Positions 1 to 63,439 of a stretch of 63,439 nucleotides of DNA are shown in pieces. The position numbers and the translations under genes are program-made. Under the pieces are notes generated by a model that was not told the origin of the DNA, did not search any database, and saw only the letters and a list, made by a program, of their open reading frames with translations. Numbering within the stretch: position 1 is the first letter of the stretch; every line of letters starts with the position of its first letter. Source of the DNA: an uncultured Acidimicrobiaceae bacterium (GTDB lineage: Bacteria > Actinomycetota > Acidimicrobiia > Spongiisociales > ZC4RG35); NCBI GenBank assembly GCA_964645875.1, contig CAZYCX010000003.1:1-63439 (forward strand). Reading direction: 5' to 3'.

Positions 1-33
1 GGTCGGCGCATGGTCGGCGCATGGTGTCCCATC
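1..33 (+). repeat. Tandem 11-bp direct repeat (ggtcggcgcat x2 plus partial third unit)
   Basis: Positions 1-11 and 12-22 are identical. Positions 23-26 (ggtg) restart the unit. The window edge truncates the context. Confidence 0.8.
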
Positions 34-89
34 TGCGCCGCAATGATCGCTGTCCCCGTGGCCTTCGTGACGGGTCATACCCCAACGTC

Positions 90-114
90 GCGGGTTCAAA
101 TCTCGCCCTCGCTA
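90..114 (+). other. tRNA-like 3-prime fragment (T-arm plus 3-prime acceptor strand), not an intact tRNA
   Basis: gcggg-ttcaaat-ctcgc gives a 5-bp T stem with one G-U and a canonical TTCAAAT loop, followed by cctcgct + a. No complementary 5-prime acceptor strand (agcgagg) and no foldable D or anticodon arm in the ~90 nt upstream. Confidence 0.35.
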
Positions 115-308
115 CAAGCGAAAGCATCGATCTGTGGTAGATCGTTTTTTTCGATCGGTAGGAACTGACGGATTCCGTCAGCCAGAATCTTACGGTTGTC
201 AGCGAGCAACGCTAAGTGGTACGCGGAGAGGACGTCGTGGCCCGTTGGGCCATTCCGCTAAGAGTTCTTTGTTGATCAAAGACTCGTACGCCCAGTGGAG
301 ATCGCGAA

Positions 309-596
309 TTGTCGTCTCGAGGCTGTCAGCCTCTTCACGAAAACCATCTGACCCAGATCGCGGGAGTTCCGGAGGACCATCCGGCGGTGCTCGTCGCCTC
401 AGAGCTGGCCACAAACGCGGTGAAACACGCCAGAACCCGCTTTGAAGTGTCCATCACCGCACAGGAGTCGATCCGCATGACCGATCCCGTTGAGCACGGG
501 TTCGGAATGCGAATCGTTGCACAGCTCAGCGACCGCTGGGGTACAGACCAGATCGAGGGAGACGGCGAGATCGTCTGGGCTGAAGTCCAGCCCTAA
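309..596 (+). pseudogene. Truncated HATPase_c / RsbW-like anti-sigma serine-kinase fragment
   Basis: LVASELATNAVKHA...FGMRIVAQLSDRWG...IVWAEV matches the N-box-to-C-terminus layout of RsbW-type ATPases. The frame is closed by a stop at 273-275, so at most ~106 aa are possible against ~130-140 expected. Confidence 0.5.
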
Positions 597-767
597 ACAC
601 CGGGACCCACTCAGAGCCCATCGACGGTCGACTTTGAAGCGACCGAGGAGTCCCGATCAATCCTTGGCGATGCCCGCCCGGCAGCTCATAAACCTGCGCC
701 AGCCCGGTCCCGGTCAACTCCTCCGACTCTATGACCTGACCCCAAGCTTGCTCCCACTCCCGCCGCC

Positions 768-912
768 GGCGTAAGTGTCTACATTCTCGATCCGGTTAAC
801 CGGCCTAGCCACATCCTGACCAAACTGGGCCTGGCGCGATCGCACCCAAGCGGTGGTGCTCGCCTACGAGTCGGGACTCGTCGAACCGCCAGGGGGGAGA
901 GAAAGCCAATAG
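768..912 (+). pseudogene. LuxR-type HTH C-terminal relic with a frameshift
   Basis: One frame reads ...VSVYILDPVNRPSHILTKLGL up to ~833. After one extra g at 834, another frame continues RDRTQAVVLAYESGLVEP... to TAG 910-912. Joined, this gives the canonical LuxR recognition-helix tail (KLG[LV]RDRTQAV..A...GL). No N-terminal domain is present. Confidence 0.45.
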
Positions 913-998
913 CCTCGAGCTCGCCTGAGAGGCTCTCTCTGGCCGCAATGACTGGTCGACGGTGCGGATCAGAGGGCTCGCCGCGGATGGGTCAGCCC

Positions 999-3900
999 TC
1001 AGGCGGCGAGTGCCTCGATCTGTCGCAGAATCACCATGAAGTACGCCAGATCGTGGTCCGTGTCTGATTCGAGCGACTGCGTGAGCCGGAGGACACGCTT
1101 CAGCCCATGTGCGTGTGCCGCCAAGAACGAGTCCACCGCTTCGTCTCCCGACTCGCTCTCGGTTGCCTCGCTCAGGACACGCTCCGCCAGTCGTCGTTGC
1201 GCGCGGATCATGTCGTCTTCGATGTCTTCCCGCGCCCACCGATGCCATCGGTCGCTCATCGTGGCCCCGTTCAGGATTCTTCCGAGGGCGTCGAGCCGGA
1301 CGGCCTGGCTCATCGAGAAGAAGACCCGACCTACCTCTCCCACCGGTCGGTCCGACTGCCTGGCGACCTCGATGATTCCCGGAGCGTGGATCAGGTCGGG
1401 CAGGAGGGCGAGACGCTTCGCCATGGGGGCAGCGAACCCGGCGGCGACGTAGCGCTCGGTGCGGACATCCCGTTCCAGTGCCCAGTTGGGTGGTCCCAGC
1501 TCAGATCCGGAATCTTCGAGGACGCCGAATCCCTCGGAGAGCGCGGCGACGGCCGCGGCGTCGGGCATCTCGGAGCGCCTCACGTAGGAGCGGGTCAGAT
1601 CGGCCACCAGCTTGTCGTTGTCGTTGATCGCGTCTGACCATGCAGTGGCGTCGACCCGCCCGAAGGCTTGCTCGATCTGGCTCCTTCGTTGCACACCGCC
1701 AGAGATCTCACGTGCGATGCGGTAGGCGCGCACGATGTCCGGGACACTCGCACCGGTGCGTCCCGACAGCTGAGAGACGAAGTCAGAGCCTTGCGAGTCG
1801 ATCAGCTCGTTGGCGACGACGGTGGCGGCGAGCCGGCGCAGGAGCGGATGCTCGGCGATGAGGTCTTCGAACCGGGCGGCAACCTCGCCGGGGAAGTAGT
1901 CGACGACGTCTCGCACCAATTCGTACGGATCCGACTGGTTCGTGGTGAGAAGAGTGTCCACGAGGCTCCGCTTGGCGTAGGCGAGAATGACACCCAGTTC
2001 GGGACGGCACAGGCCCCTTTCGGAGCGCGCCCGCTCCGTCATCTCCTCCGATCTCGGCAGGCTCTCCAGCTCCCGATCCAGGAGGCCATCGTCTTCGAGG
2101 TCCGACATCAGCTGCTCATAGGAGTCGAGACGATTCACCGAGGTGCCCTCCTCCAGTGCCAGCCTGTGGGCTTGGGCCAGGCTGTCGTCGAGAATTCGAT
2201 CCACGACGTCGTCCACGACCCGGTCGAACAAGTCTTGGGACTCGTCGCGAGAGGTGAGCCCACGTCGACGAGCCACACCAAACAGGATCTTCAGGTTCAC
2301 CTCACGATCCGAGCAGTTGACGCCACCGGAGTTGTCGATGAAATCGGTGTTGATCTTTCCCCCCGACCATGCGTACTCGATCCGGCCCCGCTGGGTGAGG
2401 CCGAGATTGCCTCCCTCCACGACCACGCGGCAGCGCAGATCCGATCCGTTGACCCTCACGTTGTCGTTGGTGCGGTCTCCGGCATCTGCATTCGACTCGG
2501 CAACCGCCTTCACATAGGTGCCGATCCCTCCGTTCCAGAGGACGTCTACCGGGGCGCGCAGGATGATCCGAATCAGATCTGCTGGTGTCACGGTGTCTGC
2601 TTCCGTACCGAGAGCATCTTTCGCCTGGGGCGTGAGTGAGATCTTCTTCGCAGAGCGGGAATGGACGCCTCCTCCCTCGGAGATGAGCTTTGGGTCGTAG
2701 TCCGCCCAAGTCGAGAACGGTTGCTCGAAGAGTCGCTTTCTCTCGGCGAACGAAATCGCCGGGTCGGGGGCGGGGTCGATGAAGACATGACGATGATCGA
2801 ATGCAGCCACCAGCCGGAGCTTCGGCGAGCCGAGCATCCCGTTGCCGAACACGTCACCCGACATGTCACCGATCCCCGCCACGGTGAACGTGTCCCGATG
2901 GGGGTCGATGCCCAATTCGGTCAGATGACGCTCGAGAGACTTCCACGCTCCGCGTGCGGTGATGCCCAGCGCCTTGTGGTCGTAGCCGGTGGAGCCACCC
3001 GAAGCGAAGGCGTCATCGAGCCAGTAGTCGTATTCCTGGGCGATGTGGTTGGCGGTGTCTGAGAAGGTGGCGGTCCCCTTGTCGGCCGCCACGACCAGAT
3101 AGGGGTCATCGTCGTCGTGCACCCGCACCCCGTCGGGGTGGACGACCCTCCCGTCGAGGAGGTTGTCGGTGACGTCGAGGAGTCCCCTTATGAAGGTGGA
3201 GTAGGCGGCGGCTACCTCACGACGGGTGTCGTCGGGATCGGTCGGCGGCCGCCGCAAGACGAATCCGCCCTTGGCGCCGGTCGGCACGATCACCGAGTTC
3301 TTCGTGATCTGTGCCTTCAGCAGGCCGAGTACTTCCGTCCGGTAGTCCTCACGTCGATCCGACCAACGGATCCCACCTCTCGCTACCGGCCCGGCGCGGA
3401 GGTGGATGCCTTCCACGTCCCTGCCCAGCACGAAGACTTCTGCGAATGGTCGCGGCGCCGGCATGTCGGGAACGCCGGGTGACCGCAGCTTGAAAGAGAG
3501 CGCTGTCCTGTCGCTCCGGTAGACGTTGGTGCGGTCAGTTGCCTCGATCAATTGCAGGACGCCGCGCAGGATGCGGTCCTGATCGAGCGATGGGACGTCG
3601 TCGAGGAGCCCGAGCAGCTCATACCTGGCCGCTTCGTAGCCGGAGTCGTCGGCATCGGGCTCGAAGCGCATCTCGAAGAGGTCGATGAGACGCTCCGCGA
3701 TGTCGGGGTGACTGGCCAGCGTCTCGTTGACGTAGTTGATGGTGAAGGCCGGCCGGACCCGCCGCCAATAGATGAGGTAGGCACGGAGAATGGCCACTTG
3801 TGCGTGGTCGAGGCCACTCAGCAGGACCAGACGGTTGAGGGAGTCGGTTTCGGTTTCGCCGGACCAAACCGCGGTCAATGCTTCCGTCAATCGGTGACCC

Positions 3901-5867
3901 GACTCCTCGAGGTCGATGAGCTCGTCGTCCGGGCCGAGGACACCGAAGTCATGGACGAAGACGTCCTCTTCACCCAATAGGCTGGTGGGGACCTCCTCGA
4001 CGACCCGGAGACCCATGTCCTCCAGTGCCGGCATGAGTGCGGTCAGGTCTCTCTTGCCCTGGCCGTACAGAGTGACGCGGGTGAGTCTGGTGGAGTCCAC
4101 CGACTCGTTCTGGACTCCAACGATGAAGGGTCGATCTGCACCGGTCATCTCCTCGAGTCGCTCGATGTCACCGACAGCAACCGCCAACTCGGTAGAAGAG
4201 GTGTAGTAGGCGGGGAACCGGGACCCCCAGTGATGGACCATCTCACGGGCCTTGGTCAGACCATGGCGTTCCGACAGCACTTCGGTGAGGCGTTCGGCCC
4301 AAGAGCGGGTGATCTCCCGAACGTCGGCTTCGAGCTCGTCGTATGCGACCTCGGGGACCTGGCCCTCCTCGACCCAAACCTTGTAGTGGAGGTAGGCGAG
4401 ATCGTCCGCCTCGAGAGTCAGGTTGAAGTCCACCGACTTCCCGCTGAATTGCTCCAGGAAGAGGTCCTCGAGACGCTTGGCGAGCATCGTCGAGTAACGG
4501 TCCGACGGGATGGCAACCAGCAGCCTGGCGCTGCGGTCGAGCAGATCTCGCCTCATGAACAACTTCACCCTCGCTCGCTCCCGAAGGTCGAGGAGCCCCA
4601 TCAGCAGCGGTCGCAGGTCTTCCACCGGCACACCGAATAGGTCGTCTTTGGGGAAGCTCTCGAACAAGGAGACGATCTCTTTGTGGTCGTGGGACCCTTC
4701 GATGAGATCTTCCATCTCGGCCAACTCGTCGAGTTTGCGACGCAGGACCGGGGTGCGTGCGGACCTCTCCATGTAGGCCTTCGACGTGAACAGGCCGATC
4801 AAGCGGGCCTCGCCAACCGTCCGGCCGTCCGGTGCCACGATGCGGACGCCGACGTAGTCCATCCGAGCCCTTCGGTGGACCGTCGCCACCTCGTTGGTCT
4901 TGGAGATGACGAGAAGGTCACCGCTCTCGTATCTGGCGGCGAGTGGCGGCGGGAGGGACGAGAGCAGGGTGGGTGAAGCGGCCTTCGACTTCGTGGAGTC
5001 GGAGAGGATCCCGAGGCCCGATTCGGCGACGGATCGGATGGCACTTCCCTCGGGGAGCTCGAGAATCTCGTACTCGCGGTACCCCAAGAAGACGAAGTTG
5101 TCCTCCCGCAGCCACTCGAGGAATGCGACCGCCTCGTCGATCTCTCCCGGCGGATAATTGCCTCGACCACGTCTGACCAGTTCGATCATTCGAGGGAGCA
5201 TGCCGACCATGCGGTCGAAGTCGCCGACCGCGGCCTGCACGTCGGCGAGCACTTGCACCAACTTTGTCTGCAGATCGGAGAGATCGGCGTCGGGAAGACG
5301 CCTATCGAGCACCCAATGTTGTATCGACTCCCGGAGGTCGGAGGCACGTGCCGCACGGATATCGGTGATTCGACCTCCATCGTCACGTTGGATTCCGAGA
5401 ACGGGGTGGAGCACGCGAGCCACTTCGAGGCCGCGGGCCTGAAGTTCGCTGCCGATGGAATCGACTAGGAATGGGCTGTCGTCGACGTGAACCTCGACCA
5501 CGGTCCCGGAAGGCTCGGCCCTTGGGTTGTCGTCGGGAGGGTTGAAGGCCCGTACCGCAATCGGAGCCGAGCGACTCTCGATGAAGTCGTAGAGACCGGT
5601 GACCTCCTCGAAGAGGTCGTCGACCGACACCGTTGGATGCGGCGGTAGCCGCCTCAGGTAGCTTCTGGCGAAGAGGGAAACCAGGTCCGAGCGATCATCC
5701 GGATGATCTCTGATGCGTGCGACCACTGCTTCTACGAGTTGGTCCTCGCCTGTCGACGTCTCCGAATCCCCGCGAGCCATATCGGTCAACGTCTCATCGG
5801 CAGGTTGAGATGCTGGGATGACTCCACCACGTCCCAATACGTCTCGACGTGTGTCATGTCCAACCAC
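999..5867 (-). CDS. gdh: Large (~180 kDa class) NAD-specific glutamate dehydrogenase
   Basis: 1622-aa ORF with the Bac_GDH catalytic core (GGIRWSDRREDYRTEVLGLLKAQITKNSVIVPTGAKGGFV; GTATFSDTAN; GGSTGYDHK). The true start may be an internal Met (MARGDS...). Confidence 0.93.
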   Translation of the reverse strand: MVGHDTRRDVLGRGGVIPASQPADETLTDMARGDSETSTGEDQLVEAVVARIRDHPDDRSDLVSLFARSYLRRLPPHPTVSVDDLFEEVTGLYDFIESRSAPIAVRAFNPPDDNPRAEPSGTVVEVHVDDSPFLVDSIGSELQARGLEVARVLHPVLGIQRDDGGRITDIRAARASDLRESIQHWVLDRRLPDADLSDLQTKLVQVLADVQAAVGDFDRMVGMLPRMIELVRRGRGNYPPGEIDEAVAFLEWLREDNFVFLGYREYEILELPEGSAIRSVAESGLGILSDSTKSKAASPTLLSSLPPPLAARYESGDLLVISKTNEVATVHRRARMDYVGVRIVAPDGRTVGEARLIGLFTSKAYMERSARTPVLRRKLDELAEMEDLIEGSHDHKEIVSLFESFPKDDLFGVPVEDLRPLLMGLLDLRERARVKLFMRRDLLDRSARLLVAIPSDRYSTMLAKRLEDLFLEQFSGKSVDFNLTLEADDLAYLHYKVWVEEGQVPEVAYDELEADVREITRSWAERLTEVLSERHGLTKAREMVHHWGSRFPAYYTSSTELAVAVGDIERLEEMTGADRPFIVGVQNESVDSTRLTRVTLYGQGKRDLTALMPALEDMGLRVVEEVPTSLLGEEDVFVHDFGVLGPDDELIDLEESGHRLTEALTAVWSGETETDSLNRLVLLSGLDHAQVAILRAYLIYWRRVRPAFTINYVNETLASHPDIAERLIDLFEMRFEPDADDSGYEAARYELLGLLDDVPSLDQDRILRGVLQLIEATDRTNVYRSDRTALSFKLRSPGVPDMPAPRPFAEVFVLGRDVEGIHLRAGPVARGGIRWSDRREDYRTEVLGLLKAQITKNSVIVPTGAKGGFVLRRPPTDPDDTRREVAAAYSTFIRGLLDVTDNLLDGRVVHPDGVRVHDDDDPYLVVAADKGTATFSDTANHIAQEYDYWLDDAFASGGSTGYDHKALGITARGAWKSLERHLTELGIDPHRDTFTVAGIGDMSGDVFGNGMLGSPKLRLVAAFDHRHVFIDPAPDPAISFAERKRLFEQPFSTWADYDPKLISEGGGVHSRSAKKISLTPQAKDALGTEADTVTPADLIRIILRAPVDVLWNGGIGTYVKAVAESNADAGDRTNDNVRVNGSDLRCRVVVEGGNLGLTQRGRIEYAWSGGKINTDFIDNSGGVNCSDREVNLKILFGVARRRGLTSRDESQDLFDRVVDDVVDRILDDSLAQAHRLALEEGTSVNRLDSYEQLMSDLEDDGLLDRELESLPRSEEMTERARSERGLCRPELGVILAYAKRSLVDTLLTTNQSDPYELVRDVVDYFPGEVAARFEDLIAEHPLLRRLAATVVANELIDSQGSDFVSQLSGRTGASVPDIVRAYRIAREISGGVQRRSQIEQAFGRVDATAWSDAINDNDKLVADLTRSYVRRSEMPDAAAVAALSEGFGVLEDSGSELGPPNWALERDVRTERYVAAGFAAPMAKRLALLPDLIHAPGIIEVARQSDRPVGEVGRVFFSMSQAVRLDALGRILNGATMSDRWHRWAREDIEDDMIRAQRRLAERVLSEATESESGDEAVDSFLAAHAHGLKRVLRLTQSLESDTDHDLAYFMVILRQIEALAA

Positions 5868-6138
5868 AGTATTGCGGGTTCTCGAGGATGCGCCGGTAGA
5901 AGTCGCCCGACGCGGCGGTAGCCTCGCCTCCCAGATGGGGGCGGGGGCGGGGATCTCGGCTCAGAGAACGAGCTGACTCAACCAGCCCAGGTATTGCTCG
6001 GATCCCACGAGGTCGTCGAACTCGACGGCAGTCGGAAAGGACGTGTAGCGGGGGCCAGGGCAGTCGTGACGGGCGAGCGGTTCGGCGTCGATCCCCAATG
6101 AAGCGGGATGTGTCACGGTTTCGAAAGTACGCGTGGTC

Positions 6139-6161
6139 GCATCCGACAGTGAGTCGGATGC
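6139..6161 (-). terminator. Perfect 9-bp hairpin downstream of the small Cys-rich ORF
   Basis: gcatccgac-agtga-gtcggatgc lies ~30 nt after the stop at 6191. On the minus strand it is followed by a weakly T-rich tract (cgtactttcga). Confidence 0.4.
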
Positions 6162-6190
6162 ATTTCAGCCAGCAGGGTCGGTCGGGATGG

Positions 6191-6424
6191 TCAGTTGAGG
6201 CGCCTCGGCGCTGCTGAATCGATCCGATCTCCCGCCACGATTGAGGTGGGGGCGGGGCCCGTCTCCGCCGTCTCGCCGTCACAGCACTCGGCCTGGTTGA
6301 CGCCGAACATCGGGCAGGACCCGTCGAGGCAAGCGGCATGACCGTGGACGTATCCCATCGCGCTTCGACACCAGGCGCACACCATGGGCTCACCGTAAAC
6401 AGCGATGGGCGGGGAACGGCGCAT
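6191..6424 (-). CDS. Small Cys/His-rich hypothetical protein (77 aa)
   Basis: VCAWCRSAMGYVHGHAACLDGSCPMFGVNQAECCDGE contains 7 Cys and 2 His. GC3-rich codons. Divergent from the NuoF-like gene, with a hairpin just downstream. No family recognised. Confidence 0.45.
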   Translation of the reverse strand: MRRSPPIAVYGEPMVCAWCRSAMGYVHGHAACLDGSCPMFGVNQAECCDGETAETGPAPTSIVAGDRIDSAAPRRLN

Positions 6425-6480
6425 CCCGACCGCTCTGTTTGGATCAGCCGCTCTCCACCCTCGGCTAGCGTCGATGCAGC

Positions 6481-7848
6481 GTGGGACCCATGAGCGAAGC
6501 CGGATATCTGCTGCCAGAGTCGCCCTTCGAGAGCCTGGACGACTACCGGTCGAGCGGTGGGGGAGACGGCATCGCCGAGGCCGTACGCATCGGGCCCGCC
6601 CCCATCATCGACAGGGTGACCGAGGCCCGGCTCAGGGGCCGGGGCGGTGCGGGGTTCCCGACCGGGATCAAATGGTCCGGCGTTGCGTCGGCCCATCCCG
6701 ACCAGCGCCGGTTCGTGGTGTGCAACGCCGCCGAGGGAGAGCCCGGCACCTTCAAGGACCGGACCCTCATCCGCGCCAACCCGTATCAGGTTCTGGAGGG
6801 TTTGGCGATCGCCGCTTTCGCCGTCGGTGCCGAAGAGGCCTTTGTGGGTATCAAGCAGAAGTACGCAGTCGAGGTCGACCGGCTGGAGTCGGCTGCCGGC
6901 GAGATGGACGACGCCGGGCTCCTCGGTGAGATTCCGATCCGTCTCGTCACCGGGCCCGACGACTACCTCCTCGGGGAGGAGAAGGGTTTGCTGGAGGCGA
7001 TCGAGGGTCGCCAGCCGTTGCCGCGATGGCTGCCTCCCTATGTGGTGGGTCTCTACGTAGCCGAGACAAGCGGGGTTGGCGCCGCCACCAGCGGCTGGGA
7101 CGACCAGTACAACCCGACCGTGGTCAACAACGTGGAGACGCTGGCTCACGTGCCTCCACTCCTCGCCCGCGGCGCCGAATGGTTTCGCTCGCACGGCACC
7201 GAAGACACGCCGGGGACCGTGCTCTTCACGGTCTGCGGTGACGTTCTTCGCGAGACGGTGGTGGAGCTGGCAGCCGGGACTCCTCTGGCGGTCCTGGTCT
7301 ACGGGATCGGGGGAGGTTTGGGCGCCGGGAGAAAGGTGTCGGCGGTGTTCCCGGGTGCATCCAACGCTCCGATGCCCGCCCGGTTGCTCGACACTCCGAT
7401 GGACTACGGATCGATGGCCGCGGTGGGCTCGGGCATGGGGTCGGGAGGGATGATCGTATACGACGACACCGCCTGCATTCTCGATGCCGCGGCTCAGTTG
7501 TCCCGGTTCCTCGCCGTGGAGTCCTGTGGCCAATGCCCACCCTGCAAGCTGGGAACCGGCGCACTGACCGACCTGCTCGTCGAGCTCGAATCGGGCCGGG
7601 CCGGGCCCCACAACGTCGAAGAGATCGTCGGCTGGGCACAGCGGGTCACCGATGCGAACCGCTGCGGTCTGGGAGCCGGTGAGCGCTCCCTGATCACCGG
7701 CTTGCTCTCCAACTTTCCGGAGGTGGTCTCGGCTCACCTGGACCAGGGGTGCGCAAGCGAGCGGACCCTCGTGCTGTCCAAGATCGTGGATCATGAGGGC
7801 GACCGGTTTCTCTACGACGAGACCTACTTCGATTGGAGGCAGCCGTGA
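6481..7848 (+). CDS. NuoF-like NADH dehydrogenase 51-kDa-subunit family protein (FMN/NADH site plus 4Fe-4S), orphan
   Basis: LRGRGGAGFPTGIKW, VVCNAAEGEPGTFKDR, ESCGQCPPCKLGT...RCGLG. No nuoE or nuoG neighbours. Confidence 0.88.
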   Translation: MGPMSEAGYLLPESPFESLDDYRSSGGGDGIAEAVRIGPAPIIDRVTEARLRGRGGAGFPTGIKWSGVASAHPDQRRFVVCNAAEGEPGTFKDRTLIRANPYQVLEGLAIAAFAVGAEEAFVGIKQKYAVEVDRLESAAGEMDDAGLLGEIPIRLVTGPDDYLLGEEKGLLEAIEGRQPLPRWLPPYVVGLYVAETSGVGAATSGWDDQYNPTVVNNVETLAHVPPLLARGAEWFRSHGTEDTPGTVLFTVCGDVLRETVVELAAGTPLAVLVYGIGGGLGAGRKVSAVFPGASNAPMPARLLDTPMDYGSMAAVGSGMGSGGMIVYDDTACILDAAAQLSRFLAVESCGQCPPCKLGTGALTDLLVELESGRAGPHNVEEIVGWAQRVTDANRCGLGAGERSLITGLLSNFPEVVSAHLDQGCASERTLVLSKIVDHEGDRFLYDETYFDWRQP

Positions 7849-8165
7849 ACGCCACGGGTCACATGGCGTCAGCCCACCGGCCCGGGACGCTTGCGGCCGC
7901 GCGCCCCGAGCCTCGTCTGGTCATGTTGGCTCGCAGAACGATCGACGAGGGAGACGATGTCGCTGCCGCGGCTCGCATCATCGCGAACGAGGCGTCGGGC
8001 CCCGAAGAGATCAAACAAGCCGGCATCTACTTCCAGCAGCGGATGGGAAAGGTCCGGGCTGGAGACGACGGATACCGTTCGAACCGGGTGCAGATGGCGC
8101 TGGAAGCTGCCTATTCCGTTCTCCGCTCCCAGCCCGACAGCACCACGACAGACTCGACCCCATAG
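7845..8165 (+). CDS. Hypothetical protein, translationally coupled to the NuoF-like gene
   Basis: GTG 7845 overlaps the TGA 7846-7848 of the upstream gene (GTGA). The ORF track opens at TTG 7833 in the same frame. No recognisable domain. Confidence 0.45.
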   Translation: MNATGHMASAHRPGTLAAARPEPRLVMLARRTIDEGDDVAAAARIIANEASGPEEIKQAGIYFQQRMGKVRAGDDGYRSNRVQMALEAAYSVLRSQPDSTTTDSTP

Positions 8166-8184
8166 ATGGACGAGCCGAACCGTC

Positions 8185-9825
<1,641 letters not shown>

Positions 9826-9937
9826 TCGAATCTCACCTCTGGGAAGTCGCTCTTTCTCCGATCCTATTGCGTTCGGGGACGGATTGGGTCGCGTCGGCTT
9901 TGCATGCAATTCTCCTGTCACGGAGCGCGAGGGGGCT

Positions 9938-10426
9938 CTAGTCACCCCAGAACTCGATGCGGTGTTGCTCGGGGTCGTGGATGTCGAAAACGCGCGAGTT
10001 GAACCGCTCCGACACCTCGGTAGTCTTGATTCCGAGAGTGGTGAGTCGTCTTCTCAGGTCGTCGAGGTCCTCCACCTTCAGGCTCAGGGCCATGCCTTTT
10101 CCGTCTGCCGGCGGGATGGTGGTCCGGGAGGCGTCGGCGATGCTCAGCGTCGTCCGGTCGCCGAGACGGAACTCCACGAACCACTCGTTGCAGAAGGTGA
10201 CCTCGAGGCCGAGGAGGTCGCGGTAGAACACGACGGTGGCGTCGAAGTCGGCGCAGTAGAGGATCGTGTTGATCTGAGCAGCTGTGAACACCGGGCCCGA
10301 ACCAGAGCGGTTCGTAATGCCGTCGACCGGCTCGCCGCAGTGGGGGCACACGGAGGCGTCGGGATCTTCTACGAACCTGCCACACGCCAGACACGCCGAA
10401 GATAGATGGCAAGCGGGATCACCCAT
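9938..10426 (-). CDS. Zinc-ribbon fused to a VOC (glyoxalase/bleomycin-resistance/dioxygenase) domain protein
   Basis: N-terminus CHLSSACLACGRFVEDPDASVCPHCGEP (CxxC...CxxC), followed by a VOC-like beta-alpha-beta module (ILYCADFDATVVFYRDLLGLEV...FDIHDPEQHRIEFW). Confidence 0.75.
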   Translation of the reverse strand: MGDPACHLSSACLACGRFVEDPDASVCPHCGEPVDGITNRSGSGPVFTAAQINTILYCADFDATVVFYRDLLGLEVTFCNEWFVEFRLGDRTTLSIADASRTTIPPADGKGMALSLKVEDLDDLRRRLTTLGIKTTEVSERFNSRVFDIHDPEQHRIEFWGD

Positions 10427-10476
10427 GGATTCGAGACTATTCCCCTCTCCACTCTCCGTCAGGTCCTCCAGGCCGC

Positions 10477-10527
10477 GAACTCAGGGCGCCAGACTTCGCT
10501 GAGCGGGGCTCCCAACCCTGGGTTCGG
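10477..10527 (+). repeat. Copy A of a ~50-nt intergenic repeat with 10-bp terminal inverted repeats
   Basis: gaactcagggcgccagacttcgctgagcggggctcccaaccctgggttcg. The ends GAACTCAGGG and CCCTGGGTTC pair at 10/10 positions (one G-U). About 85 percent identical to the copy at 53472-53522. Confidence 0.7.
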
Positions 10528-10558
10528 GTCACTCCGAGCTTGTTGGTAGTTTTTCCTC

Positions 10559-13500
10559 GTGGCCAGTCCAGGAGGAAACCTCGCAGGAGAGCGGCGAGTC
10601 GTCACCGCCCTGTTCTGTGACGTCGTCGGCTCCACCTCGATCGCGGAGACCCTCGATCCCGAGGATTGGAGCGAGATGGTCTCCGGAGCGATCGACACCA
10701 TGGGCATGGTGATCGACCGCTTCGGAGGCACCGTCACCGATTTCGCCGGAGACGGTCTCGTCGCCCTGTTCGGAGCGCCCGTGGCCCACGAGGACGACCC
10801 CTACCGCGCGGTGAGATCCGGGCTGGCGATCGTCGAGGAGATGCGGAGCGCCCGCGCCCATGGTGGCGTGCTGGAGGTGCGCGTCGGGATCCACACCGGG
10901 CTGGTGGTCGTCGGTGACGTGACCGCAGGACACCGCAACACCTATTCGGCGCTGGGCGACACCCTCAACGTGGCCGCCCGTCTCCAGGCGGTCGCCGATC
11001 CGGGATCGGTCGTGATCTCGTCCGAGACCCGGCGTCTCCTGGGCTCCGACGTCGAGGCGAGACTGGTCGGCCCGACCGAGCTCAAAGGTCGCCAGGAGCC
11101 GGTCGTGGTCTACCAGGTGACCAGCGCCAGCGGGAGTGACCAGCGGCGACGTGGCCTTCCCGGGTTGACCAGCCCGATGGTGGGTCGGCAGAACGAGCTG
11201 GCGACGATGGAGAAACTGGCCATGGCCAGCGCCGCCGGAACCGGACGGGTCGCCGCGGTGCTGGGGGAGCCGGGGGTGGGCAAGAGCCGGCTGCTCCGCG
11301 AGGTCGGGAAGCGAGCCCGCCAATCTGAAGACACGCTTTGGGCAGTCGGCACCTGCGTCGCATTCGACGACGAGCTCCCATATCACCTGGCCAGTTCGCT
11401 GCTTCGCTCACTCGCCGGAGTCGGTTCGTCCGAGTCGCCAGAGGTCGTCGGCAAGGCCCTCGACGACCTCTTGGAGCGAGCCGAGGCGGGCGAGCATGGT
11501 GTGGCCTTGAAACGCCTCGTCGGAGTCGAGGGCGGCGACGAACAGTCGACGGCCGAGGCGTTGAGGGACGAGTACTCGAGGTGTCTCCGCGCCGTCGTAT
11601 CCGGGTTGGCGAGGAAAAACCGGCTCGTCCTGGTGTGCGAGGACGCTCACTGGGCCGATGCCTCCTCCACCGAGCTCATCGCCGACCTGATGTCGACTGT
11701 CCCTTCCCTCCCGGTGCTGATGCTCCTGGTGATGAGACCTGACCGCGGCTCAACCGGGTGGAGTCTTCTCGAGACGGCTCGTCGCGAACTGGCGGAGTCT
11801 CTCACCGAGATCCGGCTGGCCCCTCTCGACGAGGTCGACAGCCGCAACCTCGTGTCCAATCTGCTCGAGGTCGAGTCACTCCCCCCGACGTTGCGCAGGC
11901 TCGTGCTCGACAAGGCGGAGGGCAACCCTTTCTTCCTCGAAGAGGTGGTGCGGATGCTCATCGAAGGAGATCTCGTCGAGCATCGCGATGGGCGGTGGAT
12001 CGGACGCGACGACATCGGCGACCTCGACGTTCCGGAGACGATCGAAGGTCTGCTGGTCTCCCGTATCGACATGCTGGGCCCTGACTTGCGCCGAGCCGGG
12101 CGGGTGGCGTCGGTGATCGGCCGTCGTTTCACCGCACGGCTCTTCGACCAGGTATATGGCACCCGGTCCGAGGAGGAGCGTTCCAGCCTCCATCCCCATC
12201 TCGCCGGTCTCGAGTCGCACGGCATGGTCCAGCTCGAGGAGATCGATCCCGACCTGGAGTTCTCCTTCCGCCACGCCCTGATCCACGACGTCATGTACCG
12301 GGGCCTGTTGCGAAAGGAACGCCGCCAGCTCCATGGGGAAGTCGCCGCCGCGATCGAGAAGGTCCACGCCGACCGGGTCGAGGAGCTGGCACCCTCCCTC
12401 GCCCGCCACTATGCGGAAGCCGGAGTCCCTGACAAGGCGGTTCGCTACTTCTTCTCCGCCGGCCGGCACGCCCTGGCCCAGGGGGCTCGGGTCGAGGCCG
12501 CCCGGTTCTTCACCCGAGCCCAGAAGCTCCTGGAGGCCGACCCCGATTCCGATCCGAGAGACCTGATCGATGCGGTCCTCGGCCGTCTCGGTGCGGGCCG
12601 GGCATTCATCCCTGGACAGGAGGCGATCGGGCTCATCGAAGGTGTGCTTCCGACCGCCGAGGATCTCGACGACCCGAACCGACTGGCCCGGCTCTACGAG
12701 CGTCTCATCTGGACCCGCGGAATACAGGGAGAGTCGTACGCCAATCCCGAGTACCGGGCTCAACTCGACAGGGGTTATGCCCTGACCCCACGTCTCACGG
12801 ATACCGGTACGGCCGGATTGCTCCACGCCATGATGGGCGATGCGTTCCGGTCGGCCGATGAATACGAGGCGTCAGTCGAGCCACTCTCGAACGCGGTGGA
12901 CGCTCTCGAGGACGTGGGCCGGCTCAGTGAAGCCTCCTACAACGCCGCCATGCTCGCCGACTCGCTGACCCAGGTGGGCCGTTTCGAGGAGGCGATGGCG
13001 GCTGTCGACCGGTCACATGACCTGGGGGAGAGGAGCGGCGACCCGAACACGGTGGCGGACGCCGACATCATCCGCGGCTCGATCGCGGCCGATAAGGGAG
13101 ATCTCGAGGAGGCCTTGGAGTACACGAGGAGGGGCATCGAGGGCGCCGAGGAGTACGGGAACACCTTCTGCAATCTGGCCGGCAACTTCAAGCTCGCCGA
13201 TCAGCAGCTCCGCCTGGGTGACGTCGACTCGGCCATCACCCACCTGGAGAAGAGCACGGGGCTGGCCCAGTACTGCGACGCCGGAGGCTACGAGGCCCTG
13301 GGCCAGGCTTGGCTGGCCATGGCCCGGTCACGAACCGGCGACCTCCGTCCCGGAGACTTCGACGTGCCGCTGGAGAACGCCGTCGCCTCCGGCAGCCGCA
13401 GCATGGAGGGCCTGGTGCGGCTCCGACGGGCGATCGCATTCGCCGACGCGGGCCAGGGCGAGAATGCCCGTCCCGATTTCGAACGAGCGATCGAGTTGTT

Positions 13501-13663
13501 CGCCGACTATGGAGGTCTTCCCAACCTGGCTCGGGCCCACCACGCCTACGGGCAAGCCCTCGACTCGGTGGGCCGATCCGACGAGGCGGTCGTGCATCTG
13601 CGCAAGGCCGAGGAGATCTTCGAGGAGCTCGGGATCACTCCCGACCCGGTGACCGCGGCCTGA
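10559..13663 (+). CDS. Class III adenylate/guanylate cyclase - AAA/STAND ATPase - TPR multidomain protein
   Basis: Cyclase core VVTALFCDVVGSTSIAE...FAGDGLVALFGAP...VRVGIHTGLVVVGDV...GDTLNVAARL. Walker A GEPGVGKSRLL. Long helical/TPR-like C-terminus. No LuxR HTH. Confidence 0.88.
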   Translation: MASPGGNLAGERRVVTALFCDVVGSTSIAETLDPEDWSEMVSGAIDTMGMVIDRFGGTVTDFAGDGLVALFGAPVAHEDDPYRAVRSGLAIVEEMRSARAHGGVLEVRVGIHTGLVVVGDVTAGHRNTYSALGDTLNVAARLQAVADPGSVVISSETRRLLGSDVEARLVGPTELKGRQEPVVVYQVTSASGSDQRRRGLPGLTSPMVGRQNELATMEKLAMASAAGTGRVAAVLGEPGVGKSRLLREVGKRARQSEDTLWAVGTCVAFDDELPYHLASSLLRSLAGVGSSESPEVVGKALDDLLERAEAGEHGVALKRLVGVEGGDEQSTAEALRDEYSRCLRAVVSGLARKNRLVLVCEDAHWADASSTELIADLMSTVPSLPVLMLLVMRPDRGSTGWSLLETARRELAESLTEIRLAPLDEVDSRNLVSNLLEVESLPPTLRRLVLDKAEGNPFFLEEVVRMLIEGDLVEHRDGRWIGRDDIGDLDVPETIEGLLVSRIDMLGPDLRRAGRVASVIGRRFTARLFDQVYGTRSEEERSSLHPHLAGLESHGMVQLEEIDPDLEFSFRHALIHDVMYRGLLRKERRQLHGEVAAAIEKVHADRVEELAPSLARHYAEAGVPDKAVRYFFSAGRHALAQGARVEAARFFTRAQKLLEADPDSDPRDLIDAVLGRLGAGRAFIPGQEAIGLIEGVLPTAEDLDDPNRLARLYERLIWTRGIQGESYANPEYRAQLDRGYALTPRLTDTGTAGLLHAMMGDAFRSADEYEASVEPLSNAVDALEDVGRLSEASYNAAMLADSLTQVGRFEEAMAAVDRSHDLGERSGDPNTVADADIIRGSIAADKGDLEEALEYTRRGIEGAEEYGNTFCNLAGNFKLADQQLRLGDVDSAITHLEKSTGLAQYCDAGGYEALGQAWLAMARSRTGDLRPGDFDVPLENAVASGSRSMEGLVRLRRAIAFADAGQGENARPDFERAIELFADYGGLPNLARAHHAYGQALDSVGRSDEAVVHLRKAEEIFEELGITPDPVTAA

Positions 13664-13671
13664 AGGAAGGT

Positions 13672-15105
13672 ATGACCGACCAGACATGTGAAGTGATAGT
13701 GCTCGGAATGGGGACCAGCGGCGAGGATGCCGCATTGAGGCTGGCCAAGGCGGGAGTCGACGTCATCGGCATCGAGGGAAACCTGATCGGGGGAGAGTGT
13801 CCCTATTGGGCATGCCTGCCATCCAAGTCGATGATCCGCTCGGCCAACCTGGTGACCGAGGCGAGGAGGGCGAATGGCCTGGTCGGCTGGGTGAGTGTCG
13901 AGACGGACTGGTCCACGATCGCGGCCCGCATCCGCTCCGAGATCACCGGCGGCTGGAACGACGCCGGCGGGGTAGAGCGGTTCGAGGCCAAGGGGGGCAG
14001 GTTCCTGCGGGGATGGGCCAAGGTCACACAGCCGCACCGTGTCGAGTTGGACGGGATCGGAGTCACCGCTTCGCGTGGGATCCTCGTCGCCACCGGCTCC
14101 AAGCCCATGGTTCCCCCGATACCGGGGCTCGCCGACCTTCCCTACTGGACCAACCGGGAGGCCATCGAGGTGGAGCAGCTGCCCGAGACGTTGATCATCC
14201 TCGGTGGCGGCCCTGTCGGCTGCGAGTTGGGCCAGGTGTTCGCTCGATTCGGAGCCCGGGTCACGATCGTGGAAGGCGAGGATCGGCTCCTCAGGTCAGA
14301 AGAGCCCGAGGTCTCACGACTGGTCGCCGAGGCGCTGATCGAGGACGGAGTAGAGCTTCGTCTCGGTGTGCGGGCGGAAACGGCGAGCGGTGACGAGAGC
14401 TCGGTGACGTTGGAGCTCAGCGACGGGAGCTCCGTCTCGGCGGAGCGTCTGCTGGTTGCTACGGGCCGGAGGGCCGACGCCGACTCGCTTGGTGTGACCG
14501 CGGCGGGGGCGCGGACCGATCGGGGTTTCGTGGCAGTCGACGATCACATGCGGGCCGCCAAAGGGCTGTGGGCAATCGGGGATGTGACGGGCAAGGGGCT
14601 GCTCACGCAGGTGGCCGAGTACCAGGGGATGATCGCCGTCGAGGACATCCTCGGAGGAAACCCCCGACCCGCTGACTACACGGCGATGCCCAGGGCCATC
14701 TTCACCGATCCCGAGGTCGGTGGCGTGGGGATGACCGAGGCCGACGCCCGTGCCGCCGGGCACGAGGTCACCGTCACGGTGAAAGACGTGCGTGCCACCT
14801 TCCGTGGCTGGCTCCACGCCACCGGCAATGCGGGAGTCATCAAGCTCGTGGCCGACAAGGGAGAGAGCCGTCTCCTCGGAGCCTCGGTGGTTGGCCCGCG
14901 TGCCACCGATGTCCTCGGGTTCCTCGCCCTCGCCATCCAAGAGCGAGTGCCCCTGGAGAATCTGGTCAACATGATCTACGCCTTTCCAACCTTCTACGGA
15001 GGAGTCGGTGAGGCACTCGGGTCATATGGCCGGGGTGTGGTGCGTGTGATGGACCCGGACACCCCGCCGCTCTTCGACGACCCGCCTCGCGAGGGCAAGG
15101 CATAG
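13672..15105 (+). CDS. Class I pyridine nucleotide-disulfide oxidoreductase (dihydrolipoamide dehydrogenase / mycothione reductase-like)
   Basis: VIVLGMGTSGEDAA FAD motif, redox-active GGECPYWACLPSK (CxxxxC), second Rossmann motif ILGGGPVGCELG. ATG 13672 is preceded by gaaggaagg. The ORF-track extension to 13309 overlaps the upstream gene. Confidence 0.9.
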   Translation: MTDQTCEVIVLGMGTSGEDAALRLAKAGVDVIGIEGNLIGGECPYWACLPSKSMIRSANLVTEARRANGLVGWVSVETDWSTIAARIRSEITGGWNDAGGVERFEAKGGRFLRGWAKVTQPHRVELDGIGVTASRGILVATGSKPMVPPIPGLADLPYWTNREAIEVEQLPETLIILGGGPVGCELGQVFARFGARVTIVEGEDRLLRSEEPEVSRLVAEALIEDGVELRLGVRAETASGDESSVTLELSDGSSVSAERLLVATGRRADADSLGVTAAGARTDRGFVAVDDHMRAAKGLWAIGDVTGKGLLTQVAEYQGMIAVEDILGGNPRPADYTAMPRAIFTDPEVGGVGMTEADARAAGHEVTVTVKDVRATFRGWLHATGNAGVIKLVADKGESRLLGASVVGPRATDVLGFLALAIQERVPLENLVNMIYAFPTFYGGVGEALGSYGRGVVRVMDPDTPPLFDDPPREGKA

Positions 15106-15135
15106 AGGTGGTCTCTCAGGGTCTCGACGCCTCCG

Positions 15136-15522
15136 TCAGATGAGACCGCGGGCTTCGAGAAGAGGTCGGGAGAGCCGTTTGGGGACCCGGTCGACCCAAG
15201 CCTCGACGATCAGCTCTTCGAGTTCGGCTGCAGACACCTCCTCCAGCCGGATCAATATGGCCCGGTAGCCGTCGAAGTGGGGGGTGGTGAAGTAGATCCC
15301 GCGTCCATCGGCCAAGAGCGCCTCCTTCGCCTCGAGGCCGGGGAGCCATACCGCCAGTATGTCCCCGGAGGGCGCTGCGACGCCCAGAGCCTCGTGGTCG
15401 GACTTCCGTAGCGGACGCTCCCACGCGACCAGCTTGCCGCGGACCCGCCATTCGTTTCCACGAGTTTCGATCTCCGGCAGGCTGTAGGTGGCGATCTCGT
15501 GCACTTGGTCCCAGGTCGCCAT
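15136..15522 (-). CDS. MmcQ/YjbR-like family protein (family call tentative)
   Basis: WRVRGKLVAWERP...YFTTPHFDGYRAILIRLEEVSAAELEELIVEAW resembles YjbR-type proteins. Start moved to MATWDQ (ATG 15522) to avoid overlap with the upstream stop at 15537. Confidence 0.6.
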   Translation of the reverse strand: MATWDQVHEIATYSLPEIETRGNEWRVRGKLVAWERPLRKSDHEALGVAAPSGDILAVWLPGLEAKEALLADGRGIYFTTPHFDGYRAILIRLEEVSAAELEELIVEAWVDRVPKRLSRPLLEARGLI

Positions 15523-15536
15523 CGGGCCGGCGATTT

Positions 15537-16676
15537 TCAGAGACTCGTGGACTCGGTGAGGCCGAGTTCTTGGGAACGCTGCAGCCACCGGCTGATGTCA
15601 CGGGGGCTGATGATCCCGATGACCTGCCCGTCGTCGACGATCACCACCCGGCGGAGATCCCCACTCATCAGCTTTCCCACCACCTCGTCGAGGGGCTCGG
15701 ATGGACCGACCGTGCAGGCATCACCGAGAGGCTCGGCTTCGGCGCGGACCAATCTCTCGTGCCACTCCTCCTGGGGGATGGCGCGGATTGCGTTCATGGT
15801 CAGGATGCCCACGGTGTGTTCGCCATCGCGGACCGGGAAGGCGTTGAAGTCGTGGCTCATGAAGTAATCGTCCACGGCTTGACGAATGGAGAGATGGGCA
15901 GGTATCTCGACGATTCCGCCGGTCATGATCCTCGAGGCGGGGACCTCGGCGAGGACACGGCGCATCTGGAGCTGCAGGAAGGAAGCCTGCGCGGCCTGGG
16001 ACAGGAACCAGCCGATCGCGATGAACCAGAGACCCCCGACGAGAGCGCCGAGAAAGAGGATCTGGAGGACGCCGAGGCCAATGAGGCCGTATCCGACGAA
16101 CTGGCCGCCGCGCGCCGCCACGCGTGTGGCGCCAACGAGGTCTCCAGAGCGTCGCCACACAATGGAGCGCAACACCCGCCCACCGTCGAGGGGGAAGCCG
16201 GGAACCATGTTGAAGACGCCCAGTGCGAGGTTGATCCAGCCGAGATGCCCGGCGACGAATCCGCCGACCGTTCCCGGCCCGAACGCCAGCGCTACCAGCC
16301 AGAACCCGGCGGCCAAGACGACGCTGGTGAGCGGCCCCACCACGGCGATGACCAACTCGTCGGTCGGCTCCTTGGTCTCGAGGTCGGCCTTCGTGGCGCC
16401 GCCGAAGAGGAACAGGGTGATGTTCTCGACCTCGACACCGCGCGCCACCGCGACCCAGCTATGCGCCAACTCATGGAGCAGGACGCTGGCGAAGAAGATG
16501 AGCGCCATGCCGGCGGAGAGGATCACCATCTCCGCAGTGCCCATCCCGTCGAAGCGGAACTGGATGGCCAGGAAGAACGAATAGGCGATGAGGAAGGCGA
16601 TGAAGCTCCACGAAGGATCGATTCGGATCTCGATGCCGCCGAGTCTCCCGATCGCCCACGAATTGCGCCCGAACAT
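15537..16676 (-). CDS. Site-2 protease (M50) family metalloprotease with C-terminal CBS pair
   Basis: HELAHSWVA (HExxH), multiple TM segments, GFPLDGG motif, CBS-like tail (IMTGGIVEIP...VIVDDGQVIGIISPRDI). Confidence 0.9.
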   Translation of the reverse strand: MFGRNSWAIGRLGGIEIRIDPSWSFIAFLIAYSFFLAIQFRFDGMGTAEMVILSAGMALIFFASVLLHELAHSWVAVARGVEVENITLFLFGGATKADLETKEPTDELVIAVVGPLTSVVLAAGFWLVALAFGPGTVGGFVAGHLGWINLALGVFNMVPGFPLDGGRVLRSIVWRRSGDLVGATRVAARGGQFVGYGLIGLGVLQILFLGALVGGLWFIAIGWFLSQAAQASFLQLQMRRVLAEVPASRIMTGGIVEIPAHLSIRQAVDDYFMSHDFNAFPVRDGEHTVGILTMNAIRAIPQEEWHERLVRAEAEPLGDACTVGPSEPLDEVVGKLMSGDLRRVVIVDDGQVIGIISPRDISRWLQRSQELGLTESTSL

Positions 16677-16781
16677 GTCTACGAACCTACCCGGCTCCGG
16701 TCGACGAGAAACTGTGTCGGCCGGTACGGGTCCGGTCCATCGTCGAGTGGCGAACGGGTGGAGTCGAGGTCCCCGGGACGG

Positions 16782-17822
16782 TCATTGGACAGCAGCGTCC
16801 CGTGGCGCCGGGAAGGCCGTGGCGCGCTGGACCGACACCGAAACCGGGTCGCCGGGCTCGAGGTAGGGGGTGGGGCCGAGCCGGGCCCGAATCTGGTGAC
16901 CCTCCTTCAGGGTCACCGTGACCAACTGGTCGTGACCGAAGAACTGACGCTGCCGGACCACGGCGCTGCCCGACTCGTTCGGGGAGAGAACGACGGACTC
17001 CGGGCGGATCATGACCCGGACCGAGCCCTCGAGATCGGTGGGAAACACGCCCACCGGTGTGGTGACCCGCCCAGACACGGCATGGCCGGCGAAGAAGTCG
17101 GCGTCACCGAGGAAACCGGCGACCCATTCGTCGATGGGGTCGTGATACAGATCGCCAGGGCGCGCCGCCTGGACGACCTGTCCGGCTCTCATCACCGCGA
17201 CGAAGTCGCTGGTGGACAGAGCCTCCTCCTGGTCGTGGGTAACGAACACGGCCGTGGTGCCGGCGGTGCGGAGTATGTCGGCGACCTCGGTGCGTACCCG
17301 AGCCCGGAGGGAGGCATCGAGATTGGAGAACGGCTCGTCGAGGAGGATGACGCTCGGCTCGGGGGCCAGAGCGCGGGCCAGGGCGACTCGCTGCTGCTCG
17401 CCGCCGGAGAGCTCGTTGGGGAGACGATGCTCCTTGCCGCTCAGACCGACGAGCTCGAGTGTCTCGGCCACCCGACGTTTGCGGACGTCTCTCCCCACGC
17501 CGTAGCCGACGTTCCGGGCCACGGTGAGATGGGGGAAGAGGGCGTAGTCCTGGAAGACCATTCCGACCCGACGCTTCTCCGGCGGAACGAACGTGGTCTC
17601 ATCGGCGACCATGTCACCACCGACCTCGATCGAGCCTTGGTCCGGCCTGTCGAAGCCGGCGATCAGACGCAGTGCGGTCGTCTTCCCCGAGCCAGAGGGT
17701 CCCAGGAGAGTCATCACATGGCCGGCATGGACGTCCAGATTGAAGCCGTCGAGTGCCATCACGTCGCCGAAACGTCGGTCGACGTGGCGTGCTCTGATGG
17801 CGAGTGTGTATCCGTCGGACAT
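16782..17822 (-). CDS. ABC transporter ATP-binding protein, FbpC/PotA type with C-terminal TOBE-like domain
   Basis: GPSGSGKTT (Walker A), LSGGEQQRVALARAL (signature), ILLDEPFSNLD (Walker B). ATG 17822 lies 2 nt after the permease stop. Confidence 0.92.
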   Translation of the reverse strand: MSDGYTLAIRARHVDRRFGDVMALDGFNLDVHAGHVMTLLGPSGSGKTTALRLIAGFDRPDQGSIEVGGDMVADETTFVPPEKRRVGMVFQDYALFPHLTVARNVGYGVGRDVRKRRVAETLELVGLSGKEHRLPNELSGGEQQRVALARALAPEPSVILLDEPFSNLDASLRARVRTEVADILRTAGTTAVFVTHDQEEALSTSDFVAVMRAGQVVQAARPGDLYHDPIDEWVAGFLGDADFFAGHAVSGRVTTPVGVFPTDLEGSVRVMIRPESVVLSPNESGSAVVRQRQFFGHDQLVTVTLKEGHQIRARLGPTPYLEPGDPVSVSVQRATAFPAPRDAAVQ

Positions 17823-17824
17823 GG

Positions 17825-19438
17825 TCAATCGTGCAGGTCGCGAGCGACGAGGAAATACAGGGGCACGGCCGAGACGGCGACGAGCGCCAACGCGGCCACA
17901 CTCGCCTGAGTGTAGAAGAGCTCGGACGATGCACTCCAGATCCGCACCGCCAGCGTCTCGAATCCGGTGGGTCGGAGCAGGAGAGTCGCCGGCAGCTCTT
18001 TCATGACGGTCAGGAAGACCAGAGCCCCTCCGGCCAGCAGCGAAGGCCACAGCAAGGGGAGTGTTATGTGCCGGAGAGTCCCCAATGCGCCCGCTCCCAG
18101 ACCGCGACTCGCCTCCTCGAGGCTGGTACCGATCTGTCGGAGGCCGGTCTGGGCCGCGGAGAGCGCCTGGGGGAGAAACATCGCCACATAGGCGATGAGG
18201 AGTAGGGGGACGGTTTGGTACAAGGGCGGCACGAAGCGGAGGGCGAGGATCAGGAACCCGAGCCCAACCGCCAGGTGGGGAAGCGAGTAGGTCGACCAGG
18301 TGACCGACTCGAGGAGCCGGGTCCTGCGGTTGGCGTGGCGAATGGTGAGGATGGCGAGCGGGATGGCGGCGACGATGGTCACCACCGCAGCACCCCCTGC
18401 CACCGATGTCGATCGCACCAGCTCGGCGATCACCGAGTCGACCGGGCTCCCCAATGAGATTCCGCGAACGGTCCACCAGGCCAGGGTGAGTAGAGGCAGG
18501 ACCAGCGCACCGATCACGACCGTGGCGAGGAAGGCGTAGGCGGCGAGTCGGGCGAAGCCGTGCAGCCGCACCGTTTCGGGGGGCCGGGTGGGCCGGGTCG
18601 CCGCCAAGGCGGCCCGTCCCCGAACCCGCTGCTCGGCCCACACCAGGGACAGGGCCACCAGGATCAGGACCCCGGAGAGGAACATCGCCGGCGTCACGTC
18701 GAGTCGCCCCCGGAACTGGGCGTAGATGGCGCGGGTGAAGGTCTCGTACCTGAGCAGGGACACCGCTCCGAAGTCGGACAGGACGTAGAGAGAGACGAGC
18801 AGCGAGCCACTGAGGAGCGCCGGGCGCAGTTGGGGGAGAACCACGGTGCGCAGGGTCTTCCACCGTGACGAGCCCAGGCTCCGTGCCACCTCCTCGAGAG
18901 AGGGATCCATGCGACGGATGGCGGGAACTCCGAGAAGGTGGACGTAGGAGAAGTTCCAAAGGCTCAGGGCTCCCCAGGTGGCCCAAAAACCGGCGAAGAC
19001 GGGCAGGCCGGGGAGACCGACGGCACGCAGCGCCTCGGTGATGAGGCCGCTGTTGCCGGACGTGCCCAGCATGGCGAGGGCGCCGACGTATGACGGGATG
19101 ACCAGGGGCAACGTCACCAGCGTCGACCACATCCTCCGCCTGGCGAGGTCGGTCCGGGTGGTCAGCCAGGCGGTGGCGGTGCCCAGGAGCGCGGTGGTGA
19201 CGGTTACCGCCGCCACCAGCACCGCCGTCGAGAGAAAGAGCGACCACAGTCGGCTGGCCGGGATCCCGCTGGTGTCGGTCACGCCGGCGCGCAACACCGT
19301 CCAGAGGAGATAGACGATCGGCGAGACTGCCGGGACCACCGCGACCAGGCCGAGGACCCACAACGCGAGCGGAGCCCTCTCCCGTCTGACGGGAGAGGGC
19401 TTGCGCTCGGTGCCCCGAGGGGGGGCTATGGCTGTCAT
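17825..19438 (-). CDS. ABC transporter permease, duplicated (12-TM) FbpB/ThiP type
   Basis: 537 aa with two tandem BPD-type permease halves. Confidence 0.9.
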   Translation of the reverse strand: MTAIAPPRGTERKPSPVRRERAPLALWVLGLVAVVPAVSPIVYLLWTVLRAGVTDTSGIPASRLWSLFLSTAVLVAAVTVTTALLGTATAWLTTRTDLARRRMWSTLVTLPLVIPSYVGALAMLGTSGNSGLITEALRAVGLPGLPVFAGFWATWGALSLWNFSYVHLLGVPAIRRMDPSLEEVARSLGSSRWKTLRTVVLPQLRPALLSGSLLVSLYVLSDFGAVSLLRYETFTRAIYAQFRGRLDVTPAMFLSGVLILVALSLVWAEQRVRGRAALAATRPTRPPETVRLHGFARLAAYAFLATVVIGALVLPLLTLAWWTVRGISLGSPVDSVIAELVRSTSVAGGAAVVTIVAAIPLAILTIRHANRRTRLLESVTWSTYSLPHLAVGLGFLILALRFVPPLYQTVPLLLIAYVAMFLPQALSAAQTGLRQIGTSLEEASRGLGAGALGTLRHITLPLLWPSLLAGGALVFLTVMKELPATLLLRPTGFETLAVRIWSASSELFYTQASVAALALVAVSAVPLYFLVARDLHD

Positions 19439-19457
19439 CGGTTCATGGGGTGGCCAT

Positions 19458-20540
19458 CTAGTTCAATCCGGATTCCGAGATCAGGTTGAGGGCAGGTTCG
19501 AGCGTGTCGGCGGTGTCGGTGAGACTGATGTCGAAGACCGGGAGAGCATCGAGGTCGGGCTGGCCCTCGGGGGTGCCCCCGCCCTCGACGAGTGGATACT
19601 CGAAGAGGCCGAGGAAGTGCTCCTGGCTCTCGGCCGAGAGCAAGTGCCGGATCAGATCGGCCGCCGCCTCCGGCTGGTCCGTGACCGCGAGGATCCCCGC
19701 ACCGGTGGCCATCACCATGCTTCCCGGGTCTCCGTCACCGAAGTAGTGATTGGAGGCGGGTACGTCGCCCAGCTCGGCGATGCGTTGGAGCAGGTAATAG
19801 TGGTTGACCAGCCCCCCGGGGAGATCGCCGGCGACGGTGGCGTCGACGATGGGCCCGTTGCCCTCGAAGATCACCGGGTTGTTCGCCGCGATGCCCTCGA
19901 GCCACTCCCGGGTCGTCTCCTCGCCCTCGGCGAGCAGCATTCCCGTGACGAACGCCACGAACGATCCATTGGTGGGGGCCACGCCGAAGCGGCCGTTCCA
20001 TTCGGGCTCGACCAGGTCCCACACCGTTGCCGGCAGCTCCGCTTCGTCGACCAGGTCGGTGTTGTAGACGAAGACCCGGCTACGCCCGGTGATACCGACC
20101 CATCGGTTGTCGGCATCACGGAAACGGTCCGCGACCAGGCTGGTGATGTCGTCGGGGAGCTCGGCGAGCAGACCTTCCTTGGCGATGCCACCGATGAAGG
20201 CAGGGTCCTGAGCCCAAAACACATCGGCAGGAGTGCCCTCGCCTTCGGCGAGAATCGTGGTGGCCAGCTCCCCGGTACCCGCATACCGGACTTCGACTTC
20301 GATGCCGGTGGCGGCGGTGAACGCGGCTATGGCGGGCTCGACGAAGTTCTCGTTCCTACCCGAGTACAGGATCAGGGGCGCGGTCTGAGCCTGGGTGGTC
20401 TCCGGTGTCGGCGTCGTCGTCTGCGACGGAGCAGTCGTCGTGGTGTCGGACGGGCCGGCGGGGGTGGTTTCGGGTCCTCCGCCTCCACCACACGCCGCCA
20501 GCATCGCCATCGCGACGAGGATGGTGGCGATCCGTTTCAC
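19458..20540 (-). CDS. Extracellular solute-binding lipoprotein, Fe(III)/thiamine-type (FbpA/AfuA-like)
   Basis: Lipobox MAMLAACGGG, Thr/Pro-rich linker, ILYSGRNE...YAGTGEL...VFWAQDP pattern typical of the family. Confidence 0.85.
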   Translation of the reverse strand: MKRIATILVAMAMLAACGGGGGPETTPAGPSDTTTTAPSQTTTPTPETTQAQTAPLILYSGRNENFVEPAIAAFTAATGIEVEVRYAGTGELATTILAEGEGTPADVFWAQDPAFIGGIAKEGLLAELPDDITSLVADRFRDADNRWVGITGRSRVFVYNTDLVDEAELPATVWDLVEPEWNGRFGVAPTNGSFVAFVTGMLLAEGEETTREWLEGIAANNPVIFEGNGPIVDATVAGDLPGGLVNHYYLLQRIAELGDVPASNHYFGDGDPGSMVMATGAGILAVTDQPEAAADLIRHLLSAESQEHFLGLFEYPLVEGGGTPEGQPDLDALPVFDISLTDTADTLEPALNLISESGLN

Positions 20541-20586
20541 TTGCTGTTCCTTTCGTGTGAGTGCAACGGGCGCGGACCATAAATTC

Positions 20587-20602
20587 CACTATCCGGATAG
20601 TG
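20587..20602. promoter_or_regulatory. Perfect 16-bp palindrome CACTATCCGGATAGTG upstream of the ABC importer operon (candidate operator)
   Basis: Lies 47-62 nt upstream of the SBP start in the only AT-rich patch of this intergenic region. On the minus strand it is immediately preceded by gataat. Confidence 0.4.
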
Positions 20603-20624
20603 CAAATTATCTCACGTCTCGGGT

Positions 20625-20648
20625 CAGGGGTGATCTGAGAGCACCCTG
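20625..20648 (-). terminator. Hairpin downstream of the HD-GYP/LuxR gene
   Basis: caggggtg-atctgagag-caccctg forms 7 bp with one bulge, ~55 nt after the stop at 20702. On the minus strand it is followed by ...gagataattt. Confidence 0.3.
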
Positions 20649-20701
20649 CGCGGTGTCCGACCCGTGCGGCGTCCCGGGGTGACGAGACACCACGCGAGAG
20701 A

Positions 20702-22225
20702 TCAATCGAGGAGACGGTGCTCCATCGCGTACACGGCGGCCGCGGCGCGGCTGGAGACCCCGATCTTCGTGTAGATGTTCTCGACATGGCGCCCAACCGT
20801 CTTCGGTGAGATGAAGAGCCGATCGGCCATCTCCCGGTTGGTCAGCCCGCCGGACAGGAGCTCGAGCACCTCTAGCTCACGTTCGCTCAACCCATCGGGG
20901 TTCGAGGCGACCGGAAGGCTCTCTCCCCCGGCCGCAGCCACGACACATTCCACCGCCCGTTTGTCGAGCAGCCCCGAGTCGACTTCCTCACGCATCACGG
21001 CGGTCGCTTCATCCAGATCGAGCCGCTCCCGATGAGGGCGTGCCGAGGTGAGGGCGGCGAGCACGTCGGCCGCAGCGAGGATCCTCGCCGAGAACGTCAG
21101 CTCCTCCGACACCGATTGACGGTGATAACCGGATCCGTCGAGCCGCTCGTGATGGCTCGACGCCAGGTCGGCGAGCCCGGCGAGACCGCGACACCGGGTG
21201 AGGATTCGATGGGTCAGATATGGATGGAGCCTGACCTTCTCCGATTCGTCGATGGACAGTGGGCCCCCCTTGTCCCAGACACCGTTCTCGACACCAACCC
21301 GGCCCAAGTCGTGGACCAATCCCGCTCGACGCAATTCCACCGCCTCGTCGTCCGAGAGTGAGGCATCAAGCGCCGCACCCTCGGCCAGATCCGCGACTTT
21401 GGTGGAATGGCCCCGCGTCCACGGAGACTTGAGGTCGACGAAATCGGCCAGGACCCGGAGCGCGGTGTCGAGGTCGGAGACCATGGTCGGCGGTTTGGGC
21501 TCGGCCTCGATGATCTGTTCCCAATCCGCATCCTTGGACCAGTCGTCGATCTCATCGAGGGCATCGACCACCGTCGGGTCGTAGGACTTGCCGCGACGTC
21601 TCTGCAGGATCGCTCTCACATCCTCACCCGACCGGATGAACAGGTCGACGTCCTCGGCCACCACGGCGATGCGCGGTGCGACCGGGATCGCCTCACCCTC
21701 TACTCCCGCGGGATAGCCCTTCCCGTCCCAGCGCTCGTAGGTGGTCTCCAGAGACGCCAGCACGTCTCCTCCGAGACGGAGCCGGGCGGCGAGCATTGAA
21801 GCAACCTCACAATGGGCGGCGAGGCTCTCCGCCGTGGCACTGGTGTTCGCCATCGCGGTCCCGAAGAGTTTCGCCCTTCGCCATGGGGGAAGACCAGGAT
21901 CGACCGCCTGCCAACCGGCACGCATCATCTCGAAGACCGTCCCGTTGATCGCCGGCGCGAAGCTGGCGTTCGCCTGCTGGTCGTTGCCCCCGAACGACGT
22001 TGCCATCTCCGCCGAGTCGGCCGTGCAGCCGAGGAAGCGAAGCAGCGAGACGTGATGGACGGTGCGGACCGTCTCGTCGTCGAGTCCCATGACAGAGGCG
22101 AGGTCGACGGCCAGGAGACAGGTCCTCAACCCGTGCCCCAGCGGCTGTCCGGTGGCGAGATCGGTGGCCAGGGACAGCGAGCCCATGATCTCTGCCAGCC
22201 GGAGACGATCTTCTGAAGACGCCAT
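20702..22225 (-). CDS. Tandem HD-GYP-type domains (first degenerate) fused to a LuxR-family HTH
   Basis: Domain 1 has YERWDGKGYP but LLRFLGCT in place of the HD-x-GK motif. Domain 2 has GLVHDLGRVG and HHERLDGSGYHR. C-terminus LSERELEVLELLSGGLTNREMADRLFISPKTVGRHVENIYTKIGV. Confidence 0.88.
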   Translation of the reverse strand: MASSEDRLRLAEIMGSLSLATDLATGQPLGHGLRTCLLAVDLASVMGLDDETVRTVHHVSLLRFLGCTADSAEMATSFGGNDQQANASFAPAINGTVFEMMRAGWQAVDPGLPPWRRAKLFGTAMANTSATAESLAAHCEVASMLAARLRLGGDVLASLETTYERWDGKGYPAGVEGEAIPVAPRIAVVAEDVDLFIRSGEDVRAILQRRRGKSYDPTVVDALDEIDDWSKDADWEQIIEAEPKPPTMVSDLDTALRVLADFVDLKSPWTRGHSTKVADLAEGAALDASLSDDEAVELRRAGLVHDLGRVGVENGVWDKGGPLSIDESEKVRLHPYLTHRILTRCRGLAGLADLASSHHERLDGSGYHRQSVSEELTFSARILAAADVLAALTSARPHRERLDLDEATAVMREEVDSGLLDKRAVECVVAAAGGESLPVASNPDGLSERELEVLELLSGGLTNREMADRLFISPKTVGRHVENIYTKIGVSSRAAAAVYAMEHRLLD

Positions 22226-22360
22226 GCCCAGAACGTATACCGATGGTTGGCCGGACGCGCACCGAACCAGATTCGGGTGTCGTTCGAATTGGGGTGTTCA
22301 CCCGATGCGGTCAGGGCGCCGCCGGGATTACGTTCTGGCTCAAACCAAGGAGGCACTGAA

Positions 22361-22417
22361 GTGGCTACATCCGTGATGAGAACATGCGCTTGCCGCGAGA
22401 ACCGGGGAGCCAGCTGA
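22361..22417 (+). CDS. Candidate 18-codon leader ORF (VATSVMRTCACRENRGAS)
   Basis: The strongest SD in the region (aaggagg, 22347-22353) sits 7 nt before GTG 22361. Its TGA (22415-22417) overlaps ATG 22417 of the hydrolase (TGATG). Confidence 0.25.
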   Translation: MATSVMRTCACRENRGAS

Positions 22418-23220
22418 TGGTCCCTCGGGTATTGAGACACGAGGTCTCAGGGGAAGGTGATCCTCTGATCCTGGTACCGGGGGGACTGACCGGGTGGGTC
22501 TCGTGGATACCTCTCCAGGAGAGACTCGCCGGACGGTGGGCGGCGATCAGGGTTCAGCCGATCTACAACGAGCTCGGGTCGGCGGGACAGGCGCGTGACG
22601 CTGGTCACAGCCGCCACATCGAGGAGGAGAGCCTTCGCCTTACGCTCCAGCATCTGGGGATCGAGCGGGCCGACTTCGCCGGATGGTCGGCCGGAGGCAA
22701 GTTGCTCCTCGATTTCGCAGCCGGCCACCAAGACATCGTCCGCTCGCTGACGCTGATCGAGCCGGCGGTGTACTGGATTCTCGACGAGTTGGGGGAGACG
22801 GATCCCCGGCTCCGGGAGATCAACCGGTATCTGTGGGGGCTCGCAGGCCGTGAGATCACCGAGGCCGACCTGGCGGTCTTCCTCTCGTCGGCCGGATTCG
22901 TCGAGGGTCCGGGAGAGGTGCGTGACGATCCCTATTGGGAGCGGGCGCTCCCCCACCGGATGACACTGTCATGGCTCGACGAGGAATTCATGCGCTCGGA
23001 TCTGACTGTTGGTGACCTGTCGGAGGTCTGGAGCCCAACCCTCATCACCAAGGGCACTCTCACCGAGCCCTGGGAGCGGAGACTGGTCGACCTCCTCGGC
23101 GAGCATCTGCCCAATGCCCGGGTCGCCGAGTTCGCCGGCGGGCACGACCATCACATCGAGAACATCGAGGCTTTCCTCGCAGCAATGGGAGGTCACCTCC
23201 AGACGGCTGGCGCGGTCTGA
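22417..23220 (+). CDS. Alpha/beta hydrolase
   Basis: PLILVPGGLTGW, nucleophile elbow FAGWSAGG, C-terminal GGHDHH. An alternative in-frame start at ATG 22384 has no RBS. Confidence 0.85.
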   Translation: MVPRVLRHEVSGEGDPLILVPGGLTGWVSWIPLQERLAGRWAAIRVQPIYNELGSAGQARDAGHSRHIEEESLRLTLQHLGIERADFAGWSAGGKLLLDFAAGHQDIVRSLTLIEPAVYWILDELGETDPRLREINRYLWGLAGREITEADLAVFLSSAGFVEGPGEVRDDPYWERALPHRMTLSWLDEEFMRSDLTVGDLSEVWSPTLITKGTLTEPWERRLVDLLGEHLPNARVAEFAGGHDHHIENIEAFLAAMGGHLQTAGAV

Positions 23221-23224
23221 GGTA

Positions 23225-23761
23225 TCAGCCCATCTTCTTCCGGATCCGACCCACGGTGAGCCAGGTCCTCGAGGTGAGATCCTTTCCGAAGAGGTCTTCG
23301 ATCCACCCCATGACGCTCGGGGTTCGAGTCGTGGTGGTGTCGGTCACGGAGAACAACTCGCGGTCGGTGGCCCCCACCAACCGGAACGATGGGTCATCGG
23401 GTTGATGGGGGAGGGCGAAGTCGATGGCGAGGGAGCGCTTGGCGAAAGTCACCAGCAAGTAGGTCTCCTTCCCATGCTCGAGCCCGCCGAAGGGCTCGAG
23501 GGCGGTCAACCGCTCGAGGTCCTCGGCGGTTCGGACGATGGTGGTGCTCTCGAAGCCGAGCTCTTCGGGCCAAGCTCTCTCCAGGGTGGTCTCCAGCGCG
23601 GCGAGATCGTCGCTGTCCGTGTCGAAGACGACGTTCCCGCTCGAGATCACCGTGCTCACGTTGTCCAGACCGACGTCTTCGCAGACCCGGCGCAGATGCT
23701 CGTTTCGCATGTTCGGGTTGCCGGGCCCGATTCCTCTCAATAGGGCCACACATCGCGTCAT
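23225..23761 (-). CDS. DUF1697 family protein
   Basis: VALLRGIGPGNPNMRNEHLRRVCEDVGLDNVSTVISSGNVVFDT is the DUF1697 N-terminal signature. Confidence 0.85.
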   Translation of the reverse strand: MTRCVALLRGIGPGNPNMRNEHLRRVCEDVGLDNVSTVISSGNVVFDTDSDDLAALETTLERAWPEELGFESTTIVRTAEDLERLTALEPFGGLEHGKETYLLVTFAKRSLAIDFALPHQPDDPSFRLVGATDRELFSVTDTTTTRTPSVMGWIEDLFGKDLTSRTWLTVGRIRKKMG

Positions 23762-23861
23762 CGACCTTGGTTCTAGCGCATTTCGCCGGGCGCGGCACCC
23801 CGGAGCGGATGTCCGATTCGCTCACGGGGCCCGTTGCGGAGGACTATCGGGCGGGTGGGTC

Positions 23862-24500
23862 TCATCGGAGCTCACCGGCTGAGATCGTCTGTGCCTCTCC
23901 CATGGTCTCGCGCGCCTCGTTGGCTGCGAACACCGCCACGACCATGCCCGCCACCGGGTCGGCCCACCAGATGCCGAGGAATGCGTTGAGGGAAAGTCCC
24001 AGCAGCGTGCTCAGGGACAGGACACCATCGAGGAACGTGACTGTCGCCTCCGATGCGAGCGGCTCGGATCCGAGCAGCACCGCCGTCCGGCGCTTTGCCA
24101 TGGCGAGGCCGAACATGACCACGGCCGTCACGGCGAGGTAGGCGATACCGAACGGAGAGCCTTCGGCTCGACGTCCGCTGGCCAGATCGTTGACTGCCAC
24201 CAGGAGTATGGCCAGGGAGAGGGCCAGGAAGGCCACCGCGATCAGACGCAATGCCAGGCCGGTCGACTCCGTGTGCTCGCCGCCGGACGTCCTGCGAAGA
24301 TGCCAGACCACGACGGACGAAGCGAAGATCTCGACAACCGAGACCGTCCCGAAGCCGATCAACGCGACTGAGCCGGCTATGGACCCGAGGGCGATCGTGA
24401 AGACCGCTTCGCCCACATTCCAGGCGATGGTGGCGTACTCGAGCTTGAGGGCACGGCTCTGCAGTCGCGGATCTCGGATCTCGGTCGGGTCGGGGTTCAT
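23862..24500 (-). CDS. Cation diffusion facilitator-type cation efflux protein (membrane domain only)
   Basis: From MNPDPTEI (ATG 24500): LEYATIAWNVGEAV..., about six hydrophobic segments, WWADPVAG motif. No cytoplasmic C-terminal domain. The upstream ORF extension is Arg/Pro-rich and looks non-coding. Confidence 0.75.
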   Translation of the reverse strand: MNPDPTEIRDPRLQSRALKLEYATIAWNVGEAVFTIALGSIAGSVALIGFGTVSVVEIFASSVVVWHLRRTSGGEHTESTGLALRLIAVAFLALSLAILLVAVNDLASGRRAEGSPFGIAYLAVTAVVMFGLAMAKRRTAVLLGSEPLASEATVTFLDGVLSLSTLLGLSLNAFLGIWWADPVAGMVVAVFAANEARETMGEAQTISAGELR

Positions 24501-24832
24501 GGGGGTCGATGGGACCAAGCAGCCGTGGGAGGATGTCCGCACGGTACAGAACCGCGTAATCCGGGCCCAACGGGCGGTTCGCGGCGCCGACTGCGGTCGT
24601 CCCGGGTTCCGGTATGGTGCGACTCGATGAGCACGGTGCGGAGAGTGGTGCTGCGCCGTGGTCGCCGGGCCGGCTTCGGGCAGGGTGCTGTCTGAATAAC
24701 CTCCGAGGTTGATGATGCAGCCAGGGCGTGTCGACAATTCGAGAGCTAGGGGCTTGCGGGAGGGGGCGCAACCTGGAGAGAGCCCCAACCGGCGGCGAGT
24801 CGACCCGGTGACCCGGTGAGATAACGGCTGCA

Positions 24833-27166
24833 GTGATATCAGTACTCCTCTTCTGTGCCCTCGTGGCCGCTGTCTGCGGAGCGTTGGGCAGACGTCTGGG
24901 CACGCGGGTCTTCCTGCTCGGCGCACTGGCGCCTGCCGCCATGATCGCCTGGCTCGTCGTTGCCAGGTCGGGCGGCGAGGACGTCGTGACCGAGGGGCTG
25001 TCCTGGCTCCCCGTCCTGGGCTTGGACCTCGACTTCCGACTCGATGGTCTCGGCAGTCTGATGACGGTCCTGATCGGTGGGATCGGGGTTCTGATCTTTG
25101 TCTACGCGTGGCGATACTTCGGCTCGCGACCAGGCCTGGGCCGATTCGCGGCCTATTTGGTGACCTTCGCCACTTCGATGTTCGGGCTGGTGGTGGCGGA
25201 CAACTTCCTCCTCCTCTTCATCTTCTGGGAGCTCACGTCCATCACTTCCTACCTGTTGATCGGATTCGATGACGAGAGCGCCGCGGCACGCACCGGCGCC
25301 CTGCAGGCACTCCTGGTGACCGGCTTGGGTGGATTGGCGATGCTCGGTGGGATCGTCCTGATGGCCCAGGCCGGCGGGACCTACAGCTTGTCCGAGCTCC
25401 TCGCCGATCCTCCTACCCAGACGACGGCATTGGCCGGGCTGGCTCTCGTGCTGCTCGGCGCCTTCACCAAGTCGGCGCAGTTCCCCTTCCACTTCTGGCT
25501 TCCAGGTGCCATGAGTGCACCGACCCCGGTCAGCGCCTATCTGCACTCGGCCACCATGGTGAAGGCGGGGATCTATCTGATCGCCCGTCTCGCCCCTGTC
25601 TATGCGCTGCTGGTCTCCTGGTGGCGCCCCACCCTCGTCGTCGTCGGGCTCCTCACCATGCTGGTGGGAGGTTGGAGAGCCCTGACCCAGCGCGACCTGA
25701 AGCTGCTGCTGGCTCAGGGGACCGTCTCACAGCTCGGTTTCATCGTGGTGCTGGTCGGAGTCGGCATTCCCGAGCTCACGTTCGCCGGGGTGGCGATGAT
25801 CCTCGCCCACGCCATCTTCAAAGCTGCCCTCTTCATGGTGGCCGGGATCGTGGACCACCAGGCTCACACCCGCGACATCCGGCGTCTCAGTGGCCTCGGT
25901 CGCATGATGCCCGCCACGTTCGGCCTGGCCATCGTGGCCACCCTCTCGATGATGGGAGTCCCTGGCCTCCTGGGGTTCGTCAGCAAGGAGGCAGCCCTCG
26001 AGGGTTTGGTTCACGGGGGCCTGGGGTGGACCACCCTGGGTGTGGTCGCCGGGTCGGCGTTGACGGTCGCCTACGGGTTGCGCTTTCTGTCGGGTGGGTT
26101 CATGGCGAAGCCCGAGAGCCAGACCGACCAGCCGGTCGACGTCGGGATCTCTCCCCCTCGTCCCACGTTCTTGATCGCTCCGATCGTCCTGGTGGTGGTC
26201 ACGGTGGCGGTAGGACTGGCCCCGGCGCTGGTCGACGACATGGTCGTCTCAGCCGCGGGATCCGTCGACCCGGTGGCGACGCGGTACCACCTCGCCGCCT
26301 GGCATGGGCTCGGCGTCCCGGTCGGCTTGTCCGCTCTGGCCATCGCCGCGGGGTGGATGGTATGGCGGTGGCCCTTGCAGGGGCTTCGGCGGATCACCAG
26401 CCGGGCGCCCGATGCCACTCATGTCTATGCATCGACTCTCACCGGGATCAACCGGTTGGCCGACCGGGTCACGGCGGTGGTCCAGGGAGGCTCTCTGCCG
26501 GTGTATCTGGCTGTGATCATGGTGGTGACGGTGATAGCTCCGGGCATGCTGATCGTCAGGAATTGGCTCCCGCCGCCGGCCTTCACGTTCGCCGAGTCAC
26601 CCGTCCAGGGGGTTACCGCAGCGCTGGTCGTCGTGGCCGCGCTCGCCGCCATCGCCGCGAGCCGGAGGTTGGCCGCGGTTCTGTTCCTGGGAGCGGTCGG
26701 CTACGGGGTAGCCGTGCTCTTCGTCATTCAGGGCGCACCAGACCTCGCGCTGACACAACTCCTCATCGAGACCCTCGTCCTCACGCTGTTCATCCTGGTG
26801 TTGCGGGTCCTTCCCCGCAGGTTCGAGGTGGTCCAGTCACGTATCCGCAGAGTGGTGCGGATCGCGATCTCTTTGGGCGTGGGGGTGTTCGCCGGCGCAT
26901 TCGCCCTGATGGCCGCCGCCGGGCGGCAGGCACCATCACTCGCTGATGAGTACCTGAGCCGCGCCGAGCCGGAAGGAGGGGGGACGAACGTCGTCAACGT
27001 GATCCTCACCGACTTCAGGGCACTGGACACTCTCGGGGAGATAACCGTCCTCGCGGTGGTGGCCATGGGTGTGATGGCCCTGCTGATGGGGCGTCATCGC
27101 CCGGGAGGCGGCGACGGGGACGATGTCGATGGGCTCGTCGAGGGAGATCGGAGGCTCGACCGATGA
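24833..27166 (+). CDS. mrpA: Na+/H+ (monovalent cation/proton) antiporter subunit A
   Basis: 777 aa, NuoL-like polytopic protein (WELTSITSYLLIGF, FPFHFWLPGAM). Confidence 0.93.
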   Translation: MISVLLFCALVAAVCGALGRRLGTRVFLLGALAPAAMIAWLVVARSGGEDVVTEGLSWLPVLGLDLDFRLDGLGSLMTVLIGGIGVLIFVYAWRYFGSRPGLGRFAAYLVTFATSMFGLVVADNFLLLFIFWELTSITSYLLIGFDDESAAARTGALQALLVTGLGGLAMLGGIVLMAQAGGTYSLSELLADPPTQTTALAGLALVLLGAFTKSAQFPFHFWLPGAMSAPTPVSAYLHSATMVKAGIYLIARLAPVYALLVSWWRPTLVVVGLLTMLVGGWRALTQRDLKLLLAQGTVSQLGFIVVLVGVGIPELTFAGVAMILAHAIFKAALFMVAGIVDHQAHTRDIRRLSGLGRMMPATFGLAIVATLSMMGVPGLLGFVSKEAALEGLVHGGLGWTTLGVVAGSALTVAYGLRFLSGGFMAKPESQTDQPVDVGISPPRPTFLIAPIVLVVVTVAVGLAPALVDDMVVSAAGSVDPVATRYHLAAWHGLGVPVGLSALAIAAGWMVWRWPLQGLRRITSRAPDATHVYASTLTGINRLADRVTAVVQGGSLPVYLAVIMVVTVIAPGMLIVRNWLPPPAFTFAESPVQGVTAALVVVAALAAIAASRRLAAVLFLGAVGYGVAVLFVIQGAPDLALTQLLIETLVLTLFILVLRVLPRRFEVVQSRIRRVVRIAISLGVGVFAGAFALMAAAGRQAPSLADEYLSRAEPEGGGTNVVNVILTDFRALDTLGEITVLAVVAMGVMALLMGRHRPGGGDGDDVDGLVEGDRRLDR

Positions 27167-27594
27167 TCCACCGCTCGTTCATTCTCGACACGCTGGTCGA
27201 TGTGATCGTACGCACCGCACTGGTCTTCTCCTTGTTCCTCCTCTTCGCAGGTCACAACTCACCTGGCGGTGGTTTCGTAGCCGGCCTCGTCTTCGGCATT
27301 GCGCTGATCCTCAAGTACGTGGCTGGGGGCATCGAGCAGATGCAAGAGATCCTCCCGATGAGCGCCGAGACCATGCTCGCCTCGGGTCTCTCGTTGTCGA
27401 TACTCACCGGCATCGCCGGGTGGCTGTGGGGAGAGGCGTTCCTCGAGAGCACCTACATCGAAGTCGAACTTCCGCTTCTCGGCGCCCTCAAGGCCAGCTC
27501 CACGCTTCCGTTCGACATCGGCGTCTTTGCCATCGTGATCGGCCTGGTCGCCGCTCTGGTGGTCGCCTTCGGGACCGATGAGGACGTTGAATGA
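27163..27594 (+). CDS. mrpB: Antiporter subunit B (MnhB)
   Basis: 143 aa, GHNSPGGGFVAGL motif. ATGA overlap with mrpA. Confidence 0.9.
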   Translation: MIHRSFILDTLVDVIVRTALVFSLFLLFAGHNSPGGGFVAGLVFGIALILKYVAGGIEQMQEILPMSAETMLASGLSLSILTGIAGWLWGEAFLESTYIEVELPLLGALKASSTLPFDIGVFAIVIGLVAALVVAFGTDEDVE

Positions 27595-28003
27595 TCGTCG
27601 TCATGGTCCTCGCGGTGGCGGTCCTCTACGGGACGGGCGCATACCTGCTTCTGCAGCGGAATCTGAGCCGGATCGTCATTGGGCTCGCGCTGCTCGGCCA
27701 CGGCGCAAACCTGTTGTTGTTGATGGCAGGAGGGCGGGCGGGAGACGCCCCCCTCGTCGGCGAGAACGGCGGACCGTTCGCCGACCCCCTTCCGCAGGCC
27801 CTGGCCCTGACCGCGATCGTCATCACTTTCGGTGTGAGCGCGTTTCTGCTGGCCCTCGCGTATCGGAGTTGGACTCTGGCCCGGTCCGATGAGGTCGAAG
27901 ACGACATCGAAGACCGGCGCATCGCTGCGATGATCGCGGCCCGGCGGGCCGGCTCGGAATTCGACGACGACACGGGAGACGAGACCGGTGAGGAGCCCCC
28001 GCC

Positions 28004-28007
<4 letters not shown>
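27591..28007 (+). CDS. mrpC: Antiporter subunit C (NuoK-like) with acidic C-terminal tail
   Basis: YLLLQRNLSRIVIGLALLGHGANLLLL. ATGA overlap. Confidence 0.9.
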
Positions 28008-29493
<1,486 letters not shown>

Positions 29494-29497
<4 letters not shown>

Positions 29498-30009
29498 AAC
29501 GGGTTGTGATCGTGGCGTGGCTGACCGCGGTTTGGGTGACCCTGTGGGAGGCGCTCTCGTGGGCGAACATCCTGGGAGGGGTGGTGGTAGCGGGCGCCGT
29601 CGTCTATCTGCTGCCCCCAAAGGCGACCCGCTCCGAGACCGGCCTCAACCTGTTCGCCGCATTGAAGCTGCTCATCTACTTCATTCGGGAGTTGATCGCG
29701 GCCTCCGGCCAGGTCGCCTGGGAGGTGATCACACCGCGTAATCGGATCAACGCCGCCGTGGTGTCGGTTCGTCTCGACAGTCGGATCGCCGGCATCATCA
29801 CGTCTGTGGCCAGCATGGTGTCCCTCACTCCGGGGACGGTGACTCTCGAGGTCGACGAGGAGAACTCGACCCTGTTCATCCACGTCCTCCATCTCAAGTC
29901 CGTGGAACAGACCCGAGACTCGGTTCGTCGTCTCGAGCGTCTCACGATGGGGGCTTTCCCGGTCCGTTCAACAGCAACGCCCAGCTCGTCCGGGGAGGCT
30001 CCGACATGA
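29494..30009 (+). CDS. mrpE: Antiporter subunit E
   Basis: 171 aa, position and MnhE-like pattern (LTPGTVTLEVDEENSTLFIHVL). ATGA overlap. Confidence 0.85.
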
Positions 30010-30269
30010 TCGAAGTGGCCACTACGATCGCCTTCGCCCTGCTCGGCGTGGCGGCACTGCTCTGTGTGGTCAGGCTCGTGAGAGGGGAGGGGCTCGCCGA
30101 CCGCATCGTCGCTCTCGATACGCTGCTGCTCATGGTGGTCAGCGGCCTCGCCGTGCAGGCAGCCATCACCGGGGAGGACACTTATCTCGACGTCATGGTG
30201 GTGGCGGCCCTGCTCGCCTTCACCGGCACCGCCATGGTGGCCAACTTCATCGAGAGGAGAGGGTCGTGA
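30006..30269 (+). CDS. mrpF: Antiporter subunit F
   Basis: 87 aa, RLVRGEGLADRIVALDTL motif. ATGA overlap. Confidence 0.85.
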   Translation: MIEVATTIAFALLGVAALLCVVRLVRGEGLADRIVALDTLLLMVVSGLAVQAAITGEDTYLDVMVVAALLAFTGTAMVANFIERRGS

Positions 30270-30616
30270 TGGAACCGTTGGCCTCGATCCTCATCGTTGC
30301 TGGAGCCGTGCTCGCCCTTCTCGCCGCCTTCGGCCTGCAGCGGTTCGACGACGTGTTCGCCAGGATGCACTCCGCCACCAAGCCGGCGACACTCGGGCTG
30401 ATCCTCATCCTGTCGGGAGCAGCTTTCATCCTCCCGGTCCCCGGTGCGGTGGCCAAGCTCCTCCTCGTCGTCATGCTCCAGTTCATCACCGCACCCATCG
30501 CCGCCCATCTCGTCGGACGGGCCGCCTTCCGCACCGGCCAGGAACTGAGCCGGGACACGATGGTCGTCGAGGAGGCGGAGTACATAAACACTCACCCCAA
30601 GCTCATCGAAGAGTGA
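30266..30616 (+). CDS. mrpG: Antiporter subunit G
   Basis: 116 aa, FGLQRFDDVFARMHSATKPATLG motif. GTGA overlap. Confidence 0.88.
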   Translation: MMEPLASILIVAGAVLALLAAFGLQRFDDVFARMHSATKPATLGLILILSGAAFILPVPGAVAKLLLVVMLQFITAPIAAHLVGRAAFRTGQELSRDTMVVEEAEYINTHPKLIEE

Positions 30617-30623
30617 GTGTTGA

Positions 30624-31415
30624 TCAGCCGGCGCGGGCGGTGACCGTGACCGAGGTGGCGATACGGTCGTGGCGTGATTCGGGGACCAGCCTGCGCATCA
30701 GGTCGATGAGGTCGTCATCGAAGAGCGGATAGCCGCTGGCCTCGTCGATGCCGAATGGGACCCTTGCCACGACTTCGACATCGGTGAAACCCACCTTCTC
30801 CATTTTCGAGACGAAGACACGCTCCGCCAGGGCTCCCGACACTCACCCGGCCCAGGCCGACGGGTGCACGAGGATCTCCGATGGCAGTTCCTCCTCTTTG
30901 ATCGTCAGGTCGGATACGCACAGCCGACCACCTGGCCTCAGGATGCGTCTCGCCTCGGCGAAGACCCGGCTCTTTCGGGCGGTGAGATTGATGGTCCCGT
31001 TGGAGATGACCACGTCGGTCTCGGCGTCGTCGAAGGGCAGGTCGTCGATTTCCGCCCGGACGAATTCGACGTTCTCGTACCCCGAGTCGGCGGCGATGCG
31101 ACGAGCCCTCTGCACCATCGAGTCGAGGAAGTCGACCCCGATGACCGATCCGGCAGCACCCACCTCGTCGGAGGCGAGGAGAACGTCCATCCCCGCTCCA
31201 CAGCCGAGATCGACGACCGTCTCACCCTTCGAGAGTGCGGCATGGCGTACCGGGTCGCCCACTCCCATGGCCCACTGTCTCGCCTCCTCGGGGACGGCGG
31301 CGAGCTGCTCTGGGTCGTAGAGGCGGCCCGCCGGGTCGGCGGGGGCATCGACGGCGGTATAGGCGTCACGGACCAGAGCCTGGACCTCCTCCCTGTACAT
31401 GAGATCTCTGGTCAT
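30624..31415 (-). CDS. ArsM-fold SAM-dependent methyltransferase with in-frame TGA (30843-30845), candidate selenoprotein (MT1)
   Basis: SAM motif VVDLGCGAGMDVL and DVVISNGTINL. The two listed ORFs (30843..31415 and 30624..30842) are contiguous and in the same frame, separated only by TGA: ...HPSAWAG-TGA-VSGALAERVFVSKMEKVGFTDVEV..., which aligns to the ArsM motif W-x-G-C-[ILV]-A-G-A-L. The tail has good GC3 coding character. Confidence 0.7.
30810..30828 (-). promoter_or_regulatory. Candidate SECIS-like hairpin downstream of the MT1 UGA
   Basis: mRNA GGCGGAG-CGUGU-CUUCGUC forms 7 bp including one G-U. The apical loop starts 24 nt from the U of UGA. Confidence 0.35.
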
Positions 31416-31654
31416 CGGGCTCCGTCAGCCTCCAACTCGTCGATCAGACGCTCGAAGCGTTGCCTCAGGTCGGGAGGCATCTCGACCGTCGGTCCTCTCA
31501 TCATGAAACCTCGCATCTCCTCGGCGAACTCCATCTCCCCACAGCACCGTCGGCACAGGGCGAGATGCTGTTCGACCCTCTCCCGTTCCACGGGCTCGAC
31601 CTCCCCTTCGACGTAGTCCCACAGTTGTCTCACGGCCTCGGTGCAGTCGATCAT
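31412..31654 (-). CDS. Soluble ZAS-family (RsrA-like) anti-sigma factor
   Basis: 80 aa from MIDCTEAV. Cys4 plus H30-x3-C34-x2-C37 (HLALCRRCC). No TM segment. ATGA overlaps with the sigma gene (31651-31654) and with MT1 (31412-31415). Confidence 0.85.
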   Translation of the reverse strand: MIDCTEAVRQLWDYVEGEVEPVERERVEQHLALCRRCCGEMEFAEEMRGFMMRGPTVEMPPDLRQRFERLIDELEADGAR

Positions 31655-32235
31655 GACGGCGACTCCTCTTTCTCCCGCAGCAGGTCTCTCTCCTCCGCGT
31701 AATCCCACAGTTCCTTCTCGAAGAACTTCCGGCCGCGATGCAGCCATGACAACACCGTGTTGCGGGGCGCTCCCAGCATCCGGGACACGGATTCGACGTC
31801 GAGGCCCTCCATGTGTACCAGGACCAATGGGACGCGGTACATCGGTTTGATCCGGTCGAGAACCGCCCAGACATCTTCCTCTGAGAACGAGTGGAGGAAG
31901 TCGACGTGGACGGTGTCCGAGTACGGCCAGGGATCCTCGTCGGCGATGGTTCGATAGAGCGAGTACCCCGAAATGTCCTCCACGGGTGTCTCGTCCGGCC
32001 CGCTCGACTCGCGTCTGAAGCTGTCCCGAGCGCAGTTCACCAGGATGGTCCTGAACCAGCCCGGCGCCGCTTCGAGGTCACGCAGGTCGTCGAACGCCTG
32101 ATAGGCCTTGATCAGGCACTCCTGGACCACATCCTCGGCCCTGGGGCCGCTGAGACGGCGCGCCAGCGCGTAGAGCCAGGGAAGCTGTTGGCGAGCCACC
32201 TGCTGGAAGCTGGTCCCTTCCGAGCTCATCGCCAT
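31651..32235 (-). CDS. ECF-type RNA polymerase sigma-70 family factor
   Basis: Region 2 (AEDVVQECLIKAYQAF...WFRTILVNCARDSFRR) and region 4 (VPLVLVHMEGLDVESVSRMLGAPRNTVLSWLHRGRK). Confidence 0.9.
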   Translation of the reverse strand: MAMSSEGTSFQQVARQQLPWLYALARRLSGPRAEDVVQECLIKAYQAFDDLRDLEAAPGWFRTILVNCARDSFRRESSGPDETPVEDISGYSLYRTIADEDPWPYSDTVHVDFLHSFSEEDVWAVLDRIKPMYRVPLVLVHMEGLDVESVSRMLGAPRNTVLSWLHRGRKFFEKELWDYAEERDLLREKEESPS

Positions 32236-32244
32236 GCCACGACC

Positions 32245-33048
32245 CTAGGCAAGCGAGTCGGGCCGGTTGGGGCGTCGACCTCGAATCGGAACGCCGAAGG
32301 TTCCGTATTTCTTGGCTCTGGCCTCCCCCGGGGCACCACCGAAAGTGTCCACCCTGGGGCCGAACTCGACACCGACCAGGCCTGCTCTCTCGATCGTCGC
32401 CTTCCACCCTGCACCCGGCAGGGCACCGGCGATTCAGCCAGTCCAGAGATCGATGTCCCTCTGGGCTTCCTCCGGAATGGGCTTTTCGACCACGATGTCG
32501 GCGATCTGGAACCATCCCCCCGGTCTGAGGACTCGCATCACCTCTCGATAGGCACCGAGCTTGTCCGGCACCAGGTTGAGGACCCCGTTGGAAATGACCA
32601 CGTCGACGGACTCGTCCTCGATCGGTAGGTCCTCGGCCAGCCCCTGCCGGAATTCGAGGTTCTCCAGGCCCATCATCTTCGCGGCGTCACCGGCGCGATC
32701 GAGCATGTCGGGGGTCATGTCCACCCCGATCACTTCTCCGTTGGTGCCGACAGCGCGCGCCGCGATCACCGAGTCGAGCCCACCACCCGCGCCGACGTCG
32801 ACCACCGTGGCGTCTTCCGGGGGCAGACCCCAATGAAACGGGTTGGCGACTCCGGCGAAGGCCTCCATCACCCGGTCGGGAATGCCCTCGAGGGACGCAA
32901 CCGGGTATCCGATGTGATCCAGGGCCTTCTTCCCGGTGAAGAAGTGGTACTCGGCCGACGGCTGGGTGGCCACCTCCCGGTACTTGGCTTGGATGCCCTC
33001 CCTGAGGAGGTCTTCATCGACCACGGCTGCCTTCGCGTGCTCGATCAT
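32245..33048 (-). CDS. ArsM-fold SAM-dependent methyltransferase with in-frame TGA (32434-32436), candidate selenoprotein (MT2)
   Basis: VVDVGAGGGLDSV and DVVISNGVLNL. Read through, the sequence is ...RDIDLWTG-TGA-IAGALPGAGWKATIERAGLVGVEFGPRVDTFGGAPGEARAKKYGTFGV... ending at TAG 32245-32247, in frame (189 nt after the TGA). That stop is only 9 nt before the sigma start. Confidence 0.7.
32405..32425 (-). promoter_or_regulatory. Candidate SECIS-like hairpin downstream of the MT2 UGA
   Basis: mRNA UGCCCUG-CCGGGUG-CAGGGUG forms 7 bp including two G-U. The apical loop starts 18 nt from the U of UGA. Confidence 0.35.
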
Positions 33049-33124
33049 CGATGGTCCTTTCGTTCGCCTGGCTCAGAGACAGAGACGTGTCACGAAGCCT
33101 CGCGATTGCGCGAACGGGGTGCTC

Positions 33125-33514
33125 TCACGTCCGGCCCATCAGCCGGTCGACGGTGATCTCGATGGCGACCCGATCGGGGTTCTCCCGCGCCGGGCGATAA
33201 CGGGCCTCGAATCCACTCACCGCTCTCGCTATCCCGTCAGGATCCCGTACCACCCGCGCCTCGCCCTCGAGGGTGAGCCACCGTGGCCCGTCGACCTGGC
33301 AAACCGCGACGCGACCGTGCCTTTCGGTGTTCTTGACCTTCTGCGTATTGTCCGAGCTGATGATCCGGACCAATCCGGCATCGGCGTCGTAGGCGAATGC
33401 GACGGCGACGACATGGGGAGTCCCGTCCGGGCGGATCGTGGTCAGAGTGCCCAGGTGACGCTCCGAAAGGAACGCCTTCTCGGTGTCGGTCAGGTCGGCG
33501 GTCGTTCTCGGCAT
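33125..33514 (-). CDS. PPOX-class (pyridoxamine 5-phosphate oxidase fold) probable F420/FMN-dependent protein
   Basis: FLSERHLGTLTTIRPDGTPHVVAVAFAYD...VRIISSDNTQKVKN...RVAVCQVDGPRWLTLEGEARV. Start set at MPRTTADL (ATG 33514). Confidence 0.8.
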   Translation of the reverse strand: MPRTTADLTDTEKAFLSERHLGTLTTIRPDGTPHVVAVAFAYDADAGLVRIISSDNTQKVKNTERHGRVAVCQVDGPRWLTLEGEARVVRDPDGIARAVSGFEARYRPARENPDRVAIEITVDRLMGRT

Positions 33515-34427
33515 GCCGGGCACGGTAACCAGGGAGACGCTATTGACCGATAGGGAACAGATCGAGACCACCTACCAGGAGATACAGTCGGCTTTCTGTG
33601 CCGCTGTCGAGGTGATCGACGGGCAGGAGACGTTCGGTGTCGACGACTGGGAACGGCCGGGAGGCGGTGGCGGGATCACACGCATCCTGTCGGGCGCGGG
33701 TCACGTCGAGAAGGCGGCAGTCAACTTCAGTGCCGTGGAAGGAGCCACTCCGAAGGCGCTCTCCGAGCGGATGGCCGTCGGCAGCTCTCGGTTCTTCGCC
33801 ACCGGTGTGTCCACCATCGTCCATCCCCGCAACCCTCTCGCCCCGACCTTCCACGCCAACATCCGCTACTTCGAGACCGACACCGGTCACTCCTGGTTCG
33901 GAGGGGGAGCCGACCTGACCCCTCACTACCTGTTCGAGACCGACGCCATTCACTTCCACCGGACGTTGAAGACGGTCTGTGACAGGCATCCGGTGGCGGA
34001 CTACCGCGTCTGGAAGCAGGCATGCGACGAGTACTTCTACCTGCCCCACCGGGGCGAGGCGCGCGGCATCGGGGGGATCTTCTTCGACCATCTCACAGAT
34101 CGTCCCGACGAGATCTGGGCTTACCAGCGCGAGCTCGGGCACAGCCTGACCGATCTCTATCTGCCCATCCTGACCGCACGTCTCGACGAGGAGCACGGAG
34201 AGCGCGAGCGCGAGTGGCAGGAGGTGCGCCGGGGACGATATGCCGAGTTCAACCTGGTTTGGGATCGCGGCACCAGGTTCGGTCTCGAGACCTCGGGCCG
34301 AACCGAGTCCATCCTGGCCTCCTTGCCACCCCGGGCCCGCTGGGTCTACGGGCACGAACCGGAGCCGGGAAGTCGCGAAGCGGCGCTCCTGGAACTGGTC
34401 CGGGCACCACCCCGTGACTGGGTCTGA
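33513..34427 (+). CDS. hemF: Oxygen-dependent coproporphyrinogen III oxidase
   Basis: DDWERPGGGGGITRIL, AAVNFS, VHPRNPLAPTFHANIRYFE, WFGGGADLTPHY, GIGGIFFD. The start is uncertain (ATG 33513 or TTG 33543). Confidence 0.9.
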   Translation: MPGTVTRETLLTDREQIETTYQEIQSAFCAAVEVIDGQETFGVDDWERPGGGGGITRILSGAGHVEKAAVNFSAVEGATPKALSERMAVGSSRFFATGVSTIVHPRNPLAPTFHANIRYFETDTGHSWFGGGADLTPHYLFETDAIHFHRTLKTVCDRHPVADYRVWKQACDEYFYLPHRGEARGIGGIFFDHLTDRPDEIWAYQRELGHSLTDLYLPILTARLDEEHGEREREWQEVRRGRYAEFNLVWDRGTRFGLETSGRTESILASLPPRARWVYGHEPEPGSREAALLELVRAPPRDWV

Positions 34428-34480
34428 CACAGAAGCGGAAGACCTGGATCGAATTCGTCCCCGTCCTTTTTGCCGACTCT

Positions 34481-35686
34481 GTGTCGGACCTACGCGCCGT
34501 TACGGTCGTCCCGTCAGCTCGAAGGATCGAGACTTTGGAGCTATCGGCCGCAAGCTTCTCCTACCCGGAACACGACGGCGCCACCCGCGCCGAGATCGCA
34601 GGGTCGCTGCTCCGCGGAGCCGGCCCGAAGGAGGGATTCGTGCTCTCCACTTGCATCCGCGTCGAAGTCGCAGTGCCCGGGTCGGACGAACAACTCAGAG
34701 ACGCCCTGACCGATCTCTTCGGAGAGGGGATGGATGTAGCGCCGCAGATCCGGGTGGGCGAGGCGGCGGCGACCCATCTCTATCGCATCGCCGCCGGTCT
34801 GGAATCCCCCATCCTCGGGGAGCAGGAGATCCTCACCCAGTTCCGACAGACCCTGATCGAGGCCGAGGAGGCCGGTCGGGTCGGGGGCCTGTTCGCCCGT
34901 CTCCTCGAGTCGGCCGTGTCGGTGGGGCGCCAGGCGCGGGAGCTCATCCCCGGCTCCCCCCACAACTCGATGGCGGCCGTCGCCGCCCAGGCGGTCGGCA
35001 CCGCCAACCGGGTGGCAGTCCTCGGCTCGGGGATCATGGCCACGGCGGTGGTGGAGGGCCTGTTGCTCCTGCCCGCGCCTCCCCTGGTCACCGTGGTGGC
35101 GCGTCACCCGGAGAAGGTGGCGGACCGGGACGGGGTCGAGGTGCTCCCCTTCGAGCGCGCCCGATCGGTGATAGAGGAGTTTCCCGCGGTCATATCCGCA
35201 ACCTCCGCCAAACATCGGCTCGTGGACGATCGCGCCCTCTCCGAGGCGATGTCCCGACGTCGGGATCGGCTGCTGCTGATCGACATGGCGATGCCTCCCG
35301 ACTTCAAGCCCATGGTCGAAGACGACGTCACCTACATCGCCATAGACGACCTGGCCCGCATGGCCGATCGCCGACCCCGCACGGACGAGGCCGACGCGTT
35401 CGTCGAGTCGGCGGCGACCGATGCCTACCGAAACTATCGGGAGCATCACGAGGTCGGCCCCCTCATCGGTGGTCTGATGAGCACCGCCGACGAGATAGTC
35501 GACAATGCGGTACGGCGGTTCTCCGGCCGTCTCGGAGACCCGGACGACGAAGCGGTCCTCCGTCAATCGGCGCACACGGTGGCCCGCACGCTGCTCGCCG
35601 GGCCCGTTTCCTATTTGAAGGCCGCTGGCCGGGCCCCCGAGGCCATCGAAGTCATCGCCGACGCATTCGGCGTCGACGATGGCTGA
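34481..35686 (+). CDS. hemA: Glutamyl-tRNA reductase
   Basis: VLSTCIRVEV (catalytic Cys), LESPILGEQEILTQFR, NADPH Rossmann motif VAVLGSGIMA. GTG start. Confidence 0.9.
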   Translation: MSDLRAVTVVPSARRIETLELSAASFSYPEHDGATRAEIAGSLLRGAGPKEGFVLSTCIRVEVAVPGSDEQLRDALTDLFGEGMDVAPQIRVGEAAATHLYRIAAGLESPILGEQEILTQFRQTLIEAEEAGRVGGLFARLLESAVSVGRQARELIPGSPHNSMAAVAAQAVGTANRVAVLGSGIMATAVVEGLLLLPAPPLVTVVARHPEKVADRDGVEVLPFERARSVIEEFPAVISATSAKHRLVDDRALSEAMSRRRDRLLLIDMAMPPDFKPMVEDDVTYIAIDDLARMADRRPRTDEADAFVESAATDAYRNYREHHEVGPLIGGLMSTADEIVDNAVRRFSGRLGDPDDEAVLRQSAHTVARTLLAGPVSYLKAAGRAPEAIEVIADAFGVDDG

Positions 35687-36536
35687 TCTGAGGATCGCCA
35701 CTCGTGGCTCCGACCTCGCCATGGCTCAGGCGCGCTGGGTGGCCGGGAGTCTCGAGGCTGCTCATCTTGGCCTGGAGACCACGCTCGTCGAGGTGTCGAC
35801 CACCGGGGATCGCGACCGGGTCTCGCCGGTCGCCACGCTCACAGAGGTGGGAGCTTTCGTGCGTGCCGTGCAGCAGGCGGTCCTCGAGGGGAGGGCCGAC
35901 GTCGGGGTGCACTCCTGCAAGGACCTCCCGGTCGACGGTCCTGGTGGCCTCACCGTTTTCTACCCAGAGCGCGAGGCGCCGTGGGACGTGATGTGCGGAC
36001 ACGACCTCGAGTCGCTGCCGACCGGTGCGAGAGTGGGCACCGGAAGCCCTCGTAGAGCCGCACAGTTGAAGGCTCTGCGTCCGGACCTGGTCGTCGCCGA
36101 CATTCGCGGAAACGTGGGCACACGTCTTGAGAAGATGGAGACGGGCGAATACGAAGCAGTGGTGCTCGCCGAGGCTGGGCTGCGACGACTCGGCCGTACC
36201 GGTGAGATCACGCACCGTTTCACGCTCGCCGAGATGGTCCCCGCGCCCGGCCAGGCAGCGCTGGCGGTGGAGGGACGTCGCGACGATCCGTTGCTCGACC
36301 TGCTGACAGCGATCGACGACCCTGAGACCCGACTCACCGTCGAGACCGAGCGGTCACTGCTGGGTAACACCCGTGCCGGGTGCCGCTCGGCCCTGGGTGC
36401 ACTGGCCGAGGTCCAGGAGGGCTCTATTCGAATCACCGGCTTCGTCGAGGACGAGGCGGGCTCTCGTTACGCAGTTGCCGAAGGGGCCACCCCCGAATCG
36501 GCAGCGCGGGCACTGCAGGAGGGACTGGGGCTGTGA
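35679..36536 (+). CDS. hemC: Hydroxymethylbilane synthase (porphobilinogen deaminase)
   Basis: LRIATRGSDLAMAQA, VHSCKDLP, GTGSPRRAAQL, IRGNVGTRL. 8-nt overlap with hemA. Confidence 0.93.
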   Translation: MADLRIATRGSDLAMAQARWVAGSLEAAHLGLETTLVEVSTTGDRDRVSPVATLTEVGAFVRAVQQAVLEGRADVGVHSCKDLPVDGPGGLTVFYPEREAPWDVMCGHDLESLPTGARVGTGSPRRAAQLKALRPDLVVADIRGNVGTRLEKMETGEYEAVVLAEAGLRRLGRTGEITHRFTLAEMVPAPGQAALAVEGRRDDPLLDLLTAIDDPETRLTVETERSLLGNTRAGCRSALGALAEVQEGSIRITGFVEDEAGSRYAVAEGATPESAARALQEGLGL

Positions 36537-37231
36537 CCAAACCACGTCTCGCCCTGACCAGCACACCCGAGCGGGCGGTCTCCCTGGGGGCAGTCGCCCA
36601 GAGTGCCGGCCTGGCGCCGGTCTCATTGCCCTGCATCGAGTACGTCCCCGTCGACTCCTCGATCGTCGAGATGGCGCGGGCCAGGGCCGCCGGTTGCGAC
36701 TGGCTGGTACTGACCTCGGCGCGGGCGGTGGCCACCCTCTGGCCGCGGGGAGGTATCCCCGCCGCTTCTGTGGCCGCCGTCGGGCCCGCCACCGCGGCAG
36801 CGGTGAGGACGGCAGGAGGCGACCCCAGCCTGGTCGGAGACGCCGGATCCGAAGAGTTGTTCGATCGCTTGTCAGGAGCCATCGCCGGGCAATCGGTCTT
36901 CGTTCCCCACGCCGCCGCAGCCGACCTGTCCAGGCTCGACATCTTGGAGGCGGCCGGAGCCGTCGTCGACACCATGGCCGTCTACGACGTCAGGCCGATC
37001 GCCCCTGGCGGTGACCCGGTGGAAGCGGTGGCCTTCGGCTCACCGACCGCGGTCGAGGGGTGGCTCTCCGCCCGCACTCTGGACGGGTTGGTCGTGGGGG
37101 CGATCGGAGAGACTACGAAGGCTTCACTCACAGCGCATGAGATGGCCGCAGACTTCGTTCCCGAGGAGCCCTCGTTCGAGGATTTGATCAGCCTGATCGC
37201 GGCCGGTCTGAGAGACAGGAGCACCGTATGA
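36533..37231 (+). CDS. hemD: Uroporphyrinogen-III synthase
   Basis: GTGA overlap with the hemC stop. The HemD-like two-lobe pattern (WLVLTSARAV, VAAVGPATA, AFGSPTAV) and the position in the cluster support the call. Confidence 0.8.
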   Translation: MTKPRLALTSTPERAVSLGAVAQSAGLAPVSLPCIEYVPVDSSIVEMARARAAGCDWLVLTSARAVATLWPRGGIPAASVAAVGPATAAAVRTAGGDPSLVGDAGSEELFDRLSGAIAGQSVFVPHAAAADLSRLDILEAAGAVVDTMAVYDVRPIAPGGDPVEAVAFGSPTAVEGWLSARTLDGLVVGAIGETTKASLTAHEMAADFVPEEPSFEDLISLIAAGLRDRSTV

Positions 37232-38208
37232 CACGATTCCCGGAGTTGCGGAGTCGCCGGCTCCGCCGGACCGAGGCACTGCGCCGCCAGGTGGCGGAGA
37301 CCCGTCTTCATCCCGCATCCTTCGTGTTGCCGCTCTTCGTCGTTCCCGGCAGGGATGTGAGCAACCCGATCGGATCGATGCCAGGGCATTCCCAGCTCTC
37401 GGTGGACGAGATGATCCCGGTGGTCAAGGAGGCTGCTTCTGCCGGCGTGGGAGGCGTGATCCTCTTCGGCATTCCCGAAGCCAAAGACGAGTCGGGTTCC
37501 GGGGCATGGGACGTTGCCGGGCCGGTGCCTGAGGCAATCCGCGCCATCAAGGATCAGGTGGCGGATATCACAGTGTGGGCAGACGTCTGTCTCTGTGAGT
37601 ACACCAGCCATGGCCACTGCGGCGTTCTCGATGGTGAGTCGGTGGACAACGACCGGACCCTCCCGCTCCTGGCTCAGGCTGCGATGGTCTACGCAGACGC
37701 CGGAGCCGACGTAATCGCCCCCTCCGACATGATGGACGGGCGCGTCGGTGCCATCAGGGAGGCGCTCGATTCTGCTGCCCACGAGGAGCTCGCCATCTGC
37801 TCGTATTCGGCCAAGTATGCGAGCGCCTACTACGGGCCTTTCCGGGACGCGGCCGAGTCGGCGCCCGCCTTTGGGGACCGGCGCACTCACCAGATGGACC
37901 CGCCGAATGTGCGGGAGGCTCTGGTCGAGGTTGCCCTCGATTTGGCCGAGGGTGCGGACATGGTGATGGTCAAACCGGCCGGGCCTTACCTCGACGTGAT
38001 CTCGGCAGTCCGTTCCCGCGTCGACATCCCGGTGGTGGCTTACCAGGTGTCCGGAGAGTTCTCGATGATCGAGGCCGCCGCGGCCAACGGCTGGGTCGAC
38101 GGCGACAGGGTCATGCTGGAGTCGCTGACAGCAATCGCCCGCGCCGGTGCCGGCATCACCCTCACCTACTTCGCCACCCGGGCGGCCCGGGCACTCGCCG
38201 GAGGCTGA
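37228..38208 (+). CDS. hemB: Porphobilinogen synthase (ALA dehydratase)
   Basis: RLRR...LR, LFGIP, ADVCLCEYTSHGHCG, APSDMMDGR, YSAKYASAYYGPFR, VKPA. ATGA overlap. Confidence 0.94.
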   Translation: MTRFPELRSRRLRRTEALRRQVAETRLHPASFVLPLFVVPGRDVSNPIGSMPGHSQLSVDEMIPVVKEAASAGVGGVILFGIPEAKDESGSGAWDVAGPVPEAIRAIKDQVADITVWADVCLCEYTSHGHCGVLDGESVDNDRTLPLLAQAAMVYADAGADVIAPSDMMDGRVGAIREALDSAAHEELAICSYSAKYASAYYGPFRDAAESAPAFGDRRTHQMDPPNVREALVEVALDLAEGADMVMVKPAGPYLDVISAVRSRVDIPVVAYQVSGEFSMIEAAAANGWVDGDRVMLESLTAIARAGAGITLTYFATRAARALAGG

Positions 38209-38213
38209 TCGAG

Positions 38214-39491
38214 ATGACTGCGACGAATACGGACTGGTACGAGCGTGCGGTTCGGGTGATGCCCGGGGGTGTCAACTCGCCGGTGCGTGCCTTCAAGGGA
38301 GTGGGCGGGGTGCCGCCTTTCGTGGAGAGCGCCGCCGGCGCACGTCTCACGACGCTCGACGACGGCGATCTCATCGACTTCATCGCCTCCTGGGGGGCGC
38401 TCATCCTCGGCCATGCCGAGCCCACGGTGGTGGAGGCCGTCGAGGAGGCGGCGAGAAGGGGCACGTCGTTCGGGATAACCACCAGTCAGGAGGTCGAGAT
38501 CGCCGAGCTCATCTGCGCGATGGTCCCGTCCATCGAGGTGATGCGGATGGTCAACTCGGGAACCGAGGCCACTGCTTCGGCGATACGGGTGGCGCGTGCC
38601 GCCACCGGCCGTCAGGGGATCATCAAGTTCGAGGGTTGCTACCACGGTCATGCCGACCCGTTCCTGGTCAAGGCGGGTAGCGGGGCCGCCACTCTCGGAG
38701 AGCCGGACAGTCCCGGCGTGCCCGCCGGGACCGTGGCCGACACCCGGATCGCGCGCTTCAACGATCTCGAATCGGTGGAGAAGGCCCTGGCCGAGGGTGG
38801 GATCGCCGCCGTCATAGTCGAGCCCGTTGCCGGGAACATGGGCGTCGTGCCTCCCCAGCCCGGGTTCCTCGAGGGGTTGCGACAGCTCTGCGACGACAAC
38901 GGCGCCATCCTGATCTTCGACGAGGTCATGACGGGCTTTCGTGTCGCCCGTGGCGGTGCTCAGGATCGTTACGGGGTGGCCCCCGACCTCACCTGCCTCG
39001 GCAAGATCGTCTCAGGGGGAACGCCGTCGGCGGTCTATGGAGGGCGGGAGGACCTCATGCGTCGGGTTGCCCCGGACGGCCCCGTCTACCAGGCCGGCAC
39101 ACTGGCCGGCAACCCGCTGACGGTCGCCGCCGGACTGGCAACCCTGCGGGCCATCGAGGCGAGCCCCGAGATCTATGACGAGTTGGAGTCCCTGGGGGCA
39201 GTCCTGGAGGACGAACTGGCCGGCGCCCTGACGGAGAACGGAATCGAGGGCTGTGTTCAGAGGGCCGGTGCGATGATGACGGTGTTCTTCGGCCCAACCG
39301 AGGTGCGCTCTTGGGACGAGGCCGCTCTTGTCGATCGAGACCGCTTCTCCCGTTTCTTCCACGCTGCGTATCGGTCCGGGGTCCTCCTCCCGCCGTCGCC
39401 GTTCGAAGCCCTGTTCCTGATGCGGGCACACCGCGGTGTGGTCACGGAGGCCACAGATCTCCTCGTCGAAGCAGTCGGGGCTGCCGCTTGA
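38214..39491 (+). CDS. hemL: Glutamate-1-semialdehyde 2,1-aminomutase
   Basis: MPGGVNSPVRAF, SWGALILGH, NSGTEA, ILIFDEVMTGFR, GKIVSGG. Confidence 0.94.
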   Translation: MTATNTDWYERAVRVMPGGVNSPVRAFKGVGGVPPFVESAAGARLTTLDDGDLIDFIASWGALILGHAEPTVVEAVEEAARRGTSFGITTSQEVEIAELICAMVPSIEVMRMVNSGTEATASAIRVARAATGRQGIIKFEGCYHGHADPFLVKAGSGAATLGEPDSPGVPAGTVADTRIARFNDLESVEKALAEGGIAAVIVEPVAGNMGVVPPQPGFLEGLRQLCDDNGAILIFDEVMTGFRVARGGAQDRYGVAPDLTCLGKIVSGGTPSAVYGGREDLMRRVAPDGPVYQAGTLAGNPLTVAAGLATLRAIEASPEIYDELESLGAVLEDELAGALTENGIEGCVQRAGAMMTVFFGPTEVRSWDEAALVDRDRFSRFFHAAYRSGVLLPPSPFEALFLMRAHRGVVTEATDLLVEAVGAAA

Positions 39492-40477
39492 GCCGACCCC
39501 TCCTCGACGCTCTCGCACTCCGGCCGCTGCCGCATCCACCGGTATGGATCATGCGTCAGGCCGGTCGCTACCTGCCCGAGTATCGCGCCGTCCGGGAACG
39601 GCACAGTTTCCAGGAGGTGGTGGGCACACCGGAGCTCGCCACCGAGGTGACACTGCAACCGATTCGGCGCTTCGGGATGGACGGGGCAGTGATCTTCGCC
39701 GATATCATGACCCCGCTGGAGGCCATGGGAGTCGAGATGACCTTCGACCCCGGGCCGAGGCTGAGCCCACTGACACTCACCGAAGTCGTCGACCTGCCCG
39801 TACTCGACCCGTCTCTGGTCTCCCACGTCGCGACGACGGTTCGCCTGGTGCGCGAGTCTGCGCCGGCGGAGACGGCGGTGATCGGTTTCGCCGGCGCACC
39901 GGTGACTCTCCTCGCCTATCTCCTCGAGGGTGGCGGTTCCAAGGACTTCCTGACCATGCGGGCCGCGCTGCGGGCAGATCCTCGAGCCGCTTCGGCCGCA
40001 CTGGAGAACCTGGCCCTCTCGATGAGGACCTATCTCCGCGTCCAGACCGAGTCGGGCGCCGATGTCGTTCAGCTGTTCGACACCTGGGCGGGGCTGTGTG
40101 ATCGGGACCTATTCGCCCGGATGGCGGTGCCTGCCGCCGCCCGGAGCCTCGACGACGTGGCGGCTCCGACGATCTACTTCGCCCCTGGTGCCGGGCACAC
40201 CCTCGACCTTCAGCCCGAAATCGGCGCCACCGGGTACGGAGTCGACTGGAGGACGGACCTCGAGACTGCCTTCGAGACCTTCGCCGGGCGAGCGGTCCAG
40301 GGAAACCTCGACCCGGCAGTTCTTCGCACCGACCCCGGGACGATCGGTGACGAGGTGGAATCGCTGCTCGGTCGCGCCGCAGGGCGACCCGGGCACATCA
40401 TGAACCTGGGTCATGGCATCGATCGGCACACCCCTCCCGACAACGTCGCCGCGTTCGTGGAGGCGGTCCGCTCTTGA
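39488..40477 (+). CDS. hemE: Uroporphyrinogen decarboxylase
   Basis: PPVWIMRQAGRYLPEYR, LQPIRRFGMDGAVIFADI, NLGHGI. TTG 39488 overlaps the hemL stop. The upstream ORF extension is out of context. Confidence 0.9.
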   Translation: MSRPLLDALALRPLPHPPVWIMRQAGRYLPEYRAVRERHSFQEVVGTPELATEVTLQPIRRFGMDGAVIFADIMTPLEAMGVEMTFDPGPRLSPLTLTEVVDLPVLDPSLVSHVATTVRLVRESAPAETAVIGFAGAPVTLLAYLLEGGGSKDFLTMRAALRADPRAASAALENLALSMRTYLRVQTESGADVVQLFDTWAGLCDRDLFARMAVPAAARSLDDVAAPTIYFAPGAGHTLDLQPEIGATGYGVDWRTDLETAFETFAGRAVQGNLDPAVLRTDPGTIGDEVESLLGRAAGRPGHIMNLGHGIDRHTPPDNVAAFVEAVRS

Positions 40478-41772
40478 GTGTGGTCGTGGTCGGAGGTGGG
40501 CTGGCCGGTCTGTTCTCTGCCTCCGAGCTCATGTCCATGGGTGTGGAGGACCTGGTCGTGGTCGAGGCCTCCCCGGCTCCCGGCGGTGTCGTGCGCACCC
40601 TGACGCGAGACGGATTCTCCCTGGAGCCGGGGGCGGGATCGTTCAGCCTGCCTCATCCGTATCTGGGACCTATCTTGCGGCGGGCCGGGGTGGTCACCAG
40701 GCCGGCAGAGGCAGGAGGGCGCCATGTGTTCACAGAGGGGAGTCTGGTGGAGTTGAGGGCCTCGCCAAGGATGCTCTTCACGCCACTGGTTCCGCTCCCG
40801 GCGGGTCTGCGCGCCATGGCCGAGATCCTGATACCGACGCGGTCCGACCCCGACGAGACCATTGCCGGTTTCTGTCGTCGCCGTTTCGGCCGGGGCGCGG
40901 GCGACGTGCTGTCCTGGCTCTTGGCCTCGGGAGTGTTCGCCGGTGATCCGAGTCGACTCTCGACACAGGCCGCCTTTCCTGTCCTGGAGGCACTGGAACG
41001 TGAATCGGGCTCGGTGGTGGTGGGTGTGCTGCGAAGACGCCTGGCCCGCTCCTTCGGAGGACGGGCCCGAATCCATGTACCGGTGGGGGGCATGGCGGCC
41101 GTCGCCGAGCTGATCGCTGAAACGCTGGGGGATCGATTTCGTCCGGGGTTCACCGTCGAGTCGGTGTATTCAGACGGTGATCGGTGGGTGGTGACCGGCC
41201 CGGAAGCCATCACGACCGAGTCGGTGGTGCTGGCGGTGCCCCCACATCTAGCTGTGGGGATGGTGGACCCGGAGCTCGCCGCCGTCCTCTCCGAATCCTC
41301 GAATGCTCGGGTGGCGGTGGTCTGGATCGGGGGAACGGCCCCTTCGCCCCTCCCTGAGGGCTTCGGTGCCCTGGTAGGACCGGGCGAGGGGATGCCGACA
41401 CGTGGGATCCTCTTCGAGTCGTCGTACGCACCCGAGCGCGCTCCGGACGGGTCCTGGCTGATCAAGGTGATAGTGGGTGGGGCCACTCAGCCCGACGTCG
41501 TCGATTGGAGCGACGAGAAGCTCACCGCGAGCACCGTCGAGGATGCCGGCAGGATCGTCGGCGCCGACTTGAGCCCGTCATTCGTCGAGTTGATCAGACA
41601 CCGCCCCGGAATCCCTCAATACGAGGTCGGCCACCTGCAGTGGCTTCGTCGGGTGAACTCGCTGCTGGGGGCCAGGTCGGGTCTGAGAGTCGCCGGATGG
41701 GGATATCACGGGGTGGGTGTGGCCAGTCTGGCGATGGGAGCGTCCAGACTCGCCAGGGAAATCGTCAGCTGA
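40474..41772 (+). CDS. hemY: Protoporphyrinogen/coproporphyrinogen III oxidase (FAD, HemY/CgoX-PgoX family)
   Basis: VVVVGGGLAGL dinucleotide motif, family-typical C-terminus (PQYEVGH...AGWGYHGVGV). TTGA overlap with hemE. Confidence 0.88.
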   Translation: MSVVVVGGGLAGLFSASELMSMGVEDLVVVEASPAPGGVVRTLTRDGFSLEPGAGSFSLPHPYLGPILRRAGVVTRPAEAGGRHVFTEGSLVELRASPRMLFTPLVPLPAGLRAMAEILIPTRSDPDETIAGFCRRRFGRGAGDVLSWLLASGVFAGDPSRLSTQAAFPVLEALERESGSVVVGVLRRRLARSFGGRARIHVPVGGMAAVAELIAETLGDRFRPGFTVESVYSDGDRWVVTGPEAITTESVVLAVPPHLAVGMVDPELAAVLSESSNARVAVVWIGGTAPSPLPEGFGALVGPGEGMPTRGILFESSYAPERAPDGSWLIKVIVGGATQPDVVDWSDEKLTASTVEDAGRIVGADLSPSFVELIRHRPGIPQYEVGHLQWLRRVNSLLGARSGLRVAGWGYHGVGVASLAMGASRLAREIVS

Positions 41773-41799
41773 AGCCAGGACTCTGATCCAGCGGCGCCC

Positions 41800-42681
41800 T
41801 CACGGTCTTCCGGCACCGTCGGGAGGCCCACCGGGGACGTCCGACGGAGGGCCGGCCCCGTCGCCGGGCTCGTTGTCCTGGCCCCCCACGCCGGGGCGGT
41901 CCACCATGTCCTGGCCGCCAGCCGGGCTGCCGATGGCTCGGGCCATTTCCGCGATCCTCCGACCGAACTCCACGTCGTCGAAATCGGTGTGATCCGCAAT
42001 GACGGCCATCTCGTCGAGCATCGAGGCCACGGCATCGCGGACCTCCTGGGACTCGGGAGCCGCGCTGTCTGACTCGACACTCGCCGCGGCATCGCGGAGC
42101 GCGGCGGTGGCGTTGGCGGCCTCGGGGGAGAAGCCGCCGACTTGCTCCCGGTCGCTCGACGCGGCGAGGGCTGCCGCGATGTGGTCGATGGCCTCGACGA
42201 CCTTGCCGGAGCCGGCCAGCACCCGAGCTTCGGCGATGCGCTCCGGGGTGCCCCCGTCCCCGATGCCCACCACTTCGAGGGCGCGGTCCAGACCGTACAA
42301 GGGATCGCCGGGAACGGCGGCGTCCGCGGCGATGGCGACTCCTGTCATCCCGACGACGACGAAGAACGCTACCGCGATCACGGCCAGTCTCTCGCGTAGG
42401 GCGACGAGGAGCGGTCTGGTGCGGCGGGGGTCGTCGATGACGGCCCCGACGCGGCTTTCGGGACGGGTGTCGTTGGTGAGGGCAGCGGCCTCGGCAGCCA
42501 AGCTCGCCATCTGCTCGTCTGATGAAGACGTCTGACCAAGTGGGTGCAATTCGGTGAGCACGGTGTGGAGACGCGTCAGAGCCGCATCCTCGAGTTCCTC
42601 TCCGGTGAGGACGCGCTCCACGTCGCGGTGAGTCATCTCTGCCCTGAACATCTCATCGTCGTAAACGTCTTCTTCGCTCAT
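41800..42681 (-). CDS. Anti-sigma factor-like membrane protein with DUF5667-type extracytoplasmic domain
   Basis: Single TM (LAVIAVAFFVVVGMTGVAIA), then PGDPLYGLDRALE. ATGA overlap with the upstream ECF sigma gene. Confidence 0.7.
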   Translation of the reverse strand: MSEEDVYDDEMFRAEMTHRDVERVLTGEELEDAALTRLHTVLTELHPLGQTSSSDEQMASLAAEAAALTNDTRPESRVGAVIDDPRRTRPLLVALRERLAVIAVAFFVVVGMTGVAIAADAAVPGDPLYGLDRALEVVGIGDGGTPERIAEARVLAGSGKVVEAIDHIAAALAASSDREQVGGFSPEAANATAALRDAAASVESDSAAPESQEVRDAVASMLDEMAVIADHTDFDDVEFGRRIAEMARAIGSPAGGQDMVDRPGVGGQDNEPGDGAGPPSDVPGGPPDGAGRP

Positions 42682-43229
42682 CGGGATACGTGGGACAGGT
42701 CGAGTTCCTGCTTCAGAGAGGCCAGTGCGCGGTGTTGGAGAGCCTTCACCGCTCCGATGCGCTTTCCCAGCACCTGGGCAGTCTGTTCCAGAGAGAGACC
42801 GGCGACCATGCGGAGGGCGAGCACGTCGCGTTGGGTCTCGGTCAGCCGCCCGAATGCGGCCAGTACCTCCGCGGTGACCAGCGACTCGACCGCCTCTTCT
42901 TCGACGTTGCCGCCTTCCGACGTCTCGTCAGGCGGGGGCGCGACCTGGTCGGGTCTTCGTGATCGCTGACGGCGCTCGTCGATCAGGGTTCGGTGGGCGA
43001 TGACGAACACCCAGGACCGGAATGAGCCCTCGTCTCCCTCGAAGTCATGGATGCTGCGGGCCACCTTGAGGAAGACCTCGCTGGCGGTATCTTCGGGCTC
43101 GACCGCGCCCCGGCTGGACAGATAACCGGTGACGGGCCCGAACAGCTGGTTGAAGATGGCCGACCAGGCCCAATCAGCCCCCGATTTGGCGGCAGTGAGA
43201 ACACTCGCGAATGCCTCCTCACCGACCAC
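42678..43229 (-). CDS. ECF-type sigma-70 family factor
   Basis: Region 2 (DTASEVFLKVARSIHDF...FRSWVFVIAHRTLIDERR) and region 4 (RDVLALRMVAGLSLEQTAQVLGKRIGAVKALQHRAL). Confidence 0.9.
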   Translation of the reverse strand: MVGEEAFASVLTAAKSGADWAWSAIFNQLFGPVTGYLSSRGAVEPEDTASEVFLKVARSIHDFEGDEGSFRSWVFVIAHRTLIDERRQRSRRPDQVAPPPDETSEGGNVEEEAVESLVTAEVLAAFGRLTETQRDVLALRMVAGLSLEQTAQVLGKRIGAVKALQHRALASLKQELDLSHVSR

Positions 43230-43336
43230 GGATCACTCCGATCACCCGCTGGCCGCGGTGGCTGGATGTCGGCTGTATCGCCGACCGGCGAGGGTGCTCG
43301 CTCCAGACCGGATCCAAGGACGGCTCCGTCAATGGA

Positions 43337-44719
43337 TCAGCCGATCGGGAGCCTGAGGCGGAACACGCTTCGATCGTCGCGACGCTCGTAAGTGAGGTTT
43401 CCGCCCATCAGCTCGGCGAGCTGGCGGGAGACCGCCAGGCCGATCCCCATCGACTGGTAGCGGTCCAAGTCGTCGTGGACACTGTGGTAGAGCTGGAATA
43501 TCGACTCCCACTGGTCTTCGGGCAGACCGGCTCCGTCGTCGATCACCTCGAGGTCGATCCAATCGTTTTCGCTCTCGAGGTGGACCGAAACCGAAGGACC
43601 ACCGTAGCGCTCCGCATTGGTGAGCAGGTTGCGCAGGATCTGTCGCACCCGGGTCGGGTCGGCGCTGACGACGACCGGTACCCCAGGACGCTCGAACGCC
43701 ACACCGTCGGTGAACGTGCCGCCTGCCGACAGGATCTGATCGACCTGGTCGGCCAGATCGATGATCTTCGCCTCGACGTTGAGCTCGTCGGAGTCGGCCC
43801 GGGCGGCCACGAGGAGGTCGTTGACGAGGTCGGACATCTCGCGCGCCTGCTCCACGATGGCGGTGACCATCGCCATGCGGTCCTCATCACCCATCCCGCC
43901 ATTGTCCTCGAGCACCTGGCTGAATCCGACGATCGCGGTCAGTGGCGTCCTGATCTCATGGCTGATCGCGGCGAGAAAGCGGTTCTTGGTGGTGATGAGC
44001 TCCTCCATCCTCCGTTCCTCGCTGCGATGCTCGGTCACGTCCACCACGGTGAACATCGCCCTGGAGAAGTCGGGCTCGCCGTCGACCACTGGGGCGGCGA
44101 GTATGGACTCGGCGTCGTATGTTTCTCCGCTGGGAGTGCCCGCGGTGAAGGAGGCGCGTGCCTCGGCTTGGCGGTTCCAGACCGCTTCGAACTGGGATAT
44201 CCACGAAGGGTACGACTCGTCGTTCACGATGCGAGGGTCGATGGGGCCGATCAGCTCCGGGAGGGGGAGCCCGACCGCCTTCACCGCCGCCGGATTGGCT
44301 GAGACGATCCAGACCAGGGGGACCGTGGCCCGGATGGACTCGATATCGGGGAGCACCTCGCGTATGGCCTCGATTCCCTGGCGGCGCAGATCGTCCATCC
44401 AGGCTTCGACTTGTGTGTAGTCCTGCTCCATGATCGGGAAGGGCGAGATGCGGAACAGGCTCTCGAAGCTGGCGATTCCCACCCGGGCGTCGGCGAGATC
44501 GACCCGAAGCCGATCCGTCTCCCGGCGCAGGGCGTGATAGCGGGAATGGAGTTGCTCCCAGGCCTCAGTGTGGCCGAGATCGGGGGAGAGGAAGCCTTCC
44601 ATCTCCGATGAGCACTCCGGGCAACCCGGGACATCGTTCCCAGGGCGCGCGAGGTCCGGCGTGGGTTCCGGTTTGGTGACTCTGCCTGGCGACGACACTC
44701 CATTGGTTATCGGATTCAT
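43337..44719 (-). CDS. Cytoplasmic PAS-containing sensor histidine kinase (no adjacent response regulator)
   Basis: H-box AAISHEIRTPLTAI, N-box LRNLLTNAERY, G-boxes DDGAGLP and GIGLAVSRQL. No TM segment. The start is uncertain (ATG 44719 or the longer ORF to 44806). Confidence 0.85.
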   Translation of the reverse strand: MNPITNGVSSPGRVTKPEPTPDLARPGNDVPGCPECSSEMEGFLSPDLGHTEAWEQLHSRYHALRRETDRLRVDLADARVGIASFESLFRISPFPIMEQDYTQVEAWMDDLRRQGIEAIREVLPDIESIRATVPLVWIVSANPAAVKAVGLPLPELIGPIDPRIVNDESYPSWISQFEAVWNRQAEARASFTAGTPSGETYDAESILAAPVVDGEPDFSRAMFTVVDVTEHRSEERRMEELITTKNRFLAAISHEIRTPLTAIVGFSQVLEDNGGMGDEDRMAMVTAIVEQAREMSDLVNDLLVAARADSDELNVEAKIIDLADQVDQILSAGGTFTDGVAFERPGVPVVVSADPTRVRQILRNLLTNAERYGGPSVSVHLESENDWIDLEVIDDGAGLPEDQWESIFQLYHSVHDDLDRYQSMGIGLAVSRQLAELMGGNLTYERRDDRSVFRLRLPIG

Positions 44720-44945
44720 GGGCGCTCGCCTGAACCCACTACCCGTTTGTTTTTCCCGATGGATCGGGCGAAATCGGAGCTCTGAGAGTGAAGACGTGCC
44801 GCGCACCCGGTCCAGACCGTGGCGTAGTCAGGGGTTTGAATCACCCCGAATAGGGATACTCTCTCCCCACGTCCGAGAGGGAGTGTGTCCATTGGCCCGT
44901 TGGGAGAGAATCAGGAGTCGCGGCGACGTCCAGGATCGGCGCGGC

Positions 44946-45746
44946 ATGAGCCGCCCCGGCGTCGCCATCGGCGGGTTGGGTGGGGCCGGTCTGATCGTCT
45001 TTCTCTTGGTGACGCTGCTCGGAGGGGGGTCAGGGCTCGATGACGTCATGGGCCAGCTCGACAACGCCACCGCGCCCCAGTCCCAGGCGCAGCCGGAGGA
45101 GTTCCAGGGCGAGGACGACTACGAGGTCTTCGCGTCGACCGTTCTCGGTTCCACCGACGATACCTGGAACGCCATCTTCGACGCGGCCGGCCTCTCCTAT
45201 GTGGAGCCGACACTCGTCCTCTTCCGGGACATCACCACCTCGGCATGTGGGAACGCCAGCTCCGCGGTGGGACCGCACTACTGCCCGCTCGACGAGACCA
45301 TCTACATCGACGAGACCTTCTTCGACGAATTGGTGGCCCGCTTCGGGGCTCAGGGCGGAGACGTGGCGGAGGCGTATGTCATCGCCCATGAGGTCGGGCA
45401 CCATGTGCAGAAGCGTCTCGGGATAATGGAGCAGGTCCAGGCCACCCAGCGCGCTGCCGGATCCCCTGAAGAGGCCAACGCGCTGTCGGTGCAGCTCGAA
45501 CTGCAGGCCGACTGCTTCGCCGGTGTCTGGGCCAACTCGTTGCGGGACGCCGGCGTCTTCCTGCCCGGGGAGATCCGGGAGGCCATGGATGCCGCCGCGG
45601 CCGTGGGGGACGATCGCATCCAGGAGCAGGTCGAGGGTCAGATCACCCCCGAGCGGTGGACCCACGGTTCGTCTGAGCAGCGGGTCGAGTGGTTCACCCG
45701 CGGATTCGAGACCGGTGATCCCGGTCTTTGCGACACCTTCGACTGA
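44946..45746 (+). CDS. Neutral zinc metallopeptidase (YpfJ family)
   Basis: N-terminal TM, GPHYCPLDETIYID, AYVIAHEVGHHVQ (HExxH), LQADCFAGVWA, HGSSEQR. Confidence 0.88.
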   Translation: MSRPGVAIGGLGGAGLIVFLLVTLLGGGSGLDDVMGQLDNATAPQSQAQPEEFQGEDDYEVFASTVLGSTDDTWNAIFDAAGLSYVEPTLVLFRDITTSACGNASSAVGPHYCPLDETIYIDETFFDELVARFGAQGGDVAEAYVIAHEVGHHVQKRLGIMEQVQATQRAAGSPEEANALSVQLELQADCFAGVWANSLRDAGVFLPGEIREAMDAAAAVGDDRIQEQVEGQITPERWTHGSSEQRVEWFTRGFETGDPGLCDTFD

Positions 45747-45758
45747 GCCTCGATCCGA

Positions 45759-46268
45759 TCAGGAGCCGAACAAGGCGGCGAGCTCGTCGAGATAGGCTTC
45801 GGCGGAGCGGGCGTTGTGTCGCCGCCATATCTCCACGTGATCGGTGGTCCCCGGCTCGTCCAGGGCGGCGAACGTCGGTCCCAGCGATCGTCTCTGCTCT
45901 GCGATCAGCCGGGCGGGCGAGCTGTGTGCCCTCTCCAGCAGGGCCAGCTTGAGGAGGAACTCGATGCGGATGTCGCGTACATGCGCCACCGGCTCGTCGA
46001 GCCAGCGCTCGAGACGGCGTTGACCCCGCCCGGTCACTCTGTGGATCACCCGGTCCGGGCCCGACTCGCCCCTCTCGATGTGCGCTCGCCGCGCCAAGCC
46101 GGTGTCGACCAGACGATCGAGCGCCCGGTAGACCAGGGGACGGCGGACGGTGAAGATCCTCCCCAGATCGGCCCCAGGGCCCAGCTCCCGGGCCAGGGCG
46201 AACCCGTGGTTGGGGCCCTCGGCGAGAACCCCGAGCACGGCGTACTCGGTGATCGAGAGCTCGGTCAC
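45759..46268 (-). CDS. PadR family transcriptional regulator
   Basis: LSITEYAVLGVLAEGPNHGFALARELG...VYRALDRL winged-helix pattern. Confidence 0.85.
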   Translation of the reverse strand: MTELSITEYAVLGVLAEGPNHGFALARELGPGADLGRIFTVRRPLVYRALDRLVDTGLARRAHIERGESGPDRVIHRVTGRGQRRLERWLDEPVAHVRDIRIEFLLKLALLERAHSSPARLIAEQRRSLGPTFAALDEPGTTDHVEIWRRHNARSAEAYLDELAALFGS

Positions 46269-46330
46269 TTCATCCCTTCATCCGGATGCTTGCCCGGCGG
46301 GTAGCGTGTAGTCACAATGAGAATAGGTCG

Positions 46331-47065
46331 ATGAGGGCACTCCTGGCCATGGTCACGGCTCTGGCGCTGGTCGGGTGCGCCCAAGGGGAGGATGAGGAGT
46401 TGGTGGTGTCGGCGGCCTCGTCGTTGACCGGGGCCTTTGCCGACATCGAGTCGGCCTTCGAGAAAGCCAACCCCGGGGTGAAAGTGAAGGTCAACCATGC
46501 CGGAAGCGCCACGCTGAGGGAGCAGATCCTCGAGGGGGCACCAGTCGACGTGTTCGCCCCTGCCGACCTGACCCACATGGGTCAGGTGGCCACGGCCGGG
46601 GCGATCGGAGGAGAGCACCGGGTGTTCGCCACCAACACGCTCCTCATCGCGGTGCCGGCGGGGAACCCCGGAGACGTCGCAGGGCTCGACGACTTCGCCG
46701 ACCCAAACCTGCTGCTCGGATTGTGCGCGGAAGGAGTCCCCTGCGGAGATCTCGCCCATGGAGTCCTCGACTCCGCGGGGATCGAGCCATCGATCGACAC
46801 CTACGAACCGAACGCCCGCCTCCTCCTGACCAAGATCGAAGCCGGTGAGCTCGACGCCGGGATCACCTACGCCACCGACGTGTACCGGGGCGACAGCACG
46901 GTCGAGGCCATCGAATTGCCCGAGGACCTCAGACTCACCACCCAATACCCGATCGCGATGCTGGCCCGGACCGACAAACCGGAACTGGCCGCTGCTTTCA
47001 TCCAGTTCGTGCTGTCACACGAAGGTCAGGCGATCTTGAGAGGGTTCGGGTTCGGCACACCATGA
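46331..47065 (+). CDS. modA: Molybdate ABC transporter substrate-binding lipoprotein
   Basis: Lipobox LALVGCAQ. VSAASSLTGAF...HAGSATLREQILEGAPVDVFAPAD...GITYATDV. Confidence 0.88.
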   Translation: MRALLAMVTALALVGCAQGEDEELVVSAASSLTGAFADIESAFEKANPGVKVKVNHAGSATLREQILEGAPVDVFAPADLTHMGQVATAGAIGGEHRVFATNTLLIAVPAGNPGDVAGLDDFADPNLLLGLCAEGVPCGDLAHGVLDSAGIEPSIDTYEPNARLLLTKIEAGELDAGITYATDVYRGDSTVEAIELPEDLRLTTQYPIAMLARTDKPELAAAFIQFVLSHEGQAILRGFGFGTP

Positions 47066-47856
47066 ATCGTCGCGTTTCCGGGAGGCCACCATCTCTCTTT
47101 CTCCTGTTGGCGTCGCTCGGGGCGGTCCTGTTCCTGATCCCTCTCCTCGGCCTGCTGTGGCGGACCCCCTGGTCCGACCTGCCGCGCCTGCTGTCCTCTT
47201 CGTTGGTGACCGATGCCCTCCGTCTCTCCGTGGTGTCGTCGATCACTGCGACCGCGATCTCGCTCGTGCTCGGTCTCCCTTTGGCCTGGATCCTGGCGCG
47301 CGTCGACTTCCCGGGACGAAGGCTGGTCCGGGGTCTCGTCCTCCTGCCCCTGGTGCTGCCCCCCGTCGTGGCGGGGGCAGCGCTCCTCTTCGCCATCGGT
47401 CGACGCGGGGTCATCGGAGAGGCTCTCTATGAGAGCACAGGGTTGGTGCTCCCGTTCTCGATGTGGGGGGTGGTCGTCGCGACGACGTTCGTTGCCATGC
47501 CGTTCCTCGTGATCACCGTGGAGGGTGCTCTCCGCAACCTGGACCAGCGCTTCGAAGACGCCGCGTCCAGTCTGGGGGCACATCGTTGGACCGTGATCCG
47601 CCGGGTCTCGCTCCCGATGATCGGCCCGTCGGTGACAGCCGGCCTCCTCTTGACCTGGGCCCGGGCCTTCGGCGAGTTTGGAGCCACCATCACCTTCGCC
47701 GGCAATCTGCAGGGTGAGACCCAGACTCTCCCACTGGCCGTGTTCGTCGCACTCGAGAGCGATCGAGAGGTTGCGGTTGCCCTCAGTCTGGTGATGGTGG
47801 CGGTGTCTCTCGGGGTTCTCGTCGCCCTGCGGGATCGCTGGTGGAGGGCATCGTGA
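47062..47856 (+). CDS. modB: Molybdate ABC transporter permease
   Basis: ModB-type EAA loop (EDAASSLGAHRWTVIRRVSLPM), FGEFGATITFAGN. ATGA overlap with modA. Confidence 0.9.
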   Translation: MNRRVSGRPPSLFLLLASLGAVLFLIPLLGLLWRTPWSDLPRLLSSSLVTDALRLSVVSSITATAISLVLGLPLAWILARVDFPGRRLVRGLVLLPLVLPPVVAGAALLFAIGRRGVIGEALYESTGLVLPFSMWGVVVATTFVAMPFLVITVEGALRNLDQRFEDAASSLGAHRWTVIRRVSLPMIGPSVTAGLLLTWARAFGEFGATITFAGNLQGETQTLPLAVFVALESDREVAVALSLVMVAVSLGVLVALRDRWWRAS

Positions 47857-48920
47857 GGGGGTCTCCGCTCGATGCCCGGGTCGTGTTTCGCCGGTCGCGA
47901 ACGTTCCAGATCGAAGTCGACCTGTCCATCGAGCCTGGGGCCACGGTGGCCCTGCTCGGGCCCAACGGGGCCGGAAAGTCGAGTGTGGTATCGGCGATCG
48001 CAGGGTTGTTGCCGATCGACGAGGGAACCGTCCGTCTCGGGAGCCGGGTGCTCGACGACCCCTCTGATGATGTCTTCGTCCCCTCCGAGAGTCGCCGGAT
48101 CGGCGTGGTTTTCCAGGACTACCTGCTCTTTCCCCATCTGAGCGTGGTGGACAACGTCGCCTTCGGCCTGCGGAGCCGGGGAACGCCCCGTTCCCGAGCC
48201 GATTCAGCCGCTCGCGCCTGGCTCGAGCGTCTCGGTCTCGCCGGTCTCGAGACCCGTCGGCCCGGCGACCTGTCGGGGGGACAGGCTCAGCGGGTCGCAT
48301 TGGCTCGTGCGCTGGTGACGGAGCCAGACGCCCTATTGCTCGACGAGCCCCTCGCCGCCCTCGACGTGACCACTCGCGCAGAGATGCGACACGCCCTTGG
48401 CGAACACCTGGCCGGCTTCGATGGGCCCCGCCTGCTGATCACTCACGACCCCGTCGAAGCGTTCCTGCTCGCCGACGATGTCTATGTCATGGAGGGTGGT
48501 CTGATCACCCAGGAGGGGTCACCCGAGGAGATCCGCCTCCGACCGCGGACCCGGTATGCCGCCGACCTCGCCGGAGCCAACCTGGTAGTGGGCGAGGCCA
48601 GGGACGGGGTGGTGAAGGTCGACACCCACGCCATCCACGTAGCCGACCACCAGATCTCCGGCCGGGTTCTGCTCACCATCTCTCCCACCGCGATCGCAAT
48701 CCATCGCCATCGGCCCGAGGGCAGCCCACGCAACAGTTGGTCGACCCGGATCAGGCGGGTGGAGCCGCTGGGGGACAGGGTCCGTCTCCAGGTGTCGGAC
48801 CCGTTGCCGCTCGCCGTGGAGGTGACCCGTGACGCGGCCGACGCACTCGAGTTGCACACCGGAGTCGATGTGTGGGTCGCGGTCAAGGCCACGGAGATCG
48901 GGGTCGAGCGCGACGGCTAG
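47841..48920 (+). CDS. modC: Molybdate ABC transporter ATP-binding protein with C-terminal TOBE domain
   Basis: GPNGAGKSS, LSGGQAQRVALARAL, LLLDEPLAALD. The alternative start GTG 47853 overlaps the modB stop (GTGA). Confidence 0.88.
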   Translation: MEGIVRGSPLDARVVFRRSRTFQIEVDLSIEPGATVALLGPNGAGKSSVVSAIAGLLPIDEGTVRLGSRVLDDPSDDVFVPSESRRIGVVFQDYLLFPHLSVVDNVAFGLRSRGTPRSRADSAARAWLERLGLAGLETRRPGDLSGGQAQRVALARALVTEPDALLLDEPLAALDVTTRAEMRHALGEHLAGFDGPRLLITHDPVEAFLLADDVYVMEGGLITQEGSPEEIRLRPRTRYAADLAGANLVVGEARDGVVKVDTHAIHVADHQISGRVLLTISPTAIAIHRHRPEGSPRNSWSTRIRRVEPLGDRVRLQVSDPLPLAVEVTRDAADALELHTGVDVWVAVKATEIGVERDG

Positions 48921-48930
48921 CTAGCTAGCC
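48915..48930. repeat. Perfect 16-bp palindrome GGCTAGCTAGCTAGCC (three tandem CTAG)
   Basis: Read directly. It contains the modC TAG stop (48918-48920) and gives TAG in two of the three reading frames on each strand. Confidence 0.9.
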
Positions 48931-49037
48931 GGACGGCAGCGGTGCCCCAGGAGGCCGGTATTGATCGTGGGTGGGTGGGAGTCGCTGATCGTCCGGGAGG
49001 TGGACCAACCCGGTTCCGGGGCGATAGGTTGCCATCC

Positions 49038-51347
49038 ATGAGAGTCGTCTGTGTCGGTGGCGGTCCCGCCGGTCTCTACCTGGCCATCCAGCTCAAGAAG
49101 GCCCGTCCCGACCACGAGATCACCATTCTCGAGAGGAATCGCCCCGGCGACGCCTACGGATTCGGCGTCGTGTTCTCGGAGGAGACACTCGATCACTTCG
49201 CCGCGGCCGATCTCGAGTCCTACGAGGAGCTGACCAAGGCTTTTCGGGAATGGGGCGACATCGAAGTGCGCCACTTCGCCGGCGAGCGTTTCGTCTCAGG
49301 GGGCCATGGCTTCGCCGCCGTCGGCCGCAAGGAGCTTCTCGCTCTCCTCAGCCGTCGCGCCGAGGAGCTAGGTGTCGACCTCCGATTCTCGACCGAGGTG
49401 CCCGCCCTCGCATCGGTGAGCGACGCCGACCTCGTGGTGGGGGCAGATGGGGCCAACTCGATGGTGCGGGCGGAGCTGGCCGAGCGGTTGCAGCCGTCGG
49501 TCGACTGGAGGGTCAACAAGTACATCTGGTTCGGCACCGAGAAGGTGTTCGATCGTTTCCACTTCATCTTCGTGGACACGCCATCCGGTCTCGTGTGGGC
49601 CCATATCTACCCGTACTCGTCGGAGGGGAGCACCTTCATCGTGGAGATGGCACCCGACACCTGGCGCGCGTTGGGGCTCGATCGCACCGAAGACGAGGTC
49701 TTCCCGCCCGGGGTCAGCGACGAGCATGCCCTGGAGGTGTGCGAGTCGCTGTTCGCCTCGCACCTCGACGGCTACGGGCTGATCGGCAACAACTCGAAAT
49801 GGCTCCGGTTCCCGACGGTCACGTGCGAGAAGTGGCACGACGGGAACGTCGTGCTGGTGGGAGACGCGGCACACACCGCCCACTTCTCCGTGGGCTCGGG
49901 TACGAAGCTGGCGATGGAGGACGCGATCGCCCTCGCCGAAGTGCTGGCGGAGGGCGATCCGCTTCCCGATGCGCTCGAGACTTACGAGACGGTCCGCCGT
50001 CCCGAAGTGGAGAGCCTGCAGCGGGCGGCGAAGGCGAGCCTGGAGTGGTTCGAAGGGGCGGACCGATACCGCCACTTGGAACCCGAGCAGTTCGTCTTCA
50101 GCATGCTGACCCGCAGTCAGCGGGTCACCTACGACAACCTGCGTCTCCGCGACCCCGAGTACATGGCATCCGTCGACCGCTGGTACGCCACCTCCGACCA
50201 CGGCTCTCCGGTACCGACCCACCCGGAGACTCCGCCGATGTTCCACCCCTTCCAGGTGCGGGACGTCGTGCTCCCCAACCGTGTCGTGGTGTCACCGATG
50301 GACCAGTACTCGGCCGTCGACGGGATGCCAAACGACTGGCATCTGGTACATCTGGGGAGCCGGGCCGTCGGTGGGGCCGGGTTGGTCATGACGGAGATGA
50401 CCTGCGTTTCTCCCGAGGGGCGGATCTCCCCTGCGGACACCGGGATCTGGAACGACGAACAGGAGGCCTACTGGGGGCGCATCGTCGCGTTCGTCCACGA
50501 GCACTCGGTGTCGCGTATCGGGCTCCAGATCGGCCACTCCGGGAGAAAGGGGTCCACCAAGCGGATGTGGGAGGGTGACACCGACCCGCTCGACGAAGGC
50601 AACTGGGATATCATGGCGCCGTCGCCGATCAGGTATCGGCCCGACAGCCAGGTCCCGAGAGAGATGACGAGGTCCGACATGGACGTGGTCTTGGCCCAGC
50701 ACGTGGAGGCGGCGGAACGGGGAGACCGGGCGGGCTTCGACTGGTTGGAGCTCCATTTCGCCCACGGATACCTGGCTTCCAGTTTCCTCACGCCTCTGGC
50801 CAACCAGAGGTCGGATCGATACGGCGGCTCGTTGCAGAACCGGATGCGTTACCCGCTGGAGATCTTCGACGCGGTGCGGAAGGTGTGGCCGGAAACCAAG
50901 CCGATCTCGGTACGGATCTCGGCCACCGACTGGGTGCCGGGCGCCTTCGACGGCGACGACGCGGTCGAGTTCTCCCGGGCGCTTCGTGATCACGGATGTG
51001 ATCTGATCGACGTGTCCACCGGCCAGACTTCGATCCATGCCCGTCCCGAGTACGGGCGTCTCTATCAGACACCTTTCAGCGACCGGATCCGCAACGAGGT
51101 GGGGATGGCGACGATGACGGTCGGCGCGGTGTCGTCGATCGACGACATTCACAACATCCTCGTCGCCGGCCGCGCCGACCTGTGCGTCATGGCCCGCCCC
51201 CACCTGGTCGACCCTTACTGGACCCTCAACGCCGCCATCGATCTCGGCTACACCGGGCATCGGTTCCCCAACCAGTATCTCTCCGGGCTCGCTGCCAGGA
51301 GACGGGAACAGGATCCGATCGCCCCGGACGTGTTCCGCCAGGGCTGA
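49038..51347 (+). CDS. Bifunctional FAD-dependent aromatic-CoA-type monooxygenase / Old Yellow Enzyme-family NADH:flavin oxidoreductase (salicylyl-CoA 5-hydroxylase / 2-aminobenzoyl-CoA monooxygenase-reductase-like)
   Basis: N-terminus [14 protein letters not shown]...[18 protein letters not shown]-terminus [11 protein letters not shown]...HSGRKGS...ELHFAHGYL...SDRYGGS (OYE motifs). Confidence 0.85.
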
Positions 51348-51351
51348 CGGT

Positions 51352-51878
51352 TCAGATCATGCTGGCCAGCTTCCTGACGGTGTTGCAGTTCCGGACCGTC
51401 ATCGCCTCGTAGAGGTCGGTTCCCACGAGCCGCGCCTTGCCGCTCCTGGCGAGGTTCTCCGTGTCGACCCGCCATACCACCGCCCCTGGCGTGTATTTGA
51501 CCTCGTCGATGCCATCGCGGGCAGGAAGACGACCGATGATCTCCTCGGAGTCCATGTGGTCCACAGGAAGATGACGTCGGTTCTCATCGTCTGGTCGTTG
51601 GTCCAGGGGTCGGGGATGGCATCGGCGGTGGCGACCAGTTCATGCTCGTCCCGCACCAGGACCTTCAGGCTCAGGCCGAACTCCTCTTCGATGGTGCGCT
51701 CGAGCACGCCGACGAGCTGCCCTCTTGGCCTCGAGTCGGCGAACAACACATTGCCCGAGGCGATGTACGTCCTGACGTCGTCGGCTCCGGCACGGGAGAT
51801 GGTCTCCCTCAGCCTCGCCATCTCCACCCTGTTCTTCCCTCCGACGTTGATGCCGCGCAGCAGGGCCACGTACCTCAT
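51352..51878 (-). pseudogene. DUF1697 family gene interrupted by a frameshift near 51560
   Basis: The N-terminal frame MRYVALLRGINVGGKNRVEMARL...DVIFL runs into nonsense (WTTWTPRRSS...). The C-terminal DUF1697 half (DHMDSEEIIGRLP...CNTVRKLASMI) continues in another frame (ORF 51352..51564). Confidence 0.7.
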
Positions 51879-51907
51879 CGGGCGACCCTAGGCCGAAGCC
51901 GCTGAGC

Positions 51908-52390
51908 TCAGGCCGGAGAATCCTGGGTGGTGGCGGCCAGGGCAATGGGGCTGGGAGGCTCGATGCTCACGTTGGTCCGTTCGAGTCGCCCGCCGCAATG
52001 GCTGCAATGGGAAACTGCGATAGCCTCGTGGCCACAGTCCAGGTGGATCACCCGCTGATGGTCCGGGTCGGCCGGTGGGTCCCACCGCTCCCCGTAAGCC
52101 CACAGCGTCATCAGCACGTCGAACAGGTCCTTGCCCTTCTCGGTCAGTCGATATTCGTGTCGGACGGGGTTGTCCTGGTAGGGGCGGGCTTCGAGCATCC
52201 CGGAGGAGATCAGTCGCTCCAGGCGGTCCGTCAGTGTGTTGCGGGCGATGCCGAGACTCTCCACGAACTGGTCGAATCGGCGTATGCCCAGGAAGGCGTC
52301 ACGGAGGATGAGCACGGTCCAAGCGTCGTTTACGACTTCCACCGTGTTGGCGACGGAGCATTCGAGATGGGACAGCGACTTGCGGGCCAT
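51908..52390 (-). CDS. HxlR-type winged-helix regulator with Cys/His-rich C-terminal extension
   Basis: CSVANTVEVVNDAWTVLILRDAF...RRFDQF...IARNTLTDRLERL...Y.LTEKG. Extra tail HLDCGHEAIAVSHCSHCGG. Confidence 0.85.
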   Translation of the reverse strand: MARKSLSHLECSVANTVEVVNDAWTVLILRDAFLGIRRFDQFVESLGIARNTLTDRLERLISSGMLEARPYQDNPVRHEYRLTEKGKDLFDVLMTLWAYGERWDPPADPDHQRVIHLDCGHEAIAVSHCSHCGGRLERTNVSIEPPSPIALAATTQDSPA

Positions 52391-52412
52391 GGCTCCATCC
52401 TAGTGGGTTGCC

Positions 52413-52455
52413 AGTTGCAATTCACTACTATGCGGAGTAAGTTGCAAGTTGCAAC
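52413..52455. promoter_or_regulatory. Three copies of AGTTGCAA / GTTGCAAC in the HxlR divergent promoter region (candidate operator)
   Basis: AGTTGCAA at 52413-52420 and 52440-52447. The palindromic GTTGCAAC at 52448-52455 directly abuts the second copy. Confidence 0.45.
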
Positions 52456-52547
52456 CCAGATGAATGTCGACCCGGATGAATAGGGGGCACAGTGATGACT
52501 TGGATCAAGATGTACCGGAGGGCGACCACCACTAAGGCCTTGAAAGC

Positions 52548-53405
52548 ATGGAGCCCGCTGTACTCGCTGGATCCCGTAGAGGTCGCAGCGGCTCTCATCG
52601 AGGGACGCTGGTGAGGGTCCCGCTCCCGGTGAGGGCTCTGTCACCGGTCACCTTCGAGACATGGCTGACGCCGCCCCCGTTGGGAGCCCGAGCAGCAGCG
52701 TTGGACAGCGACGCCCTCGCCGACATGGGCGACATGTTCTTCGGTGGTGTGCCCGGACATGAGACCGGTGAGGGCCCGTTGGTCGTTGCTCTCCACGGGT
52801 GGGGTGGCCGTGGCGCCCAAATGGCCCCGGTCGCCCGTCATCTCGCATCGATGGGGCTTCGTGTCGTGATACCCGACATGCCCGGACATGCCGGCGGGCC
52901 GAGAACGGACATCAAGGAGTCGAGCGCCGTCCTCCGCGATGTGATCGAAGACACGGGTGAGCCGGTGGCCATCATCGCCCACTCCTTCGCCAGCATGGTG
53001 CTGCGGCTCGCCTTCGTCGAAGCCGCGCCGTCGAAGGTGGTGTTGGTCGCACCCGCCCTCGACGTCCGCGACGCCCTTCGGGTCTTCGGGGATCGTCTCC
53101 AGCTCATGCCCTGGGTGCGACGCGGGCTGCGCAAACGGCTCGAGCGTTGGGACCCGGCGTTGTGGCCGACCCTTGCCGGGCTGTGCCCCGATCAGCTGCC
53201 GGGGGCGGAGATCCTCATCGTCCACGATCCGGACGACCAGGAGACACCCTTCTCCCGCTCCGCGGAGCTGGCGGCCATCCGGCCTGCCACGTCGATCCTT
53301 CCCCTTCCGGGGGCGGGGCACAGCCGGATACTCTCCGAGCGGGTGGCGCTGGATGCGGTGGCCGACTTCGTGGGAGAGTCTGTGCGCGACGAGAGCGCCG
53401 CCTGA
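52548..53405 (+). CDS. Alpha/beta hydrolase
   Basis: LVVALHGWGGRG, nucleophile-elbow-like IIAHSFAS, C-terminal PGAGHSRIL. The start is uncertain. Confidence 0.75.
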   Translation: MEPAVLAGSRRGRSGSHRGTLVRVPLPVRALSPVTFETWLTPPPLGARAAALDSDALADMGDMFFGGVPGHETGEGPLVVALHGWGGRGAQMAPVARHLASMGLRVVIPDMPGHAGGPRTDIKESSAVLRDVIEDTGEPVAIIAHSFASMVLRLAFVEAAPSKVVLVAPALDVRDALRVFGDRLQLMPWVRRGLRKRLERWDPALWPTLAGLCPDQLPGAEILIVHDPDDQETPFSRSAELAAIRPATSILPLPGAGHSRILSERVALDAVADFVGESVRDESAA

Positions 53406-53425
53406 AACACGTTCGCCGCCGTACC

Positions 53426-53522
53426 GAGGGCGCTGGATCAACGCCTGCGCGGGGCCTGCAAACCTGGGTTGAACTGAGGGCGCTGGACTTCGCTGAGTGG
53501 GGCCTGCAACCCTGGGTTCGCG
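53426..53522 (+). repeat. Tandem pair (period 50) of the same ~50-nt repeat family seen at 10477-10527
   Basis: The blocks GAGGGCGCTGGA (53426 and 53476, 12/12 identical) and GGGGCCTGCAA[A/C]CCTGGGTT (53451 and 53499, 19/20 identical) recur 50 nt apart. The region lies in the convergent intergenic gap between 53405 and 53525. Confidence 0.75.
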
Positions 53523-53524
53523 TT

Positions 53525-54928
53525 TTACTTGGTGCGCCAGGACCCCTGGGCGTAGCCCTCGCGTGCGTCCCTCGAGAACGGAGTGGGCGCCACCCGGACC
53601 CTGATCTCGGTCTGCTCGTGCGACTCCACCGTGGTCTTTGCCGTCCCGCCGTCCTCCTCGCCCCACACCAGGGTGAGCTGGTCGCCCTCTTCGATGTCGG
53701 GGCCGACCACTCCGAGTGAGAGGAAGGCACGGTCGTTGAACGTGTACCCGCTGAACATCGAGAAGCCGACATGGCCCCCGTCGTCGTCGACCACCTTGTC
53801 GTAGGTGGCCGACGTGTAGTTGGAGAGGGGGAGATCGATGTACTTGATGTTCTCTCCGGGGGCGTTGAACATCGAGCGCCACACCTCCACCACATCGTCG
53901 GTGTTCCACTCGAAGGTCACCTTCTTGCGATGCTCTTGGTCGTGGGTCTTCTCGAGGGCGTCACGGCCGATGAAGTCGTGGTCGAACTTCACGTAGAAGC
54001 CATAGCCGAGCTCGTAGGGGGTCAGGTAGTAGTCCTCGATGTCGTCGGACACGAAGCTCCCTCCGATCGACCCCGCCGCCTCATAGGAGTCCCCCGGGAG
54101 CCACTCCCGGTAAGCCTTCATCTCGTCCCCCGAGTAGACGGCGGGCAGCGGCGAGGGGATCCATCCCGATTCGAGCGTGTTGGTGGCGTAGGCGCGTGAT
54201 CCCACCGGCACCAGCCCGAACTCGGCTCCGGCTTCGAGGATGGCGCTGCGGATCTCCTCGCCCTGCTCATAGGGGCCCCAGATCTCCATGCCGGGCGCAC
54301 CGGCCATGCCGTGGTGGAACGCCGGGACCTCGCGGCCGGCGACCTTCATCGTGCCCACGTTGAAGAACTTCACGTCGGGTATCGGCCCACCGTTGAGCTT
54401 CTCCAGGACCTTCATCGCGTTCGGTCCCTGGATCTGATACCGATAGTGACGTCGGACCACAGGCTGACCCATGGGACGGGCGGGTGACCTGTCGTCCCTT
54501 TCCAGCTCGACGTCCCAGTCGCCGGTCTCGGCATGGAACTGGACCCAGTTCACCGTGGGTACCCGTCCCACCATGTTGAACTTCTCGTCCTCGGGACGGA
54601 ACAGGATCACGTCTCCGATGACGTGCCCGCCGTAGCTGGTGGGGACGAAGTGCTTCGCCCTGGTGGTGGGGAAGTTGGCGAAGCTGTTTATGGCCAGCGA
54701 CGAGAGCAGTGCTTCCGCTTCGGGTCCCTCCACCGTCAGCTCGGCCATGTGATGCGACTGATCGAAGAGGACCGCGGTCTCCCGCCAGGCTCTCTGCTCG
54801 TCGCGCCAGTTGCTGAACTCGGAGGGGACGACCGGATACACATAGGCTCCGATCGGGGAGTTGCGCAACATCGAGACGACGTTGTCGGTGGACTGGAGAA
54901 CGTCTTCGAGGCTCTGATGGTGGGTCAC
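53525..54928 (-). CDS. GcvT/aminomethyltransferase-family tetrahydrofolate-dependent demethylase (LigM/DesA-like), paralogue 1
   Basis: About 467 aa. FSNWRDEQRAWRETAVLFDQSHHM, EGPEAEALL, FHHGMAGAPGMEIWGP. GTG 54928 is preceded by gaggaga. Confidence 0.8.
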   Translation of the reverse strand: MTHHQSLEDVLQSTDNVVSMLRNSPIGAYVYPVVPSEFSNWRDEQRAWRETAVLFDQSHHMAELTVEGPEAEALLSSLAINSFANFPTTRAKHFVPTSYGGHVIGDVILFRPEDEKFNMVGRVPTVNWVQFHAETGDWDVELERDDRSPARPMGQPVVRRHYRYQIQGPNAMKVLEKLNGGPIPDVKFFNVGTMKVAGREVPAFHHGMAGAPGMEIWGPYEQGEEIRSAILEAGAEFGLVPVGSRAYATNTLESGWIPSPLPAVYSGDEMKAYREWLPGDSYEAAGSIGGSFVSDDIEDYYLTPYELGYGFYVKFDHDFIGRDALEKTHDQEHRKKVTFEWNTDDVVEVWRSMFNAPGENIKYIDLPLSNYTSATYDKVVDDDGGHVGFSMFSGYTFNDRAFLSLGVVGPDIEEGDQLTLVWGEEDGGTAKTTVESHEQTEIRVRVAPTPFSRDAREGYAQGSWRTK

Positions 54929-54968
54929 TTGGGTCTCCTCACACTGGCGACGTCCACCGATCATACGT

Positions 54969-54985
54969 ACTGAACGTTGTTCAGT
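54969..54985. promoter_or_regulatory. Inverted repeat ACTGAAC-gtt-GTTCAGT in the divergent promoter region
   Basis: 7-bp perfect arms with a 3-nt spacer, 41 nt upstream of the demethylase start and ~36 nt upstream of the riboswitch. Confidence 0.35.
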
Positions 54986-55020
54986 GTCTCTTCTCGCCGG
55001 CAGGCTCTTGTATCCTCACG

Positions 55021-55123
55021 GTGGTCATCTAGAGCGGCCGAGGGACAGGCCCGACGAAGCCGCGGCAACCACTCACCGGCGAGAAGGTGCCAATGCCTGA
55101 TCGATGATGACGTCGATGAGGTG
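55021..55123 (+). promoter_or_regulatory. SAM-I (S-box) riboswitch
   Basis: TCATC-T-AGAG-C-GGCC-GAGGGA-CA-GGCCC-GA-CGAA-GCCGC-GGCAACC...GGTGCCAATGCC...GATGA matches the SAM-I core (AGAGnGG..GAGGGA..GGCCC..UGAA.CC..GCAACC..GGUGCcAAuuCC). P2 is GCGGC/GCCGC. P1 is UCAUC/GAUGA. The P1 3-prime strand runs into the SD GAGGTG, 6 nt before ATG 55129. Confidence 0.85.
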
Positions 55124-55128
55124 AACGT

Positions 55129-56277
55129 ATGGCCCGTGGTCAGGTGAACGAACCGGTCGGTGGGGAGATCGATCGGTTCTTCGACAATCGCGCCGCCTAT
55201 CTGATGTTCACGACCGCCACCAACGAGAAGGCGGTGGTCGCGGAGCGGATCGGCGCGGAGCTCGACCTGATCGGGCCGGGAGAGTCAGCCCTGAGAGTGT
55301 TCGACGCCGGCATGGGCGATGCTTCGGTGTTGAGCCAGCTGATGCGTCGCATGCACACCGTGTTCCCGCACATCCCCTGGCTGGTGGTCGCCAAGGAGAT
55401 CTCGATCGAAGACCTCCGGTTGGCTTTGGGCCGGATGCCGGACCGGCTCTTCGAGCATCCCGAGATGGTCCTGGTGGTGACCAACATGAACTATCGGGAG
55501 GCTCCCGCGTTGGTCCCGGTTGGGGACAACGCCTCCCAACTGAACTGGATCGAAGCTCCGCTCGAAGGCTCCACCGCCGACGACTTCGGCCGGCAGATCC
55601 ACGACCTCTTCGACGACCTGGCGCGTGCCTGGGAAGTGGTCACCAGCCCCAAGACCGGCAACCCCCTCTATGCCACGCCCTCGGCGCTGGTGGTCTACCG
55701 CCGTGATCGCCAGTTCATCCTGAAGCGGGTGATCCCCGAGCCGGGCGGGATCGAGGGTCGTTACGACCTCGTTGTCGCCTCGCAGCCCTACCGGGCCCGG
55801 ACCAGCGCCGAGAGGAAGACGCGGACGGTGCTGGTTCCCTTGTCCCGGGCGCTCGCTCCCGGCGGTCGCCTGGTGGTGGTCCATGCCCACGGCAACGACC
55901 CCGGTCTCGAGATCATCCGCAACGTCTGGCCGGGCGAGGACCCGTTCCAGACCGGGCGTGCAGACCTGTTGGCCGAGGCACAACGCCAACTCACCGATCC
56001 CGAGGACGCCGCTTTGGTGTATCCCCACCTCAGCGACGAGGAGGCGATCTTCCGTTACGAACTCCACGCGATGCCCTCCGAGAGGACGGAGCACATCGGG
56101 ACCGGCCTGACCCTCGCCGCCTGGAACGCCGCCGCCTACGTTGCCCAGATAGACGAGTCCCGGCTCTCTGCTGCCATGGCCTCCGGCGTCTACGTGGAGG
56201 CGACCCGGGAGGTCCTGGCGCGCTACGGAGGGGTCTGGTTCAACGACGAGGCGTACGTGATCACCCGCTCAGTGTGA
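55129..56277 (+). CDS. Uncharacterised protein with class I methyltransferase-fold motifs, under SAM-I riboswitch control
   Basis: 382 aa. LRVFDAGMGDASV (motif I-like) and YDLVVASQPY...LAPGGRLVVVHAHG (post-motif-like), separated by a long insertion. Family not recognised. Confidence 0.8.
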   Translation: MARGQVNEPVGGEIDRFFDNRAAYLMFTTATNEKAVVAERIGAELDLIGPGESALRVFDAGMGDASVLSQLMRRMHTVFPHIPWLVVAKEISIEDLRLALGRMPDRLFEHPEMVLVVTNMNYREAPALVPVGDNASQLNWIEAPLEGSTADDFGRQIHDLFDDLARAWEVVTSPKTGNPLYATPSALVVYRRDRQFILKRVIPEPGGIEGRYDLVVASQPYRARTSAERKTRTVLVPLSRALAPGGRLVVVHAHGNDPGLEIIRNVWPGEDPFQTGRADLLAEAQRQLTDPEDAALVYPHLSDEEAIFRYELHAMPSERTEHIGTGLTLAAWNAAAYVAQIDESRLSAAMASGVYVEATREVLARYGGVWFNDEAYVITRSV

Positions 56278-56358
56278 CTGGACGCTCTCCAGCCGGCACG
56301 TGGCGAATCCCCTAGATAGGATCCACCAGAGTGTCCAGGGACGTTTACCGGGGCCTGC

Positions 56359-56388
56359 TTGACACTCTCGCAATCTGAACCGTACTGT
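56359..56388 (+). promoter_or_regulatory. Sigma-70-like promoter candidate for the TRAP genes
   Basis: TTGACA (56359-56364), 18-nt spacer, TACTGT (56383-56388), ~70 nt upstream of GTG 56460. Confidence 0.3.
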
Positions 56389-56459
56389 TTGCGTACGCAG
56401 GCCGCACATTTGTTCGTTATTCGGACAGATGGGGCAGGACCTAATGAGGAGGAAGAGAC

Positions 56460-57605
56460 GTGAAACGCATTAGAGGGATCTGGCGGTTCTCGATGGTCTT
56501 GGTGGTGGTGGCGTTGATCGCTGCCGCCTGTGGTGATGGTGACACCACCGACACCACGGAGCCCCCGGCCGCCACGACCACAGCCCCGTCGGGGGACACG
56601 ACCACGACGGAGGCGATGGAGGATACGACGACCACGGCCGCCGATTCGATGGACTTCGGTGACCCGGTGACGTTGACATTGGGTCATCCGTTCCCGGCGG
56701 TCCACCCGATCGCGGTGAACGCCCTGGAGCCGTATGCGGAGGCTGTCAACGAGGCCACCAACGGGACGATCTCGATCGAGTTCCAACCGGGCGGCGCGCT
56801 GGCGGCTCCTCCGGCCACCTTCGAGAACACCGTGGCCGGCGGTCAGGACATGGGTTGGGCCCTCCAGGGGTATCACGCCGGTGTCTTCCCGGTGACCGAG
56901 ATCGTCGAACAGCCCTTCCAGTTCAGCTCGGCGATGCAGGCCACCCAGACGCTGTGGGACCTCTACGACGAGTTCCCGGCGTTGCAGGACGAGTATTCGG
57001 ACGTCCAACTGCTCGGACTGTGGACCCATGACATCGGTGACATCTGGACCAAGGATGTCCCGGTGCAGACGGTCGAGGACATGCAGGGACTGACCCTCAG
57101 GTTCCCCACCGGGATCATGGGCCTGGTGATGGAGGCCTTGGGTGCGACGACGGTCGGTCTGCCCGCACCGGAGATCTTCGACTCGCTGTCGACCGGGGTC
57201 ATCGACGGTCTGTCCATCGCGGTCTCCGGCTTGGAGAGCTTCCAGCTCTACCCCGAGCTGAATTACGGGACCACCTGTGACTGCTACGTGGCCGCCCAGT
57301 ACCTGGTGATCAACCTGGACAGCTGGAACTCGTTGGCACCGGACGCCCAACAGGTGATGCTGGATCTGGGTCGTGAATACTCCCTCGTGGCCGCCGAGGT
57401 CTACGACCAGGCCTATGTGGCGATCTTCCAGAAGGCGATGGACGAGGGCATCGAGATCTACGAGCTGCCCGAGGACGAGCTTGCCCGCTGGCATGAGATC
57501 GGACAGCAGGTCACCGACGAGTGGATCGCCGCTCGTGAGGACGCCGGTGTCCCCGCTCAGGACATGTACGACCGGATGCAGGACATCAAGGCCGGATATC
57601 AATAG
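56460..57605 (+). CDS. dctP: TRAP transporter substrate-binding lipoprotein (DctP type)
   Basis: Lipobox LIAAACGDG, Thr-rich linker, DctP-family body. GTG start preceded by aggaggaag. Confidence 0.85.
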   Translation: MKRIRGIWRFSMVLVVVALIAAACGDGDTTDTTEPPAATTTAPSGDTTTTEAMEDTTTTAADSMDFGDPVTLTLGHPFPAVHPIAVNALEPYAEAVNEATNGTISIEFQPGGALAAPPATFENTVAGGQDMGWALQGYHAGVFPVTEIVEQPFQFSSAMQATQTLWDLYDEFPALQDEYSDVQLLGLWTHDIGDIWTKDVPVQTVEDMQGLTLRFPTGIMGLVMEALGATTVGLPAPEIFDSLSTGVIDGLSIAVSGLESFQLYPELNYGTTCDCYVAAQYLVINLDSWNSLAPDAQQVMLDLGREYSLVAAEVYDQAYVAIFQKAMDEGIEIYELPEDELARWHEIGQQVTDEWIAAREDAGVPAQDMYDRMQDIKAGYQ

Positions 57606-57621
57606 TCCGTAGAAGCGAAGC

Positions 57622-57656
57622 GGAGGTGGTGACCGTCTTGTACGGTCACCACCTCT
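57622..57656 (+). terminator. Perfect 14-bp stem-loop between dctP and dctQ (attenuator or mRNA-stabilising hairpin)
   Basis: gaggtggtgaccgt-cttgt-acggtcaccacctc followed by tgttg, 17 nt after the dctP stop. Confidence 0.55.
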
Positions 57657-57746
57657 GTTGATTGCCGGGGCTCTCTCTGCGGTTCCCGGCCGGTGTGAAG
57701 GAGGGTCAGCCTGGAGCCATCTGCCGACGATCGGACCCCGGACCAA

Positions 57747-58292
57747 TTGAAGGGGAGCCGTGGCACGCCACGCTGGGTCAGCTGGATCCGCCGCTTCAAC
57801 AGGTTCACCCATTACGTGTCGGGGTTGGCTCTGGTGGCGATCCTGGCCATGACGATCGTCGACATCGTCGGGCGGAATTTCTTCCGACAGCCTTTCCGGG
57901 GCACCGTCGAGCTGACCAGCATGATCCTGGTGGTGGTGGTGTTCATGGCCGTGGCCCGCTCCGAGGACATGGGCGACCACATCACCATCGACCTCATCTA
58001 CGAGCGGGTGGGTAAGGGCTCCAAGGCCTTTCTCGACATCTTCTCCGATCTGTTCACCGCAGTGGTGATGGCGTTGGTGTCCTACCGCCTCTACCAGTTC
58101 GTCCTCCGCAACCAGGCTTCGGGTGCGGAGACTCCGGTCCTCAACTTCCCCTTGTGGCCGTTCGTGGCGGTGGCGGCGGTCGGCGCCGCCTTGTACGTGG
58201 TCTCGACGGTGATGCGGGTGGTGCTGCGGTTGACGGGTGAGCCGGTCAACGCCGTCGATCCTCATGCGCCGGATGCGGGAGTGGAGGTTTGA
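57747..58292 (+). CDS. dctQ: TRAP transporter small permease (DctQ type)
   Basis: Four hydrophobic segments with the VDIVGRNFF motif. The start is uncertain. Confidence 0.8.
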   Translation: MKGSRGTPRWVSWIRRFNRFTHYVSGLALVAILAMTIVDIVGRNFFRQPFRGTVELTSMILVVVVFMAVARSEDMGDHITIDLIYERVGKGSKAFLDIFSDLFTAVVMALVSYRLYQFVLRNQASGAETPVLNFPLWPFVAVAAVGAALYVVSTVMRVVLRLTGEPVNAVDPHAPDAGVEV

Positions 58293-59590
58293 GCCCCGAA
58301 GTCGTCGGCATGCTGGGGATGCTCGCCCTGGTGGTCCTGTTGTTCATGCGGGTTCCGGTGGCGATCGCGATGATCGGTGTCGGACTGGTCGGGTTCGGGG
58401 TGATCATCAACTGGAACGCCGCCCTGGCGCGGCTCGGGTCGGACACCTTCTTCGCCGCCTCGCTCTACAGCCTCTCAGTGATCCCCCTGTTCGTCTTCAT
58501 GGGGCTGGTACTCGCCGCCTCGGCGTTGGGTGAGGACGTCTACAAGGCCATCGACGCCTTTCTGTGGCGTCTCCGCGGCGGCCTCGGAGTCGCCACCATC
58601 GGCGCTTCTGCCCTGTTCGGGGCCGTGAGCGGCTCGGCGGTCGCCTCCGCAACCACCATGTCGGTGGTGGCGGTGCCCGAGATGCAGCGGTTCGACTACG
58701 ACGACGGGTTCGCCGCCGGCACCGCCGCCGTCGGGGGAACCCTCGGGATCCTCATCCCCCCCTCGGCGATCCTGGTCCTCTACGGGGTGCTGACCGAAGA
58801 GCCCATCGGTCAGGTCCTCATCGGAGGCATCATTCCCGGGATCCTCACCACCGCCCTGTTGATGATCACCGCCTACCTGGTGGTCCGGGCCCGGCCCCAC
58901 TACGCCCCCCGACCCGCCGAGGCCCCCGACCTCAGCAAGTGGAAGGCGATCCGTCTGATATGGGCGGTGCCGGTGATATTCGGGATCAGCATGGGCGGCA
59001 TCTACTTCGGCTTGTTCACCCCCACCGAAGCCGGCGCCGCCGGCGCCTTTCTCTCCATCGCCTACGGCGTGATCACCAGACGCATGACATGGAGCGGGTT
59101 CATGGGAGCACTGAGCCGGACCATCCGCACCACCGCCTTCATCTTCATGCTCGTCATCGGCGGACAGATCTTCGGGTTCTTCCTGTCGGCATCCCGCATC
59201 CCCATCGAGCTCGGGCAATGGATCGAACAGCTCGACATCGCCGCCTGGATCATCATCACCCTCATCTTCGTCGTCTACTTCATCCTCGGAGCCCTCATGG
59301 ACGAGATCGCCATCCTCGTCATCATGACCCCCATCATGTACCCGGTGATCATCGGTCTCGAGTACTCCGGGGTGTGGTTCGGTGTGCTCACCATCATGAT
59401 GCTCCTCACCGGGCTCCTCCAGCCACCGGTCGGCCTCCTCTGCTTCGTGGTGTCCGGGGTCACCAAGATCCCCCTCCAGGACGTCTTCCGTGGCATCTTC
59501 CCGTTCGTGGGGGCGCTGGCCGTGGCCATCATGCTGGTCATCTTCTTCCCCGACCTGGTCACCTGGCTCCCCGACCTGATGACCAGATAG
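58289..59590 (+). CDS. dctM: TRAP transporter large permease (DctM type)
   Basis: 433 aa polytopic. GSGSAVASATTM and PPSAILVLYG motifs. TTGA overlap with dctQ (TTG start 58289, TGA stop 58290-58292). Confidence 0.9.
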   Translation: MSPEVVGMLGMLALVVLLFMRVPVAIAMIGVGLVGFGVIINWNAALARLGSDTFFAASLYSLSVIPLFVFMGLVLAASALGEDVYKAIDAFLWRLRGGLGVATIGASALFGAVSGSAVASATTMSVVAVPEMQRFDYDDGFAAGTAAVGGTLGILIPPSAILVLYGVLTEEPIGQVLIGGIIPGILTTALLMITAYLVVRARPHYAPRPAEAPDLSKWKAIRLIWAVPVIFGISMGGIYFGLFTPTEAGAAGAFLSIAYGVITRRMTWSGFMGALSRTIRTTAFIFMLVIGGQIFGFFLSASRIPIELGQWIEQLDIAAWIIITLIFVVYFILGALMDEIAILVIMTPIMYPVIIGLEYSGVWFGVLTIMMLLTGLLQPPVGLLCFVVSGVTKIPLQDVFRGIFPFVGALAVAIMLVIFFPDLVTWLPDLMTR

Positions 59591-59653
59591 CCCCCTTCGT
59601 TTTCGCGACAGGCCCCAAACGCGCCACTCGATGCGCGAAAAACGGTTGGTGGG

Positions 59654-61036
59654 CTAGGGGAGTGCGCCCGTTCGGTAGACCTCCCGGGCGACCTTGGCGT
59701 ACGGAACGGGGCTGACGATCGCCCTGATCTCCATCTGCACGTGTGGCTCCACGGTCGGTTTGGACGTTCCCCCCTCCGGCTCGCCCCAGATCAGAGTGAC
59801 CTCCCTCCCCGGCACGGCGTGCTCCTTGTCGAGGACGGCCAGGGTCAGCATCTTGGCTTCGTTCGAGCTGTAGCCGATCCACGTCGAGATCCCCATGGTG
59901 TCACCGTCGAGGGTCACCTCGTCATAGGGGTGCATCGAGTAGACAGCCGACGGGAACTCGATGAACTTGCCCCGCCGCTCCGGCTCGTCCAACTGTGAGC
60001 CGATCACTGCCAACACGTCGTCGTCTTCCAGGGCGAGAGTCACCTTCTCCCGGGGCGGATCGGCGGCCATCTCCCGGAGGGCCTCTTTGCCTATGTAGTC
60101 GTGGTCGAAGCGCACGAAGTGCCCGTATCCGAGGTCCCAGGGGGTGAAGTAGTAGTCCTCGATGTCCTCGGACACGAAGCTTCCGCCCAGCGAAGCCTTC
60201 GCTTCGTACGAATTCGCCGGCAGCCACTCACGGTATGCCTTCATCTCGGGGCTGGTGTAGATGGCGGGGAGGGGAGAGGGGATCCATCCCGACTCCAGGG
60301 TGTTGGAGGAGTAGGCCCTGGCCCCGACCCGCCGGATGCCGAACTCCTCGCCGGCTCCGACGATGGCCTCTACCACGGGCTCTTTGTCGTCCCATGGCCC
60401 GAACAGCTCGAAGCCGGGTTGGCCCGCCATGCCGTGCCTGAGGGCGCGCACCTGCCGACCCGCTATCTCCAACGTGGTCATGTTGAAGAAGCGCACCTCG
60501 GGTGGGGGGCCACCGAGCACCTTCTCCATCGTGGCCATGGCATTGGGCCCCTGGATCTGGACCCGGTAGGACCGCCGACGGGATGGGTCGTCGCGCATGA
60601 CGGTGCGCTCGTCGATCTCCCACTCCACGTCGAAGCCCCCGGTCTCGGCCTGGTACACGACCCAGTTGATCGATGGGATCCGACCCACCAACTCGTAGAC
60701 CTGGTCCTCGAGGTGGAAGAGGATGACATCTCCGATGACGTGGCCCTTGGGGGTGCAGGGGGCCAGTTGCTTGGCCTTGTCGACGTCGAAGCCTTCGAAC
60801 GAGTTGAAGCCGACCAGTTTCAGGACGTCGAGGGCTCCCGGGCCTTCGAGACGCAGATCGACCATGTGATAGGAGAGGTCGAACAGGATGCAGGTGTTCT
60901 GCCACGCCCACTGCTCGTCCCGCCAGTTGGTGAACTCGCCCGTGACCGGATAGACGTTGGGCCCCGTCTGCATGTTGCGCAGCATGTCGACCACGCTGTC
61001 GGTGCCCTCGATCAACTCCTGGAGATTGCTCGCCAC
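59654..61036 (-). CDS. GcvT/aminomethyltransferase-family tetrahydrofolate-dependent demethylase (LigM/DesA-like), paralogue 2
   Basis: 460 aa, colinear with 53525-54928 (FTNWRDEQWAWQNTCILFDLSYHM, RHGMAGQPGFELFGP, YTSPEMKAYREWLP). Confidence 0.8.
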   Translation of the reverse strand: MASNLQELIEGTDSVVDMLRNMQTGPNVYPVTGEFTNWRDEQWAWQNTCILFDLSYHMVDLRLEGPGALDVLKLVGFNSFEGFDVDKAKQLAPCTPKGHVIGDVILFHLEDQVYELVGRIPSINWVVYQAETGGFDVEWEIDERTVMRDDPSRRRSYRVQIQGPNAMATMEKVLGGPPPEVRFFNMTTLEIAGRQVRALRHGMAGQPGFELFGPWDDKEPVVEAIVGAGEEFGIRRVGARAYSSNTLESGWIPSPLPAIYTSPEMKAYREWLPANSYEAKASLGGSFVSEDIEDYYFTPWDLGYGHFVRFDHDYIGKEALREMAADPPREKVTLALEDDDVLAVIGSQLDEPERRGKFIEFPSAVYSMHPYDEVTLDGDTMGISTWIGYSSNEAKMLTLAVLDKEHAVPGREVTLIWGEPEGGTSKPTVEPHVQMEIRAIVSPVPYAKVAREVYRTGALP

Positions 61037-61088
61037 ACGAAAGTCCTTTCGCTGGGGCTTTCGACTCTATCGAGCCGTCGACAGGGAT

Positions 61089-62309
61089 TCAGTCCCCGGA
61101 GGGCGACCAGGCCACCCAGCTTCCATCGGCGACCTTCGTCGGGGCGTTGGCCTCGAGCCGTTGGACCCAGATGCCGTCATCGCCGTCGACGGTGCCGGCG
61201 AAGGCGAACGAGGCGGAGTCGGGAGACCAGAAACTAACCGACTGGGCGTATTGGGGAAAGAACGGGAAAGTGTCCTGCAGCATCGACCTGCTGGGCCGGT
61301 AGGAGGGATAAGCCCGACTTCCGTCGCCGGGCCCCCACACCGTCGGGACGACTTCGCTCTCCGACAATGTGAGCACGAGCAGAGCGTCTCCGTCGGGGCT
61401 CCAGAAGAAACCGAGGGCGAGGGAGTCGTCCACGATCTCGACCTGCCCGGTGTCGACCTCGACCACCACGACGGACTCACCGTCCACGGTGGGGAAGTCC
61501 TCGGTGGACGCCGTCAGGTTCGAGCCACCGGTGGTCTGGAGGGCCACCCGAGTGCCCTGGGGGTTGGAGACGAACATGGTGAGCCCGGAGACATCGGCCA
61601 CAGGAGAGCGCTCTCCCCGGTCGTTCTCCAGCGTCAAGAGGTTGCCGACGACGTGGAAGACACCGCTGGGTGTCCAATGCGGAGCCAGGTAGGTGCCCGA
61701 CGTCGGGTCGAGATCCTCACGCTCTCCGCTCGGTGTGATGGTCTGGGTCCGGCTCACCCCGGCGTGTGTCACCACACGGTCGCCGTCGGGGCTCCACGAG
61801 AAGTAGAACGGGGCGTCTTCGTCCAATAGCTGCGCTGTCTCGGATTCGACGTCGACGATTTGAAACTGCACCCCCGAGTCGCCGTTGTGCAGAGCTCCCA
61901 GGTATCGGCCGTTGGGCGACCAGAAGGTGTAGAAGGGGAGGTTGGGCGTAGTCAGGGTCTTGGTCGCGCCGTCTTCGGGACGGCCTATCCCGATCCCGAA
62001 CCCCGTTCCCGTCCGCTGTCCCCAAGCCAGACGCTCCCCGTCGGGGGACCAGACCGGCTGCATGTAGAGCGCCGGGTCGGCGCCCCGGTCGGTGATGGCT
62101 ACTCGACTCGAGCCATCGGGCTCCATGACCACGATGTCCCCGGAGTCGTCCACGATGGCGAGACGCCCCGGGTCCGAGGGGGTCTCGACGGACAACGTCG
62201 TGGTCGTTGGGTCGGGCCGAGCAGTGGTCGTCGTCTCGTCGCCGGCGGAAGAGGTGCAGGAGACGATCACGACCAGGAGCGCAAGGAGCGATAACGCGCT
62301 TCGACCCAT
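61089..62309 (-). CDS. TolB-like / PD40 beta-propeller repeat lipoprotein
   Basis: Lipobox VIVSCTSS, Thr-rich linker, repeated W/F-SPDG motifs (WSPDGERLAW, FWSPNGRY, FSWSPDGDR, FWSPDGDAL, FWSPDSAS, AWSPSGD). Confidence 0.85.
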   Translation of the reverse strand: MGRSALSLLALLVVIVSCTSSAGDETTTTARPDPTTTTLSVETPSDPGRLAIVDDSGDIVVMEPDGSSRVAITDRGADPALYMQPVWSPDGERLAWGQRTGTGFGIGIGRPEDGATKTLTTPNLPFYTFWSPNGRYLGALHNGDSGVQFQIVDVESETAQLLDEDAPFYFSWSPDGDRVVTHAGVSRTQTITPSGEREDLDPTSGTYLAPHWTPSGVFHVVGNLLTLENDRGERSPVADVSGLTMFVSNPQGTRVALQTTGGSNLTASTEDFPTVDGESVVVVEVDTGQVEIVDDSLALGFFWSPDGDALLVLTLSESEVVPTVWGPGDGSRAYPSYRPSRSMLQDTFPFFPQYAQSVSFWSPDSASFAFAGTVDGDDGIWVQRLEANAPTKVADGSWVAWSPSGD

Positions 62310-62335
62310 GGGCCGAGCCTATAGCCGGGCCCCGG

Positions 62336-63439
62336 TTAGGGGAGCGAGTCGGTCAGCGCCCGTCTCGCGCCTTCCCAGGCAGGATGGGAGCGATCGGCGA
62401 CGATGCGCCGGCCACCGACGAAGACGTCGCTGACGTCGGCCGATGTCGCGGCGAAGACGATGGAGTCGAGGGCGGTGTCGTCGCTGATTCCGGACAGACG
62501 GGGCGAGTCGGGGTCGATCACCACGAAGTCGGCGGGGCCGCCGACCTGGAGGCCGCCCCCTGGGAAGCCCAGAGAGGTGGCCCCGTTGCCGCTGGCGGCA
62601 GATGCCAGTGTCTCGGGAGAGAAGTGACCGCGGTGCCCGGTGGCCAGTCGGGCGTGCAGTTCGATGGCCCGGCCCTCCTCGAAGATGTCGATCACCGCGT
62701 GCGAGTCGGAGCCGACGCACAGCCTGGCCCCGGCCCGATGTAGCTCGTGGGCGGGGCCGATGCCGTCGGCGAGGTCGCGCTCGGTCGTGGCGCAATAGCA
62801 GACCGATGCCTCCGCCCGGCCGATGGCGGTGATGTCTGCCTCTTCGAGATGGGTGGCGTGCACCAGTGTGGTGTCCGACCCCAGCAACCCGGCACGGTTG
62901 AGCAGCCCGGTCGGCGTGAGCCCGGTGGCGGCGAGACAATCACGGTTCTCGGTGGGTTGCTCCGAGACGTGGACATGTAGGGGCATTCCGTCCACGCGTT
63001 GGTCTGCGGCCAAGGCCAATGCGGGTTCGGGCACCGCTCGCACCGAGTGGGGGGCGAGACCGATCACGACGTCGAGTTCGTCCCGGTAGGTGTCCAGGAG
63101 GCCGTCGACGCGGTCGAGCCAGGCTTCGGCCGAGGCGTCTTTGAACCGGGTCTGGACCGGGTCGAGGTTCGCATCGCCGAAGCCGGCTGTGAAGTAGCCG
63201 GCGTCGAGGAGGGCGAGGCGAATGCCTGCGGCCCGGGCGGCGCGGATCAGGGCGTGGCCCATCTCGTTGGCGTCGTGATAGGGGATACCGCCGGCCTGGT
63301 GGTGCAGATAGTGGAACTCGCCGACGGTGGTCACTCCGGCCATCGCCATCTCGACGTACACCGCGGTGGCCAACGCCTCGTAAGTGTCGGGAGTGAGCGT
63401 GGCGGCGATCTCGTACATCCGCTCCCGCCACAGCCAGAA
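62336..63439 (-). CDS. Amidohydrolase-superfamily deiminase (formimidoylglutamate deiminase HutF-like), 5-prime partial at the window edge
   Basis: The frame stays open to the window end (FWLWRERMYEIA...). EFHYLHH, HVHVSEQ, LVHATH and VGSDSH metal-ligand motifs. Confidence 0.7.
   Translation of the reverse strand, partial: FWLWRERMYEIAATLTPDTYEALATAVYVEMAMAGVTTVGEFHYLHHQAGGIPYHDANEMGHALIRAARAAGIRLALLDAGYFTAGFGDANLDPVQTRFKDASAEAWLDRVDGLLDTYRDELDVVIGLAPHSVRAVPEPALALAADQRVDGMPLHVHVSEQPTENRDCLAATGLTPTGLLNRAGLLGSDTTLVHATHLEEADITAIGRAEASVCYCATTERDLADGIGPAHELHRAGARLCVGSDSHAVIDIFEEGRAIELHARLATGHRGHFSPETLASAASGNGATSLGFPGGGLQVGGPADFVVIDPDSPRLSGISDDTALDSIVFAATSADVSDVFVGGRRIVADRSHPAWEGARRALTDSLP

What the first reader, a model, noticed from the sequence alone, without database searches (positions are those of the whole stretch)
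30810..30845. In-frame TGA at the conserved-Cys position of methyltransferase MT1, with a downstream hairpin
The ORFs 30843..31415 and 30624..30842 are contiguous in one frame and separated only by TGA 30843-30845. The junction reads HPSAWAG-[TGA]-VSGALAERV. Canonical arsenite methyltransferases have W/Y-x-G-C-[ILV]-A-G-A-L here, and that Cys is one of the metalloid-binding cysteines (Cys224 in CmArsM). The 72 codons after the TGA keep the GC3 bias and the expected ArsM C-terminal-domain character (KVGFTDVEV...). A hairpin GGCGGAG-CGUGU-CUUCGUC places its G/U-containing apical loop 24 nt from the UGA, within the range expected for bacterial SECIS elements. TGA is used as a normal stop throughout this window (many ATGA junctions), so this would be site-specific recoding to selenocysteine, not a variant genetic code.
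Basis: partly seen in the sequence, partly recalled or inferred. Interest (0 to 1): 0.85.

Follow-up and report, generated by a model that had tools for sequence, protein, structure and literature searches.

The report
Selenocysteine codon in ArsM-like methyltransferase
The in-frame TGA is almost certainly a genuine selenocysteine codon, read with the help of a conserved RNA hairpin, in an arsenite-methyltransferase-like enzyme of an Acidimicrobiia bacterium; this selenoprotein family has been known since 2007, so it is a sound but not novel find.

Summary
MT1 (30624..31415, minus strand) has a TGA at 30843-30845. This aligns with the metalloid-binding Cys224 of solved ArsM structures.

- **Sec/Cys pattern:** all 13 close homologues stop at ...WAG, and 104 of 107 full-length relatives have Cys there.
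- **Translation past the TGA:** in 109 unique TGA-form sequences the frame stays open for 71-76 more codons (108 of 109).
- **Hairpin:** It is 100% paired, and one pair shows G-C, A-U and G-U but never A-C.
- **Second gene:** paralogue MT2 (32245..33048), 1.6 kb upstream, has a TGA at the same column and its own covarying hairpin.
- **Sec machinery:** none is in the window. One relative carries selD-selA-selB beside the gene pair, and another carries tRNA-Sec.

The family (ArsM, UxxG motif) is an established selenoprotein family. Three points go beyond that. Both proteins lack the other two catalytic ArsM cysteines. MT1 lies in a conserved ECF sigma / anti-sigma operon. Public annotations truncate these genes.

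The parts
30624..31415 (-). MT1: complete ArsM-like SAM-dependent methyltransferase selenoprotein gene. It has 190 codons, then Sec-UGA, then 72 codons, then a TGA stop at 30624-30626.
   Evidence: frame; NF008823 at 221 bits; alignment to PDB 5evj and the CmArsM chain (4fr0 family) runs across the TGA column; downstream part open and under purifying selection.
30843..30845 (-). Sec-UGA codon of MT1, in the motif WAG-U-VSG (UxxG).
   Evidence: It aligns with Cys224 of CmArsM. Homologues have only TGA, TGC or TGT here.
30810..30828 (-). MT1 bSECIS-type hairpin: a 7-bp stem GGCGGAG/CUUCGUC with a 5-nt loop CGUGU (30817..30821), 21 nt after the UGA.
   Evidence: third-position entropy 0.00-0.21 against 1.2-1.9 bits elsewhere; CGT in 109/109; pair 2: GC 46, AU 34, GU 29, AC 0; 100% paired against 35-66% in slid controls; RNAalifold predicts the same hairpin; unique in the window.
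32245..33048 (-). MT2: paralogous ArsM-like methyltransferase selenoprotein gene. It has 204 codons, then Sec-UGA, then 62 codons, then a TAG stop at 32245-32247.
   Evidence: The 76 close homologues end in W[T/A/S]G. All 44 full-length homologues have Cys at the column.
32434..32436 (-). Sec-UGA codon of MT2, in the motif WTG-U-IAG (UxxG).
32397..32432 (-). MT2 bSECIS-type hairpin. The upper stem is 32406..32424 (GCCCUGC/GCAGGGU) with loop CGGGU, 16 nt after the UGA. The window sequence adds a lower stem CGCCG/GGCGA.
   Evidence: -21.9 kcal/mol, z = -1.7; 99.1% paired against 25-49% in slid controls; compensatory CG<->GC in 4 and CG<->UA in 5 sequences.
31651..32235 (-). ECF-type sigma factor between MT2 and MT1.
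   Evidence: Sigma70_r2 and r4_2; present upstream of MT1 in 70/72 Sec-form loci.
31412..31654 (-). zf-HC2 (ZAS-type, HxxxCxxC) anti-sigma factor. Its start overlaps the sigma gene's stop (ATGA), and its stop overlaps the MT1 start (ATGA).
   Evidence: PF13490, 40.7 bits; 70/72.
33125..33514 (-). PNPOx-like flavoprotein gene immediately upstream of MT2. Its membership of the module is uncertain.
   Evidence: It is conserved next to MT2 in L001 and L207 but replaced by an OsmC-like gene in L209.

Best explanation
MT1 is a single gene for a protein of about 263 residues, an ArsM-like SAM-dependent methyltransferase. Residue 191 is selenocysteine, encoded by UGA 30843-30845.

Proposed mechanism: when the ribosome reaches the UGA, a 19-nt hairpin 15-33 nt downstream (7-bp stem, loop CGUGU) acts as a bacterial SECIS. 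It recruits SelB-GTP-Sec-tRNA(Sec), so Sec is inserted instead of termination. The Sec takes the place of the metalloid-binding Cys224 of ArsM.

MT2, 1.6 kb upstream, is recoded in the same way through a different hairpin. MT1 is the third gene of an operon of ECF sigma, ZAS-type anti-sigma and MT1.

Shown here: the conserved TGA, the Sec/Cys alternation, translation of the downstream part, RNA-level selection and covariation in both hairpins, and Sec machinery in relatives.

Inferred: SelB binding, actual Se incorporation, and the substrate of the enzyme.
For: - **Sec/Cys pair.** For MT1, 13/13 close homologues end in WAG and 104/107 full-length ones have Cys. For MT2 the counts are 76 truncated and 44/44 Cys.
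- **Codon at the column.** In all fetched DNA it is TGA 145, TGC 38, TGT 12, and never TAA or TAG. Seven reference genomes from four lineages carry TGA.
- **Position in the fold.** The column aligns with the catalytic Cys of solved ArsM structures, and the alignment continues past it.
- **Downstream translation.** The frame is open for 71-76 codons in 108/109 unique sequences. pN/pS is 0.63 downstream and 0.64 upstream.
- **Hairpin under selection.** Synonymous divergence falls from 0.57 to 0.048 inside the hairpin. The rare CGT Arg codon is used in 109/109. A·C is never seen at the variable pair, against about 14 expected. The closing pair changes G-C to C-G in 2 sequences. RNAalifold predicts the same hairpins independently. 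Fifty Cys-form genes show no such freezing of synonymous sites.
- **bSECIS criteria.** Loop size, stem length, G at loop position 2 and the 16-37 nt spacing (PMC13188914) are met by both hairpins.
- **Sec machinery in relatives.** selD (370 bits, cutoff 125), selA (476, cutoff 268) and selB (261, cutoff 242) converge on the MT1-MT2 pair in L008. tRNA-Sec lies on the same 5.8-kb contig as an MT1-type gene in L178.
- **Not a variant code.** TGA ends 40/53 window genes.
Against: - No selA, selB, selC or selD is in the 63-kb window, and the rest of this genome could not be searched.
- The window's MT1 hairpin is weak on its own: -6.1 to -7.3 kcal/mol, just short of the -7.5 cutoff in the bSECIS model, and it is not distinguishable from shuffled sequence.
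- Five of the seven MT1 stem pairs never vary, so they say nothing about pairing as such.
- The metagenome sample was chosen with a pattern that fixed the amino acids of the 5' arm. Third positions and the whole 3' arm were left free.
- No Rfam model recognises the hairpins.
- No protein-level evidence exists.
Confidence: 0.93

Rival explanations
1. SelB-independent read-through: the UGA is decoded by a near-cognate or suppressor tRNA (Trp, Cys or Gly). The hairpin only slows termination and no selenium is involved.
For: The window's own genome has not been shown to have Sec machinery. The MT1 hairpin is short and thermodynamically weak.
Against: The column alternates strictly with Cys, which is the signature of Sec. 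Both hairpins meet the bSECIS geometry, including G at loop position 2. Relatives with the same genes have selDAB next to them and tRNA-Sec nearby. The family is a documented selenoprotein family (PMC13188914, PMC2398784).
Confidence: 0.03
2. Two separate products: a 190-aa truncated methyltransferase ends at TGA, and a 72-aa peptide is re-initiated at the adjacent GTG (TGA-GTG coupling).
For: The codon after the TGA is GTG in the window and in 76/109 relatives. Gene callers annotate it this way.
Against: Codon +1 is GTA, CTG, CTC or ATN in many orthologues. It is ATC/ATT/ATA in every MT2, and none of those three is a start codon. The catalytic Cys column would be lost. The fold of solved ArsM structures runs continuously across the junction. 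The frozen hairpin would have no explanation.
Confidence: 0.02
3. A pseudogene or an assembly error: a nonsense mutation inactivated the methyltransferase.
For: A single in-frame stop in a single sequence would be compatible with this.
Against: The same TGA is found in seven independent assemblies of this same sequence and in 109 unique orthologous sequences. Selection is purifying downstream. The paralogue has the identical feature. No TAA or TAG is ever seen at the column.
Confidence: 0.01

Closest known systems
Arsenite methyltransferase selenoprotein family (PRK11873 / NF008823, Sec motif UxxG). It is credited to Fomenko et al. 2007, Science 315:387, in PMC13188914 and is listed in the GOS selenoproteome (PMC2398784).
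   Same: It has the same domain family as best NCBIfam hit, the same Sec position and the same UxxG motif (U-V-S-G and U-I-A-G). The Sec replaces the C-terminal metalloid-binding Cys.
   Different: MT1 and MT2 score below the NF008823 cutoff (221 and 200 bits against 263). They lack the two other catalytic cysteines. They occur as a linked pair, and MT1 sits in an ECF sigma / anti-sigma operon in Acidimicrobiia and other Actinomycetota. I could not retrieve the family's representative sequence to compare it directly.
Canonical As(III) SAM methyltransferases ArsM/AS3MT with solved structures (the CmArsM chains of the 4fr0 family, 5eg5 and 4kw7; a second arsenite methyltransferase chain, 5evj)
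   Same: They share the Rossmann SAM-binding fold and the C-terminal domain. The alignment covers residues 18-225 of MT1, and the GxC(L/I/V)xGAL motif is conserved.
   Different: Cys174 (VISNC) is Gly (VISNG). Cys72 (YGCG) is Val. The proteins are about 110-125 residues shorter than the solved chains (377-387 residues). The one remaining Cys is Sec. Whether arsenite is the substrate is therefore unproven.
NCBIfam 'exception' models for ArsM-fusion selenoproteins: ArsM_AhpD_UU (NF041537), ArsM_DUF2284_UU (NF041536) and MTase_UXPK_star (NF047649). They are credited to Haft & Tolstoy 2025 in PMC13188914.
   Same: The N-terminal methyltransferase domain carries UxxG Sec at the same place (157-220 bits over the methyltransferase domain).
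   Different: MT1 and MT2 have no second domain and no second Sec. Their scores are far below the cutoffs of 460-575 bits.
Bacterial SECIS consensus model (Zhang & Gladyshev bSECIS, as summarised in PMC13188914). The E. coli fdhF element is the paradigm (my own knowledge).
   Same: The hairpin lies inside the coding sequence just after the UGA. It has a small apical loop with G at position 2 followed by U or G, a 7-8 bp upper stem, and 16-21 nt between the UGA and the loop.
   Different: The sequence is unrelated to the E. coli elements. The MT1 version is minimal (19 nt, about -6 to -7 kcal/mol). No Rfam model matches it.
SigR-RsrA type ECF sigma / ZAS anti-sigma pairs (thiol-oxidative stress sensing in Actinobacteria; my own knowledge)
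   Same: The anti-sigma has a zf-HC2 domain with HxxxCxxC and is translationally coupled to an ECF sigma.
   Different: No test of orthology to SigR/RsrA was made. A selenoprotein methyltransferase as the conserved third gene is not, to my knowledge, a described feature.

Membership tests
Bacterial selenoprotein gene (Sec-UGA plus bSECIS) | The in-frame UGA aligns with Cys in homologues (Sec/Cys pair) | tested here: met
   MT1: 104/107 Cys. MT2: 44/44 Cys. The close relatives end at the column in every case, and wherever their DNA was read the codon is TGA.
Bacterial selenoprotein gene (Sec-UGA plus bSECIS) | The sequence downstream of the UGA is conserved as protein | tested here: met
   It is open for 71-76 codons in 108/109 sequences, and its pN/pS equals that of the upstream part.
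Bacterial selenoprotein gene (Sec-UGA plus bSECIS) | Hairpin with a 3-9 nt loop, a 4-16 bp upper stem, G in loop position 1 or 2, and 16-37 nt from the UGA | tested here: met
   MT1: loop CGUGU, 7 bp, 21 nt. MT2: loop CGGGU, 7-8 bp, 16 nt. Criteria are taken from PMC13188914.
Bacterial selenoprotein gene (Sec-UGA plus bSECIS) | Hairpin MFE of -7.5 kcal/mol or lower | tested here: inconclusive
   The window's MT1 hairpin gives -6.1 (core) to -7.3 kcal/mol, and the family consensus gives -9.2. MT2 gives -12.1 to -19.1, which meets the criterion.
Bacterial selenoprotein gene (Sec-UGA plus bSECIS) | selA, selB, selC and selD in the same genome | not testable with these tools
   None is in the window and the rest of the genome is not available. 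In relatives, selDAB lies next to the pair in L008 and tRNA-Sec is on L178.
Bacterial selenoprotein gene (Sec-UGA plus bSECIS) | Selenium is actually incorporated at the UGA | not testable with these tools
   This needs 75Se labelling or mass spectrometry.
Arsenite methyltransferase ArsM (NF008823 / PRK11873) | Score above the curated family cutoff | tested here: not met
   MT1 scores 221.1 bits and MT2 199.8 bits, against a cutoff of 263. It is the best hit for MT1 and third-best for MT2.
Arsenite methyltransferase ArsM (NF008823 / PRK11873) | Cys224 equivalent (GxC[LIV]xGAL) | tested here: met
   It is present as Sec.
Arsenite methyltransferase ArsM (NF008823 / PRK11873) | Cys174 equivalent (VISNC) | tested here: not met
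   It is VISNG in MT1 and MT2, in 100/107 Cys-form MT1 relatives, and in 110/120 MT2 relatives.
Arsenite methyltransferase ArsM (NF008823 / PRK11873) | Cys72 equivalent (YGCG) | tested here: not met
   MT1 has MGVGDP and MT2 has AGVANP.
Arsenite methyltransferase ArsM (NF008823 / PRK11873) | As(III) methylation activity | not testable with these tools
   This needs an enzyme assay.
ArsM-fusion double/triple selenoproteins (NF041536, NF041537, NF047649) | A second domain (DUF2284, AhpD or UXPK-star) with additional Sec, and a score above the cutoff | tested here: not met
   Scores are 157-220 bits against cutoffs of 460-575, and only the methyltransferase domain matches. The 72- and 62-residue tails have no Pfam family and no further TGA.
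ZAS-type anti-sigma / ECF sigma pair | zf-HC2 domain with HxxxCxxC next to an ECF sigma (regions 2 and 4) | tested here: met
   (PF13490 40.7 bits; PF04542 45.5; PF08281 32.3). The motif H30-x3-C34-x2-C37 was read.

The most novel reading that the evidence does not exclude
The ECF sigma / ZAS anti-sigma / MT1(Sec) operon, with the linked MT2(Sec), may be an undescribed stress module of soil and aquatic Actinomycetota. In it, ArsM-like enzymes keep only one active-site chalcogen (Sec) and lack the other two As(III)-binding cysteines. They would then act on something other than arsenite, for example selenium or tellurium species, methylarsenite or a thiol-reactive electrophile. Possibly they work as an MT1-MT2 heterodimer that supplies two Sec ligands, under a redox-sensing anti-sigma. 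In some lineages the module lies next to the sel operon.
Probability: 0.3. Interest if true: 0.55.

Novelty: new member of a known kind. Interest (0 to 1): 0.35.

Why it matters
The practical point is annotation. Gene callers and public records split or truncate these genes. Examples are the 190-aa plus 72-aa calls and the NCBI name 'methyltransferase domain-containing protein'. As a result, two selenoproteins per genome are missed in a widespread group of Acidimicrobiia and other Actinomycetota. More than 100 distinct metagenomic variants turned up in one capped scan.

The data also give two clean, comparatively validated SECIS hairpins for high-GC Actinomycetota. These could be used to train SECIS and selenoprotein predictors.

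On the biology, a single-Sec ArsM-like enzyme that lacks the other catalytic cysteines, wired to an ECF sigma / ZAS anti-sigma pair, raises a testable question about its substrate and regulation. The existence of Sec in this enzyme family is not new.

Tried and rejected
- **Single-sequence folding** of the regions after the TGA gave no significant z-scores for MT1. The hairpin could only be established by comparison.
- **Rfam** at gathering and at permissive thresholds found no SECIS family, only chance hits.
- **ARAGORN and Rfam** found no tRNA-Sec in the window. NCBIfam scans of the 20 largest window genes found no selA, selB or selD.
- **The window's own species** is not among the GTDB representative genomes scanned; the best MT1 match is 64% identical. 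A whole-genome check was therefore impossible.
- **On L178** the 456-aa ORF next to tRNA-Sec looked like SelA by size, but it is a LipJ-like hydrolase/cyclase.
- **Two of my regexes were too strict.** The Cys-form control first gave only 3 sequences and was redone with 50. The MT2 full-length column search first gave 43 'nomatch' and was redone by alignment, giving 44/44 Cys.
- **pN/pS values are rough.** They come from ungapped comparisons with saturated synonymous sites. They are used only to show that the upstream and downstream parts behave alike.
The identifications rest on NCBIfam.
- **Haft & Tolstoy 2025 (PMC12013261) is not held** in the library. I could not check whether this particular subfamily or operon is described there.
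- **Rejected readings:** a variant genetic code (TGA is the main stop), a pseudogene, and re-initiation.

Full report
**1. The observation**

On the minus strand, the ORF 30846..31415 (190 codons) ends in TGA at 30843-30845. The same frame runs on for 72 codons to a TGA at 30624-30626, and the junction reads HPSAWAG-TGA-VSGALAERV.

Codon-position GC is the same on both sides: 0.72/0.46/0.82 before and 0.68/0.43/0.82 after. Only this frame of the downstream piece has that signature.

I scanned all 290 in-frame stops in six frames that are open for at least 50 codons on each side. Only this one lies in a sense frame with coding-like composition on both flanks. Two other hits I judge to be antisense artefacts. 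TGA is the normal stop here, ending 40 of 53 gene calls.

The hairpin GGCGGAG-CGUGU-CUUCGUC lies at 30810..30828. The motif TGA-N14-hairpin is unique in the window, with 0.01 expected by chance.

**2.

The paralogue MT2 lies 1.6 kb upstream. It has 204 codons (32437..33048), then a TGA at 32434-32436 in the same motif (DIDLWTG-TGA-IAGALPG), then 62 more codons to a TAG at 32245-32247. A GC-rich hairpin with a CGGGU loop starts 4 nt after its UGA.

**3. What homologues show**

- **MT1.** The 13 closest database proteins (65-100% identity) are 185-191 residues long and all end in ...WAG. Of 107 full-length relatives (about 264 residues, about 50% identity), 104 have Cys at the next position.
- **MT2.** The 76 truncated relatives end in W[T/A/S]G. 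All 44 full-length relatives have Cys at the column.
- **DNA of reference genomes.** TGA occupies the column in seven genomes: unclassified Actinomycetota MAGs, a MAG labelled Pseudonocardiaceae, Nitriliruptoraceae, two Gaiellaceae and Ca. Fervidifonticultor. Five of them carry both paralogues, each with TGA.
- **All fetched loci.** The column reads TGA 145, TGC 38, TGT 12, and never TAA or TAG.

**4. Is the tail translated, and is the hairpin real?**

I scanned the metagenome collection with a pattern that fixed W-A-G-TGA-x-[AS]-G-A-L-[AT]-E-R but left the third codon positions free. It returned 120 loci before hitting its cap. Together with the reference-genome loci and the window, these gave 109 unique regions.

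- The frame stays open for 71-76 codons in 108 of them.
- Third-position entropy is 1.2-1.9 bits at most codons of the gene but 0.00-0.21 bits in codons +5 to +11. All 109 use the rare CGT Arg codon.
- Synonymous divergence is 0.57 in both flanks and 0.048 inside the hairpin. pN/pS is 0.63 downstream and 0.64 upstream.
- Fifty Cys-form genes show no such freeze.
At its one freely variable pair the counts are G-C 46, A-U 34, G-U 29 and A·C 0, against about 14 A·C expected. The closing pair switches G-C to C-G in two sequences.
- On a 42-sequence alignment every cell is paired, against 35-66% when the 3' partner is slid by 1-3 columns. RNAalifold predicts the same seven pairs.
- For MT2 (16 sequences), 99.1% of cells are paired against 25-49% in the slid controls. 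Two pairs show full compensatory changes: CG to GC in 4 sequences and CG to UA in 5.

*Caveats.* The search pattern fixed the amino acids of the MT1 5' arm, but not the third positions or the 3' arm. The eight sequences found independently by protein similarity show the same hairpin. Five of the seven MT1 pairs never vary.

**5. The bSECIS criteria**

The criteria come from PMC13188914: a 3-9 nt loop, a 4-16 bp upper stem, G in loop position 1 or 2, 16-37 nt from the UGA, and MFE of -7.5 kcal/mol or lower.

| Criterion | MT1 | MT2 |
|---|---|---|
| Loop | CGUGU (5 nt) | CGGGU (5 nt) |
| Upper stem | 7 bp | 7-8 bp |
| Spacing from UGA | 21 nt | 16 nt |
| MFE (kcal/mol) | -6.1 to -7.3 in the window; -9.2 for the consensus | -12.1 to -19.1 |

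MT1 is marginal on energy only. MT2 meets every criterion.

**6. Sec machinery**

None is in the window. The rest of the genome was not available.

In L008, a reference Actinomycetota MAG with both TGA genes, the pair is followed convergently by selB, selA and selD. All three score above the curated cutoffs: 261 against 242, 476 against 268, and 370 against 125.

L178, a 5.8-kb metagenomic contig with an MT1-type TGA gene, carries tRNA-Sec. ARAGORN reports anticodon TCA and Rfam RF01852 scores 74.8 bits.

The window itself is from an Acidimicrobiia bacterium. Its HemB is 98% identical to that of an NCBI Acidimicrobiia MAG, and the contig L207 is syntenic with it. A 2026 preprint reports universal Sec machinery in one order of that class (doi 10.64898/2026.04.03.716425).

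**7. What the protein is**

The best NCBIfam hit for MT1 is arsenite methyltransferase NF008823, followed by the curated ArsM-fusion selenoprotein models. For MT2 those fusion models score slightly higher than NF008823. All are below their cutoffs.

Alignment to solved ArsM structures places the TGA on the Cys224 column of CmArsM and continues past it. However, the Cys174 equivalent is Gly (VISNG) and the Cys72 equivalent is Val in both paralogues. The same Gly at the Cys174 position is seen in nearly all of their Cys-form relatives. The window's MT2 has no cysteine at all.

These are therefore ArsM-like enzymes with a single active-site Sec. Their substrate is an inference, not a result.

**8. 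Genomic context**

MT1's start overlaps the stop of a zf-HC2 anti-sigma with an HxxxCxxC motif. The start of that anti-sigma overlaps the stop of an ECF sigma.

In 70 of 72 Sec-form MT1 loci with at least 900 nt of upstream sequence, both regulators sit directly upstream on the same strand. MT2 is linked to MT1 in 16-20 loci, in several different arrangements.

**9. Comparison with what is known**

Arsenite methyltransferase with a UxxG Sec motif is listed among the experimentally verified prokaryotic selenoproteins, credited to Fomenko et al. 2007 (PMC13188914). It also appears in the GOS selenoproteome with 8 Sec forms and 245 Cys forms (PMC2398784). NCBI curates three ArsM-fusion selenoprotein models.

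The mechanism and the family are therefore established. This is a new member, or at most a subfamily, with an unreported operon context. Public annotation misses it.

**10. Verdict**

The novelty class is 'new member of a known kind' and the interest is modest, at 0.35.

The rivals are non-Sec read-through, re-initiation, and a pseudogene or assembly error. Together they carry roughly 0.06.

Noticed in passing
window 32245..33048 (-), TGA at 32434-32436: A second ArsM-like methyltransferase (MT2) has an in-frame TGA at the same Cys column and its own covarying SECIS-type hairpin at 32397..32432. It was not part of the finding as given.
   Followed up: yes
window 31412..32235 (-): An ECF sigma and a zf-HC2 (HxxxCxxC) anti-sigma are translationally coupled to MT1 through ATGA overlaps. 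This sigma / anti-sigma / MT1(Sec) order is kept in 70 of 72 Sec-form loci with enough upstream sequence.
   Followed up: partly
L008 11727..16161 (-): A selD-selA-selB operon, with all three genes above the NCBIfam cutoffs, converges on the MT1-MT2 pair in an Actinomycetota MAG. SelD there is the Cys form (GAGCACK).
   Followed up: yes
L178 100..192 (+) and about 4850..5671 (-): tRNA-Sec (ARAGORN; Rfam 74.8 bits) lies on the same 5.8-kb metagenomic contig as an MT1-type TGA gene. The neighbouring 456-aa ORF is LipJ-like, not SelA.
   Followed up: yes
window MT1 and MT2; proteins P0006-P0120 and P0121-P0240: Both paralogues and nearly all their Cys-form relatives have VISNG instead of the ArsM VISNC. 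Both paralogues also have Val at the ArsM Cys72 position. The window's MT2 contains no cysteine at all. Some MT2 orthologues have U-x5-C, and the Cys forms carry extra Cys at -8 and +6.
   Followed up: partly
L207 11653..12444; L001 to L006; P0123, P0129, P0159, P0165: Public gene calls split MT1 into 190-aa and 72-aa genes and truncate MT2. NCBI names the truncated forms 'methyltransferase domain-containing protein', so the selenoproteins are missed in deposited Acidimicrobiia MAGs.
   Followed up: partly
window 55022..55110 (+) and 55129..56277 (+): A SAM riboswitch (RF00162, 72.7 bits) lies directly upstream of a 382-aa ORF that matches no NCBIfam or Pfam family.
   Followed up: no
window 53525..61036: Two tetrahydrofolate-dependent aromatic O-demethylases flank a DctP/DctM TRAP transporter. 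One is LigM-like (719 bits) and one is DesA-like (790 bits). This suggests catabolism of lignin-derived methoxylated aromatics.
   Followed up: no
window 999..5867 (-) and 10559..13663 (+): A 1622-aa large NAD-specific glutamate dehydrogenase, and a 1034-aa adenylate/guanylate cyclase-AAA_16-TPR signalling protein.
   Followed up: no
window 36354..36356 (-) and 59275..59277 (-): Two other in-frame stops have coding-like GC3 on both sides. The first lies antisense to the gene call at 35679..36536(+). The second has antisense-type base composition (low GC at codon position 1). I take both to be composition artefacts, not recoding candidates.
   Followed up: partly
window 33125..33514 (-); L209 282..848: A PNPOx-like flavoprotein gene sits just upstream of MT2 in the window, L001 and L207. 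In L209 an OsmC-like gene occupies that place.
   Followed up: no

Follow-up and report, generated by a model that had tools for sequence, protein, structure and literature searches.

In the ECF12 switch for thiol-oxidative stress, represented by SigR-RsrA of Streptomyces coelicolor and SigH-RshA of mycobacteria, an ECF sigma factor is paired with a small cytoplasmic ZAS anti-sigma factor. In SigR-RsrA and SigH-RshA, the anti-sigma factor has a C-x25-H-x3-C-x2-C layout, the two genes are translationally coupled, the pair is autoregulated and the output is a large thioredoxin and mycothiol regulon. The SigR-type target promoter is GGAAT-N18-GTT. Redox-sensing ZAS proteins of the RsrA kind release Zn and form a disulfide when oxidised; redox sensitivity is not shared by all ZAS proteins, however, and cannot be predicted from their sequence layout alone. 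For most ECF sigma groups, we know of no signal or output. A conserved neighbouring gene is the apparent main or only target in ECF41 modules, in which a fused C-terminal domain, rather than an anti-sigma factor, regulates the sigma factor and the target is a COE-family enzyme (PMC3426412).

Two groups of methyltransferases are also relevant here. In ArsM/AS3MT enzymes (NF008823), Cys72 and Cys174 (numbering of CmArsM) complete the As(III) site and the catalytic disulfide cascade, whereas Sec and Cys interchange at the Cys224 position, within a U/C-x-x-G-A motif, in the selenoprotein forms. The initial annotation of the locus described below left open whether Sec-containing ArsM homologues had been catalogued; they have, by Fomenko et al. 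2007 (an entry in Table 1 of PMC13188914), and NCBIfam also models such enzymes (NF041536, NF041537 and NF047649). MddH, MddM1 and MddM2 are cytoplasmic class I SAM methyltransferases of the UbiG/UbiE type (204-210 aa), which in Actinomycetota methylate H2S and methanethiol as a detoxification and are induced by oxidative stress (PMC11445057, PMC12904073).

Here, we analysed a window of 63,439 nucleotides, the whole stretch of contig CAZYCX010000003.1 presented above. Its minus strand carries, in this order, the methyltransferase gene MT2 (32245..33048), which reads through a TGA at 32436-32434 and ends with a TAG at 32247-32245; after a 9-nt gap, an ECF sigma gene of 194 aa (31651..32235, ATG at 32235); a ZAS anti-sigma gene of 80 aa (31412..31654); and a second methyltransferase gene, MT1 (30624..31415), which reads through a TGA at 30845-30843. 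The ZAS gene is joined to its neighbours by ATGA overlaps at both ends, one formed by the sigma stop and the ZAS start (31654-31651) and the other by the ZAS stop and the MT1 start (31415-31412). The four-gene layout and the overlaps proposed initially are thus all present in the window sequence.

A predicted ECF-type promoter was located at 33084..33109 on the minus strand, with a -35 element GCAAT (33109-33105), a 17-nt spacer and a -10 element CGTC (33087-33084). At a distance of 61 nt from the MT2 ATG, it extends the unit beyond 33048, the position upstream of which a search for such a motif had been suggested. Since about 1.1 matches to the GCAAT/CGTC dyad are expected by chance in the 63-kb window and one was found, the evidence within the window is the position of the motif and not its count. 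Across loci, the dyad was 13-fold enriched: orthologous loci contained 40 copies in 204 kb, and non-orthologous ECF loci 8 copies in 540 kb. Of 41 instances (window included), 33 immediately precede a cassette gene, 30 at a distance of no more than ~110 nt, and the consensus is (A/G)(T/C)GCAAT-N17-CGTC(C/T)T, with a spacer of 17 or 18 nt across loci. In relatives, the dyad precedes the sigma gene, MT2 and genes for OsmC-like, DsrE-like and 4-TM membrane proteins. Hence, the statement that the two methyltransferases are the only cargo holds within the window but not in relatives, where the OsmC-like, DsrE-like and membrane proteins join them.

The whole cassette was free of sigma-70-like promoters in the promoter scan, and the terminator scan of the cassette gave no minus-strand site, only one on the opposite strand. 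From the position of the motif alone, we infer that the four genes are co-transcribed and sigma-dependent. The F420-dependent PPOX gene further upstream was considered as an operon member and rejected: the promoter motif separates it from MT2, and OsmC takes its place in other loci.

The four-gene arrangement is conserved to a degree that, judged by gene order, is not due to chance. Sigma, ZAS and MT1 were adjacent in 8/8 independent look-ups anchored on MT2 homologues. A sigma-anchored scan returned 18 loci at ≥35% sigma identity, and in 17 of them the sequence continues beyond the sigma gene (that of L027 stops shortly after it); MT1 was found downstream in all 17 readable loci and ZAS in 16, the exception being L033, in which the sigma gene is followed directly by MT1. 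Wherever an orthologous locus has ZAS, MT1 lies directly 3' of it. The sigma orthologues with this MT1 linkage span 35-86% identity. Of the more distant sigma relatives scanned (≤33% identity), only L035 has a methyltransferase, and this is a canonical ArsM on the opposite strand. The cassette is present in several bacterial phyla, and the genes that flank it vary from locus to locus. MT2, in turn, was missing from half of the sigma-anchored loci (9/18) and placed elsewhere in most others. The synteny predicted initially is therefore borne out for a conserved unit but not for MT2 as a fixed member: as the compared loci indicate, the invariant core is sigma-ZAS-MT1, and MT2 is a movable regulon member. 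As a separate observation, an ArsR-family (HTH_5)-rhodanese fusion is encoded upstream in L011, L012 and L098.

The sigma factor matched only Sigma70_r2 (45.5 bits) and Sigma70_r4_2 (32.3 bits) in Pfam, with neither sigma-3 nor sigma-1 domains, and it scored 56.9 bits against TIGR02937 (sigma70-ECF; cutoff 42.9), which places it among ECF (group 4) sigma factors. Its score against the SigH_actino equivalog TIGR02947 was 82.1 bits, far under the cutoff of 251.55. The anti-sigma factor belongs to the ZAS family, with a Pfam zf-HC2 match at 2.5e-10 (40.7 bits, cutoff 22.2), and stayed under the cutoff of the RsrA equivalog TIGR03988 (45.3 versus 62.5 bits). As had been suggested, it is small and soluble with an RsrA-type layout: its motif, C4 plus H30-x3-C34-x2-C37, has the exact spacing of RsrA and is followed by an extra Cys, C38. 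Residues C4, H30, C34, C37 and C38 were invariant in six divergent orthologues. That a redox or thiol signal triggers the sigma/ZAS switch is something we purely infer.

We propose the following model. The cytoplasmic ZAS would inhibit the ECF sigma factor up to the point at which a thiol-reactive agent attacks the Zn-thiolate site of ZAS (C4/H30/C34/C37); oxidants, electrophiles, soft metalloids and reactive sulfur or selenium are all possible agents. The released sigma factor would then transcribe its own operon from the GCAAT-N17-CGTC promoter, and the output would be two paralogous ArsM-fold SAM methyltransferases, each with a single active-site nucleophile (here Sec). These enzymes may capture a soft chalcogen or metalloid on the lone selenol or thiol and then methylate it, and this methylation would clear the agent that tripped the switch. 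The candidate substrates of MT1 and MT2 are sulfane sulfur or sulfide, tellurite, selenide or selenite adducts and a thiol-liganded metalloid. Thiol or sulfur chemistry is suggested by the genes predicted to be co-regulated, which encode an OsmC-type thiol peroxidase and a DsrE-type sulfur carrier. The methyltransferases that detoxify H2S and methanethiol in Actinomycetota, with their induction by oxidative stress, offer a precedent (PMC12904073). We consider it fairly probable that the ECF promoter, MT2, sigma, ZAS and MT1 form one autoregulated operon that works in this way.

A more far-reaching version of the model holds that MT1 and MT2 represent a new enzyme class, single-selenol/thiol SAM methyltransferases. 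Sulfane sulfur or selenium would be bound covalently on Sec/Cys as a mixed Se-S or Se-Se adduct, the terminal atom would be methylated, and the enzyme would be regenerated with the aid of its OsmC-like and DsrE-like partners. Reactive sulfur or selenium of this same kind would also be what ZAS senses, and the cassette would constitute a dedicated, self-contained reactive-chalcogen stress regulon of several phyla. We regard this reading, taken whole, as rather unlikely.

More conventionally, both proteins may be ordinary arsenite methyltransferases and the module an ECF-controlled arsenic-resistance operon. MT2 (267 aa, Sec at residue 205, no cysteines) and MT1 (263 aa, Sec at residue 191) are ArsM-like SAM methyltransferases with Pfam Methyltransf_31 matches at 3.9e-31 and 5.1e-31, respectively. 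The best PDB matches of both are ArsM structures and span the SAM-binding and As-binding domains (MT2, 5evj at 8e-27 and 4fr0 at 1e-23; MT1, 5evj at 1.3e-27), so that the ArsM fold is settled at the sequence level. The best NCBIfam match of both is likewise the 'arsenite methyltransferase' model PRK11873, the Sec/Cys of the sigma-linked proteins aligns with the As(III)-binding Cys224 of CmArsM ('GEC-LAGAL'), ArsM, with its UxxG motif, is recognised as a selenoprotein family (PMC13188914), and As(III) binding by a Zn-thiolate ZAS is conceivable in principle. However, the PRK11873 scores (MT1, 221.1 bits; MT2, 199.8 bits) are under the cutoff of 263, and against NF041537 (ArsM_AhpD_UU), NF041536 (ArsM_DUF2284_UU) and NF047649 (MTase_UXPK_star) the proteins reached 156-220 bits versus cutoffs of 460-575; the matches to these fusion models span the methyltransferase domain only, with one Sec per protein. 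In each of the 39 alignment rows from sigma-linked methyltransferases, Val and Gly take the places of CmArsM Cys72 and Cys174, respectively, whereas the unlinked canonical ArsM of L035 retains all three cysteines. Arsenite methylation is unlikely because two of the three arsenite-binding cysteines are absent, and in MT2 a cysteine is lacking altogether. Moreover, arsB/acr3 and arsC are absent from the gene tables of the loci looked up, and the co-regulated partners are OsmC-like and DsrE-like rather than ars genes. The initial assignment to the ArsM fold thus stands, but an arsenite-methylating role is improbable: MT1 and MT2 are probably not true arsenite methyltransferases, and in the alignment the sigma-linked proteins are a distinct ArsM-family branch that has kept one nucleophile and lost the arsenite-binding pair. 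We accordingly give the arsenic-resistance operon little credence.

The strict coupling of MT1 to ZAS raises another alternative, namely that MT1 is part of the signalling device and not cargo. MT1 could be a sensor part rather than an output: it might modify ZAS or sigma, with methylation of a Zn-bound cysteine as one option, or it might sense a ligand and relay that signal to ZAS. The MT1 position is fixed while that of MT2 is free, every locus that has ZAS has the MT1 gene right behind it, in many cases with the ZAS stop overlapping the MT1 start, and ZAS carries the additional invariant C38. On the other hand, the active-site pattern recurs in its paralogue MT2, which has a promoter copy of its own in the manner of a classical regulon member, and L033 retains sigma and MT1 without ZAS. 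Furthermore, a nucleophilic Sec/Cys at the ArsM substrate-binding position suits a small-molecule substrate, and group ECF41 already provides examples of ECF operons with just one adjacent target gene (PMC3426412). In our judgement, a signalling role of either kind is an outside chance, and we prefer to view both methyltransferases as output.

Both methyltransferases depend on translation through an in-frame UGA, and several lines of comparative evidence indicate that the two UGAs are real Sec codons. The MT2 codon (32434..32436, minus strand; context 'DLWTG-U-IAGAL') aligns with Cys in L013, L015 and L097, and the MT1 codon (30843..30845, minus strand; 'SAWAG-U-VSGAL') with Cys in L013, L015, L018-L020, L022, L025, L031 and L032. 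UGA recurs at the identical column in >10 lineages (42-78% identity) and is replaced by Cys codons only. After every UGA, the frame stays open for 57-78 codons, with a protein identity equal to that of the body.

A SECIS-like hairpin also follows each UGA. That of MT2 (32406..32424, minus strand) starts 10 nt past the UGA and has a 7-bp stem, GCCCUGC/GCAGGGU, with a CGGGU loop. Among 10 Sec-form sequences, 95.7% of its cells were paired, versus 26-51% in slid controls; two pairs had compensatory changes (CG to GC and CG to UA), and RNAfold found the hairpin in 8/10 Sec forms. The MT1 hairpin (30810..30828, minus strand; stem GGCGGAG/CUUCGUC, loop CGUGU) starts 15 nt past the UGA. Its nucleotides are invariant in 13 Sec-form orthologues (47-78% protein identity), with 98.9% of cells paired and no covariation among these sequences, and an Arg codon within it is CGU in 13/13 Sec forms and CGG in most Cys forms. 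Taken alone, the MT1 hairpin is only suggestive of a SECIS. We used register-specific pairing instead of bulk folding energy as support for the hairpins; over the 48 nt past the UGA/UGC, folding energy did not separate Sec from Cys forms in this GC-rich background. At the gathering threshold, no Rfam SECIS family matched, and the sole match in the window was a SAM riboswitch. selA, selB, selC and selD were absent from the 63-kb window and the fetched loci, and no tRNA, tRNA-Sec included, was found in the window or in 23 cassette loci. A GC3 scan of the window for other genes with in-frame UGA, a crude filter that missed MT2, returned MT1 and four unconvincing candidates.

Even though gene callers and public annotation end at the UGA (190-aa and 204-208-aa products) and Sec machinery is not visible in the window, it is exceedingly improbable that the UGAs are true stops and the methyltransferases truncated pseudogenes or split genes of a decaying cassette, given the retained UGA column with its exchange for Cys codons only, the equally conserved frame beyond it, the conserved hairpin 3' of each UGA and the conserved C-terminal part of the fold that shortened products would lose. 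The Sec reading advanced initially is thereby upheld, and inactive pseudogenes, which the initial annotation had named as fatal to its proposal, are refuted by these comparative data. Its view of selenoenzyme output as the defining feature does not survive: Sec is optional, many cassettes, including those of Pseudonocardia, Actinosynnema and Nitriliruptoraceae, use Cys instead, and one orthologous locus mixes Sec and Cys.

The cassette is among the more tractable uncharacterised ECF modules, with an output that is small, conserved and enzymatic and a promoter that is predictable. A Cys-type cassette is available in the complete genome of an apparently cultured isolate, Actinosynnema sp. CA-248983 (CP191863). 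If the substrate is sulfur or selenium, the cassette would provide soil and sediment Actinomycetota with a regulated route to volatile methylated chalcogens. As this branch lacks the arsenite-binding pair, the potential of metagenomes for arsenic methylation is probably overestimated when it is read from 'arsenite methyltransferase' labels. In several public records, among them three Acidimicrobiia MAG records, the methyltransferase proteins are listed only in the UGA-cut form.

Taken together, the kinds of components are already known, but the sigma-ZAS-MT unit is undescribed in the literature searched. In agreement with the earlier statement that no such system was described, we found no paper that combines an ECF sigma factor, an anti-sigma factor and an arsenite methyltransferase; the main text of the ECF reclassification paper does not mention methyltransferase, OsmC or DsrE, and the MddM paper mentions neither a sigma factor nor selenocysteine. 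The cassette resembles SigR-RsrA and SigH-RshA in its cytoplasmic ZAS, cysteine layout, coupled genes and, as predicted here, autoregulation. However, by the model scores given above it is not a SigR/SigH orthologue, its GCAAT-N17/18-CGTC promoter is unlike the SigR motif GGAAT-N18-GTT, and its predicted output is small and local (the methyltransferases, with or without OsmC-like and DsrE-like proteins). It shares with ECF41 modules a conserved neighbour as the apparent main target, but differs in having a separate anti-sigma factor and a methyltransferase as that target. MddM1 and MddM2 were considered as members of the same family as MT1 and MT2 and rejected, since the Mdd enzymes are described as other methyltransferase subfamilies. 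The closest known relatives of MT1 and MT2 are the ArsM/AS3MT enzymes, including the selenoprotein form, with which they share the fold, the SAM-binding motifs and the Sec/Cys interchange. In contrast to known ArsM proteins, the sigma-linked methyltransferases score under all NCBIfam ArsM cutoffs, carry no AhpD, DUF2284 or UXPK fusion domains, have no ars neighbours and are in every case linked with a sigma/anti-sigma pair.

The cassette (30624-33109, minus strand) consists of four tightly packed genes, and the anatomy given for it in the initial annotation is right in every detail by sequence and Pfam. MT2 (33048..32245) contains an in-frame TGA at 32436-32434 (context DLWTG-U-IAGAL) and ends at a TAG stop (32247-32245). 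The ECF sigma factor gene starts at an ATG at 32235, 9 nt past the MT2 stop, and ends at 31651; its product contains Sigma70_r2 and Sigma70_r4_2 only. The gene for the 80-aa zinc-finger anti-sigma factor, ZAS (31654..31412; zf-HC2), overlaps the sigma stop as ATGA, and a further ATGA overlap joins the ZAS stop to MT1 (31415..30624), which has an in-frame TGA at 30845-30843 (context SAWAG-U-VSGAL). Both MT1 and MT2 match Methyltransf_31 (each about 1e-31). Directly upstream of the cassette lies an F420-dependent PPOX-class oxidoreductase gene (33125-33571, minus strand; TIGR03618, 98.9 bits, above cutoff), which is probably not an operon member because the predicted promoter sits past its stop codon. 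The same PPOX neighbor, heme-biosynthesis genes and Mrp antiporter flank the cassette in a related locus, L007. Elsewhere in the window, a SAM riboswitch (RF00162, 55022-55110, plus strand, 72.7 bits, E 4e-15) lies just 5' of a 382-aa ORF (55129-56277).

Two surveys showed that the unit recurs well beyond this contig. With MT2 as the query of a protein search, thousands of relatives matched. Closest to it are products of 201-208 aa that gene callers truncated at the UGA, and those of them with an organism name come from Acidimicrobiia MAGs; the next are about 260 aa long with about 52% identity. The neighborhood survey for MT-sigma-ZAS synteny called for in the initial annotation placed sigma, ZAS and a second methyltransferase side by side in 8/8 context look-ups anchored on MT2 relatives. 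The flanking genes vary: heme and Mrp genes as in the window, integrases, or OsmC together with either a PemK toxin or DUF4262. In the second survey, a sigma alignment was scanned against species-representative genomes, followed by tblastn. It yielded 18 loci with a sigma relative of at least 35% identity, 17 of which continue beyond sigma; L027 breaks off directly behind that gene. MT1 lies downstream of sigma in all 17 readable loci, with ZAS between them in 16. Carriers include Acidimicrobiia, Pseudonocardia, Actinosynnema sp. CA-248983 (complete genome CP191863, with the cassette near 5.11 Mb), Gaiellaceae, Nitriliruptoraceae and a Vicinamibacterales acidobacterium, among others. Near sigma relatives of at most 33% identity, a methyltransferase was found only in L035, where it is a canonical ArsM on the opposite strand. 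On sequence comparison, the unit, with sigma-ZAS-MT1 as its core, is conserved across phyla. MT2 is mobile: it lies upstream in the operon as in the window, downstream (L013, L015, L019, L023, L029, L097) or divergent (L024, L027, L028), and is absent in nine loci. In L013 (3736-4902), MT1 is 388 aa long with a C-terminal cupin (AraC_binding) extension.

The fixed position of MT1 makes it possible that this protein forms part of the sensor. Against this, MT2 behaves as an ordinary regulon member, and the exceptional locus L033 (4863-6001, ‘Candidatus Fervidifonticultor quintus’) keeps MT1 without ZAS. There, the sigma gene appears frameshifted at its 3' end and is overlapped by an MT1 with UGA (Sec form), which reflects either genuine loss of the anti-sigma factor or an assembly error. 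We retain as the more likely reading that ZAS is the sensor and both methyltransferases are output.

Clustering of all neighboring ORFs revealed three recurrent partner families: an OsmC-like protein (9 loci), a four-helix membrane protein without a Pfam family (6 loci) and a DsrE-like protein (4 loci). The window contains no homologue of any of them, and thus the two methyltransferases are its only local cargo. The first interpretation is partly supported: it stands as to the conserved unit and the real Sec codons, and its claim that the methyltransferases are the only cargo holds for the window but not for relatives, where the predicted cargo is wider. In NCBIfam, the OsmC-like partner (L016 334-900 and relatives) comes closest to NF041052, ‘OsmC-related (seleno)protein’, at 58 bits, below the cutoff of 95. 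A GC-rich inverted repeat, such as cctgacggagggcggacagccctccgtcagg in L011, spans the short intergenic gap from the OsmC stop to the MT2 start (L009 and L011, both about 5935-6000; L016, about 900-975) and may act as an attenuator, processing site or stabilizer inside the operon. Three cassette loci (L011 3242-5278; L012 63-2100; L098 1285-3315) have an ArsR-family (HTH_5)-rhodanese fusion regulator and a divergent MFS transporter directly upstream of OsmC, a neighborhood that hints at persulfide or sulfur chemistry.

A shared predicted promoter links these partner genes to sigma. A search for spaced dyads identified GCAAT-N17/18-CGTC upstream of sigma in 15 of the 19 loci in which sigma is the first gene, with the consensus (A/G)(T/C)GCAAT-N17-CGTC(C/T)T. 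Orthologous loci contain 40 copies of the dyad in 204 kb, versus 8 in 540 kb of loci with unrelated ECF sigmas. In 33 of 41 instances, the window's included, it lies directly upstream of a sigma, MT2, OsmC-like, membrane-protein or DsrE-like gene, within about 110 nt in 30 of them and about 250 nt away in three DsrE cases. Where OsmC precedes MT2 (L011, L016), the motif shifts to just upstream of OsmC. The ECF-type promoter sought upstream of 33048 has a match at 33109..33084 (minus strand), 61 nt before the MT2 start and in the 76-nt gap after the unrelated PPOX gene. It is the only match in the window, where chance alone predicts a mean of 1.1, and the weight therefore rests on its position and the cross-locus pattern. 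No sigma-70-type promoter was found in the cassette and no terminator-like site on its strand. In six loci (L017, L021, L024, L026, L027, L030), two copies of the motif just upstream of sigma point in opposite directions, their -35 boxes back to back (ATTGC-N14/15-GCAAT); one of these predicted promoters serves sigma, and the other an OsmC-like, MT2 or membrane-protein gene.

Among proteins of solved structure, the methyltransferases are closest to arsenite methyltransferases from Chlamydomonas (5evj) and Cyanidioschyzon (CmArsM, 4fr0), at 1e-27 to 1e-23. The UGA aligns with Cys224 of CmArsM, an As(III) ligand. At the Cys72 position, GCGNP of ArsM is replaced by GVANP or GVGDP, and at the Cys174 position SNC is replaced by SNG. 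All 39 aligned rows of sigma-linked MT1 and MT2 copies show this Val/Gly/Sec-or-Cys pattern; the ArsM-like gene of L035, the sole one near a non-orthologous sigma, keeps all three cysteines. The window's MT2 lacks cysteine altogether. Neither protein reaches the NCBIfam cutoff for arsenite methyltransferase, and both score far under those of three ArsM-fusion selenoprotein models. Because of these scores and the missing Cys72 and Cys174 equivalents, we file MT1 and MT2 as a distinct single-nucleophile subfamily that has the ArsM fold minus a defining ArsM feature. The view that they are true arsenite methylases is weakened by the same two losses and by the absence of ars efflux or reductase genes from the gene tables of the loci looked up.

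Three comparative lines agree that both UGAs are selenocysteine codons. Across related loci, UGA is confined to one alignment column, at which other lineages have a Cys codon (Cys form), within the motifs AWAG[U/C][VIL][SA]GA in MT1 and DLWT[GD][U/C]IAG in MT2. The mixed cassette of L097 (3138-4783) combines an MT1 with UGA (190-aa and 78-aa calls) and an adjacent full-length 260-aa Cys-form MT2. Past every UGA, the frame stays open for 57-78 codons; protein identity to the window after the UGA (0.40-0.84) follows the value for the preceding 180 residues (0.47-0.78), and many codons differ only synonymously. In MT2, a hairpin with a 7-bp stem (GCCCUGC/GCAGGGU, loop CGGGU) is 95.7% paired in a fixed register across 10 Sec-form sequences, with compensatory changes in two pairs (CG to GC, CG to UA), versus 26-51% pairing in slid registers. 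The MT1 hairpin (GGCGGAG-CGUGU-CUUCGUC) is 98.9% paired with zero covariation, and its nucleotides are invariant in 13 lineages that have only about half of their residues in common; its Arg codon is CGU in 13/13 Sec forms and CGG in most Cys forms. A Cys-form MT1 in L032 (about 2254-2300) keeps the exact Sec-form hairpin nucleotides (GGCGGAGCGUGUCUUCGUC), which suggests a recent Sec-to-Cys conversion. The window has no match to an Rfam SECIS model, and neither it nor the fetched loci contain tRNA-Sec or sel genes, so the organism's Sec machinery is deduced rather than seen. In public gene calls (P0003 and other MT2 matches; L007-L012), both methyltransferases end at the UGA as products of 190 aa and 201-208 aa, and the MT1 tail is called as a separate 72-73-aa ‘ORF’; no read-through version of a close relative was present among the database matches. 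The comparative data exclude the reading of the UGAs as true stops and of the methyltransferases as pseudogenes.

Taken together, the anatomy, the comparative Sec decoding, the conserved linkage, the promoter motif with its predicted regulon and the loss of the arsenite-binding pair are shown, and beyond them we propose a signaling circuit. A thiol-reactive agent would attack the Zn-thiolate site of ZAS and release sigma, which would amplify its own operon; each enzyme could then use its lone selenol to trap a soft chalcogen or metalloid species for methylation, thus removing the trigger. We regard the regulatory architecture of the operon as very likely and advance the class of substrate only tentatively. 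Sulfur or selenium is the favored candidate because of the OsmC-like and DsrE-like partners and the ArsR-rhodanese gene upstream of several cassettes, and H2S and methanethiol methyltransferases induced by oxidative stress in Actinomycetota provide a functional precedent (PMC12904073).

The sigma-ZAS pair resembles SigR-RsrA in layout; however, it misses both equivalog cutoffs and its promoter motif differs. Whether Sec-containing ArsM homologues had been cataloged was a question left by the initial annotation, and they have: a list of prokaryotic selenoproteins verified by experiment includes an ‘arsenite methyltransferase’ whose Sec motif is UxxG, with Fomenko et al. 2007 as the source (PMC13188914), and NCBIfam models exist for three ArsM-fusion selenoproteins from Haft & Tolstoy 2025 (PMC13188914; PMC9312934). 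The initial annotation knew of no system of this composition, and in the literature searched no paper was found that connects such a methyltransferase to an ECF sigma/anti-sigma pair. The combination goes unmentioned in the main text of the ECF reclassification paper, whose supplementary tables may list the sigma group without comment. The novelty of this experimentally tractable module appears to lie in the pairing of an ECF/ZAS switch with ArsM-fold selenoproteins, a combination, undescribed in the literature searched, of components that are themselves known.

Follow-up and report, generated by a model that had tools for sequence, protein, structure and literature searches.

The analyzed stretch of DNA, here called the window, comprises 63,439 nucleotides of contig CAZYCX010000003.1 from an uncultured Acidimicrobiaceae bacterium. 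On its minus strand lie four genes that are packed tightly or overlap, in the order MT2, an ECF-type sigma-70 factor, a ZAS-type anti-sigma factor, and MT1. MT1 and MT2 are paralogous ArsM-like methyltransferase genes, and each has an in-frame UGA codon at the same alignment column. The features are listed below with coordinates of the window.

32245..33048, minus strand: MT2, predicted full-length ArsM-like SAM methyltransferase selenoprotein gene; 267 codons, with selenocysteine (Sec) as codon 205
32434..32436, minus strand: in-frame UGA of MT2, probably read as Sec, as indicated by the orthologues, the distant Cys homologues and the alignment with PDB structures
32245..32433, minus strand: C-terminal extension of MT2, 62 codons and the TAG
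32397..32432, minus strand: putative bacterial SECIS of MT2, consisting of an upper hairpin and a lower stem
32425..32405, minus strand: upper hairpin of MT2, 7-8 bp, UGCCCUGC-CGGGU-GCAGGGUG
32432..32428 / 32401..32397, minus strand: lower 5-bp stem of MT2, from fold prediction
31651..32235, minus strand: ECF-type sigma-70 factor; Pfam Sigma70_r2/r4_2 on the identical gene in L002/L003, position conserved
31412..31654, minus strand: zf-HC2 (ZAS-type, HxxxCxxC) anti-sigma factor; Pfam zf-HC2, motif HLALCRRC
30624..31415, minus strand: MT1, paralogous ArsM-like methyltransferase with an in-frame UGA; TGA kept in 7 orthologues
30843..30845, minus strand: in-frame UGA of MT1, at the alignment column of the MT2 UGA
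about 30809..30829, minus strand: downstream hairpin of MT1, consensus UGGCGGAG-CGUGU-CUUCGUCA

The reading frame of MT2 begins with the ATG at 33048 and runs for 204 codons to the TGA at 32436..32434. After the TGA, 62 sense codons follow, up to the TAG at 32247..32245. The conceptual translation of 33048..32245 ends with RDIDLWTG, the TGA codon, IAGALPGAGWKATIERAGLVGVEFGPRVDTFGGAPGEARAKKYGTFGVPIRGRRPNRPDSLA and the terminal stop. The TAG is separated by 9 nt from the ATG of the sigma factor gene at 32235. A preliminary description of this DNA had proposed that MT2 stays open for 62 codons past an in-frame TGA and that this extension fills an otherwise unexplained gap of 190 nt before the sigma factor gene, and the translation bears out both proposals. 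The false "intergenic" gap is abolished when MT2 is read at full length. In the public gene calls examined, MT2 and its orthologues, and likewise MT1, end at the UGA with about 204 aa, and genes of the MT2 type are annotated as "methyltransferase domain-containing protein" of 204-208 aa.

The anti-sigma factor gene overlaps both the stop of the sigma factor gene and the start of MT1. The four-gene cassette was seen in three different genomic neighborhoods. In the window and in GCA_035514315.1 (L087), it is accompanied by heme-biosynthesis and Mrp-antiporter genes, and a PNPOx-like gene lies upstream in place of OsmC. In the two further contexts, an OsmC-family gene is found directly upstream of the cassette (L409:9058-9933, L410:1059-1625, L411:5512-6078), and this adjacency may indicate that the cassette is involved in oxidative or thiol stress. 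The conservation of the cassette together with its sigma/anti-sigma pair suggests stress-induced expression, and its recurrence in three neighborhoods would characterize it as a functional module under stress-responsive control. The flanks of the cassette in the window, at 24833-30616 (+) and 33483-41772 (+), contain a complete Mrp/Mnh-type antiporter operon and a heme-biosynthesis cluster with coproporphyrinogen oxidase, hemA, hemC, hemL, and protoporphyrinogen oxidase; the synteny is the same in L087.

A window-wide scan for coding frames split by TGA recovered, besides MT2, only MT1 and a site at 12874..12872 (-). The latter site is antisense to the ORF at 10559-13663 (+) and is probably a spurious GC3 artefact. 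In L087 (GCA_035514315.1, DATKBE010000040.1), a rhodanese gene call of 72 aa at 18536-19240 (+) ends at an in-frame TGA (…VIVYCYDDL-U-DMSPRAAARL…). Past the UGA, its frame leads into a region with a CBS domain, and a hairpin of 8 bp begins at a distance of 14 nt. This rhodanese-type gene is probably another unannotated selenoprotein gene in the same lineage. Two other features of the window were recorded. A SAM riboswitch (RF00162, 72.7 bits) is located at 55022-55110 (+), just 5' of a 382-aa ORF at 55129-56277. The ORF at 59654-61036 (-) scores 789.5 bits against the syringate O-demethylase DesA, narrowly missing the cut-off of 800, and 602 bits against the vanillate/3-O-methylgallate O-demethylase LigM, where it exceeds the cut-off; these matches suggest catabolism of lignin-derived aromatic compounds in the organism.

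Conservation of the UGA column, the downstream frame and the hairpin

Relatives of MT2 at the protein level were sought among 5.8 billion proteins. The close relatives fall into a short and a long group. Proteins of the short group are about 200-210 aa long, cover 73-76% of the query, and end in …D[IV][DN]LW[TA]G. Those of the long group are about 255-267 aa long, cover 94-97%, and contain Cys in …LWT[DA]C IAG[GA]L…. One of these Cys forms, P0013, can be aligned to the complete conceptual translation of MT2 through the junction without a gap (253 aa, 58% identity); a gapless alignment of this kind had been named in the preliminary description as a means of checking the extension. In more distant homologues from archaea, Chloroflexota, Planctomycetota, and others, the residue at the UGA column is Cys in 52 out of 52 proteins, and the codon, where it was read, is TGC or TGT.

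Orthologues were collected from one-genome-per-species contigs and represent 28 Acidimicrobiia/Actinomycetota MAGs (L007-L034), which together with the window make 29 sequences. All 29 have TGA at the identical column, at protein identities of 52-71%, and in all of them the frame continues past the TGA for 55-64 sense codons. The downstream peptide is kept as IAGALP[CG]AGW…VDTFGGA.GE..AR.FG…IRA.KP, and no conservation is seen beyond the terminal stop, which is also TGA in most orthologues. In the 29-sequence codon alignment, the median pairwise dN/dS is 0.218 for codons +11..+55 and 0.229 for the 190 codons upstream of the UGA, and the invariant Gly, Ala, and Pro positions past the UGA use all synonymous codons. 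Judged from these substitution patterns, the downstream segment of MT2 is under protein-coding constraint, at the same level as the upstream part (0.22 against 0.23).

The hairpin indicated in the preliminary description just downstream of the UGA was recovered by folding, with a stem of 7-8 bp and the loop CGGGU. Its minimum free energy is -21.3 kcal/mol over 40 nt (z -2.6), and 4 out of 200 shuffled sequences fold as well. RNAalifold on the 29 orthologues returned the same 7-bp stem, beginning 10 nt past the UGA, with the loop CGKGY. Support from covariation is thin, because only one compensatory change (C-G to G-C, in 2 sequences) is accompanied by two wobble changes, and a C.A mismatch is present in 4 out of 29 sequences. 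The codons in the hairpin, +4..+9, are nearly frozen (GCC 27/27, CTG 29/29, CCG 28/28, GCA 27/29). Among 246 six-codon windows of the alignment they show the lowest synonymous variation, 0.126 against a median of 0.508. Such a synonymous freeze is what is predicted for an RNA structure overlaid on a coding sequence, and it could be partly due to the highly conserved peptide AGALP.AGW.

In bacterial SECIS models of the bSECISearch type, the apical loop is 16-37 nt from the UGA, and G is among the first two bases of the loop. The MT2 hairpin resembles bacterial SECIS elements of the fdhF type in being inside the coding sequence and beginning about 10 nt past the UGA, and its apical loop, which is located 16-20 nt past the UGA and has G as its second base, would agree with these models. 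It differs from the SECIS elements of Escherichia coli fdhF and fdnG in its unrelated sequence and in the lack of an Rfam model; Rfam reported no SECIS family in the window and nothing covering the MT2 hairpin, its one match there being the SAM riboswitch.

In the alignment of the two paralogues, SAWAG-U-VSGAL of MT1 matches DLWTG-U-IAGAL of MT2, and the UGA column is shared. The protein identity between MT1 and MT2 is 37%. At the DNA level, the longest common word is 12 nt, and no similarity is observed near the TGA. Recent gene conversion between MT1 and MT2 is excluded because of this lack of shared words and of any likeness around the TGA. These observations uphold what the preliminary description had claimed on the second TGA and on the strong divergence of the paralogues. 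The claim that the two TGA codons arose independently was not established, as duplication of an ancestral Sec gene explains them equally well. Cys forms such as P0013 are nearer to MT2 than MT1 is, and it is possible that one ancestral Sec was followed by later Sec-to-Cys changes, or that two separate Cys-to-Sec changes occurred. Among the MT1 orthologues (8 sequences), the hairpin differs from that of MT2; it is offset by 4 nt and has the common apical loop CGUGY. At the outer end of the MT1 stem in the window, the U-A pair of the consensus has been lost (U.U).

Relationship to ArsM and to catalogued selenoproteins

When the internal stop is replaced by Cys, the products of MT1 and MT2 are both assigned by Pfam to the class I SAM methyltransferases (Methyltransf_31/11/25). 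Their best NCBIfam matches are NF008823, a model for arsenite methyltransferase, and three curated models of selenoproteins with an ArsM domain: NF041537 (ArsM/AhpD fusion), NF041536 (ArsM/DUF2284 fusion), and NF047649 (methyltransferase/UXPK-star fusion). All of these matches are below the cut-offs. The cut-off of NF008823 is 263 bits, compared with 221.1 bits for MT1 and 199.8 bits for MT2. The matches to the fusion models have e-values from 4e-65 to 7e-59 and concern the methyltransferase part only.

The best matches among solved structures are Chlamydomonas ArsM (5EVJ) and Cyanidioschyzon ArsM (4FR0/4FS8/4KW7), with an e-value of 8e-27. Residue 205 of MT2, the predicted Sec, corresponds in the alignment to Cys224 of CmArsM, an As(III) ligand within GEC[LI][AG]GAL, in accordance with the likeness between LWTG-U-IAGAL and the ArsM motif that had been recognized from the sequence alone. 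MT2 is predicted to share the fold, the domain order, and the SAM-binding motif with canonical ArsM/AS3MT enzymes (CmArsM 4FS8/4FR0/4KW7; 5EVJ). It differs from them at the two other cysteine positions and at the C-terminus. The YGCG motif with Cys72 is replaced by AGVA, and the equivalent residue is Val in 29 out of 29 MT2 orthologues and in MT1. The SNCV motif with Cys174 is replaced by SNGV; this position is occupied by Gly throughout the 29 orthologues and in MT1, while SNC is retained by all distant Cys homologues. The last 40 residues (VDTFGG..GE..AR.FG...IRA.KP) are peculiar to the MT2 subfamily. Most MT2 orthologues (L012-L034) have Cys at -19 and +7 from the Sec. In the subclade of the window (the window, L007-L011, L017), both of these cysteines are lost, so that MT2 of the window and its six close relatives contain no cysteine at all, and the predicted Sec is the sole Cys/Sec residue.

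In ArsM, Cys174 and Cys224 are the minimal pair for the binding and methylation of As(III). Canonical arsenite methylation by MT2 is doubtful because the Cys174 equivalent is gone. MT2 is predicted from these residues to be ArsM-like and not a canonical arsenite methyltransferase. Since the partner cysteines are missing, its substrate and exact chemistry probably differ from those of classical arsenite methylation. Candidate substrates would include As(III), if a small thiol assists in its binding, as well as Se, Te, Sb, and other soft electrophiles.

Selenoproteins of the arsenite S-adenosylmethyltransferase family (PRK11873) were first reported in the GOS selenoproteome (PMC2398784). A review from 2026 lists in its Table 1 an arsenite methyltransferase with a UxxG motif and three selenoproteins in which an ArsM domain is fused to another part (PMC13188914); the fusion selenoproteins are attributed to Haft & Tolstoy 2025, as cited in that review. 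By its predicted motif, U-I-A-G, MT2 is a member of this known UxxG type. As Sec-containing ArsM-type UxxG enzymes are already catalogued, MT2 offers no new principle.

MT2 and the PRK11873/NF008823 selenoproteins belong to the same class I SAM methyltransferase family and have a single Sec, placed in G-U-[IV]-[AS]-G-A-L where it replaces the C-terminal As(III)-binding cysteine, and in both a SECIS hairpin (putative in MT2) follows directly downstream inside the CDS. MT2 differs from them in its score, well under the NF008823 cut-off as given above, in the absence of the Cys72 and Cys174 equivalents, and in its occurrence in Acidimicrobiia MAGs, where two Sec paralogues flank a sigma/anti-sigma pair. 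The fusion models NF041537, NF041536, and NF047649 are the best HMM matches over the methyltransferase domain and have the same UxxG Sec position. In contrast to these fusion proteins, MT2 matches only profile positions of about 7-230 out of 283-459, scores under half of the cut-offs (e.g., 220 vs. 510), and lacks AhpD, DUF2284, the second Sec, and the UXPK-star tail. A second C-terminal Sec of the UXPK-star type was sought past the terminal stop of MT2, and none was found. The unusual traits of MT2 are the lost partner cysteines, the two Sec paralogues, and the linkage to a sigma/anti-sigma pair; they do not constitute a new category.

Decoding of the UGA and possible function

The Sec machinery was searched for in the window and in the wider class. 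In the 63-kb window, ARAGORN found no tRNA gene at all, hence no tRNA-Sec. Ten ORFs of the window have a size suited to SelA, SelB, or SelD, and NCBIfam recognized only housekeeping enzymes among them. A DNA scan with a degenerate SelA PLP motif revealed an Acidimicrobiales locus (L122) with adjacent selA and selB. Relatives of this SelA are present in at least about 70 MAGs labelled as Acidimicrobiia or relatives, and ARAGORN predicted a tRNA-Sec beside ten of the Acidimicrobiia selA loci. A tRNA-Sec pattern specific to Acidimicrobiia matches at least 120 loci, and 117 of the 120 listed were called tRNA-SeC. Among the matches listed, no assembly with selA or tRNA-Sec coincides with the 29 carrying MT2. 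Searches of 2.7 Mb of sel-gene loci with MT1 and MT2 by tblastn returned no linked copy, and in three relatives the 10 kb on either side of the cassette contain no sel genes. Universal Sec machinery was reported in Actinomarina, which also belongs to Acidimicrobiia (bioRxiv 10.64898/2026.04.03.716425). Judging from these predicted genes, the class Acidimicrobiia clearly uses Sec.

MT2 is very probably a selenoprotein gene in which the UGA at 32436..32434 is decoded as Sec. This reading, which the preliminary description had also put forward, is supported by the conserved UGA, the Cys/Sec pairing, the coding constraint, and the hairpin. An error of sequencing or assembly at the TGA has almost no probability and is regarded as refuted: of six independent Logan metagenome contigs retrieved for this organism, five contain MT2 in identical form, including the TGA and the open frame past it (the sixth stops at the TGA, where the downstream frame is unreadable), and the same codon recurs in 28 other species. 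If the TGA were a genuine stop, MT2 would either be a pseudogene or encode a truncated protein of 204 residues, and a non-coding spacer of 189 nt would follow. The public gene calls, all of which end at the TGA, and the absence of visible Sec machinery in the window are in line with such a stop. However, the frame is open and constrained in 29 out of 29 genomes, full-length Cys homologues align gaplessly through the junction, and a pseudogene would not retain the identical nonsense codon among lineages with only 52-71% identity. These observations effectively refute a genuine stop or a pseudogene, which is considered highly improbable here, in agreement with the earlier judgment that pseudogenization is unlikely.

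It is just as improbable that MT2 is a split gene composed of an N-terminal methyltransferase domain and a separately translated C-terminal piece of 62 residues. A 44-aa ORF is sometimes called in the gap (L088, L409, L410), but the first in-frame start past the TGA of the window is a GTG at codon +28, while conservation at the protein level already covers codons +1..+27, with the same residue in 84% of the pairs at +1..+10, and codon +1 runs straight on in the ArsM motif G-[C/U]-IAGAL. A somewhat higher, still small probability is assigned to read-through or reassignment of the UGA without Sec, e.g., with a suppressor or near-cognate tRNA inserting Trp, Gly, or Cys and the hairpin stimulating the read-through. 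Such decoding is compatible with the little covariation in the hairpin and with the lack of MT2-carrying assemblies among those listed with selA or tRNA-Sec. Against it, TGA terminates 36 of the 44 GC3-supported ORFs of the window as well as most MT2 orthologues; TGA is therefore an ordinary terminator, and a reassigned genetic code is excluded. Moreover, the UGA aligns only with Cys, which is the signature of Cys/Sec pairs, Sec is found at exactly the same motif in a known selenoprotein family (PMC13188914), and selA, selB, and tRNA-Sec are abundant in the class.

Under the preferred reading of the UGA as Sec, the hairpin beginning 10 nt past the UGA would recruit SelB and Sec-tRNA(Sec), and translation would yield an ArsM-like class I SAM methyltransferase of 267 residues. 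The selenolate of the Sec at the Cys224 position may hold a soft substrate atom, a metalloid or a chalcogen, near SAM. The methyl group would then be transferred from SAM to the Sec-held substrate, and both the identity of the substrate and the mode of regulation are conjectural.

A further interpretation is that the clade represents a branch of the ArsM superfamily with a function of its own, in which a lone Sec replaces the multi-cysteine As(III) site, the substrate or mechanism is another one, and two diverged Sec paralogues are under a redox-sensing ECF sigma/ZAS switch. This interpretation is tentative and, on balance, rather unlikely. If it is true, the enzyme would act on a different substrate, e.g., selenium, tellurium, antimony, or a thiol-reactive compound, or by a different mechanism, such as substrate capture by a single selenolate or a Se-methyl intermediate. 

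Independently of this interpretation, the conserved linkage of the cassette to an ECF sigma factor and a ZAS anti-sigma factor points to a regulated response to metalloids or oxidants. An ArsM-like enzyme such as MT2, in which the Cys224 position alone is kept, as Sec, and Cys72 and Cys174 are lost, lends itself to testing to what extent a single selenolate can stand in for the thiol chemistry of ArsM. The recognition of MT1 and MT2 would add two more selenoproteins per genome for this poorly studied, uncultured lineage of Acidimicrobiia.

Follow-up and report, generated by a model that had tools for sequence, protein, structure and literature searches.

A methyltransferase-fold gene under a SAM-I riboswitch and its methyl-THF neighbors in an Acidimicrobiia locus: an apparent mosaic

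Two genes for putative THF-dependent demethylases bracket a SAM-I riboswitch, an unannotated gene (X382) and a TRAP transporter in a 63,439-nucleotide stretch of an Acidimicrobiia MAG, here called the window. Does this block form a single SAM-gated unit, and what does the riboswitch-controlled protein contribute to it? The initial annotation had proposed one methyl-harvesting locus, in which an imported methylated carboxylate supplies methyl groups for methionine and SAM. Every element that it listed was found at the same or close coordinates (Table 1). Taken as a whole, the locus is in our judgment best explained, with modest confidence, as a mosaic whose modules all connect to methyl-THF, and not as a single operon under SAM.

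Table 1. Features of the locus, in window coordinates
Feature	Position	Strand	Description
ligM-like gene	53525..54928	-	THF-dependent vanillate/3-O-methylgallate O-demethylase, 467 aa
Palindrome ACTGAAC-GTT-GTTCAGT	54969..54985		Perfect; candidate operator between divergent ligM and X382 promoters
-10-like box TATCCT	55011..55016	+	Candidate; upstream of riboswitch
SAM-I riboswitch with built-in expression platform	55022..55134	+	RF00162 and folds
X382	55129..56277	+	382 aa; unannotated family, class I SAM-methyltransferase fold
-10-like box TAGGAT (inside ATAGGAT)	56317..56322	+	Candidate dctPQM promoter
dctP	56460..57605	+	TRAP substrate-binding lipoprotein, lipobox LIAAAC
dctQ	57747..58292	+	TRAP small membrane subunit; Pfam DctQ 83.5 bits
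dctM	58289..59590	+	TRAP large permease; Pfam DctM 285 bits; TIGR00786 293.6 bits (cutoff 268)
desA-like gene	59654..61036	-	Second THF-dependent aryl O-demethylase paralogue, 460 aa

The demethylase assignment of the initial annotation is borne out. The longest ligM reading frame covers 53525-54964(-); translation probably begins at the GTG at 54928, which lies 7 nt downstream of a GAGGAG sequence. The resulting protein scores 719 bits against the NCBIfam model NF047885 (VanMgalDeMLigM, cutoff 580) and matches SYK-6 LigM (PDB 5x1i/5tl4) over its full length with 610.8 bits. Its paralogue, about 51-53% identical, reaches 789.5 bits with NF047633 (SyrngDmethDesA), just below the cutoff of 800; it also scores 602 bits with the LigM model (cutoff 580) and 510 bits against the LigM structure. 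By these model scores and structure matches, both are LigM/DesA-class THF-dependent aryl O-demethylases and not GcvT or DmdA. The desA-like gene is separated from the upstream PD40 gene by 52 nt. The palindrome between ligM and X382 is the sole perfect copy in the window, is retained in L001-L005 and L038, and would overlap the -35 region of a ligM promoter with a TATGAT -10 box, making it a candidate operator. No ring-cleavage or further C1/methionine genes were detected among 34 other ORFs scanned in this 63 kb of MAG, a set that takes in all window ORFs but about a dozen small ones from the 7.8-40.5 kb interval. This is in line with the earlier remark that ring-cleavage genes are missing; methyl harvesting, which the initial annotation preferred to carbon catabolism on this ground, stays a candidate reading.

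The proposal of TRAP-mediated uptake is also supported. DctP scores 143 bits with Pfam DctP and 111.5 bits with NF037995 (cutoff 50), and its best PDB relatives (7nrr, 7nsw, 7nr2, 4pgn, 4nap) are all TRAP substrate-binding proteins, which we take to be binders of aromatic acids. DctP orthologues with 72-95% identity adjoin LigM in seven Acidimicrobiia loci (L201, L202, L208, L209, L213, L215, and L229), five of which are without X382. Relatives that lack the TRAP system carry a Liv/Cou-type ABC importer downstream of X382, in the place of dctPQM. The promoter suggested for dctPQM fared less evenly: the TTGACA-N18-TACTGT stretch is missing in L004 and L005, whereas a TAGGAT box, the candidate promoter that we favor, is invariant in all five orthologous X382-dctP spacers. 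dctP has its own RBS. The stretch from X382 to dctP showed no terminator, which leaves room for transcripts to run on into dctPQM.

The riboswitch is the only Rfam match across the window (RF00162, 55022-55110(+); 72.7 bits, E = 4e-15; gathering score 44.4), and its anatomy ties it directly to X382. In the MFE fold, the lower P4 stem GCCU (55095-55098) pairs with AGGU (55119-55122), part of the SD sequence GAGGUG at 55118-55123, and the 5' strand of P1 (55023-55029) pairs with G55127 and AUGGCC (55129-55134), which includes the X382 start codon. Alignments of orthologues to the Rfam model likewise put P4 on the SD-containing hairpin. An RNAalifold consensus of 10 orthologous leaders pairs the AUG in all 10 and places the SD within P4, and P3 shows compensatory changes. 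The search for a terminator 3' of the riboswitch found none; together with the AUG in P1 and the SD in P4, this points to translational control. We therefore describe the element as a translational OFF switch that acts directly on X382 only, with a predicted response to SAM. With the TATCCT box as -10 element, transcription would begin roughly where helix P1 does, and a TAnnnT box (TAGGTT, TAAATT, TAAGTT, TACGTT) occupies the equivalent place in all riboswitch-bearing orthologues. An OFF riboswitch upstream of a SAM-binding protein is unusual for any role.

X382, which the initial annotation had called an unknown gene with a methyltransferase fold, is aptly described as such. The sequence gave zero matches to Pfam and NCBIfam profiles. 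Its relatives span at least 564 species-level genomes, and every source that names them has "hypothetical protein", save one glycosyltransferase entry at JGI. The AF2 model (pLDDT 89.5) is placed by Foldseek among class I SAM methyltransferases, with HNMT (1jqd, E = 2e-8) as the top match. Conserved features include motif I (FDAGxGDG), E90 and N119, the invariant polar residues D19, R21, E33, K34, E109-H110, R191, D193, Y337, and Q340, and an SQPY motif. Invariant polar residues of this kind, along with SQPY, would suit a catalytic site better than a protein that only senses. No cysteine that could serve zinc/thiol activation is conserved.

An MTHFR-like gene lies directly 3' of X382 on the same strand in 85 of 122 species-level loci, from Acidimicrobiia to Alpha-, Beta-, and Gammaproteobacteria, and the stop and start codons often overlap or nearly abut. 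The best solved relative of these MTHFR proteins is S6MTHFR (7XG9; E = 6e-33 and 5e-56), the methyl-THF-oxidizing partner of LigM in Sphingobium SYK-6. Most type-4 signature residues are missing from the Acidimicrobiia proteins, which makes the direction of their reaction uncertain. Four loci contain a riboswitch-X382-MTHFR operon (L010, L011, L012, and L126); L013 has the X382-MTHFR pair on a contig that ends inside X382, so that its leader is off the contig. In L129, ligM is followed by a riboswitch and then an MTHFR-like gene, without X382. Core-MetE is found within 7 kb of X382 in 30 of the 122 loci; X382, the MTHFR-like gene, and core-MetE are consecutive and codirectional in L012, L050, L078, L083, and others, and L006 has the order ligM-X382-coreMetE. 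Core-MetE, LigM, and pca genes recur near X382 in Proteobacteria, as in Pseudolabrys sp. Root1462 (pcaF-pcaHG-X382-MTHFR-ligM-gntR-coreMetE), and the corresponding gene set in Pseudolabrys is embedded in a pcaHG/pcaIJ/pcaF cluster. The riboswitch-controlled family is thus linked across phyla to methyl-THF enzymes and core-MetE, which makes it plausible that methyl-THF from methoxy groups is connected to the methionine/SAM regulon, as suggested. Since X382 usually adjoins a methyl-folate oxidoreductase, the family probably has its place at the fork between methionine synthesis and oxidation of the harvested methyl groups. The window itself has no MTHFR-like gene, nor is there one within 8 kb of X382 in the closest relatives, so the proposed partner is unseen here. 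In the reciprocal scan, X382 was missing from 74 of 78 S6MTHFR-like loci, and we know of no requirement for an X382-like partner in SYK-6.

How tightly, then, are the parts joined? That the whole block is one co-regulated unit, in which SAM gates uptake and demethylation and the ring is not catabolized, is in our view quite unlikely. The parts are adjacent and all tied to methyl-THF, transcripts might read through into dctPQM, and the scanned window ORFs yielded no ring-cleavage genes; in addition, methoxy-derived methyl-THF supports methionine synthesis in SYK-6, where methionine inhibits growth on vanillate and the electron acceptor is not established (PMC11868366). Nevertheless, the riboswitch buries the translation signals of X382 alone, the two demethylase genes run the other way from upstream regions of their own, and a separate conserved -10-like box and a separate RBS precede dctP. 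Relatives, moreover, keep the LigM-TRAP pair without riboswitch and X382, or riboswitch and X382 without LigM or DesA, and the homologous Pseudolabrys clusters sit among ring-cleavage genes. The synteny survey that the initial annotation had called for gave a divided answer: the LigM-TRAP pair is conserved in Acidimicrobiia, even without X382, but ligM, dctPQM, and desA come and go in varying combinations around a stable abH-X382-PD40-hutF backbone. Separate control regions and mosaic relatives together lead us to set aside SAM gating and co-regulation of the locus in favor of a mosaic. The same stable backbone could indicate that X382 and its riboswitch are an unrelated resident, and that LigM, TRAP, and DesA came to lie next to it by coincidence, at a site prone to recombination; among 80 LigM loci, just 5 have X382 as a neighbor (19 have an S6MTHFR-like gene). 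We consider chance adjacency unlikely, because LigM adjoins X382-MTHFR in an unrelated phylum (Pseudolabrys L104, L111, L112, and L114), the usual partner of X382 is the MTHFR type that pairs with LigM elsewhere, and several different insertions with a methyl-THF connection have gathered at one site (LigM, DesA, core-MetE, and importers of two types for aromatic acids).

Our preferred reading of X382, held tentatively and by analogy, is that it assists or regulates an S6MTHFR-type enzyme in response to SAM. The SAM-binding regulatory domain of eukaryotic MTHFR and MetW with MetX follow comparable logic. Going by homology, the TRAP system would bring in a methoxylated aromatic acid, whose O-methyl groups LigM and the DesA-like enzyme would pass to THF; the products would be 5-methyl-THF and a demethylated catechol or gallate. 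With abundant SAM, the folded aptamer would bury the SD in P4 and the start codon in P1, preventing X382 translation; at low SAM, X382 would be made, since P1 could open or its 5' strand could switch its pairing to a GAUGAU decoy within P4. This putative SAM/SAH-binding protein may then act with S6MTHFR-type oxidoreductases at the point that divides methyl-THF between methionine synthesis and oxidation to methylene-THF; in the lineage of the window, the MTHFR gene is not adjacent, and LigM and DesA would be the neighboring methyl-THF sources instead. An ordinary SAM-consuming small-molecule methyltransferase, modifying at O or N for instance a catechol, phenolic acid, or amine that arises in this pathway, is a rather doubtful alternative, with the riboswitch sparing scarce SAM or tuning its use. 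The best structural neighbors are indeed small-molecule N-, O-, and S-methyltransferases (HNMT, OxaG, SABATH enzymes, TmtA), motif I, E90, and N119 are conserved, E109-H110 and SQPY presumably resemble catalytic motifs of methyltransferases, and the context is rich in aromatic catabolism genes. Yet a SAM-I OFF switch shuts the gene at high SAM, opposite to the need of a SAM consumer, and neither the tight MTHFR coupling nor the position of X382 ahead of an MTHFR-like gene in SAM-repressed operons is explained. It is very unlikely that X382 works between methyl-THF and methionine, either as a new type of methyltransferase with methyl-THF as donor or by enabling core MetE to accept methyl-THF, even though core MetE families, which have no folate-binding half, depend on other proteins for their methyl group (PMC7857596). 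X382 is SAM-repressed like methionine-synthesis genes, always stands beside a methyl-THF producer (MTHFR-like or LigM/DesA), and joins core-MetE in the three-gene rows and in L006. However, GxGxG and the acidic residue point to an adenosyl ligand rather than folate, the zinc/thiol cysteine is missing, most X382 loci have no nearby core-MetE, LigM-coreMetE pairs occur without X382, and direct methylation of SAH by methyl-THF would be, by our own estimate, strongly uphill.

Among known systems, TarPQM (PMC3610893) similarly places a DctP-type binding protein, DctQ, and DctM beside aromatic-acid catabolic genes, but the identity of DctP to characterized binding proteins is modest (138 bits), and an aromatic-acid ligand is a candidate. 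Relatives with a Peripla_BP_6 (CouP-like) system where the window has dctPQM recall the CouPSTU ABC importer. The closest counterpart of the demethylases is the SYK-6 C1 module ligM-metF-ligH, with desA (PMC11868366; PMC6888825), which provides the precedent for methoxy-derived methyl-THF feeding methionine. Both systems rely on LigM/DesA-class enzymes that yield 5-methyl-THF from methoxylated aromatic acids, both have a methionine link, and relatives of the window physically couple an S6MTHFR-like gene to the system. The window, in contrast, belongs to an actinomycetote rather than a sphingomonad, is without metF (S6MTHFR-type) and ligH, and adds a TRAP importer, a SAM-I riboswitch, and X382; regulation in SYK-6 is by the MarR-type DesR and by DesX, and here by a different palindrome, as a candidate, and the riboswitch. 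The latter shares its canonical aptamer and expected repression by SAM with the S-box switches of metF, metE, and yitJ-type genes, and in relatives it controls the MTHFR-like gene, which follows it either immediately or after X382 in the operon. It differs in having no terminator, with SD and start codon built into P4/P1, and in having an unannotated methyltransferase-fold protein as the first regulated gene. X382 resembles HNMT-type class I enzymes in its Rossmann-like fold, GxGxG motif I, and acidic residue ending strand 2, but identity is about 10%, TM-scores are 0.42-0.47, a roughly 90-residue insertion separates strands 3 and 4, and no sequence-profile match to methyltransferases was obtained in Pfam, NCBIfam, or PDB. 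MetW and SAMTOR, SAM-sensing proteins with a methyltransferase fold, are further comparators for X382.

The AlphaFold model of X382, the unannotated protein encoded behind the SAM-I riboswitch (pLDDT 89.5, pTM 0.88), points to a class I SAM-dependent methyltransferase fold, for which SAM binding is predicted and methyl transfer may occur. Against the PDB, Foldseek gives this model 89 matches at E ≤ 1e-3. Nearly all of the 50 listed are methyltransferases or enzymes that share the methyltransferase fold; histamine N-methyltransferase, OxaG, SABATH enzymes and TmtA head the list, with TM-scores of ~0.45 and ~10% identity. Across 130 sequences, motif I (FDAGxGDG; A60-G61-G63), E90 after strand 2 and N119 reach 97% conservation or more, as do the polar residues D19, R21, E33, K34, E109-H110, R191, D193, Y337 and Q340; a SQPY motif follows strand 4. 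X382 has no match in Pfam or NCBIfam, none in the PDB below E = 0.02 with either a single sequence or a profile, and nothing useful among the PLSDB plasmids.

The family is large. A representative-level search yields 892 clusters at 50% identity, and at least 564 species-level genomes encode relatives, commonly those of soil Pseudolabrys, Burkholderiales and Acidimicrobiia. The named homologues listed in two large searches are all "hypothetical protein" except for one JGI "glycosyltransferase", and none of the homologues listed there carries a Pfam domain. Proteobacterial members (L043-L122; residues 1-104 of P0271) have an extra N-terminal four-helix domain of ~60 residues and a disordered linker of ~40 residues. 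This domain, with the consensus ...AESTFGRRAVNDGK..., finds no match in Pfam and PDB searches, and an HTH role for it is only a guess.

Gene order around X382 was compared at 122 species-level loci (42 loci, then 80 more by an alignment-based scan). At 85 of these, the next gene on the same strand, often only a few bases away, encodes a divergent MTHFR-family protein with 7XG9 as its best PDB match. The entries 7XG9 and 7XLF are S6MTHFR of Sphingobium SYK-6, a "type 4" MTHFR that oxidizes the methyl-THF generated by LigM and DesA, with L48-P49, R78, F215, C219 and P268-F269 as signature residues (PMC11868366). The Pseudolabrys MTHFR-like protein (193.5 bits against 7XG9) has V48, P49, R78, F215, C219 and F269, but T268. 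Only P49 and F269 of the signature are found in the Acidimicrobiia protein typified by locus L010 (117.6 bits), which has S48, S78, I215, I219 and T268, shows the Thr and small residue typical of forward MTHFRs, and may thus catalyze the reaction in either direction. An assignment of the neighbor to the mycobacterial flavin-independent Mfr was withdrawn: 7XG9 is S6MTHFR, and the mycobacterial enzyme is 7WMW/7WMZ.

The association is one-sided. When the best 80 of 229 confirmed relatives of the MTHFR-like gene are scanned, a set with no member from MAGs of the window's closest relatives, X382 occurs in only the closest 4 of the 78 newly fetched loci. The scanned ORFs of the window include no MTHFR, FolD, PurU or LigH-like gene. 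In Acidimicrobiia and other Actinomycetota, Rfam PYLIS_3 (mttB) hits lie just upstream of S6MTHFR-like genes (L130, 3444-3543; L138, 3430-3533), which suggests that this type also occurs beside MttB-family methyltransferases. In a Casimicrobiaceae MAG (L024), X382 and the MTHFR-like gene point away from each other instead of lying one behind the other, and a cobalamin riboswitch (1749-1995, minus strand) lies 3.4 kb from X382.

In Acidimicrobiia, X382 is additionally under a compact translational SAM-I riboswitch. The order riboswitch, X382, MTHFR-like gene is found at L010, L011, L126 and L012, the last with an added core-MetE gene; L013 has the X382-MTHFR pair on a contig that ends inside X382. 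The aptamer is canonical by covariance score; SAM binding and repression are predicted. The 9 orthologous loci scanned with Rfam give RF00162 scores of 60.2 to 74 bits, and L002 shows the same leader by sequence alignment. The element is present in the window and at L001, L002, L004, L005, L010-L012, L014 and L126. Loci L003, L006-L009, L015-L018 and L037 lack it, and L038 has a degenerate copy.

The X382 start codon lies 19 nt past the end of the Rfam match, and the ribosome-binding elements are built into the aptamer helices. In the MFE fold, GCCU (55095-55098) pairs with AGGU (55119-55122) inside the Shine-Dalgarno sequence GAGGUG (55118-55123), and AUCGAUG pairs with CGUCGAU above this stem, both stems constituting helix P4. 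P1 uses its 5' strand (GGUCAUC, 55023-55029) to pair with G55127 and with AUGGCC (55129-55134), start codon included. The Rfam alignment of the orthologous leaders places P4 on the same Shine-Dalgarno-containing hairpin. The RNAalifold consensus of 10 orthologous leaders contains P1-P4 and puts the Shine-Dalgarno sequence into P4's lower stem; of the start codon, A and U are paired in all 10 and G in 8, with 2 wobbles, and P3 shows one compensatory change in 4 sequences and another in 1. A second GAUGAU within P4 is able to pair with the P1 5' strand, the register that Rfam picked for the window; without SAM, this pairing could plausibly form instead and expose the Shine-Dalgarno sequence and AUG. 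A TAnnnT box stands right upstream of P1 in all orthologues. The element reads as a compact OFF switch of translation that acts on X382 only. At L129, a SAM-I riboswitch (1442-1575) directly precedes the MTHFR-like gene, with ligM upstream and divergent; the first codons of that gene are the same as, or resemble, the X382 N-terminus behind the riboswitch, and the arrangement resembles a riboswitch-X382-MTHFR operon that has lost X382.

The initial annotation had described the locus at 53.5-61.0 kb as possibly SAM-gated, and a SAM gate on a single operon is too strong a reading: the switch acts on X382, and ligM, dctPQM and desA have control regions of their own. The palindrome before ligM would cover the -35 region that goes with TATGAT, a putative -10 box of that gene, and a search for an operator shared by ligM, dctP and desA finds none, the pattern ACTGAAC-N3-GTTCAGT occurring once only in the window. 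Within the X382-dctP spacer, ATAGGAT is invariant and the RBS conserved in all five orthologous loci; the stretch with the dctP promoter proposed earlier (TTGACA-N18-TACTGT) is deleted in two of the five and is not conserved. A stringent promoter and terminator scan finds no promoter, and no terminator-like site after the riboswitch; with no terminator to stop it, transcription of X382 may continue into dctPQM. Nothing ties either ligM or desA to SAM. The inverted repeat between dctM and desA may be a bidirectional terminator, and its loop is longer than a simple terminator scan allows.

Coordinates of the features of the locus and its surroundings in the window
Feature	Position	Strand	Remarks
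Haem biosynthesis cluster	33483-41772		Coproporphyrinogen oxidase, hemA, hemC, hemB, hemL, protoporphyrinogen-oxidase-like; ECF sigma factor and histidine kinase downstream
Salicylyl-CoA 5-hydroxylase/oxidoreductase-like gene, bifunctional	48942-51347	+	NF006101, 1134 bits (cutoff 1078); 2.2 kb upstream of the locus
ligM-like ORF	53525-54964	-	Probable start GTG 54928, preceded by GAGGAG; product 467 aa
Palindrome ACTGAAC-GTT-GTTCAGT	54969-54985		Perfect; single copy in the window; kept in relatives
SAM-I riboswitch	55022-55110	+	RF00162, 72.7 bits (gathering score 44.4); sole Rfam match in the window
X382	55129-56277	+	382 aa
dctP, dctQ, dctM	56460-59590	+	Pfam, NCBIfam
Inverted repeat TTTTCGCG ... 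CGCGAAAA	59600-59642		Between convergent dctM and desA; loop ~26 nt
desA-like gene, second demethylase paralogue	59654-61036	-	Top-scoring model NF047633 (DesA); start 52 nt past a PD40-repeat gene of the same strand

Searches of Rfam, Pfam and NCBIfam bear out the genes and riboswitch that had been read from the sequence. The ligM-like product scores 719 bits against the NCBIfam LigM model NF047885 (cutoff 580, model positions 1-459 of 461) and aligns end-to-end with the solved SYK-6 LigM (5x1i, 610.8 bits, residues 5-465 against 8-468). By the equivalog model it is of the LigM type, with vanillate/3-O-methylgallate O-demethylation as its predicted activity. The second paralogue reaches 789.5 bits against the syringate O-demethylase model, narrowly under the cutoff of 800, and also exceeds the LigM cutoff (602 vs 580 bits). 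We label it only DesA-like because the best model narrowly misses its cutoff and that of LigM is passed. The placement of both paralogues in the LigM/DesA class stands, and assignment to a glycine-cleavage T, DmdA or sarcosine-oxidase type fails because the scores are far under the cutoffs: 43.6-86.9 bits for the GcvT models (cutoffs 235.85-300), 38-54 bits for DmdA (cutoff 410) and 29-47 bits for SoxA (cutoff 1164). All three TRAP components are found (Pfam DctP 143 bits, DctQ 83.5, DctM 285), and DctM scores 293.6 bits against TIGR00786 (cutoff 268). The solved structures nearest to DctP are 7nrr, 7nsw, 7nr2, 4pgn and 4nap, which we take to be aromatic-acid binders. The salicylyl-CoA 5-hydroxylase-like gene is the only other aromatic-catabolism gene found in the window.

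Within the window's clade, the backbone abH-X382-PD40-hutF is stable and the combinations of ligM, dctPQM and desA vary. The window (65.7% G+C) has Acidimicrobiia MAGs as its nearest relatives. All three modules accompany X382 at L001 and L002, ligM and dctPQM at L004, ligM and desA at L038, ligM alone at L003 and L006, dctPQM alone at L005, and none of them at L007-L009. Both L003 and L038 are without TRAP genes and have a Liv/Cou-type ABC importer (Peripla_BP_6 binding protein, permease and ATPase genes) downstream of X382, in the same stretch as dctPQM in the window; it looks like one type of importer was displaced by the other. In a remoter Acidimicrobiia clade, X382 has no riboswitch, and the stop codon of a glucokinase-like gene (ROK family) overlaps it (L016, L017 and L037, ~7100-8000). 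A tRNA-Sec gene lies ~5.4 kb downstream in the two of these that were scanned with Rfam (L016, 14527-14619; L017, 14445-14537).

Viewed from LigM, the neighborhood comprises 80 species-level loci (66-96% identity) among at least 582 relatives. An S6MTHFR-like gene adjoins LigM in 19 of the 80, a core-MetE gene accompanies it in 10 (directly 3' of ligM in 4) and a Liv-type binding protein in 8. An orthologous TRAP system (DctP 72-95% identical) occurs with LigM at 7 Acidimicrobiia loci, 5 of them without X382, and because this importer recurs beside LigM even where X382 is lacking, LigM and its importer are a genuine conserved pair. X382 itself accompanies LigM in 5 of the 80, solely in the window's clade. 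LigM with S6MTHFR-like and LigM with core-MetE are also recurrent pairs, and X382 joins this network via the MTHFR. Same-strand core-MetE-like genes directly 3' of ligM, in Proteobacteria without X382 (L245, 7554-9696; L250, 2843-3382; L270, 7439-8536; L276, 7437-8546), hint at direct coupling of LigM to methionine or at another MetE-like role. The haloarchaeal plasmid p3 (CP175570.1, from a Haloferacaceae archaeon; L184, 2339-4807) has a DesA-like gene (44% identity) with an S6MTHFR-like gene directly downstream.

Core-MetE genes (PRK06520, similar to PDB 1ypx) also lie within 7 kb of X382 in 30 of the 122 loci. In Pseudolabrys and related Alphaproteobacteria, two to five tandem core-MetE paralogues follow X382 and the MTHFR-like gene (L098, L103, L107, L108, L110 and L120, ~9.3-15.4 kb; L121, 2.8-7.2 kb), and it is unlikely that all of these copies are methionine synthases. 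The cultured Pseudolabrys sp. Root1462 carries pcaF, pcaH, pcaG, X382, the MTHFR-like gene, ligM (reverse strand), gntR and core-MetE, and other proteobacterial X382 loci add pcaIJ, CoA ligase, enoyl-CoA hydratase, Rieske oxygenase and two-cupin dioxygenase genes.

Lignin-derived methoxy groups enter one-carbon metabolism via THF-dependent O-demethylation. In the scheme that these assignments suggest, the TRAP system would bring in an organic acid, probably of the vanillate or syringate type, and LigM and the DesA-like enzyme would pass its aryl O-methyl groups to THF. By analogy with SYK-6, the resulting methyl-THF may feed methionine synthase and hence SAM, which would close the riboswitch and stop X382 translation. 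The acid itself may serve as a mere methyl source or be catabolized in full. Support of methionine synthesis by methoxy-derived methyl-THF has already been described in SYK-6 (PMC11868366). Direct remethylation of SAH by methyl-THF was considered and rejected on thermodynamic grounds, by our own estimate.

As for X382, we tentatively favor a partner of the S6MTHFR-type enzyme that binds SAM/SAH and has an accessory or regulatory function, a role with clearly less than an even chance of being correct. It is preferred because an adenosyl-type site is combined with tight, one-sided MTHFR coupling, SAM-repressed operons and catabolic clusters. What weighs most against it is that the polar pocket is so well conserved and that the scanned window ORFs include no MTHFR gene. 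Rather doubtful is the proposal that X382 is the missing partner of the S6MTHFR-type oxidoreductases, either as a SAM/SAH sensor that sets the division of demethylase-derived methyl-THF between methionine synthesis and oxidation, or as a link to the electron acceptor.

The same pocket, together with the predicted fold, is what a true small-molecule methyltransferase has to recommend it; we consider this unlikely, as the MTHFR coupling and the riboswitch operons favor a partner. That X382 and the demethylation genes lack any functional link would sit with the few LigM loci that have X382 and with the shuffled modules around it, and is distinctly improbable beside the catabolic clusters in which the X382-MTHFR pair occurs. 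Least probable of all, and to be given little weight, is a step between methyl-THF and methionine, a reading that can point to the nearby core-MetE genes but has against it that most X382 loci lack such a gene nearby.

Among the closest known systems is that of SYK-6. The SYK-6-type ligM-metF-ligH module joins an MTHFR and a formyl-THF enzyme to ligM, a set that the scanned window ORFs do not contain; in Chelativorans, Rhizobium and Mesorhizobium, ligM closely follows an S6MTHFR-like gene of its own strand, an order that resembles the SYK-6 operon. The 2025 SYK-6 work left two questions, namely the electron acceptor of the methyl-THF-oxidizing MTHFR and the split of methyl-THF between methionine and oxidation (PMC11868366). 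The X382 family is a concrete candidate here, probably coupled to this MTHFR type in hundreds of genomes and in one clade wired to SAM, and in Root1462 a cultured host with X382, the MTHFR-like gene and ligM exists. The locus brings LigM/DesA-type chemistry, together with a TRAP importer dedicated to it, to uncultured Acidimicrobiia, and its leader shows cleanly how a SAM-I riboswitch can hold the Shine-Dalgarno sequence and start codon inside its helices. The foremost of three novelties is the unannotated X382 family with its pervasive coupling to S6MTHFR-type enzymes, of which we found no account in the literature searched. Demethylases, transporter and riboswitch are each of known kinds; new beside them are their combination in an actinobacterial lineage and the compact riboswitch platform.
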